Of a DNA stretch of 64,000 nt, positions 1 through 64,000 are shown piece by piece. Under the pieces are notes generated by a model. It saw nothing but the letters and a program-made list of their open reading frames with translations. It searched no databases and was not told the origin of the DNA. How positions within the stretch are numbered: the stretch's first letter is position 1; the number at the start of each line of letters is the position of its first letter. The translations under genes and the position numbers were made by a program. This stretch comes from a virus: IMG/VR virus record IMGVR_UViG_3300045988_157167, positions 1 through 64,000 of that record. The stretch is one strand, 5' to 3'.

Positions 1-226
1 ATTTTTTTTTACCTTCAACATCTAGCATTTGAATAGTCACTGTTTTACTAAATGTATAAGGTATAAGATATTGAACATTTTTTATTTTATATCCTGTTCC
101 ACTTTTTAATGCTTCTATTTTCTTTTCAAGCTGTTCTAATAAGTTTGGATATCTTTTATAAAAATCTGTTTTTTCTTTTTTCAACCTTTCTAAACGTTGC
201 AGTGCTTCCTGTCTTTTCTTTTCCAT
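1..226 (-). CDS. hypothetical protein, C-terminus beyond window edge
   Basis: Own reading: ATG at 226-224 preceded by AGGAG. The open frame MEKKRQEALQRLERLKKEKTDFYKRY... runs to position 1 with no stop. Absent from the ORF track because it is truncated. Confidence 0.4.
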   Translation of the reverse strand, partial: MEKKRQEALQRLERLKKEKTDFYKRYPNLLEQLEKKIEALKSGTGYKIKNVQYLIPYTFSKTVTIQMLDVEGKKK

Positions 227-336
227 TATTAACTCCTGAACATAATAAAAGGACCTATAAAAGGCCCTCTTTTTTAATTTTAGGTGCGCAATATTTTTAA
301 ATTGCGAATTAATTCATTTTTGCAATAAAAAAAGAA

Positions 337-465
337 CTATTCAGTTATTAGTTCTTCGCAACCACTTTCTATAAGTATTTGTTTAACTTGCTCTTTAAGT
401 TTTGCAGGTACTTTTGCATATGTTAATTTACCTTGCATTATTCTATAAGCTAAAAATTCTGCCAT
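337..465 (-). CDS. small phage protein, 42 aa
   Basis: Own reading: GGAGGTGA RBS then ATG at 465. Product is MAEFLAYRIMQGKLTYAKVPAKLKEQVKQILIESGCEELITE-stop. It follows the upstream ORF stop (467-469) by one base and is below the 60-aa track cutoff. Confidence 0.45.
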   Translation of the reverse strand: MAEFLAYRIMQGKLTYAKVPAKLKEQVKQILIESGCEELITE

Positions 466-466
466 A

Positions 467-661
467 TCATTCACCTCCTCCCAAAGTCATCATTATTAAT
501 TCCTCAATCGCTTGTGCTTGTCTTTCTTGTTCTTCTTGAATCAAGTCTAGTTGAGTTTTAGATTGTTCTGTTTGTTCTTGTTGTTGCATTTTTTCAAATT
601 CTTCTATTTCTTCTGTTGTAGCATCTCTATATATTCCATTATCGTATATTCTATATGTCAT
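467..661 (-). CDS. small acidic coiled-coil protein downstream of tail fibre genes
   Basis: 64-aa ORF tightly packed after the fibre gene. It is Q/E-rich, and its position is typical of small fibre-associated phage proteins. Confidence 0.5.
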   Translation of the reverse strand: MTYRIYDNGIYRDATTEEIEEFEKMQQQEQTEQSKTQLDLIQEEQERQAQAIEELIMMTLGGGE

Positions 662-672
662 AATATCCCTCC

Positions 673-2142
673 TTATCTGCCATAAATCTTATAATTATTA
701 CCTTCAGCAAAGGTACCATATCTAAAAAGCAATTTATTTATACCTTTTTTATCATTCCAATTTGCTGAATTATATGTGCCCTCACTGCTAGAAAGAATTG
801 AACTATTGCATCTTTTCCAAATTAAAAATAAAACTGGATTTTCAGCACATAAATATATCGAAAATGTACATTCTTCATTTACTTGCCATAATATCGATGA
901 TAATACTAAATCAACCCCACTTGCTTGATTTTCAGAATAACTAGTTATTGCCATTCCACAATTAGATGTTCCTCCTGCTTTTCCTTTTGCTATTATTAAT
1001 ATTTCTTTATAATCATTATCAAAAATTTCCGTAATTGCACTAACAGTTTCTGTTAAAGTTAAATCTTTCAATAATTTCCACTCTTTTTCACTTCCACCAG
1101 TACCACCTTCACCTCGAGGAATACCTAAATTCAATAGAGGATTTTCTGTAGTTCCTGTAATACTCGCAGTCGCACTACTTCCACTCTCAAGTGTTTCTAC
1201 TGTACCAATTTGCAAGCTTGGAGTTGCTCCAGTATCTCCTTTTGCACCAGCTTCGCCCTTCCATTTATACCAAGTATAAGAATGTGGGTTTATTGGAGCA
1301 TCTGCATTTGCATCTACACATAAGCCTATATATGCGTTTGGTGTATCTGATATTTGTCCTGCTAACTGTGGTGCTCCTGTAGTTGAATATTTTATATGTA
1401 AATACTGACTTGTGCCCCCACCACTTGATATAGGAAGTGTTATTCCATTGCCTAATTTACTACCCTTTGAATTTACAAGTTGAAGTAAATTAGTAGCACT
1501 ATCTAATGACAAATCAGTTGGTTGGTTGTTCGCAATATCTTTATATTGTGTACTATTTTTTTCTATTCCTTCTTCTATTTTATTTAATCTTTCGATACTG
1601 ATTTTATCCCCTTTTACCCATGTAGTTTTAACATATTTCCCATCATCATCTACTACGATTAATTGTTCGTTTTCTTGTGTTGCTATTGCCAAATCTACCA
1701 CCGCCTGATTAACAACATTTACATTTCCTGATAATGTTCCAATTGAAGTTGTACAAGGTCTTTCTTGAACATGAAATTGACCTTTTATCTTAGGAATTGT
1801 CACAGCACCATCACTGTCATCAAACAAGTCAAATACTAAATCAAAATCCCCTATCTCAACTTCTTCATCTATTAGATCTTCTGTAACTTTTAAATGAATT
1901 AAACCATTTTCAACTGGAGCTATAGCATTTGCAACTTCAACCCCATTTGGTTTTATTACTGTAACTGCTGCATAAATCGCATTTGCATTTTCTATTAAAT
2001 CTCCTTCTTTTTCAAAGGCAAAACGTGCACCTTTTATTGAAAAATAATAATGTATATTTCTATTACCTCTAAATAAAAAAATGTCTTTATTTAATTTTGC
2101 TCTATTTTCATTTACAGATACTTCGTAGTTGTATTTAATCAA
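673..2142 (-). CDS. baseplate upper protein-like / tail fibre protein
   Basis: The N-terminus (MIKYNYEVSVNENRAKLNKDIFLFRGNRNIHYYFSIKG...) resembles the BppU N-terminal domain. It carries the same YLHIKYS...YIG...YTWYKWKG module as the neighbouring fibre and short G-X-Y runs. Confidence 0.7.
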   Translation of the reverse strand: MIKYNYEVSVNENRAKLNKDIFLFRGNRNIHYYFSIKGARFAFEKEGDLIENANAIYAAVTVIKPNGVEVANAIAPVENGLIHLKVTEDLIDEEVEIGDFDLVFDLFDDSDGAVTIPKIKGQFHVQERPCTTSIGTLSGNVNVVNQAVVDLAIATQENEQLIVVDDDGKYVKTTWVKGDKISIERLNKIEEGIEKNSTQYKDIANNQPTDLSLDSATNLLQLVNSKGSKLGNGITLPISSGGGTSQYLHIKYSTTGAPQLAGQISDTPNAYIGLCVDANADAPINPHSYTWYKWKGEAGAKGDTGATPSLQIGTVETLESGSSATASITGTTENPLLNLGIPRGEGGTGGSEKEWKLLKDLTLTETVSAITEIFDNDYKEILIIAKGKAGGTSNCGMAITSYSENQASGVDLVLSSILWQVNEECTFSIYLCAENPVLFLIWKRCNSSILSSSEGTYNSANWNDKKGINKLLFRYGTFAEGNNYKIYGR

Positions 2143-2159
2143 ATTAACACATCCCCTTC

Positions 2160-5120
2160 CTATTCTGTATAGTAAATTCTTACTGTTCCGTTACTTAGTG
2201 CTGAGTAATGACTTTTATCGTATGTTGATTGAATACCAAAGCCTTTTATCGTTCCGCTTTTAATTCCATTTAAAACAGTCGAATCTGTAATTGTAACTGT
2301 TCCTTTTTTGCCCCATGCTAGTGATAGTGTTTTATTACAACTAGCATAAAAACTAGGTGTTGAACTAGGTCTTCCAGAATATGTATGTGCTTGAAACACA
2401 TGAGAAGTTGATGCAGAATAACCTATATCGCTACTTCTAGTCACATCTATTTCAATTTTTGTTATATTCTTGCCTTTCACTTCAGCAAATTGTGAACCAT
2501 AGAACCAATAACCATTACAATCGCCATAACCCCAATCACCTTGTCTACATTTTCCTCTACCTTCCCAGTTATTGTAAACAGAACTTCTATATGTGTCTGC
2601 ATATTTTGGTTTAAATGTTTCAAATCTAGTTGTTGTAGGGTTTACAGTAGTTGTATTTGAACCGCTATCTTTTGAAGATGCAAAAGTAACTCCTGTAGAA
2701 ATTATTTGTCCGTTACCACTTGTGAATGTATTATTTCCTCCACCTGCTTGTTGTCCTGGATATAACACAATTTTTGCTCCTGTACCAGCATTCCATGAAT
2801 TTCCAGTCGAAAGACCAGAAGATGATTGACAATACAATTCAGTCATCGAATAAGTTCTACAATTATATTTACAACCTACAAATGATATATTTTCCATATA
2901 CACTTTTGATTTTTGAGTTGCTCCAACTCCTACAGAATTGGAATTTACACTGTCGCCATAAACTTTTAAGTTATATAGATTTACGTTAGGGCAATCAGAA
3001 AATATAGTAGTATAATAATAACTTCCTACATTATAACTAGTATAAGGCATTATAGAACCCATCGTAGTGTCTGTGGTACTATTACCCCCATAAATACTGT
3101 ATTTGGCATTATTATATATACTTCGTATAGTTCCTTTTATTGTGTTACCACATAGAAATATATTGACTAGTCCATTTACATGTCTTCTCAACTCAAGATT
3201 TTCTGTTGTATTTGAAGTTAGATAGATTTCTACTGTAAAACCATTAAGATTCAACGGTAAATCATCTAAATATTGTGAAATTGTTTCTCCACTTGATACA
3301 TAGATAGTTTTATTTTCAGAAAGTGCAGGCGGAATATCTGCTGATATCAAAGTATCTACATTTAAAGAATCACATGTAAAATTACCTCTTACATTTAGAT
3401 CCAAAATATCTAATTCCCCTTCATCAGTAATTTTCCAACCAGAACCTTCCATTAATCCGTTGATTAATATTTTCTTAGCTGACAATTGAATGTTAGAAGA
3501 TGCTATTGCTTGTATTAAGCTATCAGTCAAAGTTATGCTTGAACTTGTAGAGCCTTTTTGCACTATCCATTCAAATTTTTCAGCAGTTTGTGTTGCTGTA
3601 GATATAGCTGTTTCAGCCTTAAAATTTGCTTCCCATTCACTACAATATTGAGGGTCTGTAAATCCAACTGAACCATCAGTATAGAATATTTTATAAGCAC
3701 TCCATAAATATTTTCCTTCTATATATGCGGGTATATCAAATCTCCAGCCAGATGCCGCAAATGTAGGTGCTTGTGTCTTAGAAACATGAACAAAATATAT
3801 AGTTATTATTTTTTGTACACCTACGCCTGTATCCCCGGTAGTTCCCTGTTCACCTTTTATTTTAGCCCATGTGTAACTGTTGACTGTTGTAGGGTCATCT
3901 ATATTAAAGTCAGTGCATGTCCCTATGTAATCTCCTACATCTTCACCATTATTATTTGTAAATGTTAAACCTCCATCATTGCTATATTTAATATGAAGGT
4001 AAGTTGTTCGGCCATCTCCGTCTTTTCCTGGGATTCCTTGCTCACCTCGAGGCCCTTGCAAACCTTGAAATCTATACCATGTATATTTAGAAGGTTCTGT
4101 ACTATCTTGTTCTGTAAAATCTACATAAGTTCCGATATACTCGCTTGGAGTTTCTGTCATTTGAGAAGAGTATGTAGGATTTTCCACAGCAGAATATTTA
4201 ATATGAAAATAAGTAGTTTTACCAGATTCCCCTGCTGGTCCTTGAATCCCTTGCTCACCTTGAGGTCCCTGCAAACCTTGCAAACCTCGTGGTCCTTGAA
4301 CACCAGCCATACAAACTGCATCTCCAGTTGAACTTGTCCCATCAGCTTTGGTATATACAGTTCTTATCCATAAGTAGCTACCTTCTGGAATATTAGTAGG
4401 TACTGTTGTCGACCATGTTCCTCCTACCTGTTCAGTTTTACTTGTAGAGATATAATATTCATTATAAACTTTAGTAACTCCCTGTTTAATACTATTACTA
4501 TTATTAGCAACAGTGCTTTGTATTCTCTCTACATTTTGCTCTATTTGGGAGTATTTATCTAATGCTGCCTGTGCTGTATCTTTTGCATTTGATGCTATAC
4601 CGGATATTTCCCCAACTTGTGACGTAAATCCGTTCATATCCTGCTTAAGAGTTGAATATAACACTTTTAATTTAACTTTATTTCCATCAGCATCTTCTAC
4701 AAATCCATCAGATACTAAAGATTCTATTTTGCCATTTTGTTCATCTACTATAAGTTTTGTCTGTTTAAGTTCGGGGATTTTTTCTCCATCAATATACAAA
4801 ACACCATCTTCATCTAAATATAAAGTCGTTTTTTCTCCGTTATTCGTAAGGATATTTACTATGCTTTTTATATCAGCATCTAATTTTCTATCACTTACAT
4901 TCTTAATTTGTTCTCTTAAATCATTTTCTTTTTCTTTTTCTAGTATTCTCTTAACTTCGTTGTAGTTTTCAGTATAAGTAGCATGTGCCTTTTCTAAATC
5001 GTATTTGTCATCTTGTGTTATTTTTCTATTTGTTATAACTTTTTCAAGTAGATTTGTTAATTCATCATAACTAGAAGAGAAATTATCATGCTCTCTAGTT
5101 ATAGTATCTATATTGCTCAT
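2160..5120 (-). CDS. tail fibre / receptor-binding protein with collagen-like repeats
   Basis: 986 aa with an N-terminal coiled coil. Two G-X-Y tracts (GVQGPRGLQGLQGPQGEQGIQGPAGESGK; GLQGPRGEQGIPGKDGDG) are each followed by a TTY(F/L)HIKYS...YIG...YTW module. Confidence 0.75.
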   Translation of the reverse strand: MSNIDTITREHDNFSSSYDELTNLLEKVITNRKITQDDKYDLEKAHATYTENYNEVKRILEKEKENDLREQIKNVSDRKLDADIKSIVNILTNNGEKTTLYLDEDGVLYIDGEKIPELKQTKLIVDEQNGKIESLVSDGFVEDADGNKVKLKVLYSTLKQDMNGFTSQVGEISGIASNAKDTAQAALDKYSQIEQNVERIQSTVANNSNSIKQGVTKVYNEYYISTSKTEQVGGTWSTTVPTNIPEGSYLWIRTVYTKADGTSSTGDAVCMAGVQGPRGLQGLQGPQGEQGIQGPAGESGKTTYFHIKYSAVENPTYSSQMTETPSEYIGTYVDFTEQDSTEPSKYTWYRFQGLQGPRGEQGIPGKDGDGRTTYLHIKYSNDGGLTFTNNNGEDVGDYIGTCTDFNIDDPTTVNSYTWAKIKGEQGTTGDTGVGVQKIITIYFVHVSKTQAPTFAASGWRFDIPAYIEGKYLWSAYKIFYTDGSVGFTDPQYCSEWEANFKAETAISTATQTAEKFEWIVQKGSTSSSITLTDSLIQAIASSNIQLSAKKILINGLMEGSGWKITDEGELDILDLNVRGNFTCDSLNVDTLISADIPPALSENKTIYVSSGETISQYLDDLPLNLNGFTVEIYLTSNTTENLELRRHVNGLVNIFLCGNTIKGTIRSIYNNAKYSIYGGNSTTDTTMGSIMPYTSYNVGSYYYTTIFSDCPNVNLYNLKVYGDSVNSNSVGVGATQKSKVYMENISFVGCKYNCRTYSMTELYCQSSSGLSTGNSWNAGTGAKIVLYPGQQAGGGNNTFTSGNGQIISTGVTFASSKDSGSNTTTVNPTTTRFETFKPKYADTYRSSVYNNWEGRGKCRQGDWGYGDCNGYWFYGSQFAEVKGKNITKIEIDVTRSSDIGYSASTSHVFQAHTYSGRPSSTPSFYASCNKTLSLAWGKKGTVTITDSTVLNGIKSGTIKGFGIQSTYDKSHYSALSNGTVRIYYTE

Positions 5121-5134
5121 AATAATTCCTCCTT

Positions 5135-8100
5135 CTATAATTTCTTAGGTCTAGCACAGAATAGTATCTTATCTGTTTTGTTTTCTGTGATTAATCTTGT
5201 TTTTACCCCGTTCGGACATTGTGTCGATTCTATTGTATATACTGTACCTCCATCTTCTGTTGGTCCAATGACAATAGCTGCATGAGAACAATTCATATAA
5301 CGTCCATTCTCACCATTGTCTCTATCCCAAAATACAATGTCTCCAGCTTCCAAGTTTGAGAAATTAGTTATATCAACATCATGTAATACCCAACCATTTT
5401 TTACACAATATTCTGCTTGCTCTGCTGCGTTTCTTGGGAATGTAAATGCCCAACTATAAGCCGTGTTTCGTTTTAATGAAGTCATTTTATGATTTGCATA
5501 AGGAGAATGATCGTAATCTAATCCCATATATGTAAATTTAGTTAATGTACTACAATCTATTTGACCTTTTTTTCTAGTTGAATCATACCACTTACTTAAA
5601 TTCTTGGCTGGATTCGAATATGATGCAGGTGTTTTTACTGCTGTTGTAGAATATTGTCCTCTATACTCTAAATCTGTACGATTTAAGTATGTTTTTGCTA
5701 TTTCAGCAACTTTTTTACCACCCTTAAAAGTGTAAGGTTCAGCATATCCTTCGCCCTTATCAACAGCTACAGACCCATAGTATTTATAATCTATATTTGG
5801 ATTTGCATTGGCCATTATTATAATTCTATATCCTACGTTTGGTCGTGGCACTAATTGTCCTGCGACACAGTCAACACCTTCAAGATAACAAATTTTAGAT
5901 TGAGAGTAACTGATTTCATCCGCAGTCGTAAACATTAACCTAGCATAAAAACTTTTATCAACATCACTATTTAGCCTAAAAGTAAGTGATTTTATAGTTG
6001 TTTTTGGATAATAGTAATTTTTTGTGCTTTCTAGTACAATATCTATTACTTTTCCTTCTCGTTTTGATGCATTACCATCATCATCACCAGTATCGCCATC
6101 TCCAGTGTCTCCTCCACTTCCTGAATCTTTCTTTTTATAACCTATTGGAGTTGCTAATAATTTTTCTTTTATTGCATCATAAAAAACACTAACGCTGGCA
6201 TCATCTTTGAAGGTATAGCCATCACTAGTGTAGCTAGAATTTAATACATTTGTATATGTTTCTAATTTGCTAGATATATCTAATAAAAATACATCGTCTT
6301 CATTATCACAGAATGATTTTATTTGAGTATTATAAGTATCTATAGAAGTATTTACTGTCGAATAATCTGTATAAGCAGTTCCAACGTGCAATTCTTTTAA
6401 TATAAAAATCGGAGTGTTTCTGTATTTACTTTTTAATATAGAAACTAATGTTTTTACTCCGTTTATCCCTTTTTCTGTTAGATCATTTAATCCAAAATGT
6501 GTTAAGACATAAGGAGTTGAACTTGGATAAACTTTATCATCATCTTCAAATAACCCTTCTACTTTGCTTAACAGATTGTTATTATCGTCATAAAAATCAT
6601 ATGCATTTGCTTTTCTAACTGCTTTTATATACACCTCATTCATATCTGTTTTGTCAATAACAGGAGTTTCCTCTACATTGTTATTGTCAACCTCAACAAG
6701 GTCATAAGGTCTTAGACAGAATCCATATTTATATATGTCTGAGTAAACAGCCATATAACGAATTGCCTTTGGCCAATAATCCCATTGTCTAGCATGTGCA
6801 ACCATATGTGTGCCGTCTACTTTACCACAATAAATTAACGTATGGTGTGTAAATTTATACGCCATAGCTTTTGCTCTAGTTAATGTAGTTGGACACTCCT
6901 TATTGCACATCATTATTATGTCACCTGGTAACATATCTTCTATAGATGTTTTAGTTATCTTAAACATTGTATAACCACTTTTTCTCGTAGCATAGTCAAC
7001 AAGTGTTCCTGCTGCACATAAGGAATCACTATGGAATATACTTTTTAATCCAGCTTCACCATAACAACAAGTGACCATAGAACTACAATCATAGCAGATA
7101 GGATTTTTTATTCCGTAAAAAGTACCTTTTCTTTTGTTAGGCTTTTTAAAGTTCCAAGTACGATAACTTTGGTCATATGTTGCCAACTTATCTGTATGTT
7201 GTTGAACTATAGCTTTTGCCGTATCAACTATAATTTGTCTTATATCAGATGCACTTGCTTGGCCTGTTCCTTTTGGAGTAGATACACCAACTCCATAGCC
7301 TAATTTATTACCTTGTGCATCTTTGTAATAAGGCAATTGGCCATTTACTACTTTATACCAACATAAATACAATTCTACGTTGTTTGGAGTTCCTAATCCT
7401 TTAGTGTCTTTAAAAATTTGTCTATAAGCTGCAAAATCAAATTTTCTACTATCTAATTCCTCGTAAACTTTTAGTTTTGTCTGATTAGATTGAGAACTCA
7501 AATAATAAGAATCAACAAATGTATATCCGTACTTGTCGCACACATATTTACTTACTATCCAGTTAAGTGAGCCTTGGCCCATATTATTAGCTACTAATCC
7601 AGCAAATATATTTCCATGAGCATAGTCAATAGCTTGACGTAGTTCCCAACAACCAAATCTTATTTGATTTAGAATGTTTCTATCTACTGTTATACCGCTA
7701 AGCGTTGCATTTCCACCTTTATATGGGGTCATTGTCGAATAGCTCGGAGTGAAAGATTTAGTTGTACCATCTATATAAGTGATAGTTTGCTTTTTATTGA
7801 AGTACGTTGACCTTTCACACTGCATTAGTCCGTATCCGCCTGTTGAACCTGTAGTGCTATAAGGGTCTCCTCTACTTTCACCCATTATAACCGCGTATAT
7901 TAGATTTGGATCTAGACCAAACTTTCTAGCATAATATTCAACTATAAGATATAATTTATATTTATTTCCTGTAGATGATAAATTAGTAAGTTCTGCTTTG
8001 TTTTGATATTTACCTATGTCATATTTCTCATATAATGCTAATGCTTCTGCATATTTGTCATTAGTTTTATCAGTAGTTGATACAGTTTTAGAGTTTTTAA

Positions 8101-9469
8101 CCTGAAAGACTCTGTCATCACCAAGCCATACGCCATTCTTATAATCTGTTATAAAGATTGGGTCACCTTCATCACCTTCGTCAGGCGGAGTTGGTTTAGG
8201 ATTTACAATATTACTAATTTCGTCGAATATCTTATCGATTTCATCTTTTTCTACGCCCATTTTTTCTAAGTATTCTCTTATTTTAGCAATATCTTCATCA
8301 GTTAAATCTCCTATTCCGATGCCACCTAGAAATTCTATAACCTCTTTAATTATGTCATCATTTTTTGTAAGATTTTTTATTTTGCTTTTTACTTCTTTAT
8401 AGTTTGCTAATGTACATTTACTTTTTTTAAACCAATCCGTAAATGATAATTCTAATTCAGTTACCCTTGCTTGTAAATGCAATGGTTTTACATAATCATT
8501 ATCTATAACATAAACTGTATCACCTATATCAATATCATCAGAAAAATAAATTATATTTGTTTCATAGTCGAGTTGAGGTTCTTTTCTTCGTTGTAATTCT
8601 TTCCATGTTTCATTAAGTAAATCAGATGCATTGTCAGCATCACTTTCGTATACTCCTATTATGTAACTTCCATCATCATTATGAAAATACATATGAGCTT
8701 TTTCATCAGCAACAAAGTCTTGATTAAGTGGCTTGTCAACTGGATTTCCGTTAGCTGTTAACCATTCAACATTTCTAAAATCAACTCCATTTTGGCCGTA
8801 ACCAATAAGTGCTGAGCAAAATTCAGATAAATCTTCTTTTTTCTTAACATTATCTACATTTTCTGAATACTCAAATCTTTCATGTGTAACCTTTCCTCTT
8901 TGTCTATATACATTTATATATTGTTTATATACTTTATTATTTTTTATTTCTACCGTAAATTCTATTTCTATATTGTAAGTTTCAAGATTGTCTTGTATTA
9001 CAGTATAAATAAGTGTTGGTTTTTCAATATTAATACTTCTAAATTCATTGATTTGAGGGTCTACATACCCTAATTCAAAACTTGAATCTTGTAGAAGTAA
9101 ATTAAAAAACGTAGTTACATCACCTTGCAAAACACTTTTTCTAACAACTTTATTTAAAAGTTCAAGTCCGATGGTTTCACAATAACAAGTTTTCTTAATT
9201 AATCCGTTTGAGTGTTCACTAGATGTATTTATTATTTGAAACAATTTTATTTTATTTCTGTATTTAAAAGCGATAAAACAGCCTTTTTGTAAACTTGAAG
9301 TCCTTCCATTTGTAACTGTAGAAAATTCAAAACTTTCTGCTCCTGTGCTTAAATAAACTTTATAAATGTCATCAAAAAAAGGACTATTTGGATTAGTCCC
9401 GTTATTAGATAGCACGTCTATTATTTTTTTATTTCTATTTAAAATATATATTTCTGTAACTAATTCCAA
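5135..9469 (-). CDS. tail-associated lysin (Tal, prophage tail endopeptidase) with SLT and two NlpC/P60-like domains
   Basis: 1444 aa located after Dit. SLT motif: IYAVIMGESRGDP...GYGLMQ. Cys-His peptidase-like regions: ICYDCSSMVTCCYGEAGL...THHTLIY and QIDCSTLTKFTY...GDIVFWD...CSHAAIVIG. Confidence 0.85.
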   Translation of the reverse strand: MELVTEIYILNRNKKIIDVLSNNGTNPNSPFFDDIYKVYLSTGAESFEFSTVTNGRTSSLQKGCFIAFKYRNKIKLFQIINTSSEHSNGLIKKTCYCETIGLELLNKVVRKSVLQGDVTTFFNLLLQDSSFELGYVDPQINEFRSINIEKPTLIYTVIQDNLETYNIEIEFTVEIKNNKVYKQYINVYRQRGKVTHERFEYSENVDNVKKKEDLSEFCSALIGYGQNGVDFRNVEWLTANGNPVDKPLNQDFVADEKAHMYFHNDDGSYIIGVYESDADNASDLLNETWKELQRRKEPQLDYETNIIYFSDDIDIGDTVYVIDNDYVKPLHLQARVTELELSFTDWFKKSKCTLANYKEVKSKIKNLTKNDDIIKEVIEFLGGIGIGDLTDEDIAKIREYLEKMGVEKDEIDKIFDEISNIVNPKPTPPDEGDEGDPIFITDYKNGVWLGDDRVFQVKNSKTVSTTDKTNDKYAEALALYEKYDIGKYQNKAELTNLSSTGNKYKLYLIVEYYARKFGLDPNLIYAVIMGESRGDPYSTTGSTGGYGLMQCERSTYFNKKQTITYIDGTTKSFTPSYSTMTPYKGGNATLSGITVDRNILNQIRFGCWELRQAIDYAHGNIFAGLVANNMGQGSLNWIVSKYVCDKYGYTFVDSYYLSSQSNQTKLKVYEELDSRKFDFAAYRQIFKDTKGLGTPNNVELYLCWYKVVNGQLPYYKDAQGNKLGYGVGVSTPKGTGQASASDIRQIIVDTAKAIVQQHTDKLATYDQSYRTWNFKKPNKRKGTFYGIKNPICYDCSSMVTCCYGEAGLKSIFHSDSLCAAGTLVDYATRKSGYTMFKITKTSIEDMLPGDIIMMCNKECPTTLTRAKAMAYKFTHHTLIYCGKVDGTHMVAHARQWDYWPKAIRYMAVYSDIYKYGFCLRPYDLVEVDNNNVEETPVIDKTDMNEVYIKAVRKANAYDFYDDNNNLLSKVEGLFEDDDKVYPSSTPYVLTHFGLNDLTEKGINGVKTLVSILKSKYRNTPIFILKELHVGTAYTDYSTVNTSIDTYNTQIKSFCDNEDDVFLLDISSKLETYTNVLNSSYTSDGYTFKDDASVSVFYDAIKEKLLATPIGYKKKDSGSGGDTGDGDTGDDDGNASKREGKVIDIVLESTKNYYYPKTTIKSLTFRLNSDVDKSFYARLMFTTADEISYSQSKICYLEGVDCVAGQLVPRPNVGYRIIIMANANPNIDYKYYGSVAVDKGEGYAEPYTFKGGKKVAEIAKTYLNRTDLEYRGQYSTTAVKTPASYSNPAKNLSKWYDSTRKKGQIDCSTLTKFTYMGLDYDHSPYANHKMTSLKRNTAYSWAFTFPRNAAEQAEYCVKNGWVLHDVDITNFSNLEAGDIVFWDRDNGENGRYMNCSHAAIVIGPTEDGGTVYTIESTQCPNGVKTRLITENKTDKILFCARPKKL

Positions 9470-11464
9470 CTAATCCAACCACCTTTCATTAAAAATGATA
9501 GAACTTGTAATATCAGCATCACTTGAAATTTTTAAATTATATTCACCTGGAGGTATTTCAAAGAAGTTGCTGCCTATGTCGACATGTTCCATGTTTTTTA
9601 CATTATTTATATAAACTTCATTGTTAGCAAAATCTACTTTTAATGTATCGCCTTGCTTAAAAATAGTTGTATTAAATTCTTCATCTTCTCCATCTTCGTT
9701 TAATTTTTCTACAACTAATCTATTAAAAGTCATTGTATCAACAACTTTTTTATCTGCATATTTACCAAAGAAGATAACAAGATGATTTAAATCTCCAAGA
9801 GGAAACTTATCACTCTTCATTCTTTCACTTGGCAATGTTTTTATTATTTCTCCAGCCTCATTGTATTTTATTACTTCTGCATACCATTCATTATTTTCTC
9901 TTCTTATTGTAAAATGTCCTTTAAATTCGTTCCAGTTTCCTGTTTTACCACTTCTAGGTGTTTTTTTAGTAACAGTTAAACTATCATCAGACCCAGTTGT
10001 TGTAATTATCGGGTCGATTTTAGGTATACTAAATTCTGCATCTTTTAAAAACTCTACATTTCCAACTTGCACAAGTGGATAAGTAGCTTCAAAGTATTCG
10101 TTTTCATCACAAAGCATAACTTTAAAAAGTTTATTACCTTTTTGATCTAAGCCATAACATTCGACGATGCCCATTTTATCTTCTGCTGTATCAACTTCTT
10201 TGTCTGTTTCTATTTGAACTTTATCTCCTTCTATAATGTAATCTGTATAAACATATCCAGTTTGGCCTTTATAAGTTGCTTTAGTATATTTACCTTCTTT
10301 ACTCTTTGGATATACAACAATACAAGTGCCTTTTGGGATTGTAGCTAAAAGCTTTGATTTTTTACTTCCAGTAGCTCTTAAAGAAACTGATTGTTTTGTG
10401 TAATAATTTGCTGTTGTTACTGTAACTTTTTTCAAACCTGTTGAAATTTTTATCCAACCTGTTTGACTACTATAAGTAGTTTTTATCCAGCCGTTTACAA
10501 TCTCATCAGCAGTTAAATAAATACCTTTTTTTATACTTATCAAAGTTTTACTACTAGAAAGTCTTTTTTCTTTTAGTTTTACAGTGGTAGATGTTACTTT
10601 GTATTTAGTCTTTTCTGTTAAACTTGTAGAGCCAGATTCATTATATTCAAGTTTTCCTGTACTATCATGATAAAAATACATACTACATTCAAAATTCGTT
10701 ACATTTTCAGATAAGTTATATCTTAGTGCCGGTCCATGCCAATCGTCTCCACTACCATAATCAGCTGCCTGTATGCACCAACTAGAACCTCCATCGTTTG
10801 GTTGTATTGTTCCGCTTATTGACCTTTTGGCATCGACTTCTCCCGTTACTGATACAAATTTTTCTGTAGTTTCACAAGGCTCATCAACAATAGTAGAACT
10901 TTTTTCTTTTTTCTCATTAGTTAAGCGAGGATATTCACCAACAAGAATTGCTTTTTCGTTTTGGCCATCTATTTGACAATAAGTTGCTTCACCATTAAAA
11001 TCAACCTCGACTATTGCAGGAGTGCTTGTATTTCCCTCATTTACAACACTTAGAGTTTTTTGGCCATTAAAAAGTTTAGCATTTATATTGTGTGAAAAAG
11101 GAATAGGGCATATAAATGACATTTTTATTCTTCGCATACCTTTAGTGATTTTTTCTTTTGAAAATTTACCATCAGGAATTGCTAAATAAACTCTTTCATT
11201 ATCATCAATAACAAGTTTCTTTTCTTCAGAAACATCAAATATAGATGACAACGTATCAATAATATCTTTACAATCTTCCTCTGTATCTGCTTTTATATCA
11301 AAAGTAATTGTTATTTCTTTATAATCATATTTAGAATTTTGATAATATCGACCATTTTCAGATGGAGGATCTAAAAAGTTATTTACTCTTTCTGACATCA
11401 AAGTTGTATCTATTGAAATAACTTTGACAAACATTTCTAAATCAATGTCATTAAACTTAAACAC
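9470..11464 (-). CDS. distal tail protein (Dit) with inserted SH3b-like domains
   Basis: Lies immediately downstream of the TMP with a siphovirus tail-family N-terminus. The central part has two SH3b-like segments (...GIYLTADEIVNGWIKTTYSSQTGWIKIS; ...GTCIVVYPKSKEGKYTKATYKGQTGYVYTDYI). Confidence 0.75.
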   Translation of the reverse strand: MFKFNDIDLEMFVKVISIDTTLMSERVNNFLDPPSENGRYYQNSKYDYKEITITFDIKADTEEDCKDIIDTLSSIFDVSEEKKLVIDDNERVYLAIPDGKFSKEKITKGMRRIKMSFICPIPFSHNINAKLFNGQKTLSVVNEGNTSTPAIVEVDFNGEATYCQIDGQNEKAILVGEYPRLTNEKKEKSSTIVDEPCETTEKFVSVTGEVDAKRSISGTIQPNDGGSSWCIQAADYGSGDDWHGPALRYNLSENVTNFECSMYFYHDSTGKLEYNESGSTSLTEKTKYKVTSTTVKLKEKRLSSSKTLISIKKGIYLTADEIVNGWIKTTYSSQTGWIKISTGLKKVTVTTANYYTKQSVSLRATGSKKSKLLATIPKGTCIVVYPKSKEGKYTKATYKGQTGYVYTDYIIEGDKVQIETDKEVDTAEDKMGIVECYGLDQKGNKLFKVMLCDENEYFEATYPLVQVGNVEFLKDAEFSIPKIDPIITTTGSDDSLTVTKKTPRSGKTGNWNEFKGHFTIRRENNEWYAEVIKYNEAGEIIKTLPSERMKSDKFPLGDLNHLVIFFGKYADKKVVDTMTFNRLVVEKLNEDGEDEEFNTTIFKQGDTLKVDFANNEVYINNVKNMEHVDIGSNFFEIPPGEYNLKISSDADITSSIIFNERWLD

Positions 11465-14400
11465 TTGTTATTCCCTCCAATCTATTTAATCTTTTTTCAT
11501 CTCGTTTATTTTTTTCATCTATAGGTTTTGCAATTATATCTACAACTTTTACTTTATCCATATTAGCTTGGACTTGGATAGGTCTATCACTTATATCTCC
11601 TATAGTTTCTTTTAATGTTTCTCCTAGCGAATTAGCTATTTCTTTTACTGTGTTATTACTTACACTATTTACAATTTTAAGATTACTGTTACTACTAGCT
11701 TCTAATGAAAATTTAGTTGTTTCAGATTGAACAGCCATTTTCATTGCATTTTGCATTTCTGAAGTTACATCCCTAGCTACGGCATATACTTGTTCAGCTT
11801 TATTTTTCATACCAACAATTAAACCTTCGTCCATATATTCTCCATAATCAGTGGTAACTTTTGAAGGCGAATTTATTTTAGCAGTTTTTTTCATTTCTGC
11901 ATTAACTTGATTAACAAGACTTCTTGCTGCACTAACTGCTCTTGCTGTACCACTTTGAATGCCTTGAGTAACACCATTTGCTAATTGTTGACCAATTTCT
12001 CTTGATTGAGTTCTAGCAACATTTTTCATGCTTATCATTTGTCTTGTAAAGTTATTTCTTGCTTCTCTTGATTGAGTAGTTATAACTCTTTTCATTGATA
12101 TCATTTGATATGTAACAGCATTTCTAGCAAGTGTAATTTGTGTTCTAGATACATTTCTAATTGATATCATTTGAGATGTAAGTTTATTCCTAGCCTCTGA
12201 AACTTGAGTTGATATAACATTCTTCATGCTTATCATTTGTGATGTAACAACATTTCTAGCATTTGTAATTTGATTACGTATTATATTACTAATAGATAGA
12301 AATTGGTTTCTTACTATATTAGATACATTTAAGCATTGATTTCTAGCTACGTTTGATATACTTACAAATTGATTTCTTGCTATATTTGCACATCCAACTA
12401 AACTAGTTCTTAAATTATTTTGTAATGATGTAAATGCTTGAGAAATTGAATTTGAAACACTTTGTACTGTTGTCTGTAAAGCTGTTAATTGTGTTTGTAA
12501 TGCTTTTATTTCATCTGTGTTCATACTAGAAAGTTTAGAATTTATTTTGTTACTATTAGAATCTTTGCTAGTATTAAGAGGTTTTTCATTACCAGTCTTT
12601 TCATCAGCATAAGATTCCCCTGTAAACCAATTTACTAAACCTTGTATTATACCGGTACCACCTTTGCTAAAATCAGGTTTAGAACTAGTAATCCAACTTG
12701 TTATTGCTTGCCAAAGTTCTGATGCTCTACCAGTAAATCTGTCAGTTAAGTTTTCAATAAAACTATCAATAAAAATATCTGCAAAGCTACCAGTTAAAGA
12801 TTTTATTTGTTCACTTCCTTCTACCCAGGAATTCATTACTGATGCAACTGCTTCTAAAGCATCATGTATATTGTCTGAATTGTTTTTTATTCCATCTCTT
12901 AAAGCATCTAAAATAACTTTACCAGCTTCCTCAACTTCTGGAGCAACATCTTTAATAAATTGAGAAATTTGTTTAATAGCACTTGAAATACCTTCTCTTA
13001 TATCACCTTTACTTTTTATAATTCCTTGACAAATTTGATGTATAATTTCTTTACCGATAGCTAATACTCTGCTTAATCCACCTTTAGTTATAAAAGTATT
13101 AATTCCACTAAAAGCCTGTTGAATTGCTCCTGATATATCTGCATTTCTTATATATCCAAGCATATTGTCTAATGCTTTTTTGAAATTATCAAATGTATAT
13201 AAGACTTGGCCATCTTCTACAGTGCCTTCTTTATTTCCACTTCTCCAAACACTGAAAAACTCAGCTAATTTTTCAGAAGTAGATTGAATAGCTGGTTTTA
13301 AGAACTCAAATCCTTCTATAGCAACGTCTTGCAAAGCAGATGATAAAATTAATAATTTGTTTTTAGTTGTTTCATCCATAGCTTGCGCCATTTTTTCAGA
13401 TAATCCAGTTACTAAATTTAAATTATCACAATATAATTTGAATTGTTCATCAGATAAACCACATATTTCATTTATTTCATCTAAAGAATCAGATAAACCT
13501 AAATTTGTTAAAATTTGTTCTCTAGTCGCTTGATCCATGTTGCCAAATTTTTCTCTTAACTGAGTTAAATTTGCTATTAAGTCTATTTGGCCGGTAGATG
13601 CGCTTTTAGCAGACATTCCATATTCTTTTAATACTTTATTAGCTTCCTTAAGTGACATATCTGGATTTAACTTATCAATTATTTCTTGTTTAGAAACAAC
13701 ATCTTTTAACCCTTTAGCACTATCTACTATTCCTTTTGTATTTTCATTAATCATGTCACAAGTAGCACTATAGTCAAAAGCATCATCATTAATTTCTTTA
13801 TAAGTTAATCCAAGTTCTTTAAATTGCTTTTTCTGAGAATTTGTAGGATTTCTCATTGCATCTAATACACCGAATAAATCTTCAACATTTTTCGATGTTA
13901 CTTTTGCATCAGAACCTAAAACTTGTAATGCTAAAGCCATATCTTGTGTAGTCATGTTGAATGCAGCACCTAAATATTCTGTTTGACTTAAAACTTCTTT
14001 TAAGTTATCTATTCTTTTACTACATTCTTCTCCAGTAACTCCTGCTTCTCCTAAATTTTGATTCCAATAAGAAACTGTTTGAGTAGAGTTTTGTACACTA
14101 TCAGTTAAACTATCATATGCATCATCTGTAGCATTAACAATTGATAGTAAACCTGTCATACCCGTTTTCCCAGCTAAATCTTTACATGCAGCTGCTTGCT
14201 CAACTAAAGGTAATGATTTTAAACTACTTCTTAAATTTCTTAATGTTTTATCTAAGTCAACTGAACCATCTTTCGCAGTAATAAGTTCTATTCCGTATTT
14301 TTCCATGGCCTTTGCTACAGTATCGGTAGGTGCACTTAAATTTGCCAATAGTGTTCTCATTGCAGTACCTGCACGACTTCCCTTTACTGATGAATTCGCC

Positions 14401-14687
14401 ATAAGGCCGATAGCTACGGATAAATCATCCATAGAAACGCCCAATGTCCCAGCTACTGAACCCGCATATTTCATTGTTTCTCCCATCATTTCAACATCTG
14501 TATTACTACGAGTAATAGTTGCTGCCATATAGTCAACAAAGTTTGATGCTTGAGATGCGGACATATTCATTGCTGTAAGACCATCAGTGACGATATCACT
14601 AGCTGTGCCAAGCTGAGTGGCCCCAATTGTAGTTAAGTTTAAAACATCTTTAATTGATGCGAGTGACTCTTGAAGTGAAAATCCAGC
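11457..14687 (-). CDS. tail tape measure protein, exon 2 (1076 aa)
   Basis: Begins AGFSLQESLASIKDVLNLTTIGATQLGTASDIVTDGL, continuing the conserved TMP core from exon 1. The 15 codons upstream (MEIIHKVYQSFTYRY) fall inside intron domain VI. Confidence 0.85.
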   Translation of the reverse strand, partial: AGFSLQESLASIKDVLNLTTIGATQLGTASDIVTDGLTAMNMSASQASNFVDYMAATITRSNTDVEMMGETMKYAGSVAGTLGVSMDDLSVAIGLMANSSVKGSRAGTAMRTLLANLSAPTDTVAKAMEKYGIELITAKDGSVDLDKTLRNLRSSLKSLPLVEQAAACKDLAGKTGMTGLLSIVNATDDAYDSLTDSVQNSTQTVSYWNQNLGEAGVTGEECSKRIDNLKEVLSQTEYLGAAFNMTTQDMALALQVLGSDAKVTSKNVEDLFGVLDAMRNPTNSQKKQFKELGLTYKEINDDAFDYSATCDMINENTKGIVDSAKGLKDVVSKQEIIDKLNPDMSLKEANKVLKEYGMSAKSASTGQIDLIANLTQLREKFGNMDQATREQILTNLGLSDSLDEINEICGLSDEQFKLYCDNLNLVTGLSEKMAQAMDETTKNKLLILSSALQDVAIEGFEFLKPAIQSTSEKLAEFFSVWRSGNKEGTVEDGQVLYTFDNFKKALDNMLGYIRNADISGAIQQAFSGINTFITKGGLSRVLAIGKEIIHQICQGIIKSKGDIREGISSAIKQISQFIKDVAPEVEEAGKVILDALRDGIKNNSDNIHDALEAVASVMNSWVEGSEQIKSLTGSFADIFIDSFIENLTDRFTGRASELWQAITSWITSSKPDFSKGGTGIIQGLVNWFTGESYADEKTGNEKPLNTSKDSNSNKINSKLSSMNTDEIKALQTQLTALQTTVQSVSNSISQAFTSLQNNLRTSLVGCANIARNQFVSISNVARNQCLNVSNIVRNQFLSISNIIRNQITNARNVVTSQMISMKNVISTQVSEARNKLTSQMISIRNVSRTQITLARNAVTYQMISMKRVITTQSREARNNFTRQMISMKNVARTQSREIGQQLANGVTQGIQSGTARAVSAARSLVNQVNAEMKKTAKINSPSKVTTDYGEYMDEGLIVGMKNKAEQVYAVARDVTSEMQNAMKMAVQSETTKFSLEASSNSNLKIVNSVSNNTVKEIANSLGETLKETIGDISDRPIQVQANMDKVKVVDIIAKPIDEKNKRDEKRLNRLEGITSV

Positions 14688-15368
14688 ATACCGATAGGTA
14701 AAACTTTGATATACTTTATGTATAATCTCCATCTTTTCCCCCGGTCCAAACCGTACGTGCGACTTTCATCGCATACGGCTTTCCATCGTAAAATTTTACG
14801 ACTAGAGGCCTTCGCTCCTAATAGTTTTATCCTCCTTTATACATTACTGTATATAGTAACTATCGGCTATTAATCAACACTACTATGCTTCCTCTGACTT
14901 CTTCTATTTTCAACGATATAGCAATCTCCAATAGAAGATCTCCTAAGTTCCAATAAGATTATCCCTTTTTTTACTTCGACTTAGGTTTCCTCTGTATGTT
15001 ATAAGCTATATATAACTGACTACTTTAATCATCATATATTTAGTAAAACTTTAAATGTAAACAAAGTACGAATGTTTACATTAACTTATAACACTTCAAA
15101 CAAGGATTCGTCTCCTAACCATATCAAAGTTTTTAAAGATGACCACTCCATATAGTTATTTATATAACATCAGGCTTTGTCCTTACCGTACTTTATACAA
15201 TTCGAGTGCTATCTCTTATGCATAACGGGGTATCATCAATATCACTTTAAAGTAGTTGTGATAGAAAGAAATTTCATCTTTCAATTCATCTTATTAGTTA
15301 AAGTTATAAATAACCTCTCAGCTTTTGTTCTCTATCTCAGAGCTTTTATATGCTGAAACTTAGCGTAC
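14688..15368 (-). mobile_element. ORF-less group II intron (681 nt) in the tape measure gene
   Basis: The minus strand starts GUACG and ends ...CGGUAU. Domain V AAGCCGUAUGCGAUGAAAGUCGCACGUACGGUUU lies at 14748-14781, followed by a DVI-like helix with a bulged A. There is no ORF, and the exons join in frame. Confidence 0.85.
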
Positions 15369-15926
15369 CATACCCATGTATTGGAAAGCTTCACTTACCT
15401 CTGTACTGGTGTACCTAGTGGTTGCTCCGTATTGCCTAGTTGTTTCTGTTAAGACTTCAATATCTTTTCCAGTAACACCCATAATTGCTGATACACGAGC
15501 CATTGAACTTTCAAATTCAATAGCATCTGCCATTAAGGAACTGAAATCAAAATTAAAATCTGTAACTTGACTAAAACAATCTAAAATAGTATTTGTTGCA
15601 TTCTGAACTATATCTACAACAGGCTGTAATTTTTCAGATATATTTTGCAAGTTTTCAAAGAAATTCTGTTTACTAGCATCATATAGTTTTGAAAAAGCAG
15701 TTATCATTGTAGTTACTGCTGCAACAACTCCAGCCGCAACTGGTCCAACAATTCCACTTAAAGCTTTAAAGGTATTTGAAAATGTTCCAACAATAGAACT
15801 CATTTCTCCAAATACTTTGCCAACACCACCTAAATCAGCAAAGGCATTTTTAAGTTCATTTAACTGACCTTCAACTTGGTCAGATTTTAATTCAACTTCT
15901 ATAACAACTTTTCCATCTGCTGCCAT
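15369..15926 (-). CDS. tail tape measure protein, exon 1 (186 aa)
   Basis: Ends ...FESSMARVSAIMGVTGKDIEVLTETTRQYGATTRYTSTEVSEAFQYMGM. The track ORF continues VR-stop into the intron. Confidence 0.85.
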
Positions 15927-15947
15927 ACTCTCACCTCCTTTTTAGGC

Positions 15948-15973
15948 ATAAAAAAAGAACACCGAAGTGTTCT
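15948..15973 (-). terminator. intrinsic terminator directly upstream of the TMP start
   Basis: The minus strand reads AGAACAC-UUCG-GUGUUCU followed by UUUUUUUAUG. It sits between the stop of the 168-aa gene and the TMP ATG. Confidence 0.7.
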
Positions 15974-15982
15974 ACAAATTAA

Positions 15983-16489
15983 TTAATCTATTAAATCATA
16001 ATAAGATTCAGACTTTTTAAGATAAGTATTATATTCATCTAAACAATGGCGATAACTTGTATCAAATTTATCTACTCTTTTACTTTGAAAATAAACATAA
16101 TCGTTATATGCTTTCATAGATTTATTTAAATAATCAAAAGTTATAGCAAAATTATTTTGTTCATCTTTATAACTTTCTTTTAGATTAAGATTTCTTATTT
16201 CATTACTTAATCCTTTTGTATTATTAAATATTTTTTTTGATATCTTCCCGCTTATACCACTGTTTATTAACTCTATACTATCATCATAAAGTTTATGATA
16301 TTTTGAAAAAAGTTTTAATGTTTCACTATCACTTAATACTTGATTTTCTTCAATATTAGAATTTTCTATAGCAACACTACTTTTTTTATTAGTTATTGCA
16401 CTAATTGCAGCAATTATTATAGCAATACTTAAAAAAGCTATTATTACAATAAAAATGTTTTTCATATTGGACCCCGAGTTTCTTCTCAT
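15983..16489 (-). CDS. membrane-anchored protein of unknown function (moron-like insert)
   Basis: N-terminal TM helix (IFIVIIAFLSIAIIIAAISAI), strong GGGGGGAG RBS, an upstream TATAAT-like box and its own terminator. It is inserted between the chaperone genes and the TMP. Confidence 0.6.
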   Translation of the reverse strand: MRRNSGSNMKNIFIVIIAFLSIAIIIAAISAITNKKSSVAIENSNIEENQVLSDSETLKLFSKYHKLYDDSIELINSGISGKISKKIFNNTKGLSNEIRNLNLKESYKDEQNNFAITFDYLNKSMKAYNDYVYFQSKRVDKFDTSYRHCLDEYNTYLKKSESYYDLID

Positions 16490-16531
16490 GCTATACTCCC
16501 CCCTATAATAATATTATAGTACAAAACATAA

Positions 16532-17176
16532 CTATTGTCTTAATAATTCTCCAGGATCTTCACCTTTCAACAGCATTTCTGTTATTAATGCTTGTTTTTC
16601 CTTTTCCTCTAATGACTGAGGTAAAGCATAAAGTTTTTTCATTTTTCTATAGAAATTCTTTTGTTGTTTATCTTGTATCTCAGATAAATCAATACTTCTA
16701 TATTCTAATATTTTTATGAATTTACAATCACTTGATAAAGAATTAAATAATGCTTTAAATTTCCACCAGTGTAATCCTTCAATATCTTGTAAATCAATGT
16801 GATAATCATGCATAAATGCACTATAAATGTAAAAATCATCATGTTCAAAGCTATAGATAATTTCATTTTTACTAGAGTTTTCGCTCTTTTCTGAATCTTC
16901 GTTAGTACTAATAATTTCTTTCCCACACTTATAAAATAATAACATTTCTTCAACAAATTGATTAATATTATTATTATTAATATATTTAATTGTATCTATT
17001 TCATAACCATAATATAGTTGTAGAGCCTCATCTGATTTTTCTTTTTCACTAATATTATTATTTAACATTAACTGTTCAAATAAAATAGAAGTGCGAAAAT
17101 CCCAGTTAATTGGATATCGCACTCCTTCTATTTCAACTTCAATAGGTAAAAAATCGGTTAAAATACTTATACTCAT
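16532..17176 (-). CDS. Gp15-like tail assembly protein
   Basis: The N-terminus MSISILTDFLPIEVEIEGVRYPINWDFRTSILFEQLM resembles the phage Gp15 family. Position is between the major tail and TMP genes. Confidence 0.6.
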   Translation of the reverse strand: MSISILTDFLPIEVEIEGVRYPINWDFRTSILFEQLMLNNNISEKEKSDEALQLYYGYEIDTIKYINNNNINQFVEEMLLFYKCGKEIISTNEDSEKSENSSKNEIIYSFEHDDFYIYSAFMHDYHIDLQDIEGLHWWKFKALFNSLSSDCKFIKILEYRSIDLSEIQDKQQKNFYRKMKKLYALPQSLEEKEKQALITEMLLKGEDPGELLRQ

Positions 17177-17604
17177 TAGTTATATTTTTTCTTATTTCTT
17201 TCAATAGCTCTACGTTGTTGCCTATTAAGAGAAATTTCTTCCTCTCCGAATACTTCTTCAGAAATAGTAGTAACAGATTTTAATTCTGTTGCAAATGCTT
17301 TATCTTGTTCTAATTTAGCTTTTGTTAATTCTTTTATAGCTGTAGTACATTTCATTAAATTGCATTTACCTGAAAAAATATCGTAAGTTTTTTCCTCACC
17401 GAACAATTCTTCAAACAAGCTAATTATGCTTTCACAATATTTTCTAGAGCTTTCAATAGAGAAATCTTTATCATCTTTAGCTACTTCTGATATTTTCTTG
17501 TTTGTTTCTGAAAAAACTGATTCAAAAAATTCTTTTTCATCTAAATCTAAAAAATCAAATTCTAATTCTACACCTAATATATTAAATTTTGTATAATCAT
17601 TCAT
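17176..17604 (-). CDS. tail assembly chaperone
   Basis: Acidic 142-aa ORF directly after the major tail gene; its stop overlaps the next start (TAATG). Confidence 0.55.
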   Translation of the reverse strand: MNDYTKFNILGVELEFDFLDLDEKEFFESVFSETNKKISEVAKDDKDFSIESSRKYCESIISLFEELFGEEKTYDIFSGKCNLMKCTTAIKELTKAKLEQDKAFATELKSVTTISEEVFGEEEISLNRQQRRAIERNKKKYN

Positions 17605-17625
17605 ATTTTAACCTCCCTAATTTTT

Positions 17626-18159
17626 TTAGTTAGTTACACTTTGATTTTTGTTGGTATCACTTTGAGTTGCTGCTTGAGTTGCTGTAAAAGTTTTTGTTGT
17701 AACATTGAAAGTTCCTTGAATAGGATCTCCTATAGCATGTAAAACTCCTTCAACTTTCATCTTTTCTCCACCTTCACCAGAGAATTTTGAAACTTCATTT
17801 GCAACTCTAAACTTTCTTGCTTGATAAGTTCCTTCGCTTCCTGATACAGGATCAAACATATCTACACGAACATAATCTCTTTCTGCATCTGTCCCAGTTT
17901 CATGATTTCTACCAGTTAAATATAAACTTTTTATTGCTTCTTGTTCCATTATAATTTCAGAAGTATAAGGAAATTGTGTTTCGTATTTTGTTACTGTTGT
18001 AGATGATGTTTCATCATTTATGTAACAAGTTGTATCAGTTTGTGCACCTGGTTCTTCGTCTAAACTTTCAACTCCATAACCAAGTAAAGCATATGATGCA
18101 TCAGTATCTTTTGCTGCAGTATTAAGATAATCTGCAAAATCTTTTCTTTTTAATGCCAT
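17626..18159 (-). CDS. major tail protein
   Basis: 177 aa. Synteny places it after the head-tail connector genes and before the chaperones. Strong RBS. Confidence 0.7.
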   Translation of the reverse strand: MALKRKDFADYLNTAAKDTDASYALLGYGVESLDEEPGAQTDTTCYINDETSSTTVTKYETQFPYTSEIIMEQEAIKSLYLTGRNHETGTDAERDYVRVDMFDPVSGSEGTYQARKFRVANEVSKFSGEGGEKMKVEGVLHAIGDPIQGTFNVTTKTFTATQAATQSDTNKNQSVTN

Positions 18160-18171
18160 AATTTCAACCTC

Positions 18172-18621
18172 CTATTCAGCTATTTTAGTGTACACTAATT
18201 TCATTTGAATAACATAAATTGCTTTATTTGCGCTCATTTGTTCAACATAGCCATGAGTTAATACTTTTATTTGTTCAGCTATTAAAGGATAACTTAACTC
18301 AGGTAAAACACCTTCATTATTTTGAGTTTCTACCCATTCGGCTAATTTTTCATAAAAAGTAATATTTTTCTCATTGTTATATGCTTCAACACTTTCTCTG
18401 CTAGTAAAATCAAAAATTAATTGCCTTTCAGTAGAACCATCAACATAAGTTTTTAAAATGGTTTCTGAAGGCGAACCATCTACTGAGTAAGTGCCTATTT
18501 CATCACCTATGTAATCAGCAGAAATAGGAGATTTATCGTCTATTAGAGGGCATTTTAAGAAAAATTCTATTATTTTATCTGTAATAGTTCTATTTTCTAT
18601 TTCATTTAAATTAAGTGTCAT
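18172..18621 (-). CDS. tail completion / head-tail joining protein
   Basis: Called from synteny in the head-tail connector block, with translational coupling to its neighbours. Confidence 0.5.
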   Translation of the reverse strand: MTLNLNEIENRTITDKIIEFFLKCPLIDDKSPISADYIGDEIGTYSVDGSPSETILKTYVDGSTERQLIFDFTSRESVEAYNNEKNITFYEKLAEWVETQNNEGVLPELSYPLIAEQIKVLTHGYVEQMSANKAIYVIQMKLVYTKIAE

Positions 18622-19001
18622 TTACTTGCTTTCCCTCCTATTGTATTTGCAATTTCATTTACTATTGCATCTCCTTCATTAACCCACATACGATTTATCC
18701 ATTGTTTACCTCTTTTACCACCACGGTTTAAACCTTCTCTACCCATACCTCTGTTAGTATAGTAGTTAATAGCAGCATATGACTTTGTACCCCCATGATA
18801 ACTAGCATATACAATACTTTTTTTGTTTTCTTGAGCGGTGTTTTTTAAGTCTCCTGATAAATAAGGTACGTATGGGTCAGCTTTTGTTCTTACTAGGTTT
18901 ACGAGTTGTTTTTGCGCTCTATTTAATTTACTTTGATTTACAATTTTGTCATAGTCTATATTAACAGTAACTTTTGCTTTTAAAGTTGCCATTTTACTCA
19001 C
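18618..19001 (-). CDS. head-tail joining protein (minor capsid-like)
   Basis: Called from synteny. 127-aa basic protein; start and stop overlap the neighbouring genes. Confidence 0.5.
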   Translation of the reverse strand: MSKMATLKAKVTVNIDYDKIVNQSKLNRAQKQLVNLVRTKADPYVPYLSGDLKNTAQENKKSIVYASYHGGTKSYAAINYYTNRGMGREGLNRGGKRGKQWINRMWVNEGDAIVNEIANTIGGKASK

Positions 19002-19425
19002 ATCCTAGTTCAAAGTGTTTTGTTAATTCACACTTAGTAACATTGATGATTTTAACTACATCATCATAGTTTTTTTGAATATCATTAAACTCTTGAGAAT
19101 TTGTAATTTCAATGTCATGTATTCCTTTTAAGAGAATATCTTCTCCTTCGTTGAATGTATAATAATTACTTTTATCTTCAAGTTTACTAAATTCTTTAGG
19201 ACCTATGTAAGTTTTACCTTCATAAGTCCCATAATTTACAAAAACTAATATTTTATTATCTATATCCGCAGATGAACCGGTTGTCTTTAAAAATTTAACT
19301 CCTGTAGCTTGTTGCCAATCGATACCCGTTAAATAAGTTCGGTGATAAATGGGTTTTCGATTTTCATCTAAAGATATATTGAATAAAGTTGCACTATCTT
19401 CGTTATATCCGAACACATTTACCAC
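18994..19425 (-). CDS. head-tail adaptor / head closure protein
   Basis: Called from synteny within the connector block. Confidence 0.45.
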   Translation of the reverse strand: MVNVFGYNEDSATLFNISLDENRKPIYHRTYLTGIDWQQATGVKFLKTTGSSADIDNKILVFVNYGTYEGKTYIGPKEFSKLEDKSNYYTFNEGEDILLKGIHDIEITNSQEFNDIQKNYDDVVKIINVTKCELTKHFELGCE

Positions 19426-19767
19426 CTAACCTCTCAATTTAACTACTGCTACAGGTAAAAGTTCCTTGATCTCGTTAGTTATATCATAAGCACCGCTAGA
19501 ACTAATACTTTCATCAAACGTAGTCTTCTTATTACCTTGAGAAATTGATTTGACACCTCTCACACTTGAATAATTAACTGCATTAGAAATTAAAAGAAAC
19601 AGAGCAGGTTGATACTCTGTTTCTAATTGTTCAGCTGTTATAGTTCTATTAAGTCTATTCTTAAAATAAAGTAATAGCTTTTGAGTAGCAAGTTGTTTAT
19701 GAATGACTAAACTTGATTCGCTTTCGTTAGGAAACTTTTTTTGTAATATAAAATCCAAGTTAGTCAT
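19426..19767 (-). CDS. head-tail connector protein
   Basis: Called from synteny; abuts the neighbouring ORFs with no gap. Confidence 0.45.
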   Translation of the reverse strand: MTNLDFILQKKFPNESESSLVIHKQLATQKLLLYFKNRLNRTITAEQLETEYQPALFLLISNAVNYSSVRGVKSISQGNKKTTFDESISSSGAYDITNEIKELLPVAVVKLRG

Positions 19768-20013
19768 TTAAAACAACTCCTTTAAAATTTTAACTAAATC
19801 TGATTTTGTCAGTGTTGTATAGCCTTTAACTTTTTTTTCTTTAGCTAAATTCTTTAACTCATTATATTTTAAAGAATCTAAATCTATTATTTCGGATTTT
19901 TCCTCTGAGTTGTCGATATTTTGAACTAATTCATAACCTTCAGCAATATATTTTTTTGCCTGTTCTATGGTTTCTACTGTTCTATGAACATTTTCTTTTT
20001 TTATTTCAAACAT
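19768..20013 (-). CDS. Rho-N/SAP-like domain protein
   Basis: The C-terminal LKYNELKNLAKEKKVKGYTTLTKSDLVKILKE resembles the Rho N-terminal/SAP helix-extended-helix motif. Lies after the capsid gene. Confidence 0.5.
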   Translation of the reverse strand: MFEIKKENVHRTVETIEQAKKYIAEGYELVQNIDNSEEKSEIIDLDSLKYNELKNLAKEKKVKGYTTLTKSDLVKILKELF

Positions 20014-20025
20014 GAAAGAATCAAA

Positions 20026-20985
20026 CTAATGACTTTCAGATTGAGTAGGTTTTGCATCTTTTATATTAGCATATACCCCCTCTTTTTTGCTTTCTAATAC
20101 CCATAAATCATGGTATCTTCTGTAGTCCATAGCCCATGCATTTGCACTTTGGTTAGTTTCAGGGTCAAATATTCTCATGATATCTTGTTTAGTTACTGCT
20201 AAAGGTAAATCTAAAGGCATGATTAAAAAGTTAACATCTAATCCAGAAGTTGCTTTAATGTATCCGCCAGTAGTTTGACCACTAGTCGAACCATCATATA
20301 ATTGTATTGCACTGTATAATCTATTTTGTGGAACTGGTATAATTGGGCATCCATCAATAGCTGGAACTTTAGTGTTTATTCCACCTTGAGAAAAAGATAC
20401 AGATGCTAATTTACCTAATGCAGCTTCTTCTATAGCTAGTTGTGTATCATAGTTACACATAATAACTAGTGTTCCATTATGGCATTTTTCTCTTAATGTT
20501 TTTATACCTTTTTTTATTTTAGCTATAACAGTTGAATTTGCTACAGTATATCCATATTCTACATTTTCATCATTAGCTACACCCATAGCAGTTGTTGCTA
20601 ATTTACTTAATCTATAAGCATCTACTTCAGGTATAACTTTAGTTCTTTGAAATTCACCCATGATTGTTGTTGCTGTTAATACAAAGTTAGTTTCATCAAC
20701 ATCTTGAGAATCTATTTGGAATTTACGTCCTCTATCTTGTGTCATTGTGTAAGTTTTGTATTCGTATTTGATAGATCCTTTAGTATATCCACTATCAGCT
20801 TGTCTGTCATAGTTAGCAAGTCCGTCCATTGATAATTGAGGTATTTTAACTTCTTTACCACCGTTATATTTAACTTGACCTGCATTGGCATCCATCCAGC
20901 CTGTCAATGATTCATGTACCATTTGTTTGTCTAATGCATTTTGTAAAATTTGAGCATATGATATTGTGTTAGCCATGCTAAACAC
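20026..20985 (-). CDS. major capsid protein
   Basis: 319 aa directly downstream of the scaffold gene; size and synteny fit. Confidence 0.75.
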   Translation of the reverse strand: MFSMANTISYAQILQNALDKQMVHESLTGWMDANAGQVKYNGGKEVKIPQLSMDGLANYDRQADSGYTKGSIKYEYKTYTMTQDRGRKFQIDSQDVDETNFVLTATTIMGEFQRTKVIPEVDAYRLSKLATTAMGVANDENVEYGYTVANSTVIAKIKKGIKTLREKCHNGTLVIMCNYDTQLAIEEAALGKLASVSFSQGGINTKVPAIDGCPIIPVPQNRLYSAIQLYDGSTSGQTTGGYIKATSGLDVNFLIMPLDLPLAVTKQDIMRIFDPETNQSANAWAMDYRRYHDLWVLESKKEGVYANIKDAKPTQSESH

Positions 20986-21003
20986 CTCCTAATTAATTTA
21001 TTT

Positions 21004-21708
21004 TTATGACAAGCCTAAAATTTGATTTACTTGAGCTTGAACAGGATCAACAGAATCTCCATTTCCCCCACCACTAGGATTAAACGGATTATTTGTCATA
21101 TCAGTTTTAAGGACTTCTTGTCCGTATTCGCTAAATGCATTAGCTAATTTATCTATATTCTGTTTACTGATATCCATATCCTCACCAACTACAAACTCTA
21201 AGAAATTTTCGACTTGTTTTGGATATTTCATTTCTGCTAGATAAGTACGACTTTCTTTGATTCTACCTTCATGAGCTAACTTAGCTTCATTCTCTGCATT
21301 TTTCTTTTCTGTTGCAGCATTTTTTTCTTCCATTTCTTTAAGTCTTGTTTCCATAGCTTCCATTTGTTCTCTTTGAGCCTTTTGTTCAGGAGTTTCGTGT
21401 TTTGGAGCAGTTGCCTTTTTTATTTCACTTTCTATAATTCCTGGCATCTTTTTAGTTTTAAAACTTTCAACTCCTTTAGATACTGCACTGTCTAATTGAG
21501 ATTGGTTATATCCTTGTATTGCTTTATTTGTTTCAAGGATATTTTTATAATCTTCAACAGTTAATTTGTTAACATCAAAAGGTATTTCTTTAACTTCTGC
21601 TATTCCATCAATCCCTTTTAAAACTTCAGTAACATCGGCAGTTTCATCTATATCGTTTAATTTTTCTAACAAATCTTTTTTGATTATCATTTTTACCTCT
21701 TTCCCCAT
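21004..21708 (-). CDS. capsid scaffolding protein
   Basis: E/K/A-rich coiled-coil centre (QREQMEAMETRLKEMEEKNAATEKKNAENEAKLAHE), located upstream of the capsid gene. Confidence 0.65.
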   Translation of the reverse strand: MGKEVKMIIKKDLLEKLNDIDETADVTEVLKGIDGIAEVKEIPFDVNKLTVEDYKNILETNKAIQGYNQSQLDSAVSKGVESFKTKKMPGIIESEIKKATAPKHETPEQKAQREQMEAMETRLKEMEEKNAATEKKNAENEAKLAHEGRIKESRTYLAEMKYPKQVENFLEFVVGEDMDISKQNIDKLANAFSEYGQEVLKTDMTNNPFNPSGGGNGDSVDPVQAQVNQILGLS

Positions 21709-21778
21709 GAAGTACTAGCCCTCATAGTATTTAAATAAGAATTTAGTCCCTCGAAGTACTAGCCCCCAAAGTACTTAG
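21709..21778 (-). repeat. direct repeats GAAGTACTAGCCC x2 plus a partial third copy in the scaffold-gene leader
   Basis: Exact 13-mers at 21709-21721 and 21753-21765, with partial AAAGTACTTAG at 21768-21778. The AGTACT cores can pair as an RNA hairpin. Confidence 0.6.
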
Positions 21779-21797
21779 TTTACCCTCGTTTCGGAGC

Positions 21798-21821
21798 ATA
21801 AAAATAAGCCCTCTCGGGCTT
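21798..21821 (-). terminator. intrinsic terminator upstream of the head module
   Basis: The minus strand reads AAGCCC-GAGA-GGGCUU followed by AUUUUUAU. Confidence 0.6.
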
Positions 21822-21985
21822 TTATTATCTTGTTAATTTATATATTTCGGTAAATATTGTATCTGTGATATATTGTTCATGTACATAAGATTTTTGATTA
21901 TACTCATTTATCTTATCGTTGTATAATTGAGCTAACTCAAACCAATCTGCATTTTTACACTTTGCTTTGTTGAATATACTGGCTG

Positions 21986-22177
21986 CTACTTGCTTTTTGC
22001 TTTATCCTTAGCGAAACTTTTATATATGAAAGTATAATAATTTTCATCATCTTCAGATAAATAATAAGTAGCACCATTTAATTTTAGTTTCTTTAAAGGT
22101 TTCTGTTTTGGTCTTTTTATTACTTTAACTTCTATAGCATCACAAGGTAATGATACAAAATCAAATAATTTTTTCAT
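21986..22177 (-). CDS. hypothetical protein
   Basis: 63-aa basic ORF in the coding orientation of the operon. Confidence 0.45.
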   Translation of the reverse strand: MKKLFDFVSLPCDAIEVKVIKRPKQKPLKKLKLNGATYYLSEDDENYYTFIYKSFAKDKAKSK

Positions 22178-22437
22178 TTAATCATTCTTTATGTAATTTC
22201 TATTTATTTCCAAAGATATAAACTATCAAGGGACTTTTTACAAGTACCTTAGAATTGATTTTAGAAGGTTGAATTATGTAAACCTATCTTCTATTTCTTT
22301 TCCATTTAGTCTTTTTACTTATTCCTTGCATTCTTCTTACATAATTGCTAAAACTTTCTGACATCCAATCAAACGGAATCATGTAATTCACCTCCCCTGC
22401 TTTAGATAGTCCTAATAATTGTTTTATATCAAACATA

Positions 22438-22926
22438 CTATTCCTTCTTTCTTTCTATCAATTCTGCTCTTTTTATATTCAATCTTACTACATAAACAAT
22501 ACTAAGTATTGATAGAACAATACTTGCTATCCAGTCTATAGCATTTGATAGATGTATATGAAGTATTGCTAATACTATTGAAAATATTGTGTATGCTAGA
22601 GCGTATACTCCTACAAAGGCATATATGCCTAAAAGGAAATCATAATCTTCTTTTCCATACTTATTTTGCTCAACTTTGTAATTCTCCCATTTCTTATAAG
22701 CATCTATGTACATTTCTTTTTTATCTCCATTGTATGTACATTCATAATACATTCCGTCAAATAAAGTTGTACTTAATAATGCTTTGTTATTTTGTAAAAC
22801 TTTAGCACACCAAACCATAAACACGTCATCTTTTGTTATTTGCTTGTTATCTGATTTATCTAAATGATTATTCGTATATTTTACAACTTCATCTTTACAC
22901 CAATCTAAAAACTCTTGTTCGTTCAT
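22438..22926 (-). CDS. hypothetical membrane protein
   Basis: Soluble N-terminal half followed by two C-terminal hydrophobic helices (LLGIYAFVGVYALAYTIFSIVLAIL; IASIVLSILSIVYVV). Confidence 0.55.
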   Translation of the reverse strand: MNEQEFLDWCKDEVVKYTNNHLDKSDNKQITKDDVFMVWCAKVLQNNKALLSTTLFDGMYYECTYNGDKKEMYIDAYKKWENYKVEQNKYGKEDYDFLLGIYAFVGVYALAYTIFSIVLAILHIHLSNAIDWIASIVLSILSIVYVVRLNIKRAELIERKKE

Positions 22927-22935
22927 AATTTCCTC

Positions 22936-23181
22936 CTATAATTCTATATTTTCTATTTTTGCTCTTTCTTCTAATACATTTCTGTATGCTTCCATATATA
23001 CTAATTGAGTGTGTAATATTTCATATGAGCAGTTAGGAGTAAAATTAAGAGTTCCATTTTTATATCCTTCTAGCATTCTTTGCAATCCAGCTATTCTATT
23101 ATCTAGTTGATAATATTCAGCTTTAAATCTATCTTTAAAATCTGTTCCTAACATTAAATCTACTGTATCTTGTAATTTCAT
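22936..23181 (-). CDS. hypothetical protein
   Basis: 81-aa ORF with an RBS present and tight spacing to its neighbours. Confidence 0.5.
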   Translation of the reverse strand: MKLQDTVDLMLGTDFKDRFKAEYYQLDNRIAGLQRMLEGYKNGTLNFTPNCSYEILHTQLVYMEAYRNVLEERAKIENIEL

Positions 23182-23194
23182 TTATTTACTCTCC

Positions 23195-23965
23195 TTATCC
23201 TTCTAAGTATTTTACAAACTCTTTGCCATTTGTACAAAACTGTGCTATCATTGCTTTCATTAAGCCATATGACATTCCAGAATGACCTTGACTATCTAAT
23301 TCATTACTAGCTCTTTTAAAACTATCCTCTGTTTTTGTTTGTAATATTTCTTCTATGTCTAATGTGCAATCCAATTCCATTCCTTCATAGAGGTCTTTGG
23401 CTCTTATTGGAACAATTTCATCCCAGTACTCCCACTTGTCTTCAGGAAGTATTTCATGTCCTCTTTTAACCCAATTAGAAATTCCTTCGACTCCTCTTAT
23501 TTTTTTTGTTCCAACTTTATTTAAATAACTTGCAACTTCTTCTAGTGATTTAAAATATTTCCCACCATTTCTTTCTACCATAACACCAACTTTGTCTAAA
23601 GATTTCATTTGCCCTTCATCAAATTGTTTTTCTGTTTCATCATGTCCTATAAAAAATTTATTTTCTTCTCCATTCCATCTAAGATCAGGTATGTAATCTA
23701 TATCTGATTTTAGCACACAGAATAAAGTTTTATTAGGTCTTTTATTACTATCATCTATTACTTCTGCTATACTATACACTCCTGTCATTAATGGAGTTAT
23801 AACATATAAGCAATAATCACATATTTCTCTTTGTTTTAATTCTTCCTGATAGCATTCTTCCGTCCAATCATCTACTACTGGATTAAAATAATCTATATTA
23901 AGCATCGGAATTAATTTATCTCTCCATTTACTGTTATTACAAGTCCCACCTAAAAATACTTTCAT
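23195..23965 (-). CDS. nucleoside 2-deoxyribosyltransferase-like domain protein
   Basis: The N-terminus MKVFLGGTCNNSKWRDKLIPMLNIDYFNPVV resembles the NDT-like fold family. Assigned from motif memory only. Confidence 0.4.
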   Translation of the reverse strand: MKVFLGGTCNNSKWRDKLIPMLNIDYFNPVVDDWTEECYQEELKQREICDYCLYVITPLMTGVYSIAEVIDDSNKRPNKTLFCVLKSDIDYIPDLRWNGEENKFFIGHDETEKQFDEGQMKSLDKVGVMVERNGGKYFKSLEEVASYLNKVGTKKIRGVEGISNWVKRGHEILPEDKWEYWDEIVPIRAKDLYEGMELDCTLDIEEILQTKTEDSFKRASNELDSQGHSGMSYGLMKAMIAQFCTNGKEFVKYLEG

Positions 23966-23978
23966 TATTTTCCTCCTA

Positions 23979-24734
23979 TCATCTTATAACTATAAAATAA
24001 CATTTACAGAAGTTATGCTGTGGTATTAAATCATAAGCTTCTTCAGCGGTTAAAATAGTACCATGCATACTTTCACAATCACTGCATGTTCTTTCTTCTA
24101 AAACTGAACAATACATAAATTTTTTATCTCTATTACAATAAATAAAGATATCATTTGCTATTCTACTAAGCTCAGATATCAATATTCCTCTTGCTCTTTT
24201 TCTACTCATCTTTTGTCTTTGTGTTAGCCATGATGCAATATTATATAAATTCTTCTTATTATAAGCTATTTTCAATCTTTTTTTAGTTCGATTGTTTATT
24301 TTAGCCATATTGCTTTGTATTCTTTGCTTATACGTTTTACTTTTGTATTTTCTATTTAATATTTTCTGTTTTTCTTCATTGTCTACAAAATATCCAAAAT
24401 ACTCTACAATTTCTTCAAACATTTCATCAAAGAAGTTATCTATTAAATCTTCAAGCCATTCATCTTCGTTATTAAGCATTGATAGAACTGCTATAACAAT
24501 AAATCTTTCAGCACTTTCGTAATCTTTTGATGTTTTTTCTATTTGATAAGCAAAATTAGCAGTTTCCATCAACTCTCTAATCTGCTTATCTGTTTTATTC
24601 ATCTTTTTAAGATATTTTTCAAGTTCCTGTTCGGCCTGATTATATGCTTTTTCCATGAAACTTTTAGTTTCTTCAGCACTTCTATTCTTCGATGTTTGCT
24701 TCTGTGTGTTGGTGTTTGTCGCCATACAATTCAC
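23979..24734 (-). CDS. head morphogenesis protein (SPP1 gp7 / Mu F-like)
   Basis: Downstream of the portal gene, with a C-terminal Cys motif CSDCESMHG...PQHNFCKCYF typical of this family. The true start may be internal because the ORF overlaps the portal gene by 53 nt. Confidence 0.7.
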   Translation of the reverse strand: MNCMATNTNTQKQTSKNRSAEETKSFMEKAYNQAEQELEKYLKKMNKTDKQIRELMETANFAYQIEKTSKDYESAERFIVIAVLSMLNNEDEWLEDLIDNFFDEMFEEIVEYFGYFVDNEEKQKILNRKYKSKTYKQRIQSNMAKINNRTKKRLKIAYNKKNLYNIASWLTQRQKMSRKRARGILISELSRIANDIFIYCNRDKKFMYCSVLEERTCSDCESMHGTILTAEEAYDLIPQHNFCKCYFIVIR

Positions 24735-26094
24735 CTAAACTTTCATCTTCCCTCTTCATTTCTTCTTCATATTCTCTTGCAATTTGTCTTTGTTCAGCAT
24801 CTAAATCTACTATAAATCCAAATCTACTTGATGCTGTTCTCTTGGAAATAACTCCAGGAGGAACTTGACTAAGCATTTGAGCTGTAGCTAAATCATCTTG
24901 AGGGATATTTGCAGTATAAATAATTTTTATTTTTTTCCAATCAAAATTCTTTGCTTTGAAGTAATTTATATAATTGCACCAAAATTTCAATCTATTTGTA
25001 ACTATATTTGAGTGAGCATTTATTTGAAGTGCACATTTATTTTCCAGTGCTATTAATCTACTTCTAAGTGTAATTCCGCTTAAATTTGATTGTAATCTTT
25101 CGTTGTGATTTATATGACAACTTATTTGATACATATCATCTTTATATCTGTCTAGCGTATTTTGTACAAAAGTATCGTTAATTTGCTTAATTAACCATTG
25201 AATTTTACCTTCTTTACCTACCATTAAGATGCCTTTTTTCTTCATTTCTAAAATTGGATCTATTTTCATTTCTTTTCCGGTTTCTTCATCAACAACTATT
25301 TTTTCTTCTTCAAATTCACAATCTGTCATAACCATATATGCGTTTCTAAAGTCTGAAATTTCATTTCCTAAATCAGATAAATTAGTTTCATAAGCATCTT
25401 GTAAACCTTTTAAGTCTTTATATAAACTATCTTCTGTTAGTTCTTCAGTTAATTTTCCTACTGAAACAGGTATTGTACCAAATCTATGGTTTGTTGGAGG
25501 TTCAACTTGATTAAACTCTCTATCTAAATGATAAATACATTTTTTTGTATAAACATCTATATGATAAACATCTACATCTAAATGTTCTACTTTTACATCC
25601 ATATAAAACAAAACATTGTCATATTCATCTTGATATGCATATCCTGTTAAAGGAGTTGAAATAACACTTTTAAAACCTTCTTCATCATATCGATAAAGTT
25701 CAAATACTTTTGTAAATATAACCATGTATTTCATTAAGTCACTATCATGATTTTTATTCCATAAAGCCATAGTTGATGTTAATTCATCCAATAAACCTGG
25801 TTGTTCTTTACTTTCATAAGTAATAGGATTTCCTACAGTATAAGAGACCTCTTCCTTTACAAATTTTTTAAAAAAATTAGTATTTACTTTTAAATTCGAC
25901 CTTTGTGTAATTGTTTTGTAATCGGCCATAGCATCTGTATTGCCTTTATAATAGTCATACATTTTTTGATATTTATGTAAATCAGACTCAAAACATTGAT
26001 ACATATATCTGACAAAATTTAAATGATCAGGAATATTCAAATCTAAAGCCATTCCTTTTTTTAGACCATCTACGATTTCTGCTACAGTCTGCAT
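24682..26094 (-). CDS. portal protein (SPP1 Gp6-like)
   Basis: 470 aa; size and position downstream of the large terminase gene. Confidence 0.8.
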   Translation of the reverse strand: MQTVAEIVDGLKKGMALDLNIPDHLNFVRYMYQCFESDLHKYQKMYDYYKGNTDAMADYKTITQRSNLKVNTNFFKKFVKEEVSYTVGNPITYESKEQPGLLDELTSTMALWNKNHDSDLMKYMVIFTKVFELYRYDEEGFKSVISTPLTGYAYQDEYDNVLFYMDVKVEHLDVDVYHIDVYTKKCIYHLDREFNQVEPPTNHRFGTIPVSVGKLTEELTEDSLYKDLKGLQDAYETNLSDLGNEISDFRNAYMVMTDCEFEEEKIVVDEETGKEMKIDPILEMKKKGILMVGKEGKIQWLIKQINDTFVQNTLDRYKDDMYQISCHINHNERLQSNLSGITLRSRLIALENKCALQINAHSNIVTNRLKFWCNYINYFKAKNFDWKKIKIIYTANIPQDDLATAQMLSQVPPGVISKRTASSRFGFIVDLDAEQRQIAREYEEEMKREDESLGELYGDKHQHTEANIEE

Positions 26095-26531
26095 TATTTT
26101 CGGCCTCCTTTTTTATTTATATAATTATTTTTAGTTTTACTTTTTTTAACTTTTATTAAATCTTCAATAAATTTTATGTATTTTTCATCATTTGAAACTC
26201 TTGCATGACTTTTAAGTATATATAAATTATTCGTTTTAGGTTTTCTTTTGTAAATTACATTTTTTATTACTATTTCTGCAATAGTTCTAGAATTTAAATG
26301 AGAATGACCATTTTCCCATTCTTTTTTCGTATTATATACAATAAATCCAATTTTTTTATTACTTTTAACTTTCAGTATAATAAATTCTTTATTTTGGTAT
26401 ATTTTTTCCGACTCGGTATAATTTGTTTTATTCCAGTTCGGTTTTTCTTTCATTAAACTTTCAGATTCCCATAATTCTTTAGGAACATCATAAACACTTA
26501 TAACTTCATCGATAGGCTTATATTTTTTCAT
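26094..26531 (-). CDS. hypothetical basic protein between terL and portal
   Basis: 145-aa K-rich ORF, translationally coupled on both sides. Confidence 0.5.
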   Translation of the reverse strand: MKKYKPIDEVISVYDVPKELWESESLMKEKPNWNKTNYTESEKIYQNKEFIILKVKSNKKIGFIVYNTKKEWENGHSHLNSRTIAEIVIKNVIYKRKPKTNNLYILKSHARVSNDEKYIKFIEDLIKVKKSKTKNNYINKKGGRK

Positions 26532-28283
26532 TTACACACCCAATCTCCTTCTATCCATGAACCTAATTATATTTTTTGTTTTTATTTTTAGTATTTTATT
26601 TGCAAAATCAGAAACAACATCTGCAGCATCATCATGTAGTGTATATGCTGTTCCTTGAAAGTCTAATATCTGATCTGTAAATGCTTTATTATTATCTGCA
26701 AATATTATTTGGCCATTATTAACTGGATCTTGTATAGTTGCAATACGATTATCTTTATTTTTATTATTCATATCATTAATAAATATTAAATTTCTTTTCT
26801 TTAGTTCAGGTATCTTTTCAATCATTTGTTGTATAGTAGTTACATCTGAACCTAAGTAGGTATTTCTTTCTATAGATATATGAGTTATATCTGTAAATTC
26901 TAATAAAATATCAATAATTGTATTACAATACTCTGTGAAACTCATTTTTTCAAGTACCATTCTTCTGATATATTTAAAGTCATTTTCTCCTAATGAACCT
27001 ACTATCATTGCAAATGAGTCAGTTTTCTTTTTCTTATTAGAAGAATTATCTCCCGCTGGGTCAACACAAAGCATTGTTTTTAAAAAAATATGGTCCTCTA
27101 TTTCCTCTACTGATTGAGTTCTTATAGATTTAAACCATTTTTCACCTATACTACTAGCATCATTCATTTTTTCTGACATAAATGATTTTCTATTACTCCA
27201 GTATTTAACTGCTATATCTATAAAAAAATCCCATTTTTCTTCCCATAAAACAGGATATTTCATTTCTTCTTTATGTTTTTCATAAAATTTTCTAGCTTGT
27301 ATTTGAGGATCTTCTATTTTATCGTCAAAATAAATCTTTTTACATTTAATCCATAAATCACTTTCAAATATATCATCTATTGTTTGGCCATCTTCTAATA
27401 AAACAGCTCTATTCATAATAGTATGATAATCTCTATTTCTGCTAAGTTTACTTATTAAGCAATCAATATGTAAAACAGTTCCTATACTTACAAACTTAGT
27501 TGCTGATTTAACTTTTTTACCTTTTCTAAATACTGCAGTATCTCCAACTTCCTCTACTTCTTTACACCATCTATTCCATTTCTTTTCTCTAGCATCTTCA
27601 GTTATAACATCAACTTCGGATTGATAGTCATCGGCAATAACCACCGTAGGTCTTACACCTCCCCAGTTAGCACCACGGACAGAAGTAGTTGAACCTACTG
27701 CTCTTATATATGTATCATTGGTAAACTCAATTTCGCCTGAATTAACCTTGTAATAATCTTTCGAATTAGGCTTTTTACCTTTTAAATCTATTAAGTTTCC
27801 AAATACATCTTTTATAAGCTCATTTTCCAGGAATTCTTTTTTTATAGAATTTAAGAATTGCTCGGCATCATCTGCAGTTTTAGCACCTAATAGAGTAAAC
27901 TTTGATTTTTTATAGCAATGTAACCATATTGCAAGTGTTTTATCGCATATAGTTGACTTAGCAAGTCCTCTAGGTTCTACTATATTAAGTTTATCGTATA
28001 AATCCTGTACAAAGGCCTCCGAGAGAACTCTCCATATTTTATAATGTTCTTCACATAATTCCCTTGCACTGTTGTCATCACTTGGCACGAAAGTTGTTCT
28101 AAGAAAATATAAACTAAAAAAAGTTATATCCTTTTCTCCAATTACCTTTGCAACTTCATTAGGAAGATATTTTTTTCTGATATTATTTTGATTTTTAGGA
28201 AAATATTTCTTTAAATACTTATCAATCAAGTATATAGAGTATTTATTATCATCAGCAAACTCTATATCATCAAAATAAATCAT
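26532..28283 (-). CDS. terL: terminase large subunit
   Basis: 583 aa with a Walker A-like VEPRGLAKST and an acidic VVIADDYQSE motif. Located upstream of the portal gene. Confidence 0.85.
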   Translation of the reverse strand: MIYFDDIEFADDNKYSIYLIDKYLKKYFPKNQNNIRKKYLPNEVAKVIGEKDITFFSLYFLRTTFVPSDDNSARELCEEHYKIWRVLSEAFVQDLYDKLNIVEPRGLAKSTICDKTLAIWLHCYKKSKFTLLGAKTADDAEQFLNSIKKEFLENELIKDVFGNLIDLKGKKPNSKDYYKVNSGEIEFTNDTYIRAVGSTTSVRGANWGGVRPTVVIADDYQSEVDVITEDAREKKWNRWCKEVEEVGDTAVFRKGKKVKSATKFVSIGTVLHIDCLISKLSRNRDYHTIMNRAVLLEDGQTIDDIFESDLWIKCKKIYFDDKIEDPQIQARKFYEKHKEEMKYPVLWEEKWDFFIDIAVKYWSNRKSFMSEKMNDASSIGEKWFKSIRTQSVEEIEDHIFLKTMLCVDPAGDNSSNKKKKTDSFAMIVGSLGENDFKYIRRMVLEKMSFTEYCNTIIDILLEFTDITHISIERNTYLGSDVTTIQQMIEKIPELKKRNLIFINDMNNKNKDNRIATIQDPVNNGQIIFADNNKAFTDQILDFQGTAYTLHDDAADVVSDFANKILKIKTKNIIRFMDRRRLGV

Positions 28284-28337
28284 CTAATCACTCCCTTCTG
28301 AATTTATTTACATAAAAAAAGAGCAGCCAATTAATAA

Positions 28338-28592
28338 CTACTCTTTTGTATTTTTCTTTTTAACATATTTTTTCTTCTTTGATTTATTTTTCTTCTTAGG
28401 AAAAGTCTTTTCTAGTTTGCTTTTAGTCATTGCTCTACCATTTAGGTAACAAATAACTTCTTCTTTTTCTTGCTTACTCTTTTTAACGATATTGTGAGAC
28501 GTTTTTCCATTGATAAATTTATTCATAACCCCAAAATTTCTAGAGTTTTTATCTTTTTCAACATTTAAATAAGCTAATTCATATAATTTCAT
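28338..28592 (-). CDS. hypothetical lysine-rich protein (84 aa)
   Basis: The track ORF extends to 28694 but that part overlaps the tRNA. AAAGGGAGAA is followed at good spacing by ATG at 28592 (MKLYELAYLNVEK...). Confidence 0.5.
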   Translation of the reverse strand: MKLYELAYLNVEKDKNSRNFGVMNKFINGKTSHNIVKKSKQEKEEVICYLNGRAMTKSKLEKTFPKKKNKSKKKKYVKKKNTKE

Positions 28593-28615
28593 AGACATTC
28601 TCCCTTTAAATTTAA

Positions 28616-28693
28616 TGGCTGGCTTAGTGAGATTCGAACTCACAACAAACCATGGTCCGTAGCCATGTGCTCTATCCGTTGAGCTATAAGCCA
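28616..28693 (-). tRNA. tRNA-Arg (anticodon ACG), CCA encoded
   Basis: Hand-folded cloverleaf: acceptor UGGCUUA/UAAGCCA, D stem GCUC/GAGC, anticodon stem CAUGG/CCAUG with loop CUACGGA, T arm GUGAG-UUCGAAU-CUCAC. The variable loop is unusually long at 7 nt. Confidence 0.75.
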
Positions 28694-28699
28694 ATATCT

Positions 28700-29560
28700 A
28701 TTAGAAGGCTTGAGATTAGAGCCTTCTGTAGACACCTTTCACGGCATTATTTATTCTCCGTTTATCCACGCACCTAATACGTATTGTCCATGACTGGTTG
28801 TAATTTTATAGTGCCACAAAACCCTAACACGAGGCACTCTACTATAGTACTACTCAACACTTCGTATTCTGTCTGCCTTGCGAGCAACAAAGGTTTGCAA
28901 AACCACCATGCAACTTCATGTTAAACGATTCACCCTTGGGAGGTGTTACGCACTAGATTATATCATGCAATGATATTCTAGTATTAAGCCACTTTCATAC
29001 TATAAGGGAACAGACTTTTCCTTTTATTGTTTTGTTATCATAGACAATTTATCATCCAAAATTAATATTCTCTATGCCTGTATAAATCTGAATTAAATTT
29101 GACAGACGTTGTGCTGTTCTTGAAGATTCGTTTCCTTTTGAGACACGAAATACTTCACAACATCAGTGTGTTTCATTGAATTCTTACTCCACGTTGTTAA
29201 TACATACTCCAGCCCTTTCACTGTTTCACTATTAACAATGGTTAGTGCCCTTTGTTATCAGCATCGGACTATATAACCTCCTGATTATGTCTCGCTACAT
29301 GACCAATTTGGCGTGAGGTAAATTATTCAGTGCCACCTGAAAATCTTCGATATACGGTTCGCCTTTTCGAAGACTGTCCCTCTTGGGTTACGTAGTTATC
29401 TCCACTACTATCAATTCATGAAGACGTTGGACATTCAGTTCTGCTTAGATGGACTAGTTTAACTAGCGGCATGTAGTCAGCATGCCTTTACACTGCTCAC
29501 ACAATGCTATCCTAAAGATACTAAGCTACCTAAAATAGATTTAGATTTATTTTTTAAAAC
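28700..29560 (-). ncRNA. large (~870 nt) highly structured noncoding RNA between two tRNAs; GOLLD/ROOL-class candidate
   Basis: No ORF on either strand, and visibly GC-richer than the flanks. Many local helices, e.g. GGCAUG-CUGACUA-CAUGCC, UCUUCGA...UCGAAGA, AGUGCC...GGCACU, AGAAGGCU-CUAAUCUCA-AGCCUUCU. Shares its promoter with tRNA-Gln. Confidence 0.6.
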
Positions 29561-29567
29561 ACATACA

Positions 29568-29641
29568 TGGCTGGGCGTAATAGATTCGAACTATTATTCC
29601 AGGAATCAAAATCCTGTGTCCTACCTTTGAACGAACACCCA
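29568..29641 (-). tRNA. tRNA-Gln (anticodon UUG), CCA encoded
   Basis: Hand-folded 74-nt cloverleaf: acceptor UGGGUGU/ACGCCCA, D stem GUUC/GGAC, anticodon stem CAGGA/UCCUG with loop UUUUGAU, T arm AAUAG-UUCGAAU-CUAUU. Confidence 0.85.
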
Positions 29642-29660
29642 ATATTTAACTGATAATTAT

Positions 29661-29706
29661 ATTCTAATCTCCCAACAATATTTTTTCAATCGGAACATAT
29701 TCCTAA
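29661..29706 (-). promoter_or_regulatory. promoter of the tRNA-Gln/large RNA/tRNA-Arg unit with upstream conserved 19-nt motif
   Basis: Minus strand: TTAGGAATATGTTCCGATT (29706-29688) overlaps -35 TTGAAA (29689-29684). A 17-nt spacer precedes -10 TAGAAT (29666-29661), and the tRNA starts at 29641. Confidence 0.65.
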
Positions 29707-29730
29707 TAAAAAAAGCCAGATTTCTCTGAC
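29707..29730 (-). terminator. intrinsic terminator after the recombinase gene
   Basis: The minus strand reads GUCAGA-GAAA-UCUGGC followed by UUUUUUUAU. Confidence 0.65.
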
Positions 29731-29757
29731 TTTTAAAATGTATTATTATTTATTTTC

Positions 29758-30339
29758 TTATTGATATTCTTTCATTCTTCTAATTAGTGTAGCTTTGCTT
29801 ATTCCTGTTACTTCTGTAACTTGCTTATAACTCATGCCACTTTGCTTTAGATCAATGGCATGCTTAATTTGTTTATTTGAATACTTTTGCGGTCTACCTT
29901 CCGTAAAATCTTCTCTTTGTCTAGCTATTGCCTTGCCTTCTTTTGTTCTTTCAACTATCATGTCTCTTTCAAATTCGGCAAATCCAAGGAAGATAGTTCT
30001 TATTAGCTTTCCGTTAGGTGTATTATCCATTAAACCTAAGTTTACTATATGAACCTTTATATCTTGTTCTAGTAATTTGTCTATTATGCTTAATCCATGT
30101 ATTGTACTTCTAGCAAATCTGTCTAACTTAGTTACTACTAATGTATCTCCTGGTTTTAATTGTTTAAGAAGTTTATCAAAATTTTTGCGATCTTCTTGTT
30201 TCTTTGTTCCAGTATAAGAATCAACTACTATGTTTTCTTCTAAACACCCATTTGCTAATAATATTTCTGTTTGACCTTCTAATGAGTTTCCATCTTTCTT
30301 TTGTGAGTAAGTACTAACTCTTGCATATCCATATTTCAT
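29758..30339 (-). CDS. small serine recombinase (resolvase/invertase family)
   Basis: 193 aa with the N-terminal catalytic motif [25 protein letters not shown], and a C-terminal HTH ([24 protein letters not shown]). Confidence 0.9.
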
Positions 30340-30438
30340 ATTTACAACCCCCTATGATTATCTTTTATACTTATATTGTATCATAAGTCTTAAAAGTTGT
30401 AAACCTATTTATGGACTTTAAATATTTGTTTTTAACAT

Positions 30439-31701
30439 TTAAACATATGCAAATGTATATCCATGCGTTGTTTTTCCTTTTCCTTGTAATACCCTTTCTA
30501 TATTTTTTCTTGGGATATTTAGTTTTCTTGCACAAATCCCTATTCCCTCAATAATTTCTTCTGAATTATCTTTTAAATTTGTTGCTTTAATAGTTTTCTT
30601 AGGAGCAACATTTTTGCTATATTTAGCTTTTACTGCCAATATAGAAGTGTAATCCTTACTTTCTATATATGGAATTAACTGTTGTTTTACATTTATAGCA
30701 TCTTCTTCTGTTTTAAAATGGCCTATTGGTATCTGATTTCCATTAAAGGTTATTCTTAAAAACCAACTTTTCCTTTTAATATCATAATTAACTCCTTTTT
30801 CTTTGCTCTTATACATATTTTTATTTCTTATTTTTCTTAGCTTTTTACATTGCTCTTGTAATCCTTCTCTTTCACACATTTTTTCAAGTGTATATCTCGA
30901 ATGTCCAGTAAAATTTTCCATATCTATAAACGTTTCGATACCTTTTTCCATTCCTTTTAAAAATTTTTGTTTCATTCGAGTATTTTTCACATCTTTAAAA
31001 ACTTTACCATAATCTTTTATTTTTTCTTTGTAAAAAATAGTTCTAATGCTATTTTCTGCAAGATTATATTTATTACAAAGTTCTTCTAAAGAATAATTAT
31101 AAGAATATAAATCCTCTATAATTTTTTTATTTCTACACTCTATAAAATTTAATTGTTTGATTTTTTCATTTAAATCGGATCTCACATCTATCCAAGAGTC
31201 AAGATTTTTAATGCTATAAATGATATTTTCTCTAACTCCAGTTAATTTAGATATTTTCTTTATAGAGATTGGATTATTTTCTAGTACTGACAACATTTCC
31301 TTAACCTTAGCAATTTGATGCTCTGTATAATCACTTCTTTCTCTATTTACTTTCTTTAAATTTTCTAATCTTTTCTTTCGTATTTCTTCTGGAATTTCAT
31401 TTAGAAAATAGTCTCCACCTTCTGTCATATTAAATCCATTATTATAAGTATCATATTTTTTTATATAATACTTTTCTAAATCATTTAAAATGTCAAGTTC
31501 ATCACAATAATATATAGCTTTAAACTTAAAAGCATCTTCTCCATATTTATTCCAACTTCTTTGAAGATATTCATTATCATGATTACCTCTATTTAAAGCA
31601 CTTATATGGCTTTTCCATCTTTTTTCAAAATCTTGGATCGTTTGTCCTATATACATATCACCTGTTACTACATTTGTTATTGAGTAAATTCCAAAATACA
31701 T
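30439..31701 (-). CDS. GIY-YIG homing endonuclease with AP2-like DNA-binding domain
   Basis: GIYSITN...YIGQT...RWKSH...N..LQRSWNKYG matches the GIY-YIG module. The central part has HTH repeats. The C-terminal GVNYDIKRKSWFLRITFNGNQIPIGHFKTEEDA is AP2-like. Confidence 0.85.
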   Translation of the reverse strand: MYFGIYSITNVVTGDMYIGQTIQDFEKRWKSHISALNRGNHDNEYLQRSWNKYGEDAFKFKAIYYCDELDILNDLEKYYIKKYDTYNNGFNMTEGGDYFLNEIPEEIRKKRLENLKKVNRERSDYTEHQIAKVKEMLSVLENNPISIKKISKLTGVRENIIYSIKNLDSWIDVRSDLNEKIKQLNFIECRNKKIIEDLYSYNYSLEELCNKYNLAENSIRTIFYKEKIKDYGKVFKDVKNTRMKQKFLKGMEKGIETFIDMENFTGHSRYTLEKMCEREGLQEQCKKLRKIRNKNMYKSKEKGVNYDIKRKSWFLRITFNGNQIPIGHFKTEEDAINVKQQLIPYIESKDYTSILAVKAKYSKNVAPKKTIKATNLKDNSEEIIEGIGICARKLNIPRKNIERVLQGKGKTTHGYTFAYV

Positions 31702-31740
31702 TCTATCTCACCTCTTAATTATATTATATCACAAACTTAT

Positions 31741-31780
31741 ATCAGTTACAATCAGTTGTAATCAGTTGTAATCAGTTGTA
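31741..31780. repeat. 4 x 10-bp tandem repeat ATCAGTT(A/G)(C/T)A, candidate RHH operator
   Basis: Sequence is atcagttaca atcagttgta atcagttgta atcagttgta, exactly phased. It lies between the divergent GIY-YIG and RHH genes. Confidence 0.8.
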
Positions 31781-31794
31781 ATATATTTTATAAT
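31766..31794 (+). promoter_or_regulatory. candidate promoter of the RHH gene embedded in the repeat array
   Basis: -35 TTGTAA (31766-31771) inside the last repeat, 17-nt spacer, -10 TATAAT (31789-31794). Confidence 0.55.
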
Positions 31795-31812
31795 TAACTC
31801 GAGGTGATTATT

Positions 31813-31971
31813 TTGGCAAGAAAAGATTTAAAAAACAGAGTTCCAATTGGTTCCGCTATTGATAAAGAGTTGTATCAATGGCTTAAAGAATATTCTAACC
31901 AATCATCTGTTCCAATATCTAAACTTTTAGATAAAGCTATTCAACTTCTTAAAGAGTCTACTGTTAAGTAG
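31813..31971 (+). CDS. ribbon-helix-helix (CopG-like) DNA-binding protein, 52 aa, TTG start
   Basis: Own reading: GAGGTGA RBS then TTG. Product is LARKDLKNRVPIGSAIDKELYQWLKEYSNQSSVPISKLLDKAIQLLKESTVK-stop, with a beta-strand/helix/helix pattern. Below the track cutoff. Confidence 0.6.
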   Translation: MARKDLKNRVPIGSAIDKELYQWLKEYSNQSSVPISKLLDKAIQLLKESTVK

Positions 31972-32039
31972 GCTTTTTATTTTTTCTCAAGTTTCCAAAA
32001 AATTTTTTGTAGGATTTTTTTTGAGGTTTCATTTTCCCC

Positions 32040-32500
32040 TCAAGTCTCATTTTTTGCTGAGCAGTTCTCTGTGGCTTGGCGCACGCGTTGAAAATACTAG
32101 GGTATAGAATGCACCGCCCCCTTACCTGGAGTACCCTACCCCACCGAGAGGCCCTTGTTTTGCCTTGTTACTTATGACACTAAGTTATAAGACAAGTAAA
32201 CATATTGATATCACTTACTATGTCGAAGTGTATCATAACTTATAAGTATTGATACCTTATAGAGTACTATTAATGCTGTTGTCTTTTACTATACTGGTCT
32301 TACTGTTCACTCTGTTGTCTTATACCTTCTGTGCGCCCTTCTAAGATGTTATACTTTGTCTTGCCTGTCCTTATTCTATTGGTAATATATTCCTTCTCTT
32401 AATAGTTCTTATAGCTTAATATTATTAAATCAACTATTTAAATAGTTTTTTAAGGGCAACACCTCGTAAATATGGACCGCGATAAGCGCCCCCCTACATT
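32040..32500. other. unassigned GC-rich structured noncoding region downstream of terS
   Basis: No ORF, with GC-rich blocks in an AT-rich genome. Pairings include TAGGGTA/TACCCTA (32098-32139), GGCGCAC (32079-32085) with GTGCGCC (32331-32337), and CTCTGTGG/CCACCGAG. Strand not determined. Confidence 0.4.
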
Positions 32501-32505
32501 CCCTC

Positions 32506-32973
32506 TTATGATATTTCACTATCTGTTATATCTATTACATTCCCTTCTATAACATCTGAATCATTAAAATCATCCCAAGAAGGCTCATTATTATTTTCTT
32601 TTTCAGTTTCAGGAGTAATAACTGTTTTAGTTTCCACTTTTGAAATTGGAGCGCCAGCCAATCTATTAAGTAAGTATATGCTTGCATCTAGTCTAACCTT
32701 CTCGCTCTTAGCTGATCTTGATAGGTCGAGAATATTTTGTAAAAGTTGATTAGAGAATTTCATTATACGATTGTCAACTTTATTTTTAGCAACTTCATAT
32801 TGTCTATCAAGTTCTTCCATGAATTCTGGTCTTTTCTTCCAGCGCATTATAGTTTTTTCACAAACATCTAATTGGTCTGCTACTTCTTTATTAGTTGCAC
32901 CATACACTAATAATTCTGCTGCAATTAATTGGTCTTCTGTTAACCTAGAATCTTTTTCTCGTGGCATAATCAA
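32506..32973 (-). CDS. terS: terminase small subunit-like HTH protein
   Basis: N-terminal HTH LTEDQLIAAELLVYGATNKEVADQLDVCEKTIMRWKKRPEF and an acidic C-terminus. It occupies the expected position upstream of the packaging genes, but ~4.2 kb away from terL. Confidence 0.6.
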   Translation of the reverse strand: MIMPREKDSRLTEDQLIAAELLVYGATNKEVADQLDVCEKTIMRWKKRPEFMEELDRQYEVAKNKVDNRIMKFSNQLLQNILDLSRSAKSEKVRLDASIYLLNRLAGAPISKVETKTVITPETEKENNNEPSWDDFNDSDVIEGNVIDITDSEIS

Positions 32974-33479
32974 TTACCCTCCTTCCTTTTTATTTCTTCT
33001 CTTAAGTGATAATATAAAATTTTATGGACCATTGAAGGTGATTCTTTTCTATCACATGCAATAATATGAAGATTATCGAATTTGGCCATTAATGAAATTA
33101 CCATAGCCGCGCTAGCGTTAGGATGAACATGGCTTATATATTCACCTTTTAAAAGTTTGATATAATAATCCTTGTCTTGTATAAGCAAGAATAATTTAAC
33201 TCCTGCTTCTTTTGCTCTTTTTAGTTCCCTTATAAAACGGTTATCTTTATTTTCGTCTTTTGCTGGATCCATTAAGTTTCCTAGCAATTCATCTAATCCT
33301 GCTTTTCTTTCTATTAAAATATTAGGTATATATTCTCCTTGATATCTAATAGCATAATCTCCAGTATCTAATTTTTCTCTACTGGCCTGTATTCCATTTT
33401 TTATAAGAGTATCTTGGATTAATGTATCTTGTTCCCTTGTATCGCATATAATTTCGTAATCTTCATTTTTTATTTTCAT
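32970..33479 (-). CDS. ERCC4-type nuclease domain protein
   Basis: Motif order CDTREQ ... LDTGDY ... LIERKAGLDEL matches the D-x-RE / GD(Y/F) / ERK signature of ERCC4/Mus81-like nucleases. Confidence 0.6.
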   Translation of the reverse strand: MKIKNEDYEIICDTREQDTLIQDTLIKNGIQASREKLDTGDYAIRYQGEYIPNILIERKAGLDELLGNLMDPAKDENKDNRFIRELKRAKEAGVKLFLLIQDKDYYIKLLKGEYISHVHPNASAAMVISLMAKFDNLHIIACDRKESPSMVHKILYYHLREEIKRKEGN

Positions 33480-33635
33480 ATTATCCCCTTCTATAAGCTA
33501 AACATATTGAATTTGCAACATTTATAGAGGTTTATGCCGTAGGCAATTAAGAGAAATTCTGTTCTGTATATAATATATAACTAACAAACTCTAAAAATAG
33601 GTTCTAAATGTTGATATTACTTAATTTGTCCTTCT

Positions 33636-33686
33636 CGTAAAAAGTTTACTTTTTGCCGTTTTTTCCACGTAAAAAGTTTACTTTTT
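33636..33686. repeat. two copies of CGTAAAAAGTTTACTTTTT (palindromic core GTAAA-N3-TTTAC)
   Basis: Exact 19-mers at 33636-33654 and 33668-33686 in the intergenic region between the 311-aa gene and the ERCC4 gene. Confidence 0.75.
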
Positions 33687-33704
33687 TATTTTAAAGGCCT
33701 AATT

Positions 33705-34640
33705 TTAAGCATTAAAAAAAAGCCATGAAAGAGTTTTTCTATTCTCTTCTAGGCTATTCCCTCCCCATATTACAGCTGGGTTAATTACATAATAGTCTTT
33801 TATTCCGTATCCATTAGCAACCTTCACATAAGAAATAAGATAGTATTTTCGCCCATCTATTTTTATATAGAATTTTTTTAAACTTTCTCTAAATTTATAA
33901 ACACTTTGCTTACTAGTTGAAATTCCTAATAATTTGCAAATTTCTTCTGAATTTAGTTTTTTAAGCCTTGTAAAATCACTTTCTAATGGATTTCTACATA
34001 ATATATTAAGTTCAAAATTCATAAACGGAATAAGTTGATATATATAACTAAGTGTTTTATGTTGTCTAGGTGTGCAATTCTCATAAATGTGTCTAGTTGT
34101 TGAAATAAAAACTCTTGTAAAAGATTTGTCATTATCACGTTTACCTTTACTAAAATATTTCGGATCTATATAAAATTTATTATTAACCTCATAAATAATA
34201 TTATTTTCTTTCATTTGGGCCAAGAATAAATCAAATACCGTTACACTTAGTTTTAGTAGTTTTCTCATTTCTTCTCTAGTCATAGCATGAATAACTTTGC
34301 TTTTTCCATATTTTATAAGTAAATTTGCTTGTCTGTCATTATAGTCTAAATAAGTAGCTAAATAAATCAATCTGGCTATATTAGGTCTATCTATATTTAA
34401 ATTATAAAATAACAGTTTACTATTTACATAAAACATATGAACAAAGCCTCCTTGCTTGTTGCAATACTTCTTTAAATCATTTTTTCTATTAATTAATCTT
34501 TTCTGTTTCGGAGTTAATTTTTTAGATTGTTTCTGAATAACTAACTCTTCATCATTTTCTATTTTAAAAATATCTAGGAGATCTTCTGTTTCTGAGTTTA
34601 CTATTAAAACATCTTTCATTTCACATATCTCCTTTTTCAA
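33705..34640 (-). CDS. hypothetical protein with two winged-helix-like segments (Rep-like or late regulator candidate)
   Basis: 311 aa with two HTH-like stretches (MTREEMRKLLKLSVTVFDLFLAQMKENNIIYEV; LNSEEICKLLGISTSKQSVYKFRESLKKFYIKIDG). No firm family assignment. Confidence 0.4.
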   Translation of the reverse strand: MKKEICEMKDVLIVNSETEDLLDIFKIENDEELVIQKQSKKLTPKQKRLINRKNDLKKYCNKQGGFVHMFYVNSKLLFYNLNIDRPNIARLIYLATYLDYNDRQANLLIKYGKSKVIHAMTREEMRKLLKLSVTVFDLFLAQMKENNIIYEVNNKFYIDPKYFSKGKRDNDKSFTRVFISTTRHIYENCTPRQHKTLSYIYQLIPFMNFELNILCRNPLESDFTRLKKLNSEEICKLLGISTSKQSVYKFRESLKKFYIKIDGRKYYLISYVKVANGYGIKDYYVINPAVIWGGNSLEENRKTLSWLFFNA

Positions 34641-34763
34641 AATAAAAAGACAGTCCTGAAAAGACTGCCTTTACTTTGATACAATTAATGCATCTTAATA
34701 TAATTATAGCATATTTTTTTTAAGTTTTAAATGAATTTTAAATACATTAAGTATTTATAATCA

Positions 34764-34967
34764 TTATTTCTTTTCTATTATAATTTTATTTCCATCAAAA
34801 GTAGCAATTACCTCTCTACTTTCTGAATCAATTCCCATTTCCTTAATCCACATTGTTGGAATAGTTATTCTATTTGTTATTCCACCTTTCCCAGCAGTCC
34901 CACCACTCTTGTTAAAACTTACTTTCAAATTTCTTTGTTCTTCCATCATATTCTCCTTAAAATTCAT
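34764..34967 (-). CDS. AbrB/SpoVT-like DNA-binding protein
   Basis: RITIPTMWIKEMGIDSESREVIATFDGNKIIIEKK resembles the looped-hinge-helix SpoVT/AbrB domain. Confidence 0.55.
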   Translation of the reverse strand: MNFKENMMEEQRNLKVSFNKSGGTAGKGGITNRITIPTMWIKEMGIDSESREVIATFDGNKIIIEKK

Positions 34968-36402
34968 TTAGTATTTTCTTTTTAAATTCTTTTATTTTTT
35001 CTTTATCGTCCTTTATTTCGTTTATTTCTTGTCTTATACATCTAGCTAAACTACTTTTATTTTCTATAGATTTTTCTATCATTCTGTCTATTCCAGAAAA
35101 AGATAATATATCTATAATGTGGCAGTTTTTATTTTGACCTATTCTATATATCCTATCCTCTGACTGTATTCTTTTGGCATAATCAAACGTAGAATTATAA
35201 TATATCATATAGTTTGCCTCTTGTAAGTTTAAACCTAGATTTCCTATATTTATATTTATTACTAAGGTATTTATATCTTTTGATGTTTTAAACTGTTCTA
35301 TAGCTTTCTCGCGGTCTTTTAATTTTGATTTTCCGTTAACATAAACATATTTTATTTGTTCTTTATCTAAAACATGTTGTAATAATTCTAAATCACTATT
35401 AAATTTATGCCATATTATTGTTTTGCTTCCTTTTGGCGTTAATTTAAGTTGTTCTATTGTTTCTATTGATCTATCGTAACTTTTGTGTTTAAATTCTATT
35501 ATTCTGTTGCATTTTTCACCTTCTATATAATATTCTTCTTTTATTTCTAAATCTATATATCCACTTGCTACTCTATGTAAATAGTTAAGCATATTAAGAA
35601 TATATTCACCATTAAAATTATCTAAATCAATTTTGTCTATAAAATACTGTTTTATTTTGTTGTAAACTCTTTCTTGATCATCGTCAAAATAAAAATATGA
35701 ATCAGTATAAGTTTTAGGCGGTAAATCTAAACATTCTTTTTTAGTAATTTGATAAACATAAGGATTGATTTTCTTTGTTATATAATCTGTATTATGTGTA
35801 TCAATTATTTGCCCTGGATATTTATCTGAATACTCTAAGTGATTAGCAGCAAAAGCATAAAAGCTATTATATCCAAGTATTTTAGGATGTAAAAAATAAA
35901 ATTGACTGTATAAATCCCATATACCCTGTGTAACTGGAGTTCCTGTTAATATCATTCTATTGCTAACTTGATTTGAAAGTTTTGAAATTCTTTCTGTTCT
36001 TACAGCTTTTGGATTTTTAAACATATGACTTTCATCTAGAATTAACATCGAATGTGTGTTTTGTTTAATCAGATTTACTAATTTCAAATAATATTTATCT
36101 GATTTGCTAATTGTTTCACTTCCTATAACACATATAAATTCATCTTGAATATTTTCTATATAAGCAACAGAGAATATAGAGTGTTTATTTATATCTGAAA
36201 TTAAATTCTTTTTAGTAGAACAAGGGCATATCCAAAATACCCTTGTTATTTTACCTTTATTTAATTTATGTTGTATTAATTCGAGTGCAGTTCTTGTTTT
36301 ACCTGTACCCATATCCATAAATAATGCGCACGCTTTCAAGTTTTTAAGTTTGTTAAAAGCATGTTGCTGGTGTTTAAACAAATTAGTCTTCAAGTAATTC
36401 AT
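34957..36402 (-). CDS. SNF2-family helicase
   Basis: Motif I DMGTGKT, motif II LILDESH, and C-terminal helicase motifs (RIYRIGQ). Confidence 0.8.
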   Translation of the reverse strand: MNYLKTNLFKHQQHAFNKLKNLKACALFMDMGTGKTRTALELIQHKLNKGKITRVFWICPCSTKKNLISDINKHSIFSVAYIENIQDEFICVIGSETISKSDKYYLKLVNLIKQNTHSMLILDESHMFKNPKAVRTERISKLSNQVSNRMILTGTPVTQGIWDLYSQFYFLHPKILGYNSFYAFAANHLEYSDKYPGQIIDTHNTDYITKKINPYVYQITKKECLDLPPKTYTDSYFYFDDDQERVYNKIKQYFIDKIDLDNFNGEYILNMLNYLHRVASGYIDLEIKEEYYIEGEKCNRIIEFKHKSYDRSIETIEQLKLTPKGSKTIIWHKFNSDLELLQHVLDKEQIKYVYVNGKSKLKDREKAIEQFKTSKDINTLVININIGNLGLNLQEANYMIYYNSTFDYAKRIQSEDRIYRIGQNKNCHIIDILSFSGIDRMIEKSIENKSSLARCIRQEINEIKDDKEKIKEFKKKILNEF

Positions 36403-36895
36403 CTAGAGCACCAACTTTCACTTCTTTTATTCCTACTATTTCTAAGAAGTTTTCAAATACAATTTCACCTTTTAAGTATCTCTTTAGTGTAGAAATTTTG
36501 TGTATATCATCTACATCACATATTTCAGTTATTTTGCCATTTAAAATGATACAATATTGTGAATAGCCGTAGTTGTTATTTCTATATCTTATATCCAAAA
36601 TATCTAATTCATTAGCTTCAAAATCACCTTCTATAACTACATCATTTCTGCATCTTGTTTCTTGCAAATTATAAAAGTATCTTTCAATTCCTTTTTTACC
36701 ATAAGTACATCTTGCTACGTAGCCTTTATTTCTAATATCACATTCTGTTTTAAAATAGAACGTATAAGTTTTATCTAATATTCTATTAACTTCTGCCTGA
36801 GCTTGTTTTATATCTCTAATTCTTTTATTTAGTTCTTCTTTTATATCTAATGCTAAACTTTTTAATTCTTCTACAGTCATTTCTTTTAGTTTCAT
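36383..36895 (-). CDS. hypothetical protein
   Basis: 170-aa ORF, translationally coupled between the ParB-like and SNF2 genes. Confidence 0.5.
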   Translation of the reverse strand: MKLKEMTVEELKSLALDIKEELNKRIRDIKQAQAEVNRILDKTYTFYFKTECDIRNKGYVARCTYGKKGIERYFYNLQETRCRNDVVIEGDFEANELDILDIRYRNNNYGYSQYCIILNGKITEICDVDDIHKISTLKRYLKGEIVFENFLEIVGIKEVKVGALDELLED

Positions 36896-36904
36896 AATAT
36901 CCCC

Positions 36905-37579
36905 CTAATCATAATACTTACTTTCAAATTCCTCCCATGATTTACTAAATTCATGATTTTGAAATGCTTCTTTTAATCCAGTAATTTGTTTTAATTTGAT
37001 TACCTCATCTAGTTCCATTCCTATTTTTTTACAAATTTCTTCATCAGTCCAGCCTGCCTTAGCAAGATCTAAAACTATTTCACTCATAGAACGTATTTGA
37101 TGTGTTCCTCTAGCTCTATTATGTCTTATTGTACTCCCTATACGTTCATCTAAGGGCTTGTCTAATACAACTATAGGCAAATATCCATGTATTCTTTTAT
37201 TTATATCTTTGTACTCTTTACCAATTCTATTTCTATGGAATCCATCAACCACTTCATATTCTCCATTTTCAAGTTTATAAGCTACTATAGGTTGAGTATA
37301 CCCATCTAATTTTATGGATGTATGGAGTAATTTCATTTCAGTAGAAGCAACTTTATTAGGATTATATTCATTAGCTTTAACTTTGTCGGCTTTTATCCAT
37401 CTTACACAATCAACAGGTTCTTCAAATGGTGAAACTTCTGTTAATGCTTCTTTTATAGAATTAATAGCATCCACCTTTTCATCTAATTCCATAGAGTTTA
37501 CTTTTTCTTTTAAAAGAGTTAGTATATCTTCTAGTTTTAATTCGTTATTTATTTTCATATTAAAAGATAATTGTTTCAT
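36905..37579 (-). CDS. ParB-like nuclease domain protein (IbrB-like)
   Basis: ParB/Srx-fold motifs NEYNPNKV... and VVDGFHRNRIG. Located immediately downstream of the PAPS-reductase-like gene. Confidence 0.75.
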   Translation of the reverse strand: MKQLSFNMKINNELKLEDILTLLKEKVNSMELDEKVDAINSIKEALTEVSPFEEPVDCVRWIKADKVKANEYNPNKVASTEMKLLHTSIKLDGYTQPIVAYKLENGEYEVVDGFHRNRIGKEYKDINKRIHGYLPIVVLDKPLDERIGSTIRHNRARGTHQIRSMSEIVLDLAKAGWTDEEICKKIGMELDEVIKLKQITGLKEAFQNHEFSKSWEEFESKYYD

Positions 37580-37580
37580 A

Positions 37581-38900
37581 TTAATCCACTCCCTTATTTA
37601 TTTTCTCAGCAACTTGTTTTAGATGCTTATCATTTGTAGCATTTGCATCTAATAAGTTGTTATATTTCTTTTTAAGTTCAAACATTCTTTCTACATCACC
37701 TTTTGTCTGACCAAAAGATAATCTTTTCATCCAGAAATCATTTCTTTCTATAGCTCTAGCAATTCTTCTCCATGATGCTACCTTTTTAGCAGATTCTAAT
37801 TTACTATCTTCTTCATCTTTTATATCTTGAAGTTTAACTCCTTCATGTTTTTCGTACCATTCCAAGAAAGTTGTAATTTTCTTATGATAATGATCACGAA
37901 GTTCTGGAGCATATAACCCAATACTTTCAAGTAACCATACGGTATATTGTTCCCATGTCATGTTAGTTGGTTTTTCTGATTTTATATTTCCTAAAAGAGA
38001 ACTTCTGGCGTAGATATTACCAAAATTAACACCATGCACACGATTAAGGACCTTTTCCCATGTTTCATATTCTAATGCTTTAAATTGGTCTAGTCCATTC
38101 CTTTGGTCATCTCCATAAGGCTGACAAAGTCTTTGTTCATGTATACTTACACCATTTTTATACATAAGTTCATATATTTCATTAAATTTTAAATCTAATT
38201 TTGCTACTGCACCCCAGTCATCTTCTGTTCTCCAATCATAAATTGGATAAAAATTATAAACATTTTTCATGTGCTTAAATTTAACTTGAGTGGTCCATGG
38301 TTTCCCTTTATAACGTACTTTTTTATCTGAAATTATTGTTCTAAAACGATTAAGACTTTCATCGCTTCTTATTCCTACACCAGTTCCAGTAAGTCCTCCA
38401 TGTTTTTTATTAAACCAATCAGCGAAATAAAGTATAAAATCCTCAAACTCCATACCTCTTTCAAACCAATCCCATTCTTTAGGATAATTATCTTCGTTTA
38501 TTACATATTTTTTATATTTGCCCGTAGGCATATTTCTAACCCATTTAGCTTTATCTTTTTTATCCCAACACATCCATTTTGGTTGGATAACTGATACGGC
38601 ATTTCTTAAGCTAAGAGGTAAACAACACCAATAAACATCCTCTAAAACATCACTACATTCATCAATTAATACTTTTACATGATCTATTGTAGCTTTATAT
38701 TGTGCTTCTAAATCGATGTATAATATTGAGAATTTTTTTCCTAGCTCTCTAGCTTTTCTAGCAGTTAGTTGCATCATTATAGAACTATCTTTTCCACCAC
38801 TCACTGATAAAAATATAGAATCAAATTCATTGAATGCAAATTCAATTCTTTCAAAAGCAGCATCTAAGACATTCTTATTTTCATTATATATCTTAGCCAT
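37581..38900 (-). CDS. PAPS reductase-family protein (IbrA-like, PP-loop ATPase)
   Basis: PP-loop SVSGGKDS near the N-terminus. The long C-terminal extension (ASWRRIARAIERNDFWMKRLSFGQTK) is typical of IbrA/DUF3440-type proteins. Confidence 0.8.
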   Translation of the reverse strand: MAKIYNENKNVLDAAFERIEFAFNEFDSIFLSVSGGKDSSIMMQLTARKARELGKKFSILYIDLEAQYKATIDHVKVLIDECSDVLEDVYWCCLPLSLRNAVSVIQPKWMCWDKKDKAKWVRNMPTGKYKKYVINEDNYPKEWDWFERGMEFEDFILYFADWFNKKHGGLTGTGVGIRSDESLNRFRTIISDKKVRYKGKPWTTQVKFKHMKNVYNFYPIYDWRTEDDWGAVAKLDLKFNEIYELMYKNGVSIHEQRLCQPYGDDQRNGLDQFKALEYETWEKVLNRVHGVNFGNIYARSSLLGNIKSEKPTNMTWEQYTVWLLESIGLYAPELRDHYHKKITTFLEWYEKHEGVKLQDIKDEEDSKLESAKKVASWRRIARAIERNDFWMKRLSFGQTKGDVERMFELKKKYNNLLDANATNDKHLKQVAEKINKGVD

Positions 38901-38914
38901 TTCATTCCTCCTTA

Positions 38915-38947
38915 TAATAAAATAAAAGCCTTTTTGTTCGGAAGGCT
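38915..38947 (-). terminator. intrinsic terminator
   Basis: The minus strand reads AGCCUU-CCGAACAAA-AAGGCU followed by UUUUAUUUUAUU. Confidence 0.55.
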
Positions 38948-38965
38948 AACCGATTATTTTGCTCC

Positions 38966-39205
38966 TTATTTTTTGTCATATCCTTGGTAGAAATAATATT
39001 TTCTTTCTCCATAATTATAATGTTTATCTTCTGTTTCTTCTGGAATGCCTACCATTTCGCAAAGTTTTTTATAATCTTTTTCTTTGAAGTCTTTTCCTAT
39101 ACAACCAAGTGCATTAGTGTAATTGTTATCTCTTAGAATTTCATAAAATTGTTCCTTAGTGAATTTTTTGTTAAACTCTTGACCTAGTCTGTACCATTTA
39201 TTCAT
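38966..39205 (-). CDS. hypothetical protein
   Basis: 79-aa ORF with an RBS. Confidence 0.5.
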   Translation of the reverse strand: MNKWYRLGQEFNKKFTKEQFYEILRDNNYTNALGCIGKDFKEKDYKKLCEMVGIPEETEDKHYNYGERKYYFYQGYDKK

Positions 39206-39219
39206 TTTTATCCCCCTAT

Positions 39220-39660
39220 TTATTCAGATTCAACACAATCGAAATATCTAAACATTTCAGTTGCTTTTTCTTTGTTTTCTTCACTTTCTTTTACAAATCT
39301 TAATAATCCACCCACGAAGTAATCAAAATCTCTCCAACCATCTTCGTCATGATAACAATGTAAAAATGTATGTTTTTTACTTTCATCTAAATAAAATCTT
39401 ACTTCATATATATTTTTTCCTACGTCTGCTGAATGATGTGTAATTTCTTTTGTAAAGTTATTTTCTAGATATTTATATATATCCCATTTGTTAACTTCGT
39501 TAAAGAATTTTTTTCTATTTATTACTGTCATTTTCTTTTCCCCTTCTTGAGCTAAGAAAGATAAACATAAACCTAATTGAGCTTGATAATCTACTTCTGG
39601 ATATTGTTCTTTTATTTCCTTTGTCATTTTATGAGCTTCTTTCATTAAATTTCTTTTCAT
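39220..39660 (-). CDS. hypothetical protein
   Basis: Start moved to ATG at 39660 (MKRNLMKEAHK...), which is preceded by AAAGGGGTAAGAAAG. The track start at 39705 lacks an RBS. Confidence 0.5.
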   Translation of the reverse strand: MKRNLMKEAHKMTKEIKEQYPEVDYQAQLGLCLSFLAQEGEKKMTVINRKKFFNEVNKWDIYKYLENNFTKEITHHSADVGKNIYEVRFYLDESKKHTFLHCYHDEDGWRDFDYFVGGLLRFVKESEENKEKATEMFRYFDCVESE

Positions 39661-39759
39661 CTTTCTTACCCCTTTCTTATTATTTATTATACTTATATAA
39701 TACACTATTCGTTACGAATAATCAAGCGAATTTGAAACTTTTTTAAATTTATTTTTTGA

Positions 39760-39794
39760 CAATAAAAAATAGGCTAGAATTAAGTAGCTAGCCC
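39760..39794 (-). terminator. intrinsic terminator after the dCMP deaminase gene
   Basis: The minus strand reads GGCUAG-CUACUUAAUU-CUAGCC followed by UAUUUUUUAUU. Confidence 0.6.
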
Positions 39795-39816
39795 ATTTCT
39801 ATAAGTCTATTTAATT

Positions 39817-40263
39817 TTATTTTTTATCAAAATTAACTAATTCAATTTCTGCTTCTTCTAGTATTTCACTTGATAATTCATCAGGATAATCTCCTAAATA
39901 AACTATTTTTTCTATTCCTGCATTTATACACATCTTTGCACATAATACACACGGTTTTGTAGTTACATATAACGTAGAATGATTTATATTAACTCCATTG
40001 TAAGCTGCTTGAATTATAGCATTTTGTTCAGCATGTAAAGCTCTACAAAGTTCATGTCTTTGTCCTGAAGGTATTTTTAGTTGTTTTCTTTTGCATCCGA
40101 TTTCTTCACAATGTTTTAATTTTTTAGGTGCTCCATTATAACCAGTCGCTAGAATTTGTTTATCTTTTACAATAACTGCTCCTACTTGTCTTCTAATACA
40201 TGTTGAACGTTTCTTTACTATTTCAGCAATTTCCATAAAATACTCGTCCCATGTTGGTCTCAT
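39817..40263 (-). CDS. dCMP deaminase
   Basis: Zinc-binding deaminase motifs HAEQNAI and [10 protein letters not shown]; 148 aa. Confidence 0.85.
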
Positions 40264-40271
40264 AATTTCAC

Positions 40272-41093
40272 CTACTTTCTAGGATTTTTACAACTCATGC
40301 TACCTTCTGGGCATTTACCTGTAACTGTACAAGGTGCTCCAGCATTTTTAAATAATACAGGTGCTACTTCTTTTACTAATTTAAGCATTTCATCTGCTAG
40401 TTGTCTAATTTCCCATTGAGCGCGATTGCAACATCTTTTATTAAAAAGATTATATAAACTTCTAGCATTCATTGTTGTAACCATTTTAGTTTCACAAGCA
40501 TTAGGAAATACATATCTAGCATCTTCTATAGCTTGTTTTTCTATTGCATTATATTCTTTTTTATTATTTTCTTTATATATAAAATCAATATAGTCTTTTA
40601 TGTTGGCTATATGTACGAAAGATTCAAAAAATGCTCTCGAATTTCTAAAAGCTAAATATTCATCTCTTATTTTATCCTCTATTAATATTTGTACTAAATC
40701 ATCATAAGCATTTTGACATCTTTCCATATGTTTAATAAATATTTTTTTAGCTTCTTCATTTCTTTCTATCTCTGGTGGGATTATATATTCAAACTGATCA
40801 AGTTTTACATATCTTTGAGATTGTTGTGAGAAACTTGCTATTCTATGTCTCACTATTTGGTGAGAACAACTTCTTGATATTCCTTCAATTCCAAAAGTAA
40901 ATGTAACATGTTCTATTGGGGATTCATGTCCCATACTTACTAAATGTTCTACAAATTTTGCTACTTCTTCATCTGTAAGTTTTTCCATTATTCCGTCTAC
41001 TCCTACTGGTGAGTAACAAAGTTTTGCTGCTGCTGCAACTATTGCATCTGAATTAGGCGTATGAGCCATTAATTTTACTTTTAATTCTGCCAT
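40272..41093 (-). CDS. thyX: flavin-dependent thymidylate synthase ThyX
   Basis: ThyX signature [17 protein letters not shown] (RHR...S-x-x-QS-x-RY). Confidence 0.9.
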
Positions 41094-41107
41094 TTTTAAT
41101 ATTCCTC

Positions 41108-41326
41108 CTATTTGTTAATTAATTCTTGCCATGCTTTTTCTTGAGCTTGTTCTGTTAATTTTTTTGATGGAATTATACCAAAACGTTTTACTTTAATTTT
41201 ATATATTTTACTTAATTTATTACAACAAAACAGAGCTTCTTCTAAACTCCATTGGCCGTCTGCTGCTCTATCATTACAATATCTGCTAAACTCTTTTAAT
41301 GTCATCCCTTTAAATTTTTCTTTCAT
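41108..41326 (-). CDS. hypothetical protein
   Basis: 72-aa ORF, coupled to its neighbours. Confidence 0.45.
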
Positions 41327-41652
41327 TATTCATCATCCTCCCATTCTTCTAATTCTTTTCTTAAATGATTTAATTTTGCCCATGCATAGTTAAATTTTTC
41401 TGTTCTTTCAAATACATAATTTCCTTGATAATCTCTTGTGAATTTAATTTTTAACCATGATAAAGCTAATGCTAAATATGTACTTTTTACAATTTTCTTT
41501 TCCTTTGTATCTACAGGTTTAGTTTGTTTTATAGGTCCTTGGCCATTAAGTTGTCTACATTTCTTTTCATCAGGATCTAAAAACATACATAAGTCATTAA
41601 TTTTAGAACATTTTATTTCCTTCCCCATTTTCGTTGCATACTTGCATTTCAT
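41326..41652 (-). CDS. hypothetical protein
   Basis: 108-aa ORF. Its 5' end overlaps the previous ORF by 50 nt, so the true start may be internal. Confidence 0.45.
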   Translation of the reverse strand: MKCKYATKMGKEIKCSKINDLCMFLDPDEKKCRQLNGQGPIKQTKPVDTKEKKIVKSTYLALALSWLKIKFTRDYQGNYVFERTEKFNYAWAKLNHLRKELEEWEDDE

Positions 41653-41800
41653 AAATTTTAACTTCCTCCCTCATTTTACCTTTAGTTAGACAGCCACAAT
41701 CTTTGCATTGACTGACTACTCCATAATCTATTTCTAAGAAGAACACCATACCCCCACAAAGAGGGCAGGCATTCTCTTTTCCTCCTAAGATTTTTCTCAT
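41603..41800 (-). CDS. zinc-ribbon protein
   Basis: CPLCGG...CKDCGC four-Cys pattern. Confidence 0.45.
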   Translation of the reverse strand: MRKILGGKENACPLCGGMVFFLEIDYGVVSQCKDCGCLTKGKMREEVKIYEMQVCNENGEGNKMF

Positions 41801-41804
41801 GTTT

Positions 41805-42008
41805 TCACCACTTTATAGATTCTATTATCTCAAAATTGTTATTAAACTCTTCTTTGCTCATAATTAGTTGTATACCTTTCTTGAATATTCTGACTCTATT
41901 TCCAGTTATATATTGATATTCAAACTTTTTACCTCGTCCAAAATTAAGCTGATTTATTTTTTTAGATACATTCTTTTTCAATTTACATTTTCCTGTTTTA
42001 AAGTTCAA
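41805..42008 (-). CDS. hypothetical protein
   Basis: 67-aa basic ORF. Confidence 0.4.
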   Translation of the reverse strand: MNFKTGKCKLKKNVSKKINQLNFGRGKKFEYQYITGNRVRIFKKGIQLIMSKEEFNNNFEIIESIKW

Positions 42009-42753
42009 TATTACACCATCTTTTCTTATTTAGATATCTCCATTGAATTTCTCCACCGGATATTCTAGTTTCTATATTTTCTATATTGTCTAATCCAAGT
42101 ATCCATTCCCTATATTGATTTATTTCTTCATCAGATAAACCTTTGTAAAATTTAAATCTACTAAGAGTTTTATCTATCTGTTCAACACACCAATCATACT
42201 CAGACAATTCTGCTTGTCTATTAAATTCTGCAATATTATCATCAACTTCTTTTTTTGCTTCTTCATAAGTAAAATATACTTTATCAGGTCTTATAGATAC
42301 ATGTGTTATATACGGAACAAACATCGGCCATTTTTTTACAACTCTAAAACCTTGATTTGTAATTTCTGTTTCTATATTTCCTCCAAAGATTTTACTCTTT
42401 TTAACTAAATAACCTTTATTATATGCCTCTTTTATACCTTTAGAATCGTTAATTTTACAGTTTTTTAAGAACTCATTTTCTTCTTCATCTAAAACTTCAT
42501 GTGTTACTTCAAATAATTTTGTATCATAAGACCAACCTTTAGGTAGTTTTCTATATCTTTCCTCGCTCTTAAATTCATCAAGTGGTATTCCGTCTATAAT
42601 TCTACGTTCTCTTGGCACAATATAATCAATTATAACTGCATCAGAAAATTGTTCATCTACTAAGCCATATTGAACAGAATATTCATGTGCTTTTTTATGA
42701 CACCAATAAACTAGATCTTCTTTATTAAAACGTTTTTCAAATCCTGGTTTCAT
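41998..42753 (-). CDS. hypothetical protein
   Basis: 251-aa ORF in operon orientation; no family recognised. Confidence 0.55.
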   Translation of the reverse strand: MKPGFEKRFNKEDLVYWCHKKAHEYSVQYGLVDEQFSDAVIIDYIVPRERRIIDGIPLDEFKSEERYRKLPKGWSYDTKLFEVTHEVLDEEENEFLKNCKINDSKGIKEAYNKGYLVKKSKIFGGNIETEITNQGFRVVKKWPMFVPYITHVSIRPDKVYFTYEEAKKEVDDNIAEFNRQAELSEYDWCVEQIDKTLSRFKFYKGLSDEEINQYREWILGLDNIENIETRISGGEIQWRYLNKKRWCNIEL

Positions 42754-42829
42754 TTATCCCCCTTACATATATAACTTACTTATTATCCATGCACCAATAA
42801 CCACTATGATTATTGCATCTGCTATTGCT

Positions 42830-43009
42830 CTATTCATGTTCTTCTATGTACCAATCTTCTGGAATATCCTCTAAAGTGCAACTACCTAGTATATCATATA
42901 TAGGGCAGTTACCTGATTCATACATATCATCACATTGTTTACCTGTAACAGATTTACAAGTTTGTTGAATTACTTTAAGTGCTTTTATTAACTCTTTTCT
43001 ATCTTCCAT
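42830..43009 (-). CDS. hypothetical Cys-containing protein, 59 aa
   Basis: Own reading: the ATG overlaps the upstream stop (TAATG). Product is MEDRKELIKALKVIQQTCKSVTGKQCDDMYESGNCPIYDILGSCTLEDIPEDWYIEEHE-stop. Just under the track cutoff. Confidence 0.45.
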   Translation of the reverse strand: MEDRKELIKALKVIQQTCKSVTGKQCDDMYESGNCPIYDILGSCTLEDIPEDWYIEEHE

Positions 43010-43440
43010 TATTCCACCTCCAGTAGTTCTTTATTTTCGTATATATTTCCTATTACTTCTAAATATTTTGGAGGTATACCGCCTAAATCCAAATCAAAAT
43101 ATTGTGTATTATCTTCATCATATATATCTTGCATCATAAAACTACAACTTTCTTGATTGTAGAACACTTTAAATTTAGTTCCTATATAACAATTATCTGG
43201 ATGTAAAGTTGGACCATCAACTATTTCCACTATATCTCCCTCATATATTTCTTTGTCGTTAGCATCTTTACAACCTGTATATTGTCCAGCACTTTCCTTA
43301 TCTACAATAAATACTTCTCTAATACCAGCTGTTACGTATGCATTAGATGAACCATCTATAAAAATTGATTGATGTAATCCATAACCATAAACCCATCTTT
43401 TATCGAATTTGTCATATCCTCTGAATTTAATTTCTCTCAT
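43009..43440 (-). CDS. YopX-family protein
   Basis: MREIKFRGYDKFDKRWVYGYGLH...GDIVE... is a typical YopX N-terminus. Confidence 0.75.
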   Translation of the reverse strand: MREIKFRGYDKFDKRWVYGYGLHQSIFIDGSSNAYVTAGIREVFIVDKESAGQYTGCKDANDKEIYEGDIVEIVDGPTLHPDNCYIGTKFKVFYNQESCSFMMQDIYDEDNTQYFDLDLGGIPPKYLEVIGNIYENKELLEVE

Positions 43441-43443
43441 TTT

Positions 43444-43950
43444 TTATTTTCCTCCTATCAAATGAATTGTATTGTTTTGCTTATGATGATCATATATAGT
43501 AACATCTTTTCTTTTTATTTCTATAACCATGTTATATGTGTATCTATATTGTATTGAGGATAACTCAAATTTGATTATCTCTAATTTTTTAGCTTCAATT
43601 TGTCTTTTCATAAATTCAATATCTATATCTTTTATTTTTACTCCTGGTACATATATTGGTAATATTATTTTTCTATAATTATGATTTTTCATAGCATTAA
43701 TAATCGGATTTACTACTCTCTCTTTATACATTGTCTTTATAGCTTCTTCTCTATATGTATACTCTTGTATTTCTTCATCTTCATCTAACATAGTCAATAT
43801 TACATTTCTTACCCTCTCTGGTCTTAAATTGCAGTTCTTGCAATTAAAAACTAATAATGCACTTCCTCTTAAAATTCTTATAAAGTTATCACATCTACAA
43901 TCACATTCTTTATGCCAGATGCCCTTTTTTATCTTTATTCTTTTATTCAT
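43444..43950 (-). CDS. hypothetical protein
   Basis: 168-aa ORF with an N-terminal Cys cluster (CDCRCD...CKNC). Confidence 0.5.
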   Translation of the reverse strand: MNKRIKIKKGIWHKECDCRCDNFIRILRGSALLVFNCKNCNLRPERVRNVILTMLDEDEEIQEYTYREEAIKTMYKERVVNPIINAMKNHNYRKIILPIYVPGVKIKDIDIEFMKRQIEAKKLEIIKFELSSIQYRYTYNMVIEIKRKDVTIYDHHKQNNTIHLIGGK

Positions 43951-44233
43951 ATAGTCCCTCCAATTCCTTTTCAGCTAATTTAATTGCTTCCAATGTGCTA
44001 TATCCCTTTTCTTTGAATTTTTCTACAACTTCATCACCTAAGTAATATATGACGAATAGTAAAGCTCCTATTGTAAAAAATCCTATTATTACTTCTAAAA
44101 TGGTCGTTATTATTTCACATTTTATAAAAATCATAAAACCCATCGTAATGGTAAAAACTATAGCTATTGCATATAATAAAAGTCTTATAGCACCGACTAT
44201 TATTTTTATGATTATTTCTAATACATTTTTCAT
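43943..44233 (-). CDS. hypothetical membrane protein
   Basis: Predicted TM helices in the N-terminal two thirds. Confidence 0.5.
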   Translation of the reverse strand: MKNVLEIIIKIIVGAIRLLLYAIAIVFTITMGFMIFIKCEIITTILEVIIGFFTIGALLFVIYYLGDEVVEKFKEKGYSTLEAIKLAEKELEGLYE

Positions 44234-44243
44234 AAATTTCTCC

Positions 44244-44390
44244 CTAAAATGTTTTTTTACTCATTCTTCCAGCAAAATAAATTAAGAAAAATCCTAATGT
44301 TACCATTAACCATTTTAAAGTATATAAACTCGGATTTCCTGCAGTTATATATACAATTGCATATCCAATTACCAATAATAACATGTACAT
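44244..44390 (-). CDS. small membrane protein, 48 aa
   Basis: Own reading: AAGGAG RBS 9 nt before ATG at 44390. Product is MYMLLLVIGYAIVYITAGNPSLYTLKWLMVTLGFFLIYFAGRMSKKTF-stop. Confidence 0.4.
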   Translation of the reverse strand: MYMLLLVIGYAIVYITAGNPSLYTLKWLMVTLGFFLIYFAGRMSKKTF

Positions 44391-44567
44391 ATTTATCATC
44401 TCCTTTATATTTTGTGTTTAGTATTGTTTCTTTTCTTCTTGTTCTATTTTTATTTCTATATTTGTTATTGCATATTCCATGGCTTTTTGTGGAGTTAAAT
44501 TATATTTTTTAATATATTCCCTAGCCAGTTCTACAATTTCATTCACTCTGCTTAATAGCAAAGCTTA

Positions 44568-44753
44568 TCACCCCCTTTTTAGTACTTGTAATTCTTCAAG
44601 TTTCTTACAATCAACATACTTGCATTTATCTTTACAGTTATGTTTTATAATCGTTCCTTCTCCATATGCTCCTACTATTTGTGGTCCTAAATAGTTGCTG
44701 CAGTATTTATCGCCAGTTTCTTTTTTAAAGTATTTACATTTCATCTTTATCAC
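44568..44753 (-). CDS. Cys-rich small protein
   Basis: 61-aa ORF with several Cys residues. Confidence 0.4.
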   Translation of the reverse strand: MIKMKCKYFKKETGDKYCSNYLGPQIVGAYGEGTIIKHNCKDKCKYVDCKKLEELQVLKRG

Positions 44754-44975
44754 CTAATTTTCTGTTATATCAACTATAGCTGCTACTTCTGAAAATCTTA
44801 CAAAGAAATTTTGACCATCTTTATCATCTTTAAATAAATTGATTCCCTTTTCTTCTTCCTCTGCTATTTTATTTATATCTGCTAAATTTCTTATGATATT
44901 TTCCTCTTTGAAACTTCTTTCAAATTCCTTACCACTTTTTAAAATTATTCTAAATTTTCTGTATTGCTCTGCCAT
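44754..44975 (-). CDS. hypothetical protein
   Basis: 73-aa ORF abutting its neighbours. Confidence 0.45.
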   Translation of the reverse strand: MAEQYRKFRIILKSGKEFERSFKEENIIRNLADINKIAEEEEKGINLFKDDKDGQNFFVRFSEVAAIVDITEN

Positions 44976-44979
44976 ATAC

Positions 44980-45261
44980 TTACCCCCTATTTTCCAGTTT
45001 TTTTGCGATTCTGTTTTGTTTATATGCTATCCACTTTTGTACTTCTAAAGCATCAATATCATATAATTCTTTAAGCCATTCAATTCCTATTAGTACATCA
45101 GCTATTTCCTCTGCCATGTTGTCAGCATCCAATTTGCCTCGTTTTGCTTTGCTTATTGCTTGAATTAATTCTGCACATTCTTCCATTGCGATAGTTGTAA
45201 ATAATTCCTCATTTTCTGATGCCTTCATGAAGTATTTTATTGTATTTTCTTTTTTATCCAT
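44980..45261 (-). CDS. MazG-like nucleotide pyrophosphohydrolase
   Basis: Paired acidic motifs MEECAELIQAI and AEEIADVLI, characteristic of the all-alpha NTP-PPase fold. Confidence 0.65.
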   Translation of the reverse strand: MDKKENTIKYFMKASENEELFTTIAMEECAELIQAISKAKRGKLDADNMAEEIADVLIGIEWLKELYDIDALEVQKWIAYKQNRIAKKLENRG

Positions 45262-45270
45262 TTTTCTCCC

Positions 45271-45471
45271 CTATTCTTTTACATTTATTTGCTCCATAGA
45301 TACTCTAGCTGTTCTACCTTTGCCATTTCCTTTGTCCCAGCTTTCTCTTTCTATAAAAACAAATTCTTTTGTCTTTCTATCAACAGCTATGTATAATCCA
45401 GTTTCTTCTAATAGTCCTTTTAATACTGTGCATATCATTGTAACAGCACTTTCCATTTCTTCTTTATTCAT
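45271..45471 (-). CDS. hypothetical protein
   Basis: 66-aa ORF. Confidence 0.4.
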   Translation of the reverse strand: MNKEEMESAVTMICTVLKGLLEETGLYIAVDRKTKEFVFIERESWDKGNGKGRTARVSMEQINVKE

Positions 45472-45689
45472 ATTTCCTCCTTGTATTCAACAATTTTAGT
45501 ATTTTGTCTTAGATTTAAACATCTTTTTTCAGCATCTTCTATCAATCTGTCTTTATACTTTTCTGCACATTCTAAACTGCAAGTTTGTTTTAAAAATTTT
45601 TCTCCAGGAATGTCAATCGTATAATGTTTTTGCTCTCTACAGTCGTAAACTTTCCCACAAAATTCACATTTATATGTATAATCGTCCAT
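45468..45689 (-). CDS. zinc-finger-like small protein
   Basis: CEFCGK...CSLEC pattern. Confidence 0.4.
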   Translation of the reverse strand: MDDYTYKCEFCGKVYDCREQKHYTIDIPGEKFLKQTCSLECAEKYKDRLIEDAEKRCLNLRQNTKIVEYKEEI

Positions 45690-45709
45690 ACTAACCTCCT
45701 ATATAAAAC

Positions 45710-46651
45710 TTAATTTGCCATCATTCTTTTTATATAATCTTCCATAGTTATCTCATTCGCTCTTTCTTCAACTTTTTTAGCAGCATTTTCACAGTTTAAT
45801 TTAGCTTGTTTGAAATAGCTATCTTTTAATTCTATACCTACGCCTTTTCTATTCATTAATAGTGCTTGATATATACTAGAACCTATACCAGCAAATGGAT
45901 CTAGAACTATATCCCCTGGATTGCTCCATAATTCTATACCTCTTTGTATTACATCTAATTGTAAAGGGCATATATGTCTTTCGTCTTTTTCATCTCTTGC
46001 CGAATTTCTTTGTAGTGTATTTGATTGTTTTATATCCATCCATACTGGTGATGCATAATTTTGCCACAAATCAACTGGGAAGCTTTCATTTGTATGTGTT
46101 ATTCTTTCAAGGTTTTCTCCTGGTTTTCTCATAGTTATTAAATAATCTGGAATACCTTGTCTACACATTGAGCTATCTTTTTTTATTTGTTTATGAAGTA
46201 ATCCTAGTGCTTTTGTTCTTTGCATTTCCGTTACAGGATTTTTCCATATACAAACTTCTGAATGAAATATAAATCCAGCATCCACAAATAATTTTATAAG
46301 TTCCCCTCTAAAATCTTTTAATCCAATTACACCATCTTTAGATTTCATCATAGGTAAATTCATACAATGAAAACTTATTAATCTACCTGGTTTTATAACT
46401 CTGTATAATTCAGATACTAAAAATTCAAATTGTTTATAAAATTGTTCGTCTTTGCTGCAATTTCCCATATCTCTATCTGAATTAGAATAAGTATATAAAC
46501 TTGCAAATGGCGGACTAAATATACTGTAATGTATGCTGTTATCTGGAATGCCTTTTAATACTTCCACACAATCTCCTTGATATAATGCATAGTTTTCTTT
46601 TGTAATTTGGTCTATAACCTTCATCTCAAACCCCTCCTTTATGCTATCCAA
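45710..46651 (-). CDS. DNA methyltransferase (N6-adenine/N4-cytosine type)
   Basis: Catalytic motif IFSPPFASLY and AdoMet motif VLDPFAGIGSS in beta-class order. Confidence 0.8.
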   Translation of the reverse strand: MDSIKEGFEMKVIDQITKENYALYQGDCVEVLKGIPDNSIHYSIFSPPFASLYTYSNSDRDMGNCSKDEQFYKQFEFLVSELYRVIKPGRLISFHCMNLPMMKSKDGVIGLKDFRGELIKLFVDAGFIFHSEVCIWKNPVTEMQRTKALGLLHKQIKKDSSMCRQGIPDYLITMRKPGENLERITHTNESFPVDLWQNYASPVWMDIKQSNTLQRNSARDEKDERHICPLQLDVIQRGIELWSNPGDIVLDPFAGIGSSIYQALLMNRKGVGIELKDSYFKQAKLNCENAAKKVEERANEITMEDYIKRMMAN

Positions 46652-47997
46652 CTTGGAATCTCCATTTCAATTTTAGGATTGTATTCAGTTGTTATCCTTG
46701 TTGTTTGTTTTAATTCTTTAGATGTGATATCTTTAGTTAGCTTAATCATTGCCTTTTGCATTTTCTCTGCATCTTGCTGTTTTCTCTCGATATTTTCTTT
46801 TACTGTACCTTCTTTTGAACTTATTATGATATATATGTTTACTTCCTTGTCTTGTCCGAATCTCCAGCATCTTCTAATAGCTTGATAATATGCTTCATAG
46901 CTATCTGATAATCCAACAAATATCATATTTCTGCAATTTTGCCAGTTCATTCCGAATCCTGCGATTGACGGTTTAGTAACTAGGCATTTGATTTTATCAT
47001 CTGAAAAATCTAACATAGCTGTACTTTTATGTTTTTGTTTATCTGATCCTTTTACTTCAACACTATCATTTATAAGTTGATGTAATTTTTTACTTTCATC
47101 ATTTAAATCACACCATACCAGGAAAGTTTCTTCCGAATTATTAACTATATCTGCTGCAACTTGGCATCTAACATCTAAACTTTCTTTTCTTGCATTTCTT
47201 CTTTGAGTTAGTGTTAATTTTTCAGTTGTTATTGGTAATCCATCAGCAACTATTTGATTTATATTTAATTTTGGTAAGTCATATCCTTCTATGTTATAGC
47301 CTAAATTATTTGGATTATCTATAAATACTGACCAACTAGCCATCCATTGCCAGTAATTATTCTCTGCATGTCCTTTTAATCTCCATTTAGATGTTTGACC
47401 TCCGTCATGTACAAAGTACATAGATAGCATTTCCGCTCTTGTCATAACTCCTAAAAACTCTGAATGATTTCCTAATTCCATATAGTCATTTGGCGCTGGT
47501 GTTGCTGTACATGCTAGTTTATAAGGTGTTTTTCTAAAGTTCTCTATTATCTGATTTCTTACTTTGCCTGTAAAACTTTTTAATATCGAACTTTCATCTA
47601 ATACTATTCCAATAAATTCATTTGCTACAAATTTTTCTAATTTTTCATAGTTTGTTATATTTATACCTTCTTTTACATCATCTTGATTTTCGCATATATT
47701 AACAGGTATATGGAATTTTTCTCCTTCTCTTTGAGTTTGTGTAGCTACTGCTAATGGTGCTAATATTAATATTTTTCCACCTTCATGTTTGTATATTTGA
47801 TTTGCCCATTCCAGTTGCATTGGAGTTTTCCCTAATCCACAATCTGCAAATACTGCTGCTCTTCCTTTTTTTAATGCCCATCTAACAATATCCTTTTGAA
47901 AATCAAATAGCATTGGATTTAAATTTTCTTTTTCTATATCAAATCCATAATTTTTCATTTGTTTATTCTTAGAATTAATAAAATCTTTATACTCCAT
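46639..47997 (-). CDS. SNF2/DEAD-like helicase
   Basis: Motif I DCGLGKT, motif II VLDESS, C-terminal RCWRFGQ. Confidence 0.8.
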   Translation of the reverse strand: MEYKDFINSKNKQMKNYGFDIEKENLNPMLFDFQKDIVRWALKKGRAAVFADCGLGKTPMQLEWANQIYKHEGGKILILAPLAVATQTQREGEKFHIPVNICENQDDVKEGINITNYEKLEKFVANEFIGIVLDESSILKSFTGKVRNQIIENFRKTPYKLACTATPAPNDYMELGNHSEFLGVMTRAEMLSMYFVHDGGQTSKWRLKGHAENNYWQWMASWSVFIDNPNNLGYNIEGYDLPKLNINQIVADGLPITTEKLTLTQRRNARKESLDVRCQVAADIVNNSEETFLVWCDLNDESKKLHQLINDSVEVKGSDKQKHKSTAMLDFSDDKIKCLVTKPSIAGFGMNWQNCRNMIFVGLSDSYEAYYQAIRRCWRFGQDKEVNIYIIISSKEGTVKENIERKQQDAEKMQKAMIKLTKDITSKELKQTTRITTEYNPKIEMEIPSWIA

Positions 47998-48005
47998 ATT
48001 CCCTC

Positions 48006-48530
48006 CTAAAAAAATGTCAGTTGTTCATAATTAACTTGTTTTATTTCTTCTTGTTTGAATTCGTATTTTAGTCTTTCCCTTTCTAGATCTTCAAATTTAC
48101 TTTGGTCTCCACATGCTTTATGAAAGCATTCATCACATAACCATATACAATCTGCTTCATCACTTCGTATATTTGCTTTATGTCCTTCTTGATTGATTTC
48201 TTTTGCACAGTTGTAACATTTAATAACAAGTAACTTTTCTTGTCTCAATTCTTCATCGTTATAATTAATTTTTCTTTCTTCATTTGGCCAATCTACTCTA
48301 TTGCAAGCATAAACACATAAATTAGATTTTTCACATCCATAGCAACAAGCATTTGTACACATTTTCTCTTGTTGAATAATTGCTATCAACTCTTGTCTTC
48401 TTATTTCATTTTCTTCTTTTATGCCCTCTATCGCTTCTTCTATCTCTGCCATGATTAATTCTTTTACTCCGTCCATACGTTCACAGCCAAATGGTGTCAT
48501 GTTGCCACATTCAAATTCCATTTTATTCAC
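48006..48530 (-). CDS. Cys-rich hypothetical protein
   Basis: 174 aa with many CxxC pairs. Confidence 0.5.
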   Translation of the reverse strand: MNKMEFECGNMTPFGCERMDGVKELIMAEIEEAIEGIKEENEIRRQELIAIIQQEKMCTNACCYGCEKSNLCVYACNRVDWPNEERKINYNDEELRQEKLLVIKCYNCAKEINQEGHKANIRSDEADCIWLCDECFHKACGDQSKFEDLERERLKYEFKQEEIKQVNYEQLTFF

Positions 48531-48891
48531 CTTGTTTATCTTCCAATTCTTTTGCTAATCTAAACATTGAAAATATCTTGCTTGATTTTGGTATGTATTT
48601 ATATCCATCTATTTCGCAAGTATTACCATTTACACATTTCATTCCTTTTGCAACTCCGAATAACTTGCAAATAACTGGTCTAACTTTGTATATCAAACAT
48701 TTTTTATTTTCTTCATCTCTAAAATAACAAGTGTTATCTAAACGAAAAAATGGTTTTATATTATTCTTTATGCAATAATCCTTGATAGTTTTATATTCTC
48801 TTTCTCCCATTAAAACTGGACCACAACATTTGCCACAATTAGTGCAATTAGTGTGTTTCGGTATATACTCAACATTCTTTATATTATTCAT
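48523..48891 (-). CDS. YkgJ-like CxxCxxCC cysteine-cluster protein
   Basis: CTNCGKCCGP ... CYFRDEENKKCLIYKVRPVICKLFG. Confidence 0.6.
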   Translation of the reverse strand: MNNIKNVEYIPKHTNCTNCGKCCGPVLMGEREYKTIKDYCIKNNIKPFFRLDNTCYFRDEENKKCLIYKVRPVICKLFGVAKGMKCVNGNTCEIDGYKYIPKSSKIFSMFRLAKELEDKQGE

Positions 48892-48902
48892 TTTATTTCT
48901 CC

Positions 48903-49112
48903 CTATTTTAATCTTAGTTCAAATAAAAATGTATCGTAATTGTCTAATTCATCATCTGTCATACTGTCTAAATCTCTGTGTTCTATTTCAAATTCATCCT
49001 CTAGCATTTCTATCCATTGTCTAAAAGTTAAATCATGATTTGCTTCTATTTCGTAATCTTTTATTTTTTTATCTAATAGTTTCTTTGTTAATTTCATTTT
49101 ATTTTTCCTCAT
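48903..49112 (-). CDS. hypothetical acidic protein
   Basis: 69-aa ORF. Confidence 0.4.
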   Translation of the reverse strand: MRKNKMKLTKKLLDKKIKDYEIEANHDLTFRQWIEMLEDEFEIEHRDLDSMTDDELDNYDTFLFELRLK

Positions 49113-50103
49113 AAAAAGTTATATTTTTTAATACTATGTCGAATGTTCCTTTTTCGTTTTTTCTAAAGCTGTATTTCATTGGATCTTCAAAATCTGTTAA
49201 CTTTCCTTTTATACTAAAGCCAGTATCAGTTTTTATATTTCTGTTTTTAAGTTTCTTTTCAATCCATTTCTTGTCTATTTCAAAGTTTTCAGTTAAACCT
49301 CTATCTTCCATTTGCTCGTTAAAGTTTTCTTGTAATTCTTTGTCTTGAATACTATTTTCAGCAAATTTTTTAACATCTAGAGTTTCTTTTTCTTTTAAAG
49401 TATAATTAAGCATACTTCTTATATCTTCGGCCATTTTCAAATCTTCTGATATTGCATTTGTTATCCAGTTATCTGCAGTTTTCTTAAATACTTTTGTTTT
49501 ATATTTATCATCTTCTATCTTTTCAGCATTTAGAAACTCTGTTAAAAATTTAGTTTCTAGTTGGTCCTTTTCTGCATCTTTGTCTAATAATCTAAAGTGA
49601 TAATAATCATTCACTCCATTAGGTCCAACTATTACACATTGCTTTTGTCGGCCTGTTTCAGGTATACCTATCTCATTTGATGCGATTTGTATGTTAAATT
49701 TATCTTCTACATATTCTATTGAATGAGTATAAAGTTTTTTATAATCAAGTTTTATAATTGCTACATTTTTTTCATCTTTAACACTGTATAAACATATTGC
49801 TAAATCACAAGAATCTATTTCATTATTTCGTTGCATTACTTCAAATAAATATGCTGCTATCTCTTTTGAGTTTTGTAAGAATGTCTTTTCATCGTAAATT
49901 ATTTGTTCACAGCAATTTTTTACGATATTATCGTTGTAATCTTTGAATTTTGCTTTTCTTAGATCATCATCTTTTAAAACTCTAGTTATTATCTTTTGAA
50001 AAAACTTATCTACTTCTAAACTATTTTTACATTCATAGTCATTTAATATTGGAGCATCACTATTTGTATCTAGTACATGTATTATTGATTTATGTATTAT
50101 CAT
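49099..50103 (-). CDS. nucleoid-associated protein (NdpA/YejK-like)
   Basis: The N-terminus MIIHKSIIHVLDTNSDAPILNDYE and the 334-aa size resemble the 37-kDa nucleoid-associated family. Assigned from motif memory only. Confidence 0.45.
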   Translation of the reverse strand: MIIHKSIIHVLDTNSDAPILNDYECKNSLEVDKFFQKIITRVLKDDDLRKAKFKDYNDNIVKNCCEQIIYDEKTFLQNSKEIAAYLFEVMQRNNEIDSCDLAICLYSVKDEKNVAIIKLDYKKLYTHSIEYVEDKFNIQIASNEIGIPETGRQKQCVIVGPNGVNDYYHFRLLDKDAEKDQLETKFLTEFLNAEKIEDDKYKTKVFKKTADNWITNAISEDLKMAEDIRSMLNYTLKEKETLDVKKFAENSIQDKELQENFNEQMEDRGLTENFEIDKKWIEKKLKNRNIKTDTGFSIKGKLTDFEDPMKYSFRKNEKGTFDIVLKNITFYEEK

Positions 50104-50573
50104 TTTTCTTCCCCTTTCAATGCATCTTGGCCAAATAAGGCTACTGCCATTTTTTCGATTATTTTCTTTTTAATGTAATGTACATTTGCTATTGTACAAT
50201 CAAACTCCTCGGCAATATCTTTAAGAGTTTTTTCTTCAAAGTAAATATATTTAAATATCTTTCTTTGTTTTTCACTCATGCTTTTAAACACTTCTGATAT
50301 CACCTTTCTGTTTTTTTTATGTTCAAATATATCTCCCTCAACTTTTGCAATTAAATCATCTATTCTTATAACTTCATTTTCTATAGGTCTATTAATTGCA
50401 TGAGTTGGAGAAGATTTAACCATATCATTACAAACTGCCTTTATCGCCCCCCTATCTCCGTCCTTTATCTTTTTTATATGTTCTTCCTTTTGCTGTATAT
50501 AGATAGTTATAAATTTCATGTTTTTTAAAATCATTTCTGTTTCTTCCATAACATCTTTATTCAAACATTCCAC
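50100..50573 (-). CDS. sigma-70 region-4-like transcription factor (candidate late regulator)
   Basis: The C-terminal MSEKQRKIFKYIYFEEKTLKDIAEEFDCTIANVHYIKKKIIEKM has a region-4 HTH pattern. Confidence 0.55.
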   Translation of the reverse strand: MECLNKDVMEETEMILKNMKFITIYIQQKEEHIKKIKDGDRGAIKAVCNDMVKSSPTHAINRPIENEVIRIDDLIAKVEGDIFEHKKNRKVISEVFKSMSEKQRKIFKYIYFEEKTLKDIAEEFDCTIANVHYIKKKIIEKMAVALFGQDALKGEEK

Positions 50574-50616
50574 CTCATTATTTTTATTTTGTAGATAAAA
50601 TAATTTTCTTGAATGT

Positions 50617-51021
50617 TTATATCATTTTCTTGAACTCCCAACCTCTTTCGATTAACTTTGCCATATGTTTTATTCGACCTTCTTCTAAGAGATTGATTAA
50701 TCCTATTTTGTCTAAAAGACCTAAAGATGCTTGAATCATATCAAAGAATTCTTCGATTATATGTTCTTTTTCTTCATTTGTTCCACTTTCTGCTTCGAAT
50801 TTTGCTACCGCTCCAATAAATTCAGCTTGTTCTTCTGTTACTTTCATCATTTGTTCTATAGTAGAAAGATGATTTTCAGCTAGAAGAGGCATTATATATT
50901 TGTTGTATTCTATTTTTTTGTACTCTTCTTTATAACACTCATCGCATATTCCAAAGAAGTCTCCAACAGTTTGAGGATCTTCATATTCTCTATTGCATTC
51001 TTTGCACTTCTTCATAATCAA
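50617..51021 (-). CDS. MazG-like domain protein with N-terminal zinc ribbon
   Basis: CKECN...CDEC followed by EEQAEFIGAV ... IEEFFDMIQA acidic helices. Confidence 0.5.
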   Translation of the reverse strand: MIMKKCKECNREYEDPQTVGDFFGICDECYKEEYKKIEYNKYIMPLLAENHLSTIEQMMKVTEEQAEFIGAVAKFEAESGTNEEKEHIIEEFFDMIQASLGLLDKIGLINLLEEGRIKHMAKLIERGWEFKKMI

Positions 51022-51265
51022 CCTCCCAGTCTAAAAAGTAATTTAAACAATCTTTGCAACTTTTAAATTTTGTACAATTTTTTATATAAAAATCACTTTT
51101 ACATAAGTCTATTTGTATTAAATCAGTTATAACATCACAAGAGCTTTTTAAGTTTTCAACTAAATATTTAAATACCTGGTCTTTATCACTCTCTATTCTG
51201 CCTTTACTCATAAGAGCTACGTATTGAAAAACTTTCACTTTATCACCATCCTCTAACTCCAGCAT
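50990..51265 (-). CDS. hypothetical protein
   Basis: 91-aa ORF. Confidence 0.4.
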   Translation of the reverse strand: MLELEDGDKVKVFQYVALMSKGRIESDKDQVFKYLVENLKSSCDVITDLIQIDLCKSDFYIKNCTKFKSCKDCLNYFLDWEVDYEEVQRMQ

Positions 51266-51632
51266 ATTGAACTTCTTTCGTCTTTAACTCTTTTAAATAT
51301 GCATCTAGCTCATTTGGATTAAGTTTATAAACTTTAATTGTATTTCCATTAGTTTTTTCTAATTTTTGTACTTTTGGTACAAATGCATTTTTAATATTTT
51401 TACTTGTTCTTAAGCATCCACAACTTTTTACTTTCTTTTTTAGTAAACTGGATCTAACTACTAATTTTTCATTTCCACACTCACATTTACATAAGTAATA
51501 ATCGTATTTTATTTTTCCTGTATTTCTTTTTCCAGCATACTCTACAACTGTAAGCTTTCCTATTTTCTTTCCTACTAAATCTTGTTTGTCAACTTTTCCA
51601 AAAGGTCTTCCCATTATATTAACCCCCTTCAA
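51243..51632 (-). CDS. hypothetical basic protein
   Basis: 129-aa ORF with a CKCECG...CGC pattern. Confidence 0.45.
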   Translation of the reverse strand: MKGVNIMGRPFGKVDKQDLVGKKIGKLTVVEYAGKRNTGKIKYDYYLCKCECGNEKLVVRSSLLKKKVKSCGCLRTSKNIKNAFVPKVQKLEKTNGNTIKVYKLNPNELDAYLKELKTKEVQYAGVRGW

Positions 51633-51639
51633 GATTTTA

Positions 51640-51789
51640 CTATTTTTTATTTTCTATTTTCTTTATATATTTTTTTACAAAGGAAATAGGTCTGTTTATG
51701 TTGTAAGCTATTTCTAATGCACTATAACCTTTTTTATACAATCTTTTTAACTTTCTTATTTCTAAATCAGTTGCTATTTTGCCTCCCAT
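51640..51789 (-). CDS. small HTH protein, 49 aa
   Basis: Own reading: AAGGTG RBS then ATG at 51789. Product is MGGKIATDLEIRKLKRLYKKGYSALEIAYNINRPISFVKKYIKKIENKK-stop. Confidence 0.4.
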   Translation of the reverse strand: MGGKIATDLEIRKLKRLYKKGYSALEIAYNINRPISFVKKYIKKIENKK

Positions 51790-51845
51790 ATTCATCACCT
51801 TTTCATAGCCCCAGGAGGTTTTACGCCTCCTAGGATATTTATTAG

Positions 51846-52013
51846 TTAATTTTCTTCTTTTAAAGGTATAATTCTTATTTCTTTTAAAATTGAATCATAC
51901 TCTACTGTCAGAAAAGTTTCTCTATTTATGTGTAACAATCTTCTTAATTCTGCAGGTATAGATACTCTTCCTAATTTATCTATCTTTCTTATATTTCCTA
52001 CTCTTTCTTTCAT
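51846..52013 (-). CDS. AbrB/SpoVT-like DNA-binding protein, 55 aa
   Basis: Own reading: AAGGAG RBS. Product is MKERVGNIRKIDKLGRVSIPAELRRLLHINRETFLTVEYDSILKEIRIIPLKEEN-stop; the DKLGRVSIPAELRR motif is typical. Confidence 0.6.
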   Translation of the reverse strand: MKERVGNIRKIDKLGRVSIPAELRRLLHINRETFLTVEYDSILKEIRIIPLKEEN

Positions 52014-52015
52014 AG

Positions 52016-52318
52016 TTACTCCTTGTCTTTTAATAACTCTGCAAGCTTTTCTATTGCACCTTTTAAAGCTTCTTCTATGTTTGTTTCTTCTGTTTCAGTA
52101 TGTGATTTGATTTTTATATCTTTACTTCTTAGTTGTATTATTTTTTCTATTGATGTAGTTAAGATGTTTAATAATTTTGTTTCACTTATATCACATTCAT
52201 CTGCCATTCCTTTTAGAGCTCCATAGTTTAAATATGCTAGTTCAGTCAACATTTCTGCTCTGTCTTCACCTTTTATGTTTACCTCTACTTTTCCATTATT
52301 TACGATTGCTTTTATCAT
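52016..52318 (-). CDS. hypothetical protein
   Basis: 100-aa ORF downstream of the MBL gene. Confidence 0.5.
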   Translation of the reverse strand: MIKAIVNNGKVEVNIKGEDRAEMLTELAYLNYGALKGMADECDISETKLLNILTTSIEKIIQLRSKDIKIKSHTETEETNIEEALKGAIEKLAELLKDKE

Positions 52319-52328
52319 CTTTTACCCC

Positions 52329-53042
52329 CTAAAATATAATTTCTGTGCTTTTTTCTGCTATTAAAACAGGTATTCCAGTAGCTTCTTCTACCTTTTCTTT
52401 CATTATTTGACTATCTCCGTGTTTGTCACTTAAATGTAATAACATCAAATTTCTTGTCTTACTTAAATCACTAGCTTTTAGAAAGTCAATTACATTTTCA
52501 AGTTCAAAATGTGATTCTTTTATACGAACGCTTAAACTTGTTTCTATGCAATATTCTTCTAAATTTTCTTTGATATAGTTACATTCAACCAAGATACTAT
52601 TTACATTCTTGAAGTTGTATTCACAGTAGCAAGTATCAGTTATAAATAACAAAGTTCCTATGTCCTGATGTTTTATAAGAAATCCTAAAGGTTCTTCTGC
52701 ATCATGAATAACATCAAACGGTAAAATAGTAAAATTTCCTATTTGTTGCCTTTTGTTAGCTTTTACTATTTTAGTCCTATAGTTTTTTATGTTTAACTTT
52801 TCAAAAGTCCCCTTAGCTGAATATACATCTATTCCATTTTCTGTTAAGTCTTTAATTGATTTAGAGTGATCTTTATGTTCATGAGTAACTAAACATCCAA
52901 CAACTTTGTCAATTTTGTAATTAAGACCTTTTAAAATTTCTTTATATTTGATACCTGCTTCAATTATTAGAGTTTCATCAGGAGTAATAAGTAAATAGCA
53001 ATTACCCCTGCTCCCACTTGCTAAAACTTTTAAAACGGACAA
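52329..53042 (-). CDS. metallo-beta-lactamase fold hydrolase/nuclease
   Basis: HxHxDH motif VTHEHKDH; located next to recT. Confidence 0.75.
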   Translation of the reverse strand: MSVLKVLASGSRGNCYLLITPDETLIIEAGIKYKEILKGLNYKIDKVVGCLVTHEHKDHSKSIKDLTENGIDVYSAKGTFEKLNIKNYRTKIVKANKRQQIGNFTILPFDVIHDAEEPLGFLIKHQDIGTLLFITDTCYCEYNFKNVNSILVECNYIKENLEEYCIETSLSVRIKESHFELENVIDFLKASDLSKTRNLMLLHLSDKHGDSQIMKEKVEEATGIPVLIAEKSTEIIF

Positions 53043-53941
53043 TCTTCTTCCTCTTGAGTTTCTTCTACAACTTCAGCATCTATTTTCGTATCTTCATCAA
53101 TTATTTCTGCTTCCATTTGCTCTACTTCATCTATATCTATTGTTTTTTTATTAGCTTTTTCTGTTATTTCACTTTCAAAAGCTTCATTTTGGAATGTCAC
53201 AACATCTTCATCATCTGAATAAGGGCTTCTATTAAATGCACTTGCAAATAACTCACTATCATCTGATGTATTTATATATAATTTACAAGCTCTATTTATA
53301 ACAGTTCTTTTAGCCATTTGATCTGGGAAATTTATATGTGAAGGACTTTTACCTTTTGTTGGTCCTTGCGCCCATGATGTTTTTATTTGTGGCATACTCA
53401 TATATTCCGTATGTAAAACCCCTTCTTCTCCTATAACAACAGCAAATGCTCCTATTATCTTTGAGTTATCTATATTTTTTAAATCAGGTTTATAATCTAT
53501 TACATTTATATTTCCATTTTTATACTCAAACTCAACTTCATCACCTTCATAGATACAATAAGCTTTCACATCTTTTATATATTTACTTCTTTTCGCTGCA
53601 GCTATAGTTCCCATATAGCTTTTAGTTAGTTGGAGTTTATTTCCATGTGGAATAAAGTAACATTGCTTTTTCGAAGGACTTAATCCTTGAATAATCATAT
53701 CTAAAAGAGAATTTGCTATACTTACTTTTGTACAAGTTTCTAATACACATCTTTTATTTTTATCTTTTGTTTCTTGTAAGATTAGATAAGCTGATTTTAA
53801 AGCGTTTTGTGCTGCATAATTCTCTGGTATTACTAATTCTTTACTTGCTTGTAACTCTCTTACCCTTTCTAAAACTTCGTCTGTAACAGTTTTAGGTTTT
53901 TCTGCAATATTTTGAGATTGTTTAATTATTTGATTTTTCAA
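53030..53941 (-). CDS. recT: RecT-family single-strand annealing protein
   Basis: The core VSIANSLLDMIIQGLSPSKKQCYFIPHGNKLQLTKSYMGTIAAAKR resembles the RecT family. Acidic C-terminal tail and TTG start. Confidence 0.8.
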   Translation of the reverse strand: MKNQIIKQSQNIAEKPKTVTDEVLERVRELQASKELVIPENYAAQNALKSAYLILQETKDKNKRCVLETCTKVSIANSLLDMIIQGLSPSKKQCYFIPHGNKLQLTKSYMGTIAAAKRSKYIKDVKAYCIYEGDEVEFEYKNGNINVIDYKPDLKNIDNSKIIGAFAVVIGEEGVLHTEYMSMPQIKTSWAQGPTKGKSPSHINFPDQMAKRTVINRACKLYINTSDDSELFASAFNRSPYSDDEDVVTFQNEAFESEITEKANKKTIDIDEVEQMEAEIIDEDTKIDAEVVEETQEEEDCPF

Positions 53942-54000
53942 TACTCGTCACTCTCCTAACTTTTTAGTGTTTAATTATGTTTAATTATAGACAAATGTGT

Positions 54001-55248
54001 TTATATCACACTATCTAACCAATAAATTTTATTATATTTCCAAAGTAATCTACATTTTCTTACATTGACTTTTTTGCAATGTTTTGTAGGACTTTGAAAA
54101 TTTAATGCGTTCAAATGTGGATATAATGCTGTAACATATCCTTTATGAGTTTCTCCATTTCTGTAAGTATATTCAACCAAATCTCTATGTTTAATTCCTA
54201 ATACATTATCTGTTTTTGCTTTTGATTTTCTACGCATCGGTTTAATCATCCATTCTTTTATATTGCAAGTATCTGGAAAACAATTTGTTATACAAATAGC
54301 ATCGTTTGAATGAGATTTTTCTATATTCCATTCAATTCTTTTATTTGCAGTATCTCCACCTGTTGTAAGATGTAATATTCCTAATTGTTTAATATTTTCT
54401 CTAAGATAATTTTTACCTTGCATGACATGCATTGCATAATCAAATCTTTTTGGCTTACTTTTTATTTTGGTGAAATATCTCTCTTCAAATTCTCGTTCTT
54501 TCCCTTCTGTCTTTTGATGACAAGAAGAACAAAGAGTAATGAGATTCCCAATAGTATTTGCTCCACCAAATCTCTTTGCTCGAATATGATGAACCTCAAG
54601 TACAGTATTTGTTTTTCCACATTCTTGACATTTACAACTATCTCTTAATATTGTCGCTTTTCTAAGATTTTCATCTAATCTATTATTCTTCTGATATTGC
54701 CAATTATAAGGTTTATATCCATCGGCCATTGCTCTTATATCTATTGCTACATCTTCAAGATAATATTCTTTAATATTTATCCATTTATTTAATTGATATA
54801 AAACTCTAAGAATAGAATCTTTCTTTTGTTTAATACTTGGCGCTAATCTATTAGTTTTTTTTGAAGATGCTCTATTATTGAATCTAGGTTTACGATATCT
54901 TTTATGATATCTACGGTATTGTCTATATCCTCTACGAACATCCATTAAGTGTTTTACATCTTGTCTTTGTTCAATAGTTCCTTTAAATACAACTTTATTT
55001 TTACTTGGACATTTTTGAACAATTGCTATTCCAACATGAGAACTACCATCGTCAATTCCACAAACCATATGACTTTCATCTTCGTCATCAGGTTCAACTT
55101 CTTTTTCTAACTGAATTACCATAGGATATTTACTTTTTAATTTTGCTCGACCTTTTCTAATCAAATACCAACCTTTATTTACTTTAGTTGGAGCTAAAGG
55201 TCTATTGTTTTTATCTACAACAAAACAATATTCAATTTTATTTTCCAT
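54001..55248 (-). CDS. iscB: IscB (OMEGA RNA-guided nuclease; RuvC split by HNH)
   Basis: PLMP-like N-terminus (NNRPLAPTK), Ruv[12 protein letters not shown], Arg-rich bridge [22 protein letters not shown], Ruv[20 protein letters not shown]...LEVHHI...[10 protein letters not shown], Ruv[14 protein letters not shown], and a C-terminal TID-like domain. Confidence 0.85.
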
Positions 55249-55515
55249 CTCTGGACACCTTCCTTTCGGAGAATTTTTCGTCTTGGGAATGTCAAGTAGA
55301 GGATATGTGTTTCCCTGTTATCAATACAGGACATTAGCATTGTTTCTTGGTTAGCACTCACAGAGTTTCAGACTGACGATTACATCTAAAAGTGTGTGTT
55401 TACCTTACTACTCAACATAGTTCATATCTGCAATATATGTTTCCATAAAAGCAGTCACTAACCCTTGAAACCTCTTGTTAAGCCATATACAAAAGACTAA
55501 TGTGTCCACTTTTCT
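55249..55515 (-). ncRNA. candidate IscB omega-RNA (HEARO-type) scaffold
   Basis: ~270-nt ORF-free leader directly 5' of iscB. Long-range pairing UGGACAC (55508-55502) with GUGUCCA (55258-52) closes the region. Internal hairpins include CCUGU-AUUGAUA-ACAGG and UCC-GAAA-GGA. Confidence 0.65.
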
Positions 55516-55547
55516 ATATGTTTGACTATATATTTCTATGTATATAG

Positions 55548-55790
55548 TCACTTAACAATTAGTCCTGTTGCTAGTAACAATATGCGTTTAACTTTTTCTT
55601 TCCTTTGTTCTTCTGTCAGATAGTTATTTTTCTTAGTCAATCTATCTTGTTTATGTCTCTTAGCTTTTTCAAAATTAACCTTTCCTCTAACTGAAGATAA
55701 TGTTCGCCCTAAATATTTTGCTATTTCTTCATCTGATATTAATTTATAATTTTCTTCTAAAAACTTTTCTTCTTCTATGCTCCATTTCAT
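55548..55790 (-). CDS. Myb/SANT-like small protein
   Basis: WSIEEEKFLEENYKLISDEEIAKYLGRTLSSVRGK has a single Myb-like repeat pattern. Confidence 0.45.
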   Translation of the reverse strand: MKWSIEEEKFLEENYKLISDEEIAKYLGRTLSSVRGKVNFEKAKRHKQDRLTKKNNYLTEEQRKEKVKRILLLATGLIVK

Positions 55791-55798
55791 TTTTACAC

Positions 55799-57748
55799 CT
55801 ATTCATTTATTTTTATTTCTTTATCCTCTGTGACTACCAACTTAATCAATTGACCTTTAGTATCTGCTATTTTATTTACACATTCACTATTATCAATGAA
55901 TATAGGTGCGACTAATTCGAAATACTCGGATAAAGTGTTTATTATATCTATACCAGCATTTATTTGACCTGCAGTATTTGCATTAGAAAATGGTACTCCA
56001 TTTATAGTTGCCTCACAGGTTTCTGCAATAGCTCCGTTAACTTGAGTAGAGAATAATTTAAAGCTTACGTTCTTAAAATGCTTATTTATATTTTTTTCTA
56101 AAAGTTCTACTCTCTTAGTAATAAACTTTTCATATAGCATTATAAGACCTTCTTGTCTTGCTATTTCTACTCCGATTTGTTTTTCCTCTGCTTTTAGATC
56201 TTCTATTCTTTGATTTACTTTCTTGTTATTTTTAACTGCTCCTAATTGACTATATAACCCTTTTAGTTGTGTATTAATTTCTCCTTTTTCAATTAAAAGT
56301 CCTGATTTATCTGGATATGTATCATCTTCTTGTAAACTTTCTAAAAGCTTGTTGTTTTCTCTTTTAAGTTTTAATATTTTTTCTTTCGTTGCATCACTAG
56401 GCGTATAAGAAATACCTCCTATTTGGCTTTCTAGCTGATTTATTTTTTCTTTCTTGATGTTTATATTATTTTCTATCTCAGAAAGCTTTAAAGTATAATT
56501 TTCGATATCTTCTTGAATATCTTCTTGTTCTTTAACTTTTATTTTGCCTTTTTCTATTACTTCTTCTTTTCTTCTAGCTTTATCAAGATTGAAGTTTTTC
56601 TCTAATTCTGCTTGTTTTTCTTCTATGTCTGATTCATCAAAAGGTCGTTTACAAGTAGGGCACTCTGTTTTTATACTACTAAAATCAACTTTCTCAGCTT
56701 GAATTCCACTAAATTCTTCTCTTAATTTAGCAGCTTCATTTTTTAGCATTTCAAACTTTCTAGTTAATCCATCTATTTTATATTCACATTCATTTTTCTT
56801 TTGTTGTTGTGAATATAAATCTTTTTCTTCTTTTCTTCTTTCTTCTTCTAATATTCTTACTTTATTGTCATAATCTTTTCTGTCAGCTTGTCTTTCTTCT
56901 TCGATTAAGTTTTCATTTTCACTTATTTTTTTCATTACTTCATTTCTTTTAGCTAATAATTCTTTACTACTATTAGCTATATCGCTTATTTTATTGTCTA
57001 TATCTTTTAACTTACTTTCTTTAAATGCTATTTCTTTTTCAACTTCTTTTACATCTAAATCAACTACTGTTTCCATTAATTCCTCGATTTTGTAAGGAAT
57101 TGACTTTTTATTTTCTCTTAGTTTTTTAATGCTACCTTTTTTACTGTCTATTAGCTTTGATACATCTTCTTTTTCTAGATCTTGTTTTACTAAATTTAAA
57201 TCTTTATCAGTTTTTACAACATCATCTACTGATATATTCCCTCCAGCAACTTCTAAGATGACTTTTCTTTGTTCTTTCCAACCAAGAGAAGGAAAATGGA
57301 AAGGGTTAGTTAATAATTTAAATGTTTCTTCGTCTGCTATTTCATTTATTTGCTTGTTATAATCTGATTTTTTAACTGGAATATCATCAATTTCATATTT
57401 TGTTGTATTCCCATCAAATACTTTTTCGCTTTCTCCTCTTCTAGAGGTCCATTTTTCTTTATATTCTTTTGATAGTTTTACTTCTAATCCATCTACTTCT
57501 AAGATGCCTGTTACATGAGGATTTAAACCTCTTATATATTCGTTATTTTCATCTAAAGGTTTTAACTCAAATTTGCTATCTCCTTTACTGTTTTTATCGA
57601 ATAATAACCATGTAAAAGCATCAAATATACTTGATTTTCCAGTTGCATTTTGGCCTGATATTGTTGTGATGTCTTTGAAATTTATGTCTAATTTTGATAT
57701 GCCTTTAAAATTGCTTATTGATAGTTGTTTTAATTTTATCTCTTTCAT
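55799..57748 (-). CDS. SbcC/Rad50-like AAA ATPase
   Basis: N-terminal Walker A GQNATGKSS, a very long E/K-rich coiled coil with a central CPTC zinc hook-like motif, and a C-terminal ATPase half. Confidence 0.75.
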   Translation of the reverse strand: MKEIKLKQLSISNFKGISKLDINFKDITTISGQNATGKSSIFDAFTWLLFDKNSKGDSKFELKPLDENNEYIRGLNPHVTGILEVDGLEVKLSKEYKEKWTSRRGESEKVFDGNTTKYEIDDIPVKKSDYNKQINEIADEETFKLLTNPFHFPSLGWKEQRKVILEVAGGNISVDDVVKTDKDLNLVKQDLEKEDVSKLIDSKKGSIKKLRENKKSIPYKIEELMETVVDLDVKEVEKEIAFKESKLKDIDNKISDIANSSKELLAKRNEVMKKISENENLIEEERQADRKDYDNKVRILEEERRKEEKDLYSQQQKKNECEYKIDGLTRKFEMLKNEAAKLREEFSGIQAEKVDFSSIKTECPTCKRPFDESDIEEKQAELEKNFNLDKARRKEEVIEKGKIKVKEQEDIQEDIENYTLKLSEIENNINIKKEKINQLESQIGGISYTPSDATKEKILKLKRENNKLLESLQEDDTYPDKSGLLIEKGEINTQLKGLYSQLGAVKNNKKVNQRIEDLKAEEKQIGVEIARQEGLIMLYEKFITKRVELLEKNINKHFKNVSFKLFSTQVNGAIAETCEATINGVPFSNANTAGQINAGIDIINTLSEYFELVAPIFIDNSECVNKIADTKGQLIKLVVTEDKEIKINE

Positions 57749-57757
57749 TTTCTCCCC

Positions 57758-57913
57758 CTATTTAAAAAACTCTAATGGTGATACATTTAAAGCTTTCGAA
57801 AGTCCTTTTAGCACTACTAGAGTAGGATTTGTTATAACCCCATTCTCTAGTTTTGCTATATAGCTTTCTGTAACACCAACTGCGTTTGCTAATTCTGTTC
57901 GGCTTTTTTTCAT
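57758..57913 (-). CDS. XRE-family HTH protein, 51 aa
   Basis: Own reading: MKKSRTELANAVGVTESYIAKLENGVITNPTLVVLKGLSKALNVSPLEFFK-stop. Confidence 0.6.
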   Translation of the reverse strand: MKKSRTELANAVGVTESYIAKLENGVITNPTLVVLKGLSKALNVSPLEFFK

Positions 57914-58160
57914 ATTTAGCCTTTTACTCCTAACATAACCCCCCTATGTTCATTTGATTACCCCCTTATAAGTTTCTATAAATTCTAAAATTGTAAGTGT
58001 CGGATACTTTTCTGCTATTTTTTTTAAGGTTTCTATTTTGCAAATCAATTTAATCATCTCCTTCTGCATTAGCACACCACCATGCTCCAACCACAAAACC
58101 TATACAGAAAATTAAACTTATTTCTAAAAATTTAATTATCATTTATACTCCCCATTTAAA

Positions 58161-58571
58161 TTAAAAAGGTATGTCATCATCATCTATAGCTTGAAATCCA
58201 TTTGGATCTAACCCTGGATTTGTTATATTATTTGTTCCTTGTTGATTATCTTTCGGATAATCTAATGCTTGTACACTTCTACCACTAACCTTAGTAAAAG
58301 TTCTATTTTCTCCATCTTGAGTTTGATATCTATCAACTCTAAGATTTCCTTGAATAGCAACTAATCTACCTTTTGTTATATAATTAGCACAAAATTCAGC
58401 TGCTTTCCCTATAACTTCTATTGGTATAAAGTCTGTTTCTTTTGTCCCATCTTTTTTCTTATAGTCTCTGTCTATTGCCATCGTAAAAGTAGCAACAGGT
58501 GTTCCAGAATTAGGTATGTATCTTAACTCTGGGTCTTTTGTTAATCGTCCTACTAAAACTACATTATTCAT
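58161..58571 (-). CDS. ssb: single-stranded DNA-binding protein
   Basis: MNNVVLVGRLTKDPELRY OB-fold start and a C-terminal DDDIPF tail. Start moved to ATG at 58571, which follows GAAAGGAAAGG. Confidence 0.9.
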   Translation of the reverse strand: MNNVVLVGRLTKDPELRYIPNSGTPVATFTMAIDRDYKKKDGTKETDFIPIEVIGKAAEFCANYITKGRLVAIQGNLRVDRYQTQDGENRTFTKVSGRSVQALDYPKDNQQGTNNITNPGLDPNGFQAIDDDDIPF

Positions 58572-59163
58572 CTTTACCTTTCCTTTCACTAACTTTCATT
58601 ATTAATTTAGCTATATTTGAACCCGTTTTCGTCAATTCTTTATCATGAAAAATTAATTTTTCATGGTTCATTCTTAGTAATTGACTTTTATTAATTAATA
58701 TTAAATTATCTTTTTCTAAGTTCAATTTGTTTTGATCAGCAAATATAACTACATCATCTTGTGTTAATTTGATATTATGATATTTTTCATATAGAATCCT
58801 ATGCTTCAACTTCCACACATTAGGTTCTTTTACTTTCATTAGAATATATCCATTACTATCAATTCTTTCACTACCAATTTCTTTTTTATTCCAAGGTTTA
58901 CAACCTTTTTGAAAAGAAGTTTTATTTGGACCAGTAAGTCCTTTAGTTCCTTTATTCCACGTTTTATGTCCCTTTTGAAACTGGCCATCAAACTCTGTGT
59001 TATATCCATATCTTTTAATTGCACTTGTTATTTGACTTAGTTTGAATTTATACTCAAATTTTTCGTTCATTAAGTCTAATATTTCCTTACGATGTTTCCC
59101 TGGAGTAATTTCTCCAAGATACTTTTTTTCTTCTTCACTCCATTTATGTGGTTTTTCGCTCAT
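58564..59163 (-). CDS. HNH-type homing endonuclease-like protein
   Basis: GSERIDSNGYILMKV...KLKHRILYEKYHNIKL...VVIFADQNKLNLEKDNLILI resembles the HNH_3 layout, with an N-terminal Myb-like segment. A catalytic His position appears substituted. Confidence 0.6.
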   Translation of the reverse strand: MSEKPHKWSEEEKKYLGEITPGKHRKEILDLMNEKFEYKFKLSQITSAIKRYGYNTEFDGQFQKGHKTWNKGTKGLTGPNKTSFQKGCKPWNKKEIGSERIDSNGYILMKVKEPNVWKLKHRILYEKYHNIKLTQDDVVIFADQNKLNLEKDNLILINKSQLLRMNHEKLIFHDKELTKTGSNIAKLIMKVSERKGKDE

Positions 59164-59405
59164 TATTCACCACCTTCTAGCATTTTAGGCATTTCTTTTT
59201 CATTGTTTTTACCATATTCTAATTCTATGGATTTTGCTTTTAATACAACATTTGCATTGGCAATAATTTGTTTTGAAACTCCTATAACTGCTTTACTTCT
59301 TATAATTTCATCTTCTAATTTTTCTCCTGTTATCTCTTCGTCATTTAAACGTTCTAATTGAGCGAATAAATGATTGTTTAGATCACCCAAAGTATTCCTA
59401 GGCAC
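59163..59405 (-). CDS. hypothetical protein
   Basis: 80-aa ORF coupled to its neighbours. Confidence 0.45.
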   Translation of the reverse strand: MPRNTLGDLNNHLFAQLERLNDEEITGEKLEDEIIRSKAVIGVSKQIIANANVVLKAKSIELEYGKNNEKEMPKMLEGGE

Positions 59406-59408
59406 TTT

Positions 59409-60092
59409 TTAAACCCCCTTAGTTATTCTCATATTCGGTACATTTTTAAACTCGATTATATTTTCTCTACACATTTCTATGATTCTACTAGTTATAGCAG
59501 CATCATAATTCATCAATTCATCTAGTGATTTTTCTGTACTTACTATAATCGGTTTTTCTGTCATGTAACGATAATTTATTATTTCATAGATATACTTTCT
59601 ATCAGCTTCGCTTGTTTGACCTTTGAGTAAATCATCAACGAATAGCACAGTGCAATTCTTATACTGGTCTATTTCTTTGTTGTAATTAATTGGATCCATA
59701 CAACATTGTTTTAGTTTCATAATTAAGCTAACATATTCAGCATATCTACATCCTACATTTTGATTTACGAGTTGCATCATCATTGCAATTCCTAAATGGG
59801 TTTTTCCCGTTCCTGGTTTTCCAGTTAATAAGAAACTACCCTTTTCCTCTTTAAACTTCTTACAGTAGCTCATGGCTCGTAATTTTGCCTGTTTCTGATG
59901 CTCTGTATCTGTTTTGAAGTTTAAAAAAGTTTTCTTTTTAAAAGAATCCGTTAGGCCACATCTTTCTAACTTTTCTTTTATGTGTCTTTTCTTGATACAT
60001 TCACAAGGAACGGCTTGAGTATAGCCTTCTTTATCTTCTTGTAAAGTGTATCCTAAATCTCTACACTTCTCACATTGATATTCTATAGCCAT
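59409..60092 (-). CDS. DnaC/IstB-like helicase loader ATPase
   Basis: Walker A GKPGTGKTHL, Walker B LFVDDL, and an N-terminal zinc-binding CEKC...CEC. Confidence 0.8.
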   Translation of the reverse strand: MAIEYQCEKCRDLGYTLQEDKEGYTQAVPCECIKKRHIKEKLERCGLTDSFKKKTFLNFKTDTEHQKQAKLRAMSYCKKFKEEKGSFLLTGKPGTGKTHLGIAMMMQLVNQNVGCRYAEYVSLIMKLKQCCMDPINYNKEIDQYKNCTVLFVDDLLKGQTSEADRKYIYEIINYRYMTEKPIIVSTEKSLDELMNYDAAITSRIIEMCRENIIEFKNVPNMRITKGV

Positions 60093-61000
60093 TTTTCTAT
60101 GCTGCCGCCTCCCATTTCATCTAATTCTTTTTGTAATTCGTCTATTTCATCTAAGTCATCTTGACTTACTGGTTTCATTTTCTCGGGATCTATATAACCT
60201 TGATATTTTTGTAAGTCCTCTAATATGTTTGAATTGTTATTGTCTTGATGTTTATTTGAGTTGTAGTTACTGAAGTTGTCTTTTAGTGGAAAAACTCCTT
60301 GCCAACAATTTTCAATCGAGTTTTCCAGTATTTTTATTTTGATATCATCTGTTGTTGCTAACTTATCTAGTTTATTTAGTATTCCTTTTAATGCTCTTTC
60401 TGTAACAGGCTTTTTAATGCTCTTTCGCATTTTCATAAAATCTATTATTGTTTCCTGTAAGAAAGAGTTAGAAGTATACTCATTTATAAGAACATCTAAA
60501 TCAGTTCTTTTTTTCTTTTTTTCTTTTTTATTAAGACTGTTATTATTAACACTATTAATATTTAAACTGTTATTATTAAGACTGTTAATATTAGTGTATT
60601 CGTTTTCGAGATATTCATTTTCGATATCTTTATTTTCGTGATATTCATTTTCGATATCTCTAAAATTAATACATCGGTCTCTTTCATCCATTATGATTTC
60701 ATATATATTTTTTGCTTTTAAATTACCTGATTTTATTCTTTCTACTTTTATGTACCCGGATTCTTTTAATGTTTTTAAGTGTTTAGTAAATCTATTGATT
60801 GAGATTCCTAATTCTTCACACATTAAATCTCTACTTGGATAACATGTTTTTTTATCTCCAGCGAAGGCTATTAAATATGCATAAATTGCTTTTGCCTCAA
60901 TTGAAAGATTCTTATCTCTCATAACTATCTTAGGTATTATTCCATACCCATCACGTAAAATACTATTTTTGTTGTATTTTACCTCCATTGAATCTGTCAT
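60083..61000 (-). CDS. replication initiator / replisome organizer (winged-helix N-terminus, DnaD-like C-terminus)
   Basis: N-terminal HTH (SRDLMCEELGISINRFTKHLKTLKESGYIKV), an internal Asn-rich and ENEY tandem repeat linker, and a DnaD-like C-terminal segment. Confidence 0.65.
   Translation of the reverse strand: MTDSMEVKYNKNSILRDGYGIIPKIVMRDKNLSIEAKAIYAYLIAFAGDKKTCYPSRDLMCEELGISINRFTKHLKTLKESGYIKVERIKSGNLKAKNIYEIIMDERDRCINFRDIENEYHENKDIENEYLENEYTNINSLNNNSLNINSVNNNSLNKKEKKKKRTDLDVLINEYTSNSFLQETIIDFMKMRKSIKKPVTERALKGILNKLDKLATTDDIKIKILENSIENCWQGVFPLKDNFSNYNSNKHQDNNNSNILEDLQKYQGYIDPEKMKPVSQDDLDEIDELQKELDEMGGGSIEKWL
60533..60659. repeat. two blocks of 4 x 15-bp tandem repeats inside the initiator gene (candidate origin iterons)
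   Basis: aagactgttattatt-like units x4 (60533-60592) followed by tattc(a/g)ttttcga(g/t)a-like units x4 (60598-60657). An exact 20-mer gatattcattttcgatatct occurs at 60610 and 60640. Confidence 0.7.
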
Positions 61001-61013
61001 TTAATCACCTCGT

Positions 61014-61196
61014 TTAAACTTGCTGGCTTTCCTTCTCTTTTACTAATTCAGAAAGTTTAGAAGGGTCTATTCCTAAAATTTTTGCTGATTCAGAAACTTG
61101 AAAAGCTTTTATAATTTTAAGAACCGTGTTGTAATTTTCTTTATTAAGTCCTTGTAAATCTGATGCTATTTTTAGTCTTTCTTCATATCTAGTCAT
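61014..61196 (-). CDS. small early protein (Cro-position)
   Basis: 60-aa ORF, first gene of the leftward early operon and divergent from the repressor gene. Confidence 0.45.
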   Translation of the reverse strand: MTRYEERLKIASDLQGLNKENYNTVLKIIKAFQVSESAKILGIDPSKLSELVKEKESQQV

Positions 61197-61427
61197 CTAA
61201 TTACCTCCTTCGTTGTTTTTCGTTTATATATACATTATATTCCATTTTTTTACGTTAGTCAACGAATTTTTAAACATTTTTAATTATTATTTCTCGTTTT
61301 GCATCGTTGATATTTTTGTTTTATTAACGACTTTTTGTAATTTTCTCGTTTATTTTTTTCTATTAATATGTTACAATTATTGTATATTAATAAAATAAAA
61401 ACTTTTAAATATAATTGGAGGCAAGAT
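61197..61427. promoter_or_regulatory. divergent switch region with repeated (T/A)CGTT motifs
   Basis: 231-bp AT-rich intergenic region between divergent genes. Contains tcgttgtttttcgtt, acgttagtcaacgaa (inverted CGTT/AACG), ctcgttttgcatcgttga, ttaacgac and ctcgttta. Confidence 0.5.
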
Positions 61428-61814
61428 ATGAATGGTGTAAATGAAAAAGATATTGGTAAAAGAATTGAATTTATAAGAAAGAAAGAAAAGCTTTCAAGAC
61501 GAGAGTTTGGAAAAATAGTAAATAAAAGTGAAGATGCTGTATATAATATTGAGAAAGCTAGAGCTAAAATAAGTGATGATATTATTTATAGCATATGTAA
61601 TATTTTCCACATTAATAAAAATTGGCTGCTTAATGGAGAGGATGGTATGTATGAAACTAATTCCAAACATATTAGACTTGCAAATATAGTTGGAAATTTA
61701 GAAAAAGAAGAAAATCTATTTGAATTAACAGAAATGCTTCTAGATCTAAATGATAGACAAATTGAGGTAATTAAAGATTTAATAGATGTGTTTAAAGAAT
61801 CAGAAAAAAAATAG
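61428..61814 (+). CDS. CI-like XRE-family repressor
   Basis: Start set at ATG 61428 after GGAGG. HTH KDIGKRIEFIRKKEKLSRREFGKIVNKSEDAVYNIEK. One of only two convincing plus-strand genes. Confidence 0.75.
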   Translation: MNGVNEKDIGKRIEFIRKKEKLSRREFGKIVNKSEDAVYNIEKARAKISDDIIYSICNIFHINKNWLLNGEDGMYETNSKHIRLANIVGNLEKEENLFELTEMLLDLNDRQIEVIKDLIDVFKESEKK

Positions 61815-61840
61815 GTGCTATGCACCTACTTTTTATTTTC
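61812..61840 (+). terminator. intrinsic terminator of the repressor gene
   Basis: UAGGUGC-UAU-GCACCUA followed by CUUUUUAUUUU. Confidence 0.65.
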
Positions 61841-62104
61841 CTCGTTTTTTTTATTTTTCTTTGTTAAATATTGATAAACGAACCCCAGTGTATCAATATC
61901 TTTATTTTGTTTTAACAAAATTATTATTTCTTCTTTTAATTTTGTTATATAGTCCATAGCATCTCCCCCAAAACAGCTTAATAATATCGAACTTACGTTC
62001 TATGTAGATATATTATAATACTAATTTTCATAAAATTCTATACCTTATTTACATTATACTTCCATTTATTGCCATTTTGTCTATTTGTCCCCCATTGCGG
62101 GACA

Positions 62105-62305
62105 CTATTTGTATTCAGAATCAAATAAGTCAGTTATTCTACAACCTAAAGCTATCGCTATTTTTTCTAGCTTTACTAGATCCAGTACTGTATCGTTATT
62201 CTCCAGTCTAAAGAGAGTACTTTTACTTAGTTTAGTTTTGTATGCTAACTTTCTAAGACTATGATTTTTCTCGTTTCTTACCTTTGAAATATTGTTGATT
62301 ATCAT
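62105..62305 (-). CDS. XRE-family HTH protein
   Basis: SLRKLAYKTKLSKSTLFRLENNDT has a typical HTH_3 pattern. No obvious RBS. Confidence 0.6.
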   Translation of the reverse strand: MIINNISKVRNEKNHSLRKLAYKTKLSKSTLFRLENNDTVLDLVKLEKIAIALGCRITDLFDSEYK

Positions 62306-62382
62306 AAAATTTATTCTAAAATAACTGCTTTTTCTCGTAAATGTAAAATATTTGGTTAATATTCCACAAAAACACTAGAAAA

Positions 62383-62463
62383 GAAAAAAAATCCACCTTC
62401 CGCAAGATGGATTTTCTTCTAAATAATCATAGGTCATATATAAGATATAGAAATACTTTTAAC
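62383..62463 (-). ncRNA. candidate sRNA 3 (~80 nt)
   Basis: Bounded by an extended -10 promoter and the terminator AAUCCAUCUU-GCGG-AAGGUGGAUU + U8. No ORF with an RBS. Confidence 0.5.
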
Positions 62464-62469
62464 AATTTA

Positions 62470-62515
62470 ATTATAACATTCCAATACTTATTTGAAAATC
62501 GGAACATATTCCTAA
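62470..62515 (-). promoter_or_regulatory. conserved 19-nt motif + promoter of sRNA 3
   Basis: Motif TTAGGAATATGTTCCGATT (62515-62497); TGTTATAAT extended -10 (62478-62470); weak -35 TTTTCA. Confidence 0.6.
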
Positions 62516-62522
62516 CTTTTAC

Positions 62523-62650
62523 AAAAAAACAACCGCTCTTGATGAGGGTTAAGAGCGGTTAGGGAGTATTGTTTCATACCATAAATTCTAATGATAAACA
62601 ATATACTAGAAATATTTTAGGAATAAAAAAATATAATCTTAGATAACTAT
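62523..62650 (-). ncRNA. candidate sRNA 2 (~128 nt)
   Basis: Runs from the promoter to the terminator AACCGCUCUU-AACCCUCAUC-AAGAGCGGUU + GUUUUUUU. Carries ACUCCC immediately 5' of the terminator. Confidence 0.5.
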
Positions 62651-62657
62651 ATTATTA

Positions 62658-62703
62658 ATGATACTACTGTTTTTTCAAAACTTCAATCGGAACATATTCC
62701 TAA
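62658..62703 (-). promoter_or_regulatory. conserved 19-nt motif + promoter of sRNA 2
   Basis: Motif at 62703-62685; -35 TTGAAG (62686-81), 17-nt spacer, -10 TATCAT (62663-58). Confidence 0.6.
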
Positions 62704-62709
62704 TTAACA

Positions 62710-62800
62710 ATAAAAAATAACTACCTCACAGATGGAAAGGTAGTTATTCTTTAAGAAAGGAGTACTTATATTAGTAATATAGCTAAAACTTTAAGTCTTA
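62710..62800 (-). ncRNA. candidate sRNA 1 (~90 nt)
   Basis: Runs from the promoter to the terminator AUAACUACCU-UUCCAUCUGUG-AGGUAGUUAU + UUUUUU. Carries ACUCCUUUC immediately 5' of the terminator. Confidence 0.45.
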
Positions 62801-62809
62801 TACAATATA

Positions 62810-62855
62810 AGATTAACACCTTTCATTTCCAATTACAATCGGAACATATTCCTAT
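62810..62855 (-). promoter_or_regulatory. conserved motif (18/19) + promoter of sRNA 1
   Basis: Motif TAGGAATATGTTCCGATT (62854-62837); -35 TTGTAA (62838-33), 17-nt spacer, weak -10 TAATCT (62815-10). Confidence 0.5.
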
Positions 62856-63034
62856 ATATTTTTATAAGTGAATTTTACAAAAGTTCCGTTTTCAGTTTTA
62901 GCCTTAACTCTGGCAACTTCTGTTGTTTCATCTATTTCTAGACTTTTAATAGCTTGAAGAACCATATTTGTTGTACAATTTTTAGTTTTAAATTCAATAA
63001 TATCATCTGTATATTTTACAGTTGCATTTGACAT
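62852..63034 (-). CDS. hypothetical protein; the frame stays open 45 codons further upstream (to 63169) with no start codon, so it may be a 5'-truncated gene
   Basis: The track ORF is MSNATVKYTDD.... The same frame reads IIEGDFFLEKVKKLFEQWEIKKFLEPFEGEKVNVYVLTICGVDFS upstream with no stop, which is unusual in AT-rich DNA. Confidence 0.45.
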   Translation of the reverse strand: MSNATVKYTDDIIEFKTKNCTTNMVLQAIKSLEIDETTEVARVKAKTENGTFVKFTYKNI

Positions 63035-63155
63035 ACTAAAATCTACCCCACAAATAGTTAATACATATACATTAACTTTTTCTCCTTCAAATGGTTCTAG
63101 AAATTTTTTAATTTCCCATTGTTCAAATAATTTTTTAACCTTTTCGAGAAAGAAG

Positions 63156-63196
63156 TCCCCTTCTATAATTTAGCCGTAGGCAAATTTAGGAGGGGA
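63156..63196 (-). repeat. long imperfect hairpin just 3' of the second iscB (candidate IS200/IS605-type end structure)
   Basis: tccccttctataattt - agccgtaggc - aaatttaggagggga: arms of ~15 bp with two irregularities, starting 33 nt after the IscB stop. Confidence 0.5.
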
Positions 63197-63229
63197 TGAA
63201 TTTCTCTGATATTGAATCAATATAGAATT

Positions 63230-64000
63230 TTATATCGCAAAATTACTTTCGTATTGCCAATTATTATTATGATTTATGAATTTCAAGGCATAAATTGAAA
63301 CTTGTTTATATTTTTTGCCTGGTATAGTTATATACTCATCATTTATATTTTTTACATAAGCAGATGATTTGCCAGAAAAACCTGTAATATAACCAATTTG
63401 ACCAAAGATTTCTACTTTATCATTAAGGTAAAAACCATTTGCAAAACTTGTATTTTTCTCATTTCTTTTGCTTTCAGTGTTTTTAGTTTTTCTACCTTTT
63501 CTAGCTGTCGCTTCATGCAGTGAACGTTTTTTCTTTCTAAACTGCTTTATTTTAAAAACTTCATCACAGTTTTGATTTATACATTCAACTTTACTTATTG
63601 CAATAGCATCGTTATAATGAGTTTTCTCAAGTCCAAGTTTTTTTCTTCTTGGTGTTGTTATAGAACCATAAGTTATGTTAGCTTGAGGATATTTTTTAAA
63701 TACTTTTACCCTCATTGAGTTCATAAACGGTGGTTCTTTATAAGTTTTCATCTTTTTCTTTTTTATCATCCATTCATAAAGTATGCCGCCTGGTTTATGA
63801 TTCTCAGATGTGTGACAATCAGTACAAATTGTAGCTAAGTTGTCAGCTCTATCGCTTCCACCTTTACTTTTATAAATTACATGATGTGTATGAAGTACTT
63901 TATCTTTACTTTTTTTACAAACCTGGCAAGTGTAATTATCTCTTGCAAAGACAAAGTATCTCGTATTATAAAAGCCGAAGGCTTCGCCTTGTTGATAATC
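63230..64000 (-). CDS. iscB: second IscB-family nuclease, N-terminus beyond window edge
   Basis: The frame is open from 64000. HNH CQVCKKSKDKVLHTHHVIYKSKGGSDRADNLATICTDCH, RuvC-III THYNDAIAIS, and a TID-like C-terminus (GFYLNDKVEIFGQIGYITGF). Divergent from the first copy. Confidence 0.75.
   Translation of the reverse strand, partial: DYQQGEAFGFYNTRYFVFARDNYTCQVCKKSKDKVLHTHHVIYKSKGGSDRADNLATICTDCHTSENHKPGGILYEWMIKKKKMKTYKEPPFMNSMRVKVFKKYPQANITYGSITTPRRKKLGLEKTHYNDAIAISKVECINQNCDEVFKIKQFRKKKRSLHEATARKGRKTKNTESKRNEKNTSFANGFYLNDKVEIFGQIGYITGFSGKSSAYVKNINDEYITIPGKKYKQVSIYALKFINHNNNWQYESNFAI

Follow-up and report, generated by a model that had tools for sequence, protein, structure and literature searches.

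A probable ORF-less group IIB intron in the tape measure gene of an uncultured clostridial-type siphovirus

A tape measure gene is required by every long-tailed phage, and the genome considered here raises a simple question about its own; why does this gene appear as two open reading frames (ORFs), and what is the 681-nt stretch that lies between them? The window, by which we mean the whole 64,000-nt stretch of viral DNA that was analyzed, carries all of its genes on the minus strand, and the two neighboring ORFs had been read, in an original prediction made from the sequence alone, as the halves of one tape measure protein split by a group II intron. We consider it very probable that 15368..14688 on the minus strand represents a group IIB intron, intact and without an ORF, which interrupts the tape measure gene of a clostridial siphovirus, and that this gene is spliced to a 1262-aa product. 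The group II identity rests on covariance-model matches, on a homologous intron in Clostridium phage c-st that differs from it by compensatory changes, on EBS1-IBS1 pairing, on a Pfam match that spans the exon junction, and on intron-less alleles of the same site. The gene is laid out as follows.

15369..15926, minus strand: exon 1 of the tape measure gene, 186 codons ending ...YMGM (ORF list and translation), holding the first ~26 positions of the PF10145 match
14688..15368, minus strand: probable ORF-less group IIB intron, 681 nt, GUACG...AU (matches to RF00029 and, below threshold, to RF02004; similarity to the c-st intron; precise absence from loci L002 and L004)
11457..14687, minus strand: exon 2 of the tape measure gene, starting AGFSLQ..., 1076 codons and a stop (translation, Pfam and homologue alignment)

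Are the two ORFs really halves of one protein? According to the ORF list and its translations, the upstream ORF (15926..15360, minus strand, 188 aa) ends in ...EAFQYMGM-VR-stop, and the downstream ORF (14732..11457, minus strand, 1091 aa) begins MEIIHKVYQSFTYRY-AGFSLQ; joining 15369 to 14687 leaves an open frame of 1262 codons, in agreement with the earlier claim that the exons meet in frame across the 681-nt gap. The match of the spliced protein to PF10145 (PhageMin_Tail) is one uninterrupted segment (residues 161-359, profile positions 2-201 of 201, 162.1 bits) that crosses the junction at residues 186/187, and the downstream ORF alone covers only profile positions 28-201. A search of 5.8 billion proteins returned 95 homologues of the junction region, and alignment revealed no gap at the junction, which reads YM(G/A/S)(M/T/A)AG(W/F), in P0001, P0002, P0005, P0009, P0010, P0014, P0015, P0019, P0022, P0026, P0042 and P0049, the homologue P0026 being from Clostridioides difficile. 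The closest relatives of the tape measure protein (P0003, P0011 and P0013, 88-92% identity) are continuous through the site as well. In other words, when the 1262-aa product is aligned to tape measure homologues, as had been suggested, these run gapless through YMG(M/T)AG(F/W), and sibling phages and distant homologues alike encode one continuous protein rather than two separate halves with the same termini. Additionally, the genes are arranged as in the tail module of a siphovirus (major tail candidate, DUF6673, Gp15, tape measure, Dit, Tal), with Gp15 and DUF6673 upstream of the tape measure gene and Dit and Tal downstream; a full-length PF10145 match in a protein of more than 1000 aa, placed between the tail chaperones and Dit, identifies a TP901-type tape measure protein, as originally predicted for the two minus-strand ORFs. 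Portal identity to Clostridium perfringens and C. difficile siphophages does not exceed 47%, which points to an uncultured clostridial-type phage without a close isolate. There is also a warning here for annotation, as the gene is called as two ORFs, and so was its counterpart in c-st.

The next question is what the spacer itself is. A scan of the 64-kb window against Rfam at gathering thresholds gave four matches, one of which is RF00029 (group II domains V/VI) at 14783..14688 on the minus strand; it covers the full model (positions 1-77) at 64.2 bits against a gathering threshold of 40, lies far above chance (E = 2.6e-10 for the whole window), and ends with its last aligned base on the proposed last base of the intron. 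In a permissive scan of a 1-kb region, RF02004 (group-II-D1D4-5) matched 15302..15132 on the minus strand with an E value of 7.6e-5 and 31.8 bits, below the gathering threshold of 34.5, and the Rfam check that had been proposed therefore passes its cut-off for domains V and VI and falls short of it for domains I-IV. RF02004 is also the model that matches most of the ORF-less or HEG-bearing phage IIB introns in Table S1 of Merk et al. (PMC12350094), a table in which five introns start with GUAUG. The start and end of the element are as predicted, GUACG and an AY terminus; GUACG is a position-3 variant of GUGYG (the c-st intron has GUAUG), and the 3' end reads ...CCUAUCGGUAU, with GGUAU as its last bases and AU as its terminus. 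The prediction erred in describing the gap as GC-richer than its flanks, given that the GC content is 0.342 in exon 1, 0.325 in the intron and 0.313 in exon 2. GC is locally raised around domain V only.

The fold of the element can be followed by comparison with the c-st intron. RNAalifold, applied to an alignment of both introns of 698 columns, gives 182 pairs, 30 of them with compensatory changes on both sides; the covariation comparison is one of two diverged lineages only, further copies being near-identical, and across these two lineages covariation keeps a six-domain secondary structure, including the closing stem of domain I, the EBS1 hairpin and domain VI. The parts of the ribozyme, with IBS1 in the adjoining exon, are these.

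15369..15374, minus strand: IBS1, GGUAUG, the final six bases of exon 1, pairing with EBS1 CGUACU
14943..15363, minus strand: domain I, closing stem CUAAGUU/AACUUAG, with five of its seven closing pairs compensatory relative to c-st (RNAalifold)
15190..15193, minus strand: 4-nt bulge AAGU of the IIB-type lambda/epsilon' kind, within a conserved stem and aligned to AAGC of the RF02004 consensus
15117..15125, minus strand: 5' half (UAUGG) of a candidate zeta 11-nt GAAA-tetraloop receptor, assigned from motif position in an internal loop
15065..15070, minus strand: EBS1, CGUACU, in the loop of the hairpin 15081..15055, whose stem has four compensatory pairs relative to c-st
14978..14987, minus strand: 3' half (CCUAAG) of the candidate tetraloop receptor, assigned from motif position in an internal loop
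14896..14942, minus strand: domain II (RNAalifold structure)
14804..14892, minus strand: domain III (RNAalifold structure), preceded by J2/3 AGA at 14895..14893
14787..14800, minus strand: domain IV, a 14-nt hairpin CGUAAAA/UUUUACG, placed by eye in the two-intron alignment and lying outside the RNAalifold consensus
14748..14781, minus strand: domain V, with AGC triad, 2-nt bulge and GAAA loop (Rfam alignment)
14690..14745, minus strand: domain VI, with a bulged, predicted branch-point A at 14695 (Rfam alignment) and one C:G to U:A compensatory pair relative to c-st

Several of these parts speak directly to the earlier reading. The canonical domain V proposed at 14781-14748, with its AGC triad, 2-nt bulge and GAAA loop, falls inside the RF00029 match, and both the Rfam alignment and RNAalifold recover a helical domain VI in which the A at 14695 is unpaired and followed by 7 nt. 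By eye, the domain IV hairpin is likewise kept by changes on both strands, c-st having CAAUAUA/UAUAUUG at the equivalent place. The UAUGG/CCUAAG internal loop of domain I is one that we take to be an 11-nt GAAA-tetraloop receptor. As for the subclass, a 4-nt lambda/epsilon' bulge (consensus AARC) marks class IIB introns (Merk et al., PMC12350094), and AAGU at 15193..15190 provides it; the GU of this bulge may pair with A3-C4 of GUACG (a proposed epsilon-epsilon' interaction), which would explain the unusual third base of GUACG.

How well is the 5' splice site fixed? The EBS1 loops of the two introns occupy identical columns of their alignment (306-311 of alignment A4), CGUACU here and CGCCUA in c-st, and each is fully complementary, by Watson-Crick and G-U pairs, to its own IBS1, GGUAUG here and UGGGUG in c-st. 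Such pairing is invisible to covariance models, and the EBS1-IBS1 match is therefore independent evidence for the 5' splice site. An alternative site at a GTATG 5 nt upstream (…ACATGG followed by GTATGGTACG) was rejected, because it breaks the frame, contradicts the empty-site alleles and misfits the EBS1 pairing shared with c-st. For EBS2-IBS2, a search of exon positions -7..-30 yielded no complement of at least 5 bp at homologous positions in both introns; the candidates that did arise lie within covariation-supported stems (A4 columns 128-132 and 426-433) or at non-homologous positions, and an 11-bp complement between intron positions 317-327 and exon positions -27..-17, which has no counterpart in c-st, was set aside as chance. 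By eye only, a candidate alpha-alpha' pairing can be drawn as AAAGCU:AGUUUU here and AUUAAA:UUUAAU in c-st.

Does the intron, or the phage, encode a protein that could serve it? The gap contains no minus-strand ORF of at least 40 aa, and its opposite strand offers nothing longer than ORFs of 55 and 59 aa, much as the prediction had described it; each forward frame of the intron has 16-21 stop codons, and the 14 nt of domain IV leave no room for an ORF. Among the 20 ORFs of the window of at least 251 aa, Pfam finds no RVT or maturase domain, and tblastn of four YADD-motif ORFs, presumed reverse transcriptases (RTs) from other D5-bearing loci, gives no match in the window, so that the claim that neither intron nor window holds an RT or maturase ORF stands with respect to both searches. 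Together, the 14-nt domain IV, the lack of an intron ORF and the lack of a detected RT in the window indicate an ORF-less derivative rather than an autonomous retroelement. RT-encoding introns on plasmids of Lysinibacillus, Enterococcus and Bacillus have domains V-VI that share 74-82% identity with the present ones.

The closest relative is instructive in its own right. By blastn, 50,697 phage records contain one full-length relative, at 114619-115263 of Clostridium phage c-st (76.5% identity over 94% of the query), where it lies between CST128, a YomG-like minor tail protein, and CST127; PLSDB has the c-st element too, in NZ_CP063817, a C. botulinum plasmid, where the annotation is 'phage tail spike protein'. 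Table S1 of Merk, Jones and Eddy (NAR 2025, PMC12350094) lists the c-st intron (NC_007581 115302..114619) as class B, 683 nt, ORF-less, AGC and GTATG...AT, in a 'minor tail protein', without a D1-D4 match and with pseudoknot interactions scored '+'. The two introns have much in common: similar size (681 and 683 nt), an AGC triad, a GUAYG 5' end and an AU 3' end, a minimal domain IV hairpin, EBS1 in the same hairpin loop, and insertion in a clostridial phage gene for a structural protein of the tail. They differ in that gene, which is the tape measure gene here and a YomG-like minor tail or tail spike gene there, and in the EBS1/IBS1 pair (CGUACU:GGUAUG as opposed to CGCCUA:UGGGUG); c-st, moreover, is a 186-kb plasmid prophage, whereas the window represents a siphovirus-like genome of the ~60-kb class. 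That EBS1 differs at the same columns and in each case fits its own exon shows that the lineage was retargeted between tail genes.

What does the site look like without the intron, and how widely is the intron carried? Two loci, L002 (ENA ERZ27305051) and L004 (ERZ27261481), have flanking DNA that is 96-97% and 84-95% identical to the window, respectively, and lack the intron; in both, the site reads ...ATGGGTATG directly followed by GCAGGATTTTCA, i.e. …ATGGGTATG and then GCAGGA…, with nothing inserted (over a shorter or longer span, TATATGGGTATG followed by GCAGGATTTTCA, or ...AGCTATATGGGTATG followed by GCAGGATTTTCA...). These empty sites fix the intron boundaries to within a one-base G ambiguity, which the GU...AY rule and EBS1 resolve. 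Four further carriers have the intron at the same site, two from IMG/VR (L008, L012) and two from metagenomes (L136, L144), coming from at least three datasets and with both exons open; their introns differ at 2-3 of 681 nt (99.6-99.7% identity), and their flanks are only 79-98% identical to the window, the neighboring 100-nt exon bins being 79-96% identical. A near-identical intron in mosaic flanks, polymorphic among near-identical phages, is most simply read as the result of recent horizontal spread; extreme purifying selection is an unlikely explanation, as the c-st homologue is only 76% identical. From these comparisons, the intron has probably been mobile recently, and we infer that it would have traveled either by retromobility, with an RT supplied in trans, or by homologous recombination between co-infecting phages.

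A scan of metagenomes with the domain V sequence found 24 loci, two of them full-length near-identical copies and the rest sharing domains IV-VI at most, and nhmmer with a profile of the two lineages found as full-length relatives only the c-st copies (L001, L009) together with L008, L012, L136 and L144. The viral scan with GAAGTCAGAGGAANCATAGTA returned c-st only; it missed the sibling copies because G replaces A at intron position 480. A scan of genome contigs with the 16-mer ATAAAGTACGGTAAGG gave 100 loci, all of which proved by blastn to be chance matches.

How might splicing proceed? The intactness of the intron and the need for a whole tape measure protein suggest that splicing occurs, presumably by branching. 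The transcribed RNA would fold into the six-domain ribozyme, and EBS1 (CGUACU) would hold the last six bases of exon 1 (GGUAUG) while the bulged A14695 of domain VI attacks the 5' splice site; the freed exon 1 would then attack the 3' splice site after ...GGUAU, with release of the lariat. The exons would thereby be ligated as ...UACAUGGGUAUG joined to GCUGGAUUUUCA... (a junction of ...TACATGGGTATG and GCTGGATTTTCA..., giving spliced RNA ...TACATGGGTATGGCTGGATTTTCA), and the spliced mRNA, part of the late operon, would be translated into one 1262-aa tape measure protein. On unspliced RNA, translation would end at the stop two codons into the intron.

Could the locus be explained without splicing? 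One might suppose two independent genes, with a spacer that is an unrelated insertion or an intergenic regulatory RNA, and gene callers do annotate such pairs as two genes, CST128/CST127 in c-st being an example; however, sibling phages and distant homologues have a continuous protein, one Pfam match spans the junction and Rfam names the spacer as a group II intron, and we find this reading scarcely credible. Slightly less remote, but still very improbable in our judgment, is the view that the phage is defective and the intron a decayed remnant that no longer splices, with a tape measure that is truncated or made in two pieces. Such decay would be in keeping with an ORF-less intron in which EBS2 is not found at homologous positions of both lineages, and the G-rich stretch before the ATG at 14732 could in principle allow separate translation of the downstream ORF. 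That stretch, however, is the 5' strand of domain VI, conserved both in the Rfam consensus and in c-st, and decay is hard to reconcile with catalytic motifs that are all intact, with 30 compensatory pairs that show selection on the fold, with 99.6-99.7% conservation in four contigs from at least three datasets in which the exons are open, or with a break that sits in the middle of the conserved PF10145 domain.

If the element is instead an intact, splicing intron, as we favor, then the lack of an intron-encoded protein and of an RT in the window leaves two options; does splicing proceed independently of protein, or is it helped by a factor from the host or a co-resident element? A maturase acting in trans is the textbook expectation for the helper of splicing in vivo, and the more specific proposal that splicing needs a maturase or RT from the host or from a co-resident group II intron, which is a sub-hypothesis on the helper and not on the identity of the element, strikes us as a fair possibility, somewhat short of an even chance. 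Were it true, the tape measure protein, and with it infectious particles, would be made only in hosts with a compatible protein, and tail assembly would be gated by the host, in line with the host-range or timing checkpoint that the original prediction raised and that we regard as speculative. Consistent with this proposal are the ORF-less intron in a window with no RT found, the resemblance of domains V-VI to those of RT-encoding introns of Firmicutes plasmids (74-82%), and the retargeting of EBS1 relative to c-st, which implies past mobility by reverse splicing, a process that requires an RT. Against it, a maturase usually serves only the intron lineage to which it belongs, and the searches brought up no RT-encoding intron whose domain I is related, the full-length relatives being the c-st intron and near-identical copies only. 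From the literature, most bacterial group II introns need their own protein in vivo (PMC3919590) and Merk et al. propose trans-acting RTs for ORF-less phage introns (PMC12350094), but C.te.I1 splices without an intron-encoded protein in its genome (PMC3919590). A bolder idea, and in our view an unlikely one, is that this intron and that of c-st form a lineage of phage-adapted, protein-free ribozymes that splice efficiently without a maturase and are still spreading between clostridial phages and tail genes. [quoted passage not shown]

Where does this intron stand among known systems? The earlier statement that group II introns in phage structural genes are rarely reported was overtaken in August 2025, when Merk, Jones and Eddy described 20 group II introns from curated phage genomes, of which six are ORF-less and one is the c-st tail-gene intron. 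They also report matches in ~9,229 IMG/VR contigs (PMC12350094), which may include the two IMG/VR carriers L008 and L012, the records IMGVR_UViG_3300045988_162731 and _113669. None of those 20 curated cases lies in a tape measure gene (PMC12350094), and the present case adds to the recently recognized phage group II introns one in that position. The IIB introns that Table S1 of Merk et al. lists from Firmicutes jumbophages (AR9/PBS1, Internexus, LPJP1, S6, PALS_2) share with it their best Rfam 5' model, group-II-D1D4-5; their ORF-less forms are 580-690 nt long with ends GUAUG/GUGUG...AU, and their domains V-VI are 75-89% identical to those of the window intron. Unlike the window intron, they interrupt RNA polymerase, terminase or DNA polymerase genes and lack detectable similarity in domain I, and several of them carry homing endonucleases or share a genome with an RT-encoding intron.

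C.te.I1 of Clostridium tetani, an ORF-less class B intron that splices in vivo although its genome lacks any intron-encoded protein (PMC3919590) and for which loss of EBS2 is documented (PMC4024640), provides a second comparison. Both introns are clostridial and ORF-less and interrupt a protein-coding region, and EBS2-IBS2 pairing was not evident in the window intron within the search described above. C.te.I1, however, has a CGC triad, no branch A, and hydrolytic splicing in which the 5' splice site is shifted and alternative 3' sites are used (PMC3919590, PMC4024640), whereas in the window intron the triad is AGC, the bulged A is canonical and IBS1 directly adjoins GUACG.

The locus comes with its own comparison set, namely siblings with an empty site, siblings with group I introns at two further positions in the conserved domain, and a 76%-identical relative whose exon-binding loop has been retargeted; this set allows tests of how group II introns without an ORF are spliced in bacteria and of how they can spread when they encode no protein. 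The group I introns in question lie at two other sites of the tape measure gene in sibling phages, within the same conserved domain, and they recall the group I introns long known from tape measure genes in prophages of the Bacillus cereus group (Tourasse and Kolsto 2008, PMC2504315). The window intron resembles the latter in being of a self-splicing type, in occupying the conserved part of a tape measure gene in which several alternative sites are used, and in its patchy occurrence among related phages; it differs from them in ribozyme class and in splicing chemistry.

The core of the tape measure protein (TMP) gene is an intron hot spot. For example, the sibling phage contig L002 (ENA ERZ27305051), which lacks the group II intron, carries two group I introns (6650-6921 and 7050-7292; RF00028 at 106 and 59.8 bits), both inside the PhageMin_Tail domain, with insertion sites between SDIVT and DGLTA and between E(L/M)MG and ETMKY, equivalent to ~14585 and ~14480 in the window. 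The site-C group I intron (~270 nt) is 100% identical among L002, the second sibling contig L004 (~6768-7037) and L144 (~2651-2919), a metagenome contig carrying the group II intron. Since copies of the site-C intron occur in both L144 and the IMG/VR contig L012, group II and group I introns lie within one TMP gene in these two contigs. Additionally, a fourth insertion site in the core is suggested by the distant TMP homologues P0001, P0002, P0009, P0010, P0014 and P0015, whose sequences all end abruptly after (A/F)GK.

The L012 copy (5319-6586), which is related to the site-C intron at 83-95%, owes its larger size of ~1.27 kb to an ORF of 331 aa. In addition to three zinc-finger-like CxxC motifs, this ORF has ...DFLIEYDGEQHF... 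at its C-terminal end and a weak DUF4379 match in Pfam. Merk et al. (PMC12350094) described a family of CapR/DUF4379 + EDxHD homing endonucleases that it resembles.

How do the group II intron copies compare with their exons? The intron at window 14688-15368 is 99.6-99.7% identical to those of L008, L012, L136 and L144, four contigs that come from three or more datasets, and in the adjacent exons identity to the same contigs, in 100-nt bins over window 14400-15900, is down to 79-96%. At intron positions 430 and 480 all four contigs have G, whereas the window and Clostridium phage c-st, source of the closest relative, have A. Among the intron-less alleles, divergence of L002/L004 from the window peaks at the insertion site (80-85% identity over the nearest ~100 nt), with differences concentrated at exon 1 positions -9 to -16 (window 15377-15384; TTCCAATAC versus TTTAGCTAT, Gln to Ser); IBS1, the last six bases of exon 1, is identical. 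This divergence beside the insertion site could reflect co-conversion or target-site divergence.

The window also encodes a recombinase and two endonucleases (GIY-YIG + NUMOD and RRXRR-HNH), none of them adjacent to the TMP intron. These genes, the GOLLD RNA and its flanking tRNA genes are as follows:

28619-28693, minus strand, tRNA gene
28707-29165, minus strand, full-length GOLLD RNA (Rfam RF02032, scoring 187 bits where the cut-off is 150)
29571-29641, minus strand, tRNA gene
29758-30339, minus strand, small serine recombinase/resolvase adjoining the tRNA/GOLLD region
30439-31701, minus strand, free-standing GIY-YIG + NUMOD homing endonuclease adjoining the tRNA/GOLLD region
54001-55248, minus strand, RRXRR-HNH endonuclease in the replication module

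GOLLD is an already known, large RNA associated with phages; here, the packaging/structural module lies just downstream of it.

A group II domain V/VI with 81% identity to that of the window intron is found at 4231-4142 of locus L121, from another IMG/VR phage contig (IMGVR_UViG_3300036942_000180, 97.8 kb). Elsewhere in this locus, on the same (minus) strand, is a 636-aa YADD-motif ORF, whose start lies at ~1188 nt when the locus is read as its reverse complement. L121 presumably carries an RT-encoding phage group II intron.

Follow-up and report, generated by a model that had tools for sequence, protein, structure and literature searches.

A divergent GOLLD RNA gene between two tRNA genes in the terS-terL gap of a human-gut phage

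The window, a stretch of 64,000 nucleotides of viral DNA (IMG/VR record IMGVR_UViG_3300045988_157167, positions 1 to 64,000), comes from a tailed phage of roughly 74 kb, common among human-gut metagenomes. Genes for terS, terL, portal and tape-measure proteins were identified in it. The exact terL protein occurs on 73-103 kb contigs of gut cohorts and never on contigs larger than 200 kb. Its nearest relatives belong to a Clostridium perfringens phage (45% identical) and to Clostridioides difficile phages (37-38%). Together with the low G+C content of the window (about 27%), these relatives give a loose indication of the host. As the preliminary description had placed it, a unit of two tRNA genes and a long noncoding interval lies between terS and terL. 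The features of the locus are listed below, where class B is our own label for the GOLLD 5' domain of the window type.

32506-32973: terS
29758-30339: resolvase gene, upstream of the unit
29711-29734, minus strand: intrinsic-terminator-like hairpin ending the resolvase gene (10-bp stem, then a T-run)
29661-29689, minus strand: sigma-70/sigma-A-like promoter candidate, TTGAAA-17-TAGAAT (predicted; 10 of 12 matches)
29568-29641, minus strand: tRNA-Gln(UUG) with encoded CCA (ARAGORN; Rfam tRNA, 56.2 bits)
29536-29567, minus strand: A/U-rich spacer from tRNA-Gln to the GOLLD 5' domain (sequence; outside the class-B profile match at 29527-29181)
29166-29535, minus strand: GOLLD 5' domain, class B, with 12 consensus helices (iterated nhmmer, alignment A1, RNAalifold)
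28707-29165, minus strand: conserved GOLLD 3' domain (RF02032, model positions 1-416; Rfam)
29025-29105, minus strand: variable internal linker of the 3' domain, A/U-rich, holding no tRNA (Rfam and sibling alignments)
28694-28706, minus strand: short tail from the GOLLD end to position +1 of tRNA-Arg (sequence)
28616-28693, minus strand: tRNA-Arg(ACG) with encoded CCA (ARAGORN; Rfam tRNA, 58.4 bits)
28338-28592, minus strand: small, 84-aa ORF, Lys-rich at the C-terminus (public assemblies also call an 84-aa gene)
28317-28347, minus strand: intrinsic-terminator-like hairpin between the small ORF and terL (13 bp, then U7; -15.5 kcal/mol, z -2.56)
26532-28283: terL

Both minus-strand tRNA genes, which had been folded by hand, were accepted by ARAGORN and Rfam, and each ends in an encoded CCA. 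They bracket an interval of 874 nt (29567-28694), one nucleotide more than the 873 nt first given. The interval is free of long ORFs (the longest on either strand encodes 46 aa), and its G+C content of 0.33-0.42 exceeds the 0.23-0.30 of the flanks. The promoter-like TTGAAA-17-TAGAAT (29689-29661) and the resolvase terminator preceding it (29734-29711) were both found where they had been reported, with 19 nt from the -10 hexamer to tRNA-Gln. The terminator hairpin is invariant in seven sibling loci. The promoter candidate is kept in the siblings, where locus L074 reads TATAAT; promoter-like sites are not enriched in the region, with 11 found versus 10.0 +/- 3.5 expected from shuffles. No terminator separates tRNA-Arg from the small ORF, but the earlier view that none occurs before terL had to be given up, because the 13-bp hairpin with its U7 run (28347-28317) lies there. 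The small ORF has a AAAGGGAG ribosome-binding site directly 3' of tRNA-Arg and is kept together with the unit in sibling phages. Its product had no match in Pfam or among the PHROGs.

The terS-terL gap also holds a 530-nt noncoding stretch, an Arc-like gene and a GIY-YIG endonuclease gene besides the resolvase gene. In sibling phages the combination of a homing endonuclease with one or two resolvases in it varies, suggesting that the gap is an insertion hot spot. The position of the RNA between terS and terL is conserved among these siblings.

The preliminary description had proposed a giant RNA like GOLLD or ROOL, or else a new class. A search against Rfam decided in favour of GOLLD: RF02032 matched 29165-28707 on the minus strand with 187 bits, above the gathering score of 150 bits (E = 4.7e-51, model positions 1-416 of 416, not truncated). 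ROOL, OLE and raiA had no match at E<=1 on either strand of 28000-33000, and no other large-RNA family matched at E<=1. The conserved GOLLD motifs in the Rfam alignment, namely the UCAAAAG loop, GAAAG, GAGUAG, GUGGAUAA, AAUAAAUAAU and UAAUCUCA, are all present. In 20 class-B sequences, the 3' domain forms 10 helices that are 95-100% paired, every one of them with 2-9 covarying pairs. RNAalifold left 28840-28730 unresolved on the class-B alignment, but the Rfam alignment shows this stretch as paired. The 3' domains of class B are among the low-scoring members of the family, with 166-194 bits compared with 277-335 bits for copies resembling env-38 GOLLD. Folding of the single sequence adds little (the minimum free energy of the whole 874 nt has a z-score of only -2.35), and the argument is carried by covariation. 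A by-eye search of the 3' domain for self-complementary hairpin loops, as candidates for symmetric kissing loops, yielded a UGCA in the loop at 28972-28964, which is not conserved in siblings and was rejected. The window RNA is almost certainly a member of GOLLD. The family itself is already known, and the window copy belongs to a divergent gut-phage branch of it.

All five helices named earlier are present in the interval. Two of them, CACC..GGUG (28945-28931) and AGAAGGCU..AGCCUUCU (28727-28703), match hairpins of the Rfam GOLLD model and covary, and the terminal hairpin stem of the 3' domain reaches 28703. GGCAUG..CAUGCC (29486-29468) corresponds to helix 3 in the 5' domain, which covariation supports. 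The other two, UCUUCGA..UCGAAGA (29373-29344) and AGUGCC..GGCACU (28838-28810), are each backed only by a single compensatory change: sibling L004 reads UCCUC/GAGGA for the former and sibling L024 reads AGUGUC/GACACU for the latter.

Rfam's model accounts for the 3' 459 nt of the RNA and leaves out the upstream 370 nt or so (29535-29166). In published GOLLDs the 3' domain is conserved and the 5' region is less conserved or variable (PMC12286853; PMC12990946). The GOLLD layout includes a structured region of about 300-420 nt immediately 5' of the conserved domain, and a domain of 370 nt was found in that position. RNAalifold predicted 59 pairs in 12 helices for it, of which 34 showed compensatory changes. 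Paired cells amounted to 97.3%, versus 35-44% in a control with the partners slid, and the covariation score was 0.61 versus 0.05-0.11 in controls. None of 500 shuffles reached the observed values. Among the helices are the following.

29507-29501/29496-29490, minus strand: helix with an invariant GUGA loop on top
29486-29482/29472-29468, minus strand: helix
29467-29463/29457-29453, minus strand: helix
29438-29435/29284-29281, minus strand: helix
29278-29273/29245-29240, minus strand: helix
29238-29230/29202-29194, minus strand: helix

RNAalifold helix 8 (29337-29333/29325-29321) is poorly paired in the window lineage, and the alignment of the central part (29430-29290) is rich in gaps, which makes the consensus unreliable there. 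The 5' half is thus a structured domain supported by covariation, and it almost always occurs with a GOLLD 3' domain.

No similarity to the 5' domain (P1-P13) of env-38 GOLLD was detected. An nhmmer search with the env-38 5' domain, drawn from a query of 816 nt recovered from the supplement (833 nt stated), found 50 other loci (E from 1e-10 to 1e-51), none of the window type. The profile of the window type did not find env-38, and a covariance model of the class-B 5' domain (R1) matched no class-A (env-38-like) locus. This comparison sets class B apart from the env-38 type alone. The two 5' domains may still be distantly related in structure. A GUAGGGAU-like motif occurs at the boundary of the 5' and 3' domains in both classes.

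At least 124 viral contigs, most of them of human-gut origin, contain the class-B 5' domain. A GOLLD 3' domain follows on the same strand at 116 of the 124 loci, with an offset of 16-18 nt in 111. In seven of the eight loci without it, the locus end cuts off the sequence; on contig L152, no 3' domain lies downstream of the 5' domain. There are at least 77 distinct class-B sequences, falling into 6-9 clusters. The RNA measures 811-886 nt in 77 distinct copies, in agreement with the published GOLLD length of more than 800 nt (PMC12286853). About 80% of the copies are flanked by tRNAs on both sides. A tRNA on the same strand is found no more than 45 nt downstream in 59 of 72 distinct copies and no more than 120 nt upstream in 58 of 73. 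In other class-B lineages, the RNA is found in tRNA arrays, beside a large PHROG 8308 protein, beside a beta-CASP nuclease and beside other genes. The BLASTN comparison with phage DNA suggested earlier was run with the whole unit against 50,697 GenBank phage records, and the tRNA alone matched. Other class-B copies matched a single uncultured faecal phage in GenBank (MT835469.1). Therefore, class B has no cultured reference there. Among GTDB representative genomes, a 19-base motif of the 3' domain had eight matches, none with a GOLLD 3' domain by nhmmer; these are therefore chance matches and uninformative on the host.

GOLLDs have a variable linker after the first hairpin of the 3' domain that sometimes holds a tRNA, and such a linker is present here (29105-29025). 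That of the window is without a tRNA, whereas siblings L074, L078 and L004 hold a tRNA-Ile, a tRNA-Asn or a tRNA-like sequence in it. The 5' domains of L074 and L078 are 99.5% and about 90% identical, respectively, to that of the window. tRNAs in the GOLLD linker have been noted in the literature (PMC12286853, PMC12990946), and the equivalent of the linker in solved GOLLD cages is disordered and faces the lumen (PMC12286853).

Several other explanations of the interval were weighed. ROOL has the same genomic habits, occurring in phages and adjoining tRNAs, but with the GOLLD match extending across the whole model at E = 5e-51 and ROOL, OLE and raiA silent in 28000-33000, an assignment to ROOL or to a new, unrelated class of giant RNA has hardly any probability left. 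The same holds for a decayed protein-coding gene or a functionless spacer of a small tRNA cluster, which the absence of a long ORF and the mosaic surroundings, rich in mobile genes such as the GIY-YIG endonuclease and the resolvase, would otherwise invite. Compensatory changes maintain 34 of the 59 pairs of the 5' domain and most helices of the 3' domain, at least 77 distinct copies preserve the sequence, its G+C content lies above that of the coding flanks, and no homologue has an ORF across the interval. None of the findings that would have spoken against a structured RNA was obtained: the tRNAs were accepted, the homologues lack an intact ORF, and covariation is strong.

A more specific alternative is that the 5' 370 nt or so (29535-29166) are an independent RNA or leader beside a GOLLD that consists of the 3' domain alone, rather than part of one two-domain molecule. 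The Rfam model ends at the boundary (29165-28707), the 5' part shows no sequence relation to that of env-38, and contig L152 has it unaccompanied. Moreover, the halves diverge at unequal rates in sibling phages, L024 and L045 having a 100% identical 5' domain and a more divergent 3' domain, and the 3' domain of S. agalactiae GOLLD can assemble alone (PMC12990946). Against this stand the spacing of 16-18 nt in 111 of 116 loci across 6-9 clusters, a total length that fits a full-length GOLLD, and the GUAGGGAU-like motif at the boundary in both classes. A scan for promoter- and terminator-like sites reported none between the halves, and published GOLLDs likewise combine a variable 5' domain with a conserved 3' domain (PMC12286853, PMC12990946). 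We consider an independent 5' RNA very unlikely. A multimeric packaging RNA that works with the terminase, like the pRNA of phi29, seems less probable still. It would suit the position inside the packaging module, with synteny conserved in sibling phages, and the multimeric nature of GOLLDs (PMC12286853). However, other class-B lineages are not beside terminase genes, the terS-terL gap looks like an insertion hot spot, and the published cages are closed and about 380 A wide, unlike a portal ring (PMC12286853). The packaging role was rejected on this genomic context.

The locus is thus very likely a GOLLD gene that is expressed jointly with the tRNAs on either side. Transcription would start from the promoter-like site at 29689-29661 and give a single transcript of tRNA-Gln, GOLLD, tRNA-Arg and the small ORF. 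The hairpin at 28347-28317 would mostly terminate this transcript and probably marks the 3' end of the unit. RNase P cleavage at the 5' end of tRNA-Arg (28694/28693) would leave the GOLLD 3' end at about 28694, and 3' maturation of the CCA-encoding tRNA-Gln would set the GOLLD 5' end near 29567. In Bacillus subtilis, CCA-encoding tRNAs are not substrates of RNase Z. Judging from the gene layout, GOLLD and the tRNAs probably share one transcript and would be excised from it.

Few natural RNAs are known to form closed cages free of protein, and GOLLD is among them. The window RNA, of about 830-870 nt, would fold into two domains and, by analogy with the env-38 and S. agalactiae GOLLDs, might self-assemble into a closed homo-oligomeric cage, with a ring of 3' domains, caps made of the 5' domains and the linker of about 80 nt pointing toward the lumen. 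The analogy makes a cage reasonably likely. As the 5' domain has no detectable relation to that of env-38, the 3' domain is the sole basis for extrapolating a cage and its stoichiometry. Our guess from the genomic context is that the RNA has a function in the lytic cycle tied to phage tRNA supply or translation, which is proposed because of the persistent tRNA flanks and the lumen-facing linker that holds a tRNA in sibling phages. For another GOLLD, expression is reported to rise during phage lysis (cited in PMC12286853).

These points can be combined into a tentative and rather doubtful reading, in which class B would be a distinct architectural branch with a different cage, an exchangeable cargo slot and a role as a device for holding tRNAs or timing their release. 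Its unrelated 5' cap could produce a cage symmetry or size unlike the solved 12- and 14-mers. The lumen-facing linker could be the exchangeable cargo slot, empty in the window, and on this reading the cage would hold phage tRNAs from the same transcript, or time their release.

The window locus is categorically nothing new, but it points to a large and easily sampled branch of gut-phage GOLLDs. Among these GOLLDs, the cap-forming half has given way to another fold that is well conserved, tRNAs almost always enclose the RNA, and the internal slot gains and loses tRNAs among closely related phages. Such variation provides a ready comparison set for the determinants of cage stoichiometry and for any link of the lumen to tRNAs. 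For annotation, the gene should be taken as about 830-870 nt, of which the Rfam model marks the 3' 459 nt alone.

GOLLD was reportedly first described by Weinberg et al. in 2009. ROOL is likewise a giant RNA of phages and prophages that adjoins tRNAs and forms RNA-only cages, but it is unrelated to the window RNA in sequence and fold. The GOLLDs of Mycobacterium tRNA arrays are embedded among tRNA genes like the window copy, and some carry a tRNA inside the J13/15 linker (Morgado et al. 2020, cited in PMC12990946). They belong to chromosomal or plasmid tRNA arrays of Actinobacteria, whereas the window has a two-tRNA sandwich with an empty linker in a low-GC gut phage.

The GOLLD of S. agalactiae shares the Firmicutes-type host context with the window. 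According to PMC12990946, it is a reduced, 700-nt version of the P1-P27 scheme and forms a dodecamer (PDB 9L0R). Its 3' domain alone gives mainly a 10-mer (3'-domain decamer, 9LMF), and changes in its 5' domain alter the stoichiometry of the cage with the 3' domain kept. The env-38 GOLLD, solved by cryo-EM as a 14-mer (PDB 9MEE; Kretsch et al. 2025, PMC12286853), has a 5' cap domain without detectable sequence or covariance-model similarity to the window. The window type exceeds it by about 50 nt in the length of the 3' domain (455-496 nt versus 379-438 nt), and the hairpin loop at 28940-28936 reads CCCAA in place of the CGCAA of the RF02032 consensus. In other respects the two are alike: both have the full conserved 3' domain and two domains with a variable linker in about 850 nt. 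Copies of the env-38/RF02032 type also occur in phages with adjacent tRNAs, and siblings of the window carry tRNAs in the linker.

The RNA encoded between the two tRNA genes is almost certainly a member of the GOLLD family. When the whole window was scanned against Rfam 15 with gathering thresholds, minus-strand positions 29165-28707 matched GOLLD, RF02032 (187 bits, gathering threshold 150 bits; E 4.7e-51), and the match was untruncated, spanning 416 of 416 model positions. The conserved GOLLD loops and junctions kept in the window were UCAAAAG (first hairpin), GAAAG, GAGUAG, GUGGAUAA, AAUAAAUAAU and UAAUCUCA. The preliminary description had proposed a giant RNA of the GOLLD class, the ROOL class or a new class, to be compared with the Rfam models of GOLLD, ROOL, OLE and raiA. 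With the cutoff relaxed to E<=1 over 28000-33000, where the extra matches were only noise, ROOL, OLE and raiA gave no match. The full-model match and the lack of the other three decide for GOLLD and make ROOL or a new class unlikely; the giant-RNA reading was thus essentially right. The GOLLD family was reportedly described in 2009. The family is already known and a routine Rfam scan is enough to detect this member, so its novelty is limited. The structure of GOLLD was solved in 2025 (Kretsch et al. 2025, PMC12286853).

Features of the terS-terL region of the window
24682-26094, portal gene
26532-28283, terL; identity 45% with the Clostridium perfringens phage vB_CpeS-1181 terL and 37-38% with terL of Clostridioides difficile phages
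28347-28317, terminator-like hairpin of 13 bp followed by seven U, overlapping the small-ORF stop codon, upstream of terL
28338-28592, minus strand, ORF of an 84-aa Lys-rich protein with its own ribosome-binding site, directly after tRNA-Arg
28616-28693, minus strand, tRNA-Arg(ACG) with encoded CCA end (ARAGORN; Rfam tRNA model, 58.4 bits)
29568-29641, minus strand, tRNA-Gln(UUG) with encoded CCA end (ARAGORN; Rfam tRNA model, 56.2 bits)
29689-29661, minus strand, promoter-like TTGAAA-17-TAGAAT (consensus match)
29734-29711, minus strand, terminator of the upstream resolvase gene
31804-31971, plus strand, Arc-like repressor gene (PHROG 3180), divergent from the GIY-YIG endonuclease gene
32506-32973, terS (PHROG 2538)

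From terS to terL on the minus strand, the order is a 530-nt noncoding stretch, the Arc-like gene (opposite strand), the GIY-YIG endonuclease gene, the resolvase gene, the tRNA-Gln/GOLLD/tRNA-Arg unit, the 84-aa ORF and the terminator-like hairpin. Sibling contigs of the same phage lineage show the same order, but with a second resolvase in place of the GIY-YIG module. The 84-aa ORF, whose product has no Pfam or PHROG family, is conserved alongside the unit among sibling phages, and was not found beside GOLLDs of other lineages that carry the window-type 5′ domain (29535-29166; hereafter class B). The exact TerL protein of the window occurred in 247 blocks of public assemblies from human-gut cohorts, on contigs of 73-103 kb and none above 200 kb, consistent with a free, common gut phage whose genome is roughly 74 kb long.

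Several other elements were noticed in this genome. The noncoding stretch after terS (31975-32505, minus strand) contains G+C-rich blocks, e.g. 32060-32165; at E<=1 no Rfam family matched it, and its MFE z-score was only -1.0. Conservation across all siblings is about 92% over the 221 nt adjoining terS, and the remainder moves with the Arc/GIY-YIG module; a pac site, a promoter region and a small RNA are possibilities. Between the Arc-like repressor and GIY-YIG genes, a 10-nt tandem repeat (31745-31790; TACAACTGAT three times, then TGTAACTGAT) looks like an operator array. terL is uninterrupted in the window; an insert of about 1.1 kb, which may be an intron, an intein or an endonuclease gene, interrupts it in sibling contigs (L001 3615-4759 and L012 950-2094) and in C. 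perfringens phage vB_CpeS-1181 (MW478292.1 854-3790). The tape-measure gene (11457-15926) appears to be split by an ORF-less group II intron (14688-15360, minus strand): Rfam Intron_gpII (domains V/VI) matched 14688-14783 with 64 bits, the upstream ORF (15360-15926) corresponds to PHROG 1533 positions 251-304, the downstream ORF (11457-14732) resumes at 305, and no ORF reaches 80 aa in the roughly 670 nt between them.

Only the conserved 3′ domain of GOLLD is represented in the Rfam model, which leaves out about 400 nt upstream. GOLLD loci were therefore gathered from IMG/VR by two 3′-domain patterns and confirmed with Rfam and an nhmmer profile. The window unit was nearly unchanged in many contigs (5′ part 86-100% identical), and with an iterated nhmmer profile, several further sequence groups proved to have a distantly related 5′ part preceding the 3′ domain. 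In an alignment of 20 distinct 5′-domain sequences (mean column identity 68%), RNAalifold predicted 59 pairs in 12 helices, 34 of the pairs with compensatory double changes; alignment was poor at helix 8 and in the central section (about 29430-29290), where the consensus is unreliable. Cells were paired in 97.3% of cases, against 35-44% when the 3′ partners were slid by 1-3 columns, and the covariation score was 0.61 against 0.05-0.11; these values were reached in none of 500 shuffles. Invariant residues were concentrated in loops and junctions, e.g. GAUAG, a GUGA tetraloop capping helix 2, UAAAG and GGARAUA, a pattern expected for an RNA with tertiary contacts.

The RNA thus consists of two structured domains, and these are coupled. 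The class-B 5′ domain occurred in at least 124 of the collected loci (at least 115 by a class-B-specific 20-base pattern in IMG/VR). Among the matches listed, 116 of 124 had a GOLLD 3′ domain on the same strand, at a fixed offset of 16-18 nt in 111, and seven of the eight loci without one were clipped by the locus end. That the 5′ part is an independent RNA that happens to precede GOLLD is accordingly unlikely. A decayed gene or mere spacer is likewise unlikely, in view of the compensatory changes and the raised G+C. The interval between the tRNAs measures 874 nt (29567-28694); it has no ORF longer than 46 aa on either strand and a G+C content of 0.33-0.42, against 0.23-0.30 on both flanks. 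The lack of an ORF and the higher G+C had been noted in the preliminary description, and the five helices named there were all found where expected. Its placement of the unit between terS and terL also held; a pRNA-like packaging RNA is unlikely.

At least 77 distinct full-length class-B sequences were obtained (811-886 nt, median 848), the 77 listed forming 14, 9 and 6 clusters at 97%, 90% and 80% identity. No cultured representative was found in the GenBank phage collection searched. Of 72 copies listed, 59 had a same-strand tRNA beginning no more than 45 nt from the 3′ end (Ala-CGC, Arg-ACG, Ile-UAU, Arg-CCG, Arg-UCG or Thr-UGU), and of 73, 58 had one ending no more than 120 nt from the 5′ domain (Met or Gln). 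The tRNA sandwich of the window is therefore the rule for the class. At one locus (L152 4502-4807, IMGVR_UViG_3300029431_000033), a class-B 5′ domain follows tRNA-Met with no GOLLD 3′ domain in the next 1.7 kb; a deletion derivative, a stand-alone 5′ domain and an artefact of assembly are possible.

tRNAs also occur inside the RNA. The linker, a variable A/U-rich segment of the 3′ domain (window 29105-29025), contained a tRNA in five of 77 class-B copies listed, all five of the window's phage lineage, including the following.

tRNAs and tRNA-like sequence in the linker of near-identical sibling phages
L074 3092-3167, tRNA-Ile(GAU); 5′ domain of this locus 99.5% identical
L078 2671-2747, tRNA-Asn(GUU)
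L004 4389-4464, tRNA-like sequence with a four-base anticodon, also in L004 relatives

The linkers of the window, L024 and L001 are an A/U-rich segment unrelated to these inserts. In published structures the linker is disordered within the lumen of the GOLLD cage, and tRNAs have been noted there (PMC12286853, PMC12990946).

In seven of nine class-B clusters listed, the gene immediately preceding the tRNA-GOLLD unit, in the same orientation, encodes a PHROG 8308 protein of about 950 aa (L147 5165-8035 and at least 42 other class-B loci; also MT835469.1 164866-167721); the window has no homologue. It showed no Pfam, NCBIfam or PDB sequence match. A conserved G[AC]DFDSD motif in this protein looks like the one that binds metal in YonO and other two-barrel RNA polymerases. 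GenBank entries for its distant relatives, from phages of Thomasclavelia and Enterocloster, bear the annotation "RNA-dependent RNA polymerase".

GOLLD is likely made together with its tRNAs from one transcript. Both flanking genes were accepted as minus-strand tRNAs with encoded CCA by ARAGORN and the Rfam tRNA model, and ARAGORN found exactly these two in the whole 64-kb window. The promoter-like site and the resolvase terminator were present as previously described, and together are 97% conserved over seven loci with resolvases of only 69-100% identity (in one sibling, TATAAT replaces TAGAAT). Promoter-like sites in the region were not enriched over shuffled sequence (11 vs 10.0 ± 3.5 expected); terminator-like sites were (4 vs 0.7 ± 0.7). 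The earlier claim that no terminator separates tRNA-Arg from terL is contradicted by the hairpin at 28347-28317 (-15.5 kcal/mol, z = -2.6). The transcript would start about 13 nt before tRNA-Gln and end mostly at this hairpin. RNase P cleaves the 5′ end of every tRNA, and its cut at tRNA-Arg would set the GOLLD 3′ end at 28694, nine nt past the terminal hairpin. CCA-encoding tRNAs are not substrates of RNase Z, as in Bacillus subtilis. Since tRNA-Gln encodes CCA, its 3′ trailer, which would be the GOLLD 5′ leader, needs another endonuclease, followed by trimming. The mature RNA would then assemble into a closed dihedral homo-oligomer, like env-38 (14-mer) and Streptococcus agalactiae GOLLD (12-mer; 3′ domain alone mainly a 10-mer) (PMC12286853, PMC12990946). 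By this analogy the window RNA may well form a cage, whose subunit number is not predictable because the cap domain differs. Our best guess from the context is a role linked to phage tRNA supply or translation.

We compared class B with env-38, the cryo-EM construct, using the sequence in the supplement of Kretsch et al. 2025 (our copy 816 nt, 833 nt stated). Its 5′ 425 nt matched the 5′ regions of 50 collected loci (E 1e-10 to 1e-51; class A), none of them window-type, and the window-type 5′ profile did not recover env-38. A covariance model built on the first three hairpins of the window type recovered all window-type controls (73-89 bits) and no env-38-type locus. In one locus, L002, a covariance model of class-B hairpins H2-H4 matched 1180-1248 (35 bits, E 2e-6); nhmmer placed the 5′ region of this locus in neither A nor B, and it appears shorter and may be a third, reduced type. 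Compared with class A, the class-B 3′ domain is longer (455-496 vs 379-438 nt) and scores lower with Rfam (166-194 vs 277-335 bits), while a GUAGGGAU-like motif a few nt before the 3′ domain is common to both. The GOLLD 5′ region has been called "less conserved" or "variable", and its differences alter cage stoichiometry (PMC12286853, PMC12990946). In our view class B is therefore not a new kind but a branch within the known family: a divergent, mildly new gut-phage branch whose cap domain differs, whose tRNA flanks are near-obligatory and whose tRNA slot is exchangeable.

Follow-up and report, generated by a model that had tools for sequence, protein, structure and literature searches.

Why should one 19-nt sequence recur four times in a phage genome, always facing the same way and always at the edge of a promoter, and what protein would read it? 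The window referred to throughout is the whole stretch of DNA that was analysed, positions 1 to 64,000 of the IMG/VR virus record IMGVR_UViG_3300045988_157167 (64,000 nt). The original prediction, made from these letters, held that a dedicated regulator uses the repeat to control a set of phage noncoding RNAs, and it named three proteins encoded in the window as candidates for that regulator.

The repeated element and its promoters

An exact search of the window located the minus-strand 19-mer three times, together with a fourth copy that carries a single mismatch (A instead of T at position 1).

29688..29706, minus strand: putative operator copy A, TTAGGAATATGTTCCGATT, exact match; the orthologous site is invariant in about 60 related loci and its flanks vary
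62837..62855, minus strand: putative operator copy B, ATAGGAATATGTTCCGATT, one-mismatch match; the 60-aa ORF at 62852-63034 ends in the TAG of this copy
62685..62703, minus strand: putative operator copy C, exact match
62497..62515, minus strand: putative operator copy D, exact match

All four share one orientation, no further copy was found in the window at up to three mismatches, and the spaced pair GGAA-N4-TTCC occurs in the window at these four sites only. By chance 0.03 copies are expected, and none of 100 shuffled sequences reached four. The core, GGAATATGTTCC, is a 12-bp palindrome with one noncomplementary pair. Across versions of the motif, between 12 and 16 of 18 positions are self-complementary, the upper value belonging to a rarer variant, ATCGGAATATGTTCCGAT, with C in place of A at position 3 (loci L241 and L273). 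Because this variant is 16/18 self-complementary, we read the element as an 18-bp pseudo-palindrome that occupies motif positions 1 to 18 and has the half-site ATCGGAAYA. The length and symmetry agree with the 14- to 18-bp inverted repeat expected of an operator for a Cro/CI-type protein.

What ties the element to transcription is its register. At four of four copies a -35-like hexamer begins with the last two T residues of the motif, and TAnnnT follows it after exactly 17 nt, again in four of four. The units that begin at these promoters, and the genes around them, are as follows.

29758..30339, minus strand: small serine recombinase gene (invertase/resolvase type), upstream of site A
29711..29734, minus strand: intrinsic terminator that closes the upstream serine recombinase gene, 4 nt before operator A
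29661..29689, minus strand: promoter A, sigma-A-type, with -35 TTGAAA (29689-29684), a 17-nt spacer containing TTGGGA (29675-29670) and -10 TAGAAT (29666-29661)
28317..29641, minus strand: transcription unit A (tRNA-Gln, GOLLD, tRNA-Arg, 86-aa ORF, weak terminator)
29641-29568, minus strand: tRNA-Gln of unit A
28707-29165, minus strand: GOLLD RNA (RF02032), 187 bits against a threshold of 150 with the full covariance model
28693-28616, minus strand: tRNA-Arg of unit A
28598-28338, minus strand: basic 86-aa ORF of unit A with a good Shine-Dalgarno sequence, after tRNA-Arg
28347-28317, minus strand: weak terminator or hairpin of unit A
26532..28283, minus strand: terminase large subunit (TerL) gene, which starts 34 nt past the unit A hairpin
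62712..62838, minus strand: promoter B (TTGTAA-17-TAATCT) and sRNA B, about 92 nt (approximately 62803-62712)
62522..62686, minus strand: promoter C (TTGAAG-17-TATCAT) and sRNA C, about 129 nt
62378..62498, minus strand: promoter D (TTTTCA-17-TGtTATAAT, spacer containing TTGGAA) and sRNA D, about 80 nt, with a terminator at 62419-62384
62852..63034, minus strand: 60-aa ORF with no function assigned, which precedes site B and has a 97% identical copy in the family 2 locus L273

The original prediction had described four co-oriented copies with no other in the window, an imperfect 12-bp core palindrome and a motif end that meets a properly spaced promoter, and on each of these points it was borne out. 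Its statement that identity ends at the motif edges holds in general, with one exception: a second short element lies just 5' of the -10 hexamer at A (TTGGGA) and D (TTGGAA), and in the window only there. Many contexts beyond the window also carry aTTGGGAaaT directly 5' of the -10 hexamer.

The same arrangement extends to relatives. Positions 18 and 19 of the motif are TT, with TAnnnT after exactly 17 nt, in 14 of 14 distinct contexts (the probability of TAnnnT is 0.026 per position), a count to be read with the sites as partly nonindependent, since similar spacers suggest that whole promoter cassettes share ancestry. None of 13 chance matches in unrelated, mostly GC-richer genomes shows the TT/17-nt/TAnnnT arrangement. 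Over the contexts, core promoters match consensus at a mean of 4.3 of 6 positions at -35 and 5.1 of 6 at -10; good -35 hexamers include TTGTCA and TTGAAA, and contexts with a poor -35 (TTTTCA, TTTATA, TTTAAA) bear a TG extended -10. Because the spacing is fixed and TT and TAnnnT are present in every context, we interpret the motif sites as sigma-A-type promoters with an invariant putative operator upstream, held in fixed register. With the -10 hexamer set at -12 to -7, the operator would span about -52 to -35 and be centered near -43.5. This placement agrees with class II-like geometry (center at -41.5 to -43.5, abutting the -35, in fixed register), the register being identical in 14 contexts, with numbering from the predicted -10 hexamer and a putative start site. 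It also matches the classical activator position proposed earlier. Taken on these sequence features, the motif is a real and invariant 18-bp putative binding site fused to ordinary promoters, and the view of it as a promoter-linked near-palindrome suited to a dimeric HTH protein is supported.

Other readings of these letters were tried. Taking AGGAAT or GTTCC as the -35 of a sigma-H or ECF-type promoter was rejected, with no conserved -10 at the required spacing, and a LexA site (Cheo box) was rejected for its wrong half-site spacing.

Occurrence in two phage families and before a host kinase operon

The exact 18-mer, TAGGAATATGTTCCGATT, occurs about 200 times, in approximately 14 promoter contexts and two human-gut phage families. 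The exact 19-mer was found in 63 stretches of about 35 IMG/VR contigs (36 to 78 kb). For the 18-mer, metagenomes gave about 80 genuine stretches, most of them from human gut. These carriers are mosaic relatives of the window at 85 to 99% identity. Among the fetched loci, positions 2 to 19 are constant and position 1 is T or A, apart from the rarer position 3 variant, and no intermediate sites with two to four mismatches were found. Megablast of both window regions against GenBank phages gave no match. By TerL, the nearest cultured relatives are Clostridium and Clostridioides phages at only 37 to 45% identity, the closest being C. difficile phages such as phiSemix9P1 and HGP05.

Family 1, to which the window belongs, resembles a phage-plasmid, with ParM-like and FtsK-like genes and a small serine recombinase, and no integrase was seen in it. 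Family 2 has almost no genes in common with the window. The contexts comprise the tRNA/GOLLD unit (A), sRNAs (B, C, D, and F), lysis cassettes (E and J), sRNA-like units (G, H, I, L, and M), a host Stk2 operon (K), and an operon encoding a regulator and the major head protein (N). The class E site of close relatives is a fifth copy, about 2.3 kb beyond window coordinate 1, and is followed by a terminator-ended leader of about 300 nt, a GrcA/NrdD-C-terminal-like 89-aa gene, a small protein gene, holin, and endolysin. In family 2, class J places an exact motif before a 102-aa gene and then hemolysin-like, holin, and endolysin genes, and class N places the ATC variant before an operon of an XRE-type regulator and the major head protein. 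Most family 2 sites precede sRNA-like units, with C-rich CUCCCAGG stretches.

Is the regulator then dedicated to noncoding RNAs, as first proposed? Within the window the idea has some appeal: no credible ORFs occur in units B, C, and D, each of which is short and closed by a terminator, the fourth is mainly tRNA/GOLLD/tRNA, and the family 2 sites just mentioned mostly head sRNA-like units as well. The statement that every promoter drives a noncoding product therefore stands for B, C, and D. It does not stand for unit A, where an 86-aa ORF (no family match) follows tRNA-Arg and TerL lies directly behind. TerL begins 34 nt past a weak hairpin and no promoter was found between that hairpin and its start, so read-through from promoter A, which is the nearest promoter upstream of TerL and the packaging and structural operon, probably feeds this gene. 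With holin/endolysin cassettes, the major-head-protein operon, the 102-aa gene, and host Stk2 among the targets, a regulon restricted to noncoding RNAs appears highly improbable. A special tie between the motif and GOLLD also failed to appear, because motif-bearing family 2 loci contain no GOLLD and a scan of species genomes gave only chance matches outside the phages and host operon described here.

The sRNAs nevertheless have features of their own. Family 1 sRNAs B, C, B', and F follow a common design, with an unpaired (A/U)ACUCC(U/C) directly 5' of the terminator that is complementary to AGGAG; in sRNA B this is ACUCCUUUC, just 5' of the terminator, and in sRNA C it is AAUACUCCCUAA, ahead of the terminator. 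We interpret the stretch as a candidate anti-Shine-Dalgarno seed. Extending the seeds of B and C to longer sRNA-mRNA complementarity yielded only chance-level 10- to 13-mers, and neither sRNAs B, C, and D nor the class E leader nor the family 2 RNAs matched an Rfam family.

The remaining context lies outside phages. The 18-mer had nine matches in a scan of 185,579 species genomes (one per species): seven chance-like, one on a 2.2-kb phage-like contig of a gut metagenome-assembled genome, and one in Intestinibacter bartlettii N19 (GC 26%), where it is the single site in the genome. The I. bartlettii copy is exact and in register (TTTAAA, 17 nt, TGtTAGAAT) and lies about 45 nt upstream of the gene for a 509-aa protein (host locus L072) that matches the PADLOC Stk2 model over 497 of 500 profile positions (E value of 2.5e-189) and Pfam Pkinase (6e-29). 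Genes for KAP-family NTPases come after it. No phage structural genes were found near the site; the neighborhood, seen on a 183-kb contig in L232, holds LRR, HicB-like, GGACT, UPF0167, and PT-HINT genes. The site is kept in two Stk2 lineages whose proteins are 89 to 97% identical. The intergenic regions upstream of the two share homology despite about 30% divergence and indels. In them the motif sits inside the sole perfectly conserved block, of about 40 nt; the -10 hexamer itself differs between them (TAGAAT versus TAAAAT). Stk2 is a characterized abortive-infection kinase that is activated by a phage protein (PMC6532042). Judged by its sequence, the motif-promoter most likely controls a host antiphage kinase operon as well, and this link is the most interesting lead to come from the analysis.

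The candidate binder and the direction of control

Three proteins encoded in the window had been put forward as the regulator.

62105..62305, minus strand: XRE66, a 66-aa Cro/CI-type HTH protein, CylR2-like, the proposed operator binder (by domain, homology, and fold model)
61368..61814, plus strand: CI-like HTH repressor, convergent with XRE66, a rival binder with less support
50100..50573, minus strand: sigma-70 region 4 protein (phrog_36), a rival binder with a close homologue in one sub-lineage only

XRE66 matches Pfam HTH_26 (2.6e-11) and HTH_3 (1.2e-9), and its AF2 model (pLDDT of 84) has the five helices of an HTH_3 fold. Foldseek places CylR2 first, followed by SinR and controller C-proteins; CylR2 is about 35% identical (E value of 2e-4) and superimposes with a TM score of 0.89 and an rmsd of 1.0 Å. 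The XRE66 mRNA is probably leaderless, given TAGAAT at 62318-62313, ATG at 62305, and no Shine-Dalgarno sequence. No motif copy was found at the XRE66 promoter in the window; upstream of that promoter lies a partial core-like GGAATATTAACC, but its register is wrong and we take it as a chance match.

Linkage to the sites sets this protein apart. In all three family 1 sub-lineages, XRE66 (86 to 100% identity) lies directly downstream of two or three motif-sRNA units, and family 2 homologues (53 to 64% identity) lie 7 to 900 nt upstream of motif sites; in L261 the TAG stop codon of the homologue falls inside the motif. XRE66 is the only DNA-binding gene common to both families and always adjacent to sites, as judged on partial contigs. 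Its recognition region also covaries with the motif. Helix 3 of every motif-associated homologue reads SKST[LI][FSY]R[LI]ENN, preceded by YKT, whereas 57 of 57 motif-less homologues from viral contigs read SKS.[LI]N[NTD]IEN and have no motif within 1.5 kb; four further homologues from other assemblies carry this second helix, also with no motif within reach. R-type helices thus go with the motif and N-type helices without it. Two further variants, P0124 (R to S in helix 3) and P0126 (77% identity), are on contigs that end before the expected sites. Because XRE66 combines presence in both families, adjacency to the sites, and helix 3 covariation, we consider it the likely operator binder, and of the three proteins originally proposed, the comparative evidence favors this one.

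It is rather improbable that XRE66 is a mere neighbor of a site bound by the CI-like repressor, by the sigma region 4 protein acting as a late activator, or by a host factor. The CI-like HTH gene is kept in all family 1 sub-lineages, the sigma region 4 protein is assigned to a PHROG whose members are phage transcriptional regulators, and identical sites in two phage families and a host might indicate a host factor. However, no homologue of either phage protein was found in family 2 loci, of the three sub-lineages that bear the motif only one has yielded a close sigma region 4 homologue, and no motif copy lies in the CI/cro-like switch region. A candidate CI operator of a different sequence, TTTCTCGTTT, clusters in that switch region, although at one mismatch its count (16 observed versus 15 expected) is not enriched and gives only a weak hint. 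Comparing recognition helices does not discriminate between the two HTH proteins, as those of XRE66 and of the CI-like protein are both conserved across family 1. A host factor is unlikely because the host genome carries one site and the isolate genomes yielded no XRE66-type protein; a solitary site, with the 18-mer absent from other genomes, is also unlike a host regulon. Still less plausible, to the point of being very remote, are readings of the motif as a site where the adjacent serine recombinase recombines DNA, as a mosaic junction, or as a T7-like phage RNA polymerase promoter. Such readings would account for the recombinase gene right upstream of site A, for module boundaries between relatives that coincide with motif promoters, and for a perfect 18-nt invariance that recalls promoters of single-subunit RNA polymerases. 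Mosaic junctions at shared promoters are, however, an expected by-product of homology, and recombination leaves the fixed 17-nt spacing to TAnnnT unexplained. Unlike hix, gix, or res crossover sites, the copies are all direct repeats locked to -35 and -10 elements, and most, including the family 2 and host copies, have no recombinase nearby, so we rejected the recombinase as the user of the motif. Among the large early ORFs of the window (SbcC-like, HNH, helicases, methyltransferase, PAPS reductase-like, RecT) there is no RNA polymerase.

Our main reading, to which we assign a probability of roughly 0.4, is that XRE66 binds the 18-bp operator as a dimer and is a class II-like activator, made early, that switches on a dispersed class of promoters. 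The dimer would occupy about -52 to -35, with the last base pair overlapping the -35 hexamer, and would act on host sigma-A-type promoters much as lambda CI does at OR2. Targets switched on in this way would be two to three sRNAs with candidate anti-Shine-Dalgarno seeds, the tRNA-GOLLD-tRNA unit that leads into the packaging genes, and, in the complete genome, the lysis cassette; XRE66 from an incoming phage would induce the host Stk2-KAP operon through the same operator-promoter. If XRE66 is the binder, activation seems somewhat the better choice, and we tentatively favor it over repression. Three considerations underlie this preference: the palindrome is centered near -43.5, abuts the -35, and keeps its register in every context; the host retains an intact site before a suicide kinase although the cognate factor seems to arrive only with a phage; and the targets are late functions, among them GOLLD, which has been reported to rise during phage lysis (PMC12286853).

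The chief competitor, which we regard as a possible but less favored account, makes XRE66 a repressor of the Cro/CylR2/SinR type that sits at the -35 edge of intrinsically active promoters spread through the genome, much as P1 C1 acts on dispersed operators of a phage-plasmid. Until its removal, it would hold off expression of the sRNAs, the lysis genes, and the tRNA/GOLLD-packaging unit, and the host Stk2 site would be silenced by a resident or incoming phage. Good core promoters, near consensus or with a weak -35 offset by an extended -10, together with an orthologous family 2 promoter that lacks the motif (L196, compared with L273), are easier to reconcile with a repressor's operator than with promoters that work only with an activator. 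CylR2 and SinR, the closest solved relatives of XRE66, are repressors, and phage-plasmid-like elements such as family 1 are known to carry dispersed operators for maintenance repressors. Read-through from promoter D into the XRE66 gene would yield negative feedback. The positive-control patch of lambda CI, in helix 2, is acidic, unlike helix 2 of XRE66, which reads as basic. Against repression, the host would be expected to lose an operator through which a phage could turn Stk2 off, whereas this one falls in the best-conserved intergenic block of two lineages; a register between operator and -35 that is constant among 14 contexts is unusual for repressor operators; and the canonical maintenance repressor appears to be the separate CI-like gene.

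Under the activator reading, the Stk2-KAP operon would bear an XRE66-responsive, late-type phage promoter and would stay untranscribed until a phage from one or the other family infects and makes the regulator. Such a phage-triggered suicide promoter, sensing infection by promoter mimicry, is an attractive proposal that we hold tentatively and consider more doubtful than the activator reading itself. Conversely, a phage regulon rich in anti-Shine-Dalgarno sRNAs and GOLLD might counter such defenses.

Relation to known regulators

If XRE66 and this operator do belong together, uncultivated human-gut Peptostreptococcaceae phages would have a regulator-operator pair open to experiment. The pairing would also define the promoter that drives GOLLD, making the induction of this RNA with its flanking tRNAs testable, and it suggests that a set of phage sRNAs with anti-Shine-Dalgarno seeds is under common control. 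If the activator reading is correct, a natural host abortive-infection kinase is wired to a phage transcription factor, and infection would be sensed through promoter mimicry, so far found mainly in satellites and engineered suicide systems. A literature search with the motif sequence returned one irrelevant match, and in the titles and abstracts of the GOLLD and promoter literature no paper described the element. The literature searched held no counterpart to a defense kinase with a phage-type promoter, and we know of none.

The general kind of system, a phage regulator that serves a dispersed class of operator-promoters, is already well known from lambda CI at PRM, Mu Mor and C, P2 Ogr, P1 C1, and the controller C-proteins. 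One system close in geometry is CI of lambda and 434, a Cro/CI-type HTH dimer that activates PRM from OR2 while abutting the -35. It shares with XRE66 the HTH superfamily and a 17- to 18-bp pseudo-palindromic operator that touches the -35 and is centered near -42 to -43.5. In the present system, by contrast, each promoter has a single operator, neither an OR1-3 array nor a divergent promoter accompanies it, and the sites are spread over at least five promoters; XRE66, at 66 aa, has neither a C-terminal oligomerization domain nor an acidic helix 2 patch. By sequence and fold the best match is CylR2, the 66-aa dimeric HTH repressor of the Enterococcus faecalis cytolysin operon, which has the same length and the same MIINN N terminus. 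Unlike CylR2, XRE66 is phage-borne and would have multiple dispersed targets, with no cytolysin operon or CylR1 partner nearby. The C proteins of restriction-modification systems (C.AhdI, C.BclI, C.Esp1396I) are likewise small XRE-family dimers and structural neighbors of XRE66, bind palindromes upstream of or overlapping the -35, and can activate and then repress. C-boxes, however, are paired and lie upstream of the C gene in a restriction-modification operon, whereas the operators described here are single, none is at the family 1 XRE66 promoter, and no restriction-modification genes are adjacent.

Among phage systems, Mor and C of Mu, Ogr of P2, and Delta of P4 are also small dimers that act on a dyad just upstream of a middle or late -35, and nonphage elements carry copies of their responsive promoters. 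These proteins have unrelated folds, their promoters have no usable -35, and the responsive copies are in satellites rather than in a host defense operon. In P1, a plasmid-like prophage, the single regulator C1 controls many promoters spread around the genome through 17-bp operators that are highly conserved; these operators are asymmetric and variably placed relative to promoters, and C1 is a large, unrelated protein. TgrL of phiCbK is an early phage XRE-family factor that directly regulates host chromosomal promoters, by repression, and influences phage production (PMC10462132). It is a precedent for the action on a host promoter that is predicted of XRE66. Its Caulobacter host has paralogous XRE factors, whereas none were detected here and the host target is a defense kinase. 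Set beside these systems, what is new is the proposed pairing of a CylR2-like 66-aa protein with an invariant 18-bp operator, a predicted sRNA-rich regulon that includes GOLLD, an operator common to two otherwise unrelated gut phage families, and an in-register copy of it before a host Stk2 defense operon.

Operator-promoters at module junctions and in a host

Among the related phages, mosaic junctions lie at, or immediately after, the promoters fused to the motif, as seen at L056 126 (-), in the comparison of L003 with window site C, and in the sequence contexts upstream of the class E (lysis cassette) promoters of L010, L015 and L018. Such placement suggests a role for the shared 18-46 bp as a recombination joint between modules. 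The exact phage operator-promoter is also carried, in register, by a host operon encoding the abortive-infection kinase Stk2 and a KAP NTPase (L072; also L073-L077, L232, L243 and L260), and within the otherwise diverged intergenic region at these loci the sole perfectly conserved block contains the operator site.

L072 5668-7281: Stk2 kinase and KAP NTPase operon, Intestinibacter bartlettii N19

The gene for XRE66, the proposed motif-binding protein, begins 8 nt past a TAGAAT -10 element and has no Shine-Dalgarno sequence (window 62305-62318 (-)), so its mRNA is probably leaderless. It converges on the neighbouring CI-like gene, a layout also found with motif-less XRE66 homologues in integrase-bearing prophages (L286, L289). 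Across all XRE65/66 homologues (A1; L120-L176), including those whose recognition helices differ, there is almost no variation in the C-terminal tail ITDLFDSEYK, a possible sign of a conserved motif for partner interaction or dimerisation.

Short RNAs and their candidate targets

In sRNA D (window 62378-62463 (-)), nucleotides 9-24 are perfectly complementary over 16 nt to the sense strand within ORF 36383-36895, and an 11-nt match of the same RNA (30351-30361) covers the ribosome binding site of the serine recombinase gene; both are possible trans targets. A design predicted to be anti-Shine-Dalgarno is found in sRNAs B, C, B' and F, where (A/U)ACUCC(U/C) is exposed directly 5' of the terminator. 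Stretches of the CUCCCAGG type are present in units of family 2, a second motif-bearing gut phage family.

36577-36592 (-): stretch complementary to sRNA D
62712-62803 and 62522-62651 (-): sRNAs B and C, with (A/U)ACUCC(U/C)
L109 1121 and 1271: sites of RNAs bearing (A/U)ACUCC(U/C)

Other RNA elements and genes

The conserved, noncoding class E leader has a strong predicted structure and a terminator and matches no Rfam family; it could be a cis-regulatory element or a further noncoding RNA. Immediately past the lysis cassette of relatives, a RAGATH-18 RNA adjoins a TnpB-like 380-aa ORF (L010 7152-8294). In the window, a group II intron domain match partly overlaps the 5' end of a 1091-aa ORF (11457-14732) in the structural gene region, and a very basic 86-aa ORF with a good Shine-Dalgarno sequence, matching nothing in Pfam or PHROG, could by its position encode a small terminase or DNA-binding protein.

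L010 4550-4830: class E leader, ~300 nt, between promoter and lysis cassette
L010 7040-7100 (-), L022 2637-2697 (-), L015 4403-4465 (+): RAGATH-18 RNA (RF03064)
14688-14783 (-): group II intron domain (RF00029, 64 bits)
28338-28598 (-): 86-aa ORF between tRNA-Arg and TerL

With no integrase in the window, a small serine recombinase, and three genes of the relatives, the gene content suggests a phage-plasmid lifestyle.

L010 3503-4507: FtsK/SpoIIIE-like ATPase
L010 4837-5106: NrdD C-terminal protein, 89 aa, glycyl-radical spare-part-like
L010 8911-9834: ParM, actin-like (ALP_N)

Follow-up and report, generated by a model that had tools for sequence, protein, structure and literature searches.

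The analysed window, a stretch of 64,000 nucleotides from an IMG/VR virus record, is phage-like: all its genes are encoded on one strand, and its large terminase shares 45% identity with the terminase of a Clostridium perfringens phage. Matching contigs of 65–78 kb originate from metagenome assemblies, one of them being a Human Microbiome Project sample. The locus studied here contains an iscB gene preceded by its omega RNA. A small regulator-like ORF and the gene of an SbcC-like ATPase lie upstream, whereas the genes of RecT and of a hydrolase with the metallo-beta-lactamase (MBL) fold lie downstream (Table 1). This order of neighbours is the one described in an earlier interpretation based on the letters of the window (further referred to as the sequence-only reading). 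The extent of the element was given there as 54001–55550; the true span is from 55566 to 53958. Megablast search with region 52300–57800 against GenBank phages yielded no match, so the region has no annotated close relative among GenBank phages.

Table 1. Features of the IscB element and its surroundings (window positions; residue numbers of the window IscB for protein motifs)
Feature	Position	Strand	Remarks
Whole IscB/omega element, 1609 nt	53958..55566	−	Starts with AGGACTAATTG..., ends with ...CACTAAAAAGTT; from occupied vs empty alleles
Predicted guide TATTGTTACTAGCAAC, 16 nt	55567..55582	−	Phage DNA immediately preceding the scaffold; forms the 3' end of the 80-aa ORF
Omega RNA scaffold, ~318 nt	55249..55566	−	RNAalifold covariation; conservation edge; weak Rfam HEARO match
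P1, outermost helix	55565–55550 with 55483–55468	−	Covariation model
10-bp hairpin	55523..55550 (55550–55541 with 55532–55523)	−	Inside the scaffold part enclosed by P1
Helix 3	55530–55519 with 55495–55485	−	Omega RNA scaffold
Terminal hairpin	55270–55261	−	Immediately before the iscB ribosome-binding site
iscB CDS	54001..55248	−	415 aa
RPLAP	Residues 16–20		PLMP-type N-terminus, RPLAP instead of PLMP
GIDDG	Residues 64–68
Arg-rich stretch	Residues 105–126		Ends with RFNNR
LEDVAID	Residues 164–170
CKCQECG	Residues 205–211
VHHI	Residues 219–222
HNH segment	Residues 234–244		Includes CSSCH
SHSNDAI	Residues 312–318
Element 3' non-coding end	53958..54000	−	Left end in transposon orientation; from conservation among relatives
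AGGAG	53953..53957	−	recT ribosome-binding site and TAM-like motif; abuts the element 3' end
80-aa regulator-like ORF	55548..55790	−	Last four codons and stop (55562–55548) come from the element
RecT	53030–53941		Neighbour gene
MBL-fold hydrolase	52329–53042		Neighbour gene
SbcC-like ATPase	55799–57748		Neighbour gene

The nuclease and its genomic surroundings

The 415-aa ORF is a bona fide, intact IscB, as the sequence-only reading maintained. That reading also proposed a search against IscB profiles, and the NCBIfam equivalog model NF040563 (guided_IscB) matches the protein with 295 bits, the cut-off being 175, and with profile positions 1–313 of 314 covered. Pfam and PDB agree with this assignment. 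The Pfam domain RRXRR was found at residues 9–187 (166 bits), and Pfam HNH at residues 207–247. The top match in PDB is 9K2Z_A, named HfmIscB by its depositors (approximately 82% identity over residues 4–413, E-value 3.5e-240), and residues 320–413, where the C-terminal TAM-interacting domain is expected, align to HfmIscB in this match; OgeuIscB and other solved IscBs rank behind it with E-values of about 1e-21 to 1e-22. Features by which an IscB is recognised are seen in these matches and motifs, namely the RuvC domain split into parts I, II and III with an HNH insert, and the N-terminal PLMP-type domain with the arginine-rich bridge helix covered by RRXRR. Every protein motif quoted in the sequence-only reading was found in the ORF.

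The dN/dS ratio of iscB, calculated against 12 relatives with identity down to 67%, equals 0.07–0.31, and therefore IscB is under purifying selection. An identical (100%) protein is encoded on at least 22 contigs. Proteins with 51–60% identity are encoded by Staphylococcus phages of the Herelleviridae type (Silviavirus and relatives), where they are annotated as HNH endonuclease or hypothetical; HEARO RNAs have been listed in genomes of Silviavirus phages (PMC13346280).

No Y1 transposase TnpA (PF01797) was found among the called genes at approximately 44–64 kb and ten ORFs at 29.7–44 kb; the statement of the sequence-only reading that the element has no tnpA thus holds for the 28–64 kb part of the window. 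Approximately 1.5% of iscB genes are located near a tnpA (PMC10055086). The absence of TnpA is usual for iscB, so the element counts as non-autonomous. The only serine recombinase of the window (193 aa, 29758–30339, minus strand) is encoded 24 kb from the element, beside a region with tRNA and GOLLD RNA genes. It has the layout of a resolvase, the catalytic domain being followed by HTH_7, rather than the appearance of an IS607 transposase.

Several other features of the phage should be mentioned in their own right. A second, unrelated IscB element (63230–64000, minus strand; L001:288–2019) extends past the window end. Its protein of 460 aa is 27% identical to the first IscB, and the window holds the C-terminal part alone (ORF 63230–63769). 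This element has its own HEARO RNA (80.2 bits), a hairpin from the 5' part of which recurs just past the stop codon, and one contig (L006) is without it. A GOLLD RNA (RF02032, 28707–29165, minus strand), scoring 187 bits with the gathering score of 150, adjoins two tRNA genes, tRNA-Arg (28616–28693) and tRNA-Gln (29568–29641). A group II intron match (RF00029, 64 bits, 14688–14783, minus strand) is located at the 3' side of a gap of approximately 630 nt (14733–15359) having no ORF of at least 120 aa and lying between two structural-region ORFs; this region may represent a group II intron without an ORF. The window also encodes a homing-endonuclease-like GIY-YIG/HNH protein of 420 aa (30439–31701, minus strand) and an HNH endonuclease of 199 aa (58564–59163, minus strand) whose gene overlaps that of SSB, and an additional HNH ORF of 156 aa lies between the SSB and ATPase genes in a relative (L019:1106–1576). 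The content of selfish nucleases differs among the sister phages.

Omega RNA and the putative guide

We fetched 77 loci from viral contigs encoding relatives of the window IscB at 57–100% identity in many unrelated phage contexts. In these loci the region 5' of iscB is conserved from the start codon as far as (A)AGGACTAATTGTTAAG, where the conservation ends abruptly, and the sequence further 5' differs from context to context. RNAalifold applied to 50 relatives predicted 69 pairs with compensatory changes in 48 of them, and 97% of the cells in the predicted pairs form standard pairs. When the alignment columns were shuffled, changes on both sides were observed in 22.1 ± 2.6 pairs, and none of the 500 shuffles reached 48; in the slid-alignment controls such changes affected 12–19 pairs. 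A structured RNA directly 5' of the gene, ending at the ribosome-binding site, is what is expected of an IscB, and this is the arrangement seen here. The terminal hairpin occupies the same place as in IsrB and IscB, just 5' of the ribosome-binding site (PMC9581776).

The Rfam HEARO model (RF02033), the use of which had been suggested by the sequence-only reading, aligned over its full length to 55506–55271 (minus strand) with 31.3 bits and E-value 5.6e-4. A match does exist, but the gathering score of 83 bits is not reached, and we treat the window RNA as a divergent relative of HEARO and not as a curated Rfam member. Helix P1 reaches 55565, and therefore the scaffold begins approximately 60 nt further upstream than the Rfam alignment. 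Hence the RNA postulated upstream of iscB is a real structured RNA of the HEARO type, but the length of about 300 nt ascribed to it was too short, as the scaffold continues to 55566.

Two structural details of the earlier interpretation were retained in part. The segments UGGACAC (55508–55502) and GUGUCCA (55258–55252) are complementary and placed as described, but the 7-bp closing helix formed by them finds no support in covariation: it is perfect solely in the window element and a 96% relative, whereas elsewhere it comprises 4 bp and shows no compensatory change. The 10-bp hairpin is real and contains the stop codon of the 80-aa ORF, its first three bases being the TGA that now serves this ORF. 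However, it sits in element-specific DNA missing from the empty alleles and is a part of the element rather than of the upstream gene.

The guide had been assigned to 55526–55510. This assignment was rejected, given that the stretch lies inside the scaffold, with conservation across contexts and the covarying P1 both reaching 55565; much of it is paired in helix 3, and the scaffold around it is conserved. The 16 nt of phage DNA that immediately precede the scaffold, TATTGTTACTAGCAAC, are the likely guide. It was placed at 55582–55567 because by the rule of the IscB family the guide is located just 5' of the scaffold and because the conservation has a sharp edge at this point. The length of 16 nt is assumed, the value being taken over by us from OgeuIscB. 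The guide has a single perfect match in the window, which is the self-site. A scan for promoters and terminators, including the region upstream of the guide, revealed nothing above chance.

Occupied and empty alleles and the insertion site

Alleles were surveyed among the contigs encoding exactly the RecT protein of the window. The element was reported to be present at 15 such places and absent at 4; these comprise 7 occupied and 3 empty loci that were viewed, plus their unlisted similar places. In the empty loci (L011, L012 and L019) the stop codon of the 80-aa ORF is 14 nt from recT, and RecT is identical to that of the window. The view that the element is an insertion is thereby supported, since near-identical phages have the small regulator gene and recT 14 nt apart, and the comparison with phages lacking the insert, recommended in the sequence-only reading, also defined the element ends.

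The empty allele reads ...TATTGTTACTAGCAAC AGGAG TTTTATTAGATT AGGAG AGTGACG..., and the occupied allele reads ...TATTGTTACTAGCAAC, the element (AGGACTAATTG ... CACTAAAAAGTT), and then AGGAG AGTGACG.... The predicted target stretch of the empty allele is ...TATTGTTACTAGCAACAGGAGTTTTATTAG..., and the junction of the occupied one is ...GCAACAGGACTAATTG...; the common TATTGTTACTAGCAAC is followed by AGGAG in the empty and by AGGAC in the occupied allele. The C-terminus of the 80-aa ORF changes from ...TGVLLD in empty alleles to ...TGLIVK in the presence of the element. The flanks are approximately 99% identical with zero fixed differences between the occupied and empty classes, and an occupied locus (L018) and an empty one (L012) have right-flank variants in common.

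Exactly 17 nt, a single unit between the tandem AGGAG motifs, are absent from the occupied allele, whereas the empty alleles keep them. Therefore the empty alleles are not excision products, and it is the occupied state that is derived. The missing unit also implies that insertion at this place needs a second small deletion or microhomology-mediated repair. A precise excision product, in which GCAAC would be directly followed by AGGAGAGTG, was not seen among the empty alleles. Taken alone, the presence/absence polymorphism would be consistent with ordinary phage recombination as well.

Empty alleles of other contexts were recovered by gap-pattern scans of viral contigs, which provided four further contexts with 41, 1, 40 and 3 empty contigs. 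The arrangement of AGGAC at the beginning of the element and RGGAG immediately after its end is exact to the base in all four, and no duplication is observed. In nearly all of approximately 32 contexts an RGGAG-like ribosome-binding motif is found 3' of the element with a start codon 5–11 nt further on; thus the motif is the ribosome-binding site belonging to the following phage gene, with which the element is co-oriented. Conservation across these contexts falls off at both element edges, and on the iscB side it continues for approximately 45–60 nt past the stop codon in the relatives, the contexts diverging thereafter. The same geometry of element and site was observed for the copies from Firmicutes metagenome-assembled genomes (MAGs). 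The Eubacteriales MAG CM_BacCAG1528.41 contains at least 7 copies, full or partial, that belong to this IscB clade (L144, L146, L150, L153, L155, L158 and L161), a copy number that suggests active transposition there.

Insertion without target duplication by a fixed short motif that has a counterpart resembling it at the opposite element end is the behaviour by which IS200/IS605 (ISC) elements are recognised, and it was found here. Hairpins are located near the element ends (55550–55523 and around the iscB stop codon), and kindred sequence (ATAGACAAAAGTG vs CACATTTGTCTAT) was noticed by eye near both ends of the relatives. Since the element is situated exactly 5' of RGGAG in the four contexts with empty alleles, RGGAG is the probable TAM, with AGGAC as its probable element-encoded counterpart. 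Self and target would then differ in the single base after the common AGGA (C vs G), plus whatever follows.

Alternative descriptions of the junctions were rejected at individual loci. Target-site duplication with AAGGA repeated fails at L048, which has AAAGGA vs AAGGGA, and an element start at AAAGGAC is off by 1 nt in the L035 context. A crossover at a GG core, as made by a serine recombinase, does not reproduce the L048 junction; TTCAATTAAAGGAC is observed there, as predicted by insertion 5' of GGGAG.

In one phage lineage of approximately 130 kb the element occupies one of at least three sites per genome and another site is empty, which is seen in contigs _085291 (L049 occupied, L163 empty), _099270 (L076 occupied, L115 empty) and _115187 (L062 occupied, L110 empty). 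As a separate observation, the bases 5' of AGGA mirror the target motif (CAGGA/CAGGAG) inconsistently (L073 vs L074, L062 vs L063, L059 vs L077), and this mirroring varies even inside one context; conversion involving the element end and the neighbouring ribosome-binding site is one possibility.

Possible mode of spread and known systems

On balance, we believe that this is a non-autonomous, TnpA-less IscB element of the IS200/IS605 type (ISC) residing in an uncultured gut Firmicutes phage and probably spreading by RNA-guided homing. Homing, the mechanism considered in the sequence-only reading, appears reasonable. In the gene direction, the proposed layout is the 16-nt flank guide, the scaffold of approximately 318 nt starting with AGGAC, iscB, and the short 3' end at RGGAG. 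Read-through transcription of the phage gene upstream would probably give rise to the omega RNA, which IscB would bind. The complex is expected to recognise the 16-nt flank together with RGGAG, a combination that is exactly the element-free allele of the sister phages, and to spare the occupied allele, which has AGGAC where the target has RGGAG. During co-infection, the empty genome, once cut, would be repaired by recombination with the occupied genome, and the element would be copied as a gene drive. To reach a new site, invariably 5' of an RGGAG, the element probably needs TnpA acting in trans, from the host or co-resident.

Classical transposon maintenance would account for part of the same observations. 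According to this explanation, a TnpA provided in trans by the host moves and excises the element, IscB merely restores the excised copies, and the presence/absence pattern results from transposition and ordinary recombination with no homing from phage to phage. A fixed 5-nt motif with the similar AGGAC at the other end is the outcome of IS200/IS605 TnpA activity, and the many unrelated insertion contexts point in the same direction, as do the copies in the Eubacteriales MAG, whose number is typical of active transposition. However, tnpA was not found in the searched 28–64 kb of the window, a precise excision product is not among the empty alleles, which retain the ancestral 17 nt, and the genome of a lytic or temperate phage is only briefly together with a host TnpA. 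Besides, this explanation is compatible with homing, as empty alleles would here, too, be cut by the nuclease with its guide. We consider it rather unlikely, though deserving attention.

Two further explanations concern the role of the nuclease. The element could have been co-opted, an option raised in the sequence-only reading, either as a weapon that kills element-free relatives without being copied or as a regulator acting on the DNA adjacent to ribosome-binding sites. The strong purifying selection on iscB and the predicted target, which is the allele of a sister phage, are compatible with such a role, and killing of competitors by phage homing endonucleases is documented (review PMC13565253). 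But the guide is the local flank in every context, so that no fixed, selected target is apparent; the element is polymorphic and not fixed in each lineage; and the intact catalytic motifs argue against a role restricted to binding. Co-option thus found no support and seems improbable to us. It is still harder to believe that the element is an inert recent passenger which is intact merely through youth. An identical protein encoded on at least 22 contigs is what one would see in this case, but the dN/dS values across relatives down to 67% identity, the compensatory changes in 48 RNA pairs and the element-to-site geometry kept in approximately 32 contexts all argue against it.

Within the preferred reading, that of RNA-guided homing, a more specific proposal is advanced tentatively and may well prove incorrect: a phage-borne IscB clade uses the Shine–Dalgarno sequence (RGGAG) as its TAM and spreads independently of TnpA as an RNA-guided gene drive in co-infection. 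If this is true, every gene start of a Firmicutes phage is a potential landing site, with the element co-oriented before an intact ribosome-binding site, and the element is a natural "programmable homing endonuclease", the specificity of which is reset at each new flank. RGGAG as the TAM would explain the silent placement between phage genes with operons left unbroken. The near-isogenic alleles, the predictable guide and the simple candidate TAM offer a natural test of RNA-guided homing outside bacterial chromosomes, and the nuclease itself is compact (415 aa) and has a defined candidate motif.

The window IscB belongs to the same clade as HfmIscB (PDB 9K2Z), to which it is similar in sequence (approximately 82% identity), length class and motifs; in contrast to HfmIscB, the window copy is a natural phage insertion seen in its context and with known empty alleles. 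In IscB elements of the IS200/IS605 type, the guide lies beyond the right end and the TAM beside the left end (Meers et al., PMC10055086). The elements of the Geobacillus stearothermophilus IscB (Meers et al., PMC10055086) and OgeuIscB (7XHT, 7UTN) resemble the present one, as its layout is proposed here, in having the omega RNA upstream with the transposon end as its limit, the guide in the flank, the TAM at the other end and usually no tnpA, and their nuclease cuts the empty site. Sequence similarity to OgeuIscB, however, is distant (E-value about 1e-21), and the predicted TAM is RGGAG, a ribosome-binding site, whereas an AT-rich motif is reported for the G. stearothermophilus elements. The replicon is also different: it is a phage, and the relevant empty allele would be in a co-infecting genome and not on the sister chromosome.

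The pairing of RNA and ORF is the same as in HEARO (RF02033) and in viral HEARO/IscB (PMC9755519), but the window RNA matches the Rfam family weakly (31.3 bits, compared with 83), and the Rfam alignment misplaces its 5' end by 60 nt. More than 16% of the fragments encoding HEARO/IscB are reported to stem from viruses or prophages (Aliaga Goltsman et al., PMC9755519). As IscB/HEARO in viral contigs are already published (PMC9755519) and an 82% identical protein already has a structure, the advance made here is incremental. In the literature searched, we found neither an IscB clade with a TAM resembling a ribosome-binding site nor a documented occupied/empty polymorphism in phage populations.

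The same ribosome-binding-site-like motif is known from TnpB elements of the IS607 family, with reported TAMs AGGAG or GAGGG. Those elements, however, combine the TnpB nuclease with a serine recombinase, and the corresponding GG-core crossover fails at L048. Homing into co-infecting phages has been named as a conceivable mode for systems of the present kind (review PMC13565253). Like the free-standing homing endonuclease genes of phages (Seg and Mob of T4; review PMC13565253), the element is intergenic, selfish and polymorphic, and it is expected to be copied by recombination once the allele without it has been cut. In contrast to Seg and Mob, where the protein recognises the target, recognition here is predicted to rely on an RNA guide and a short motif, and the guide would be reset by the flank at each landing.
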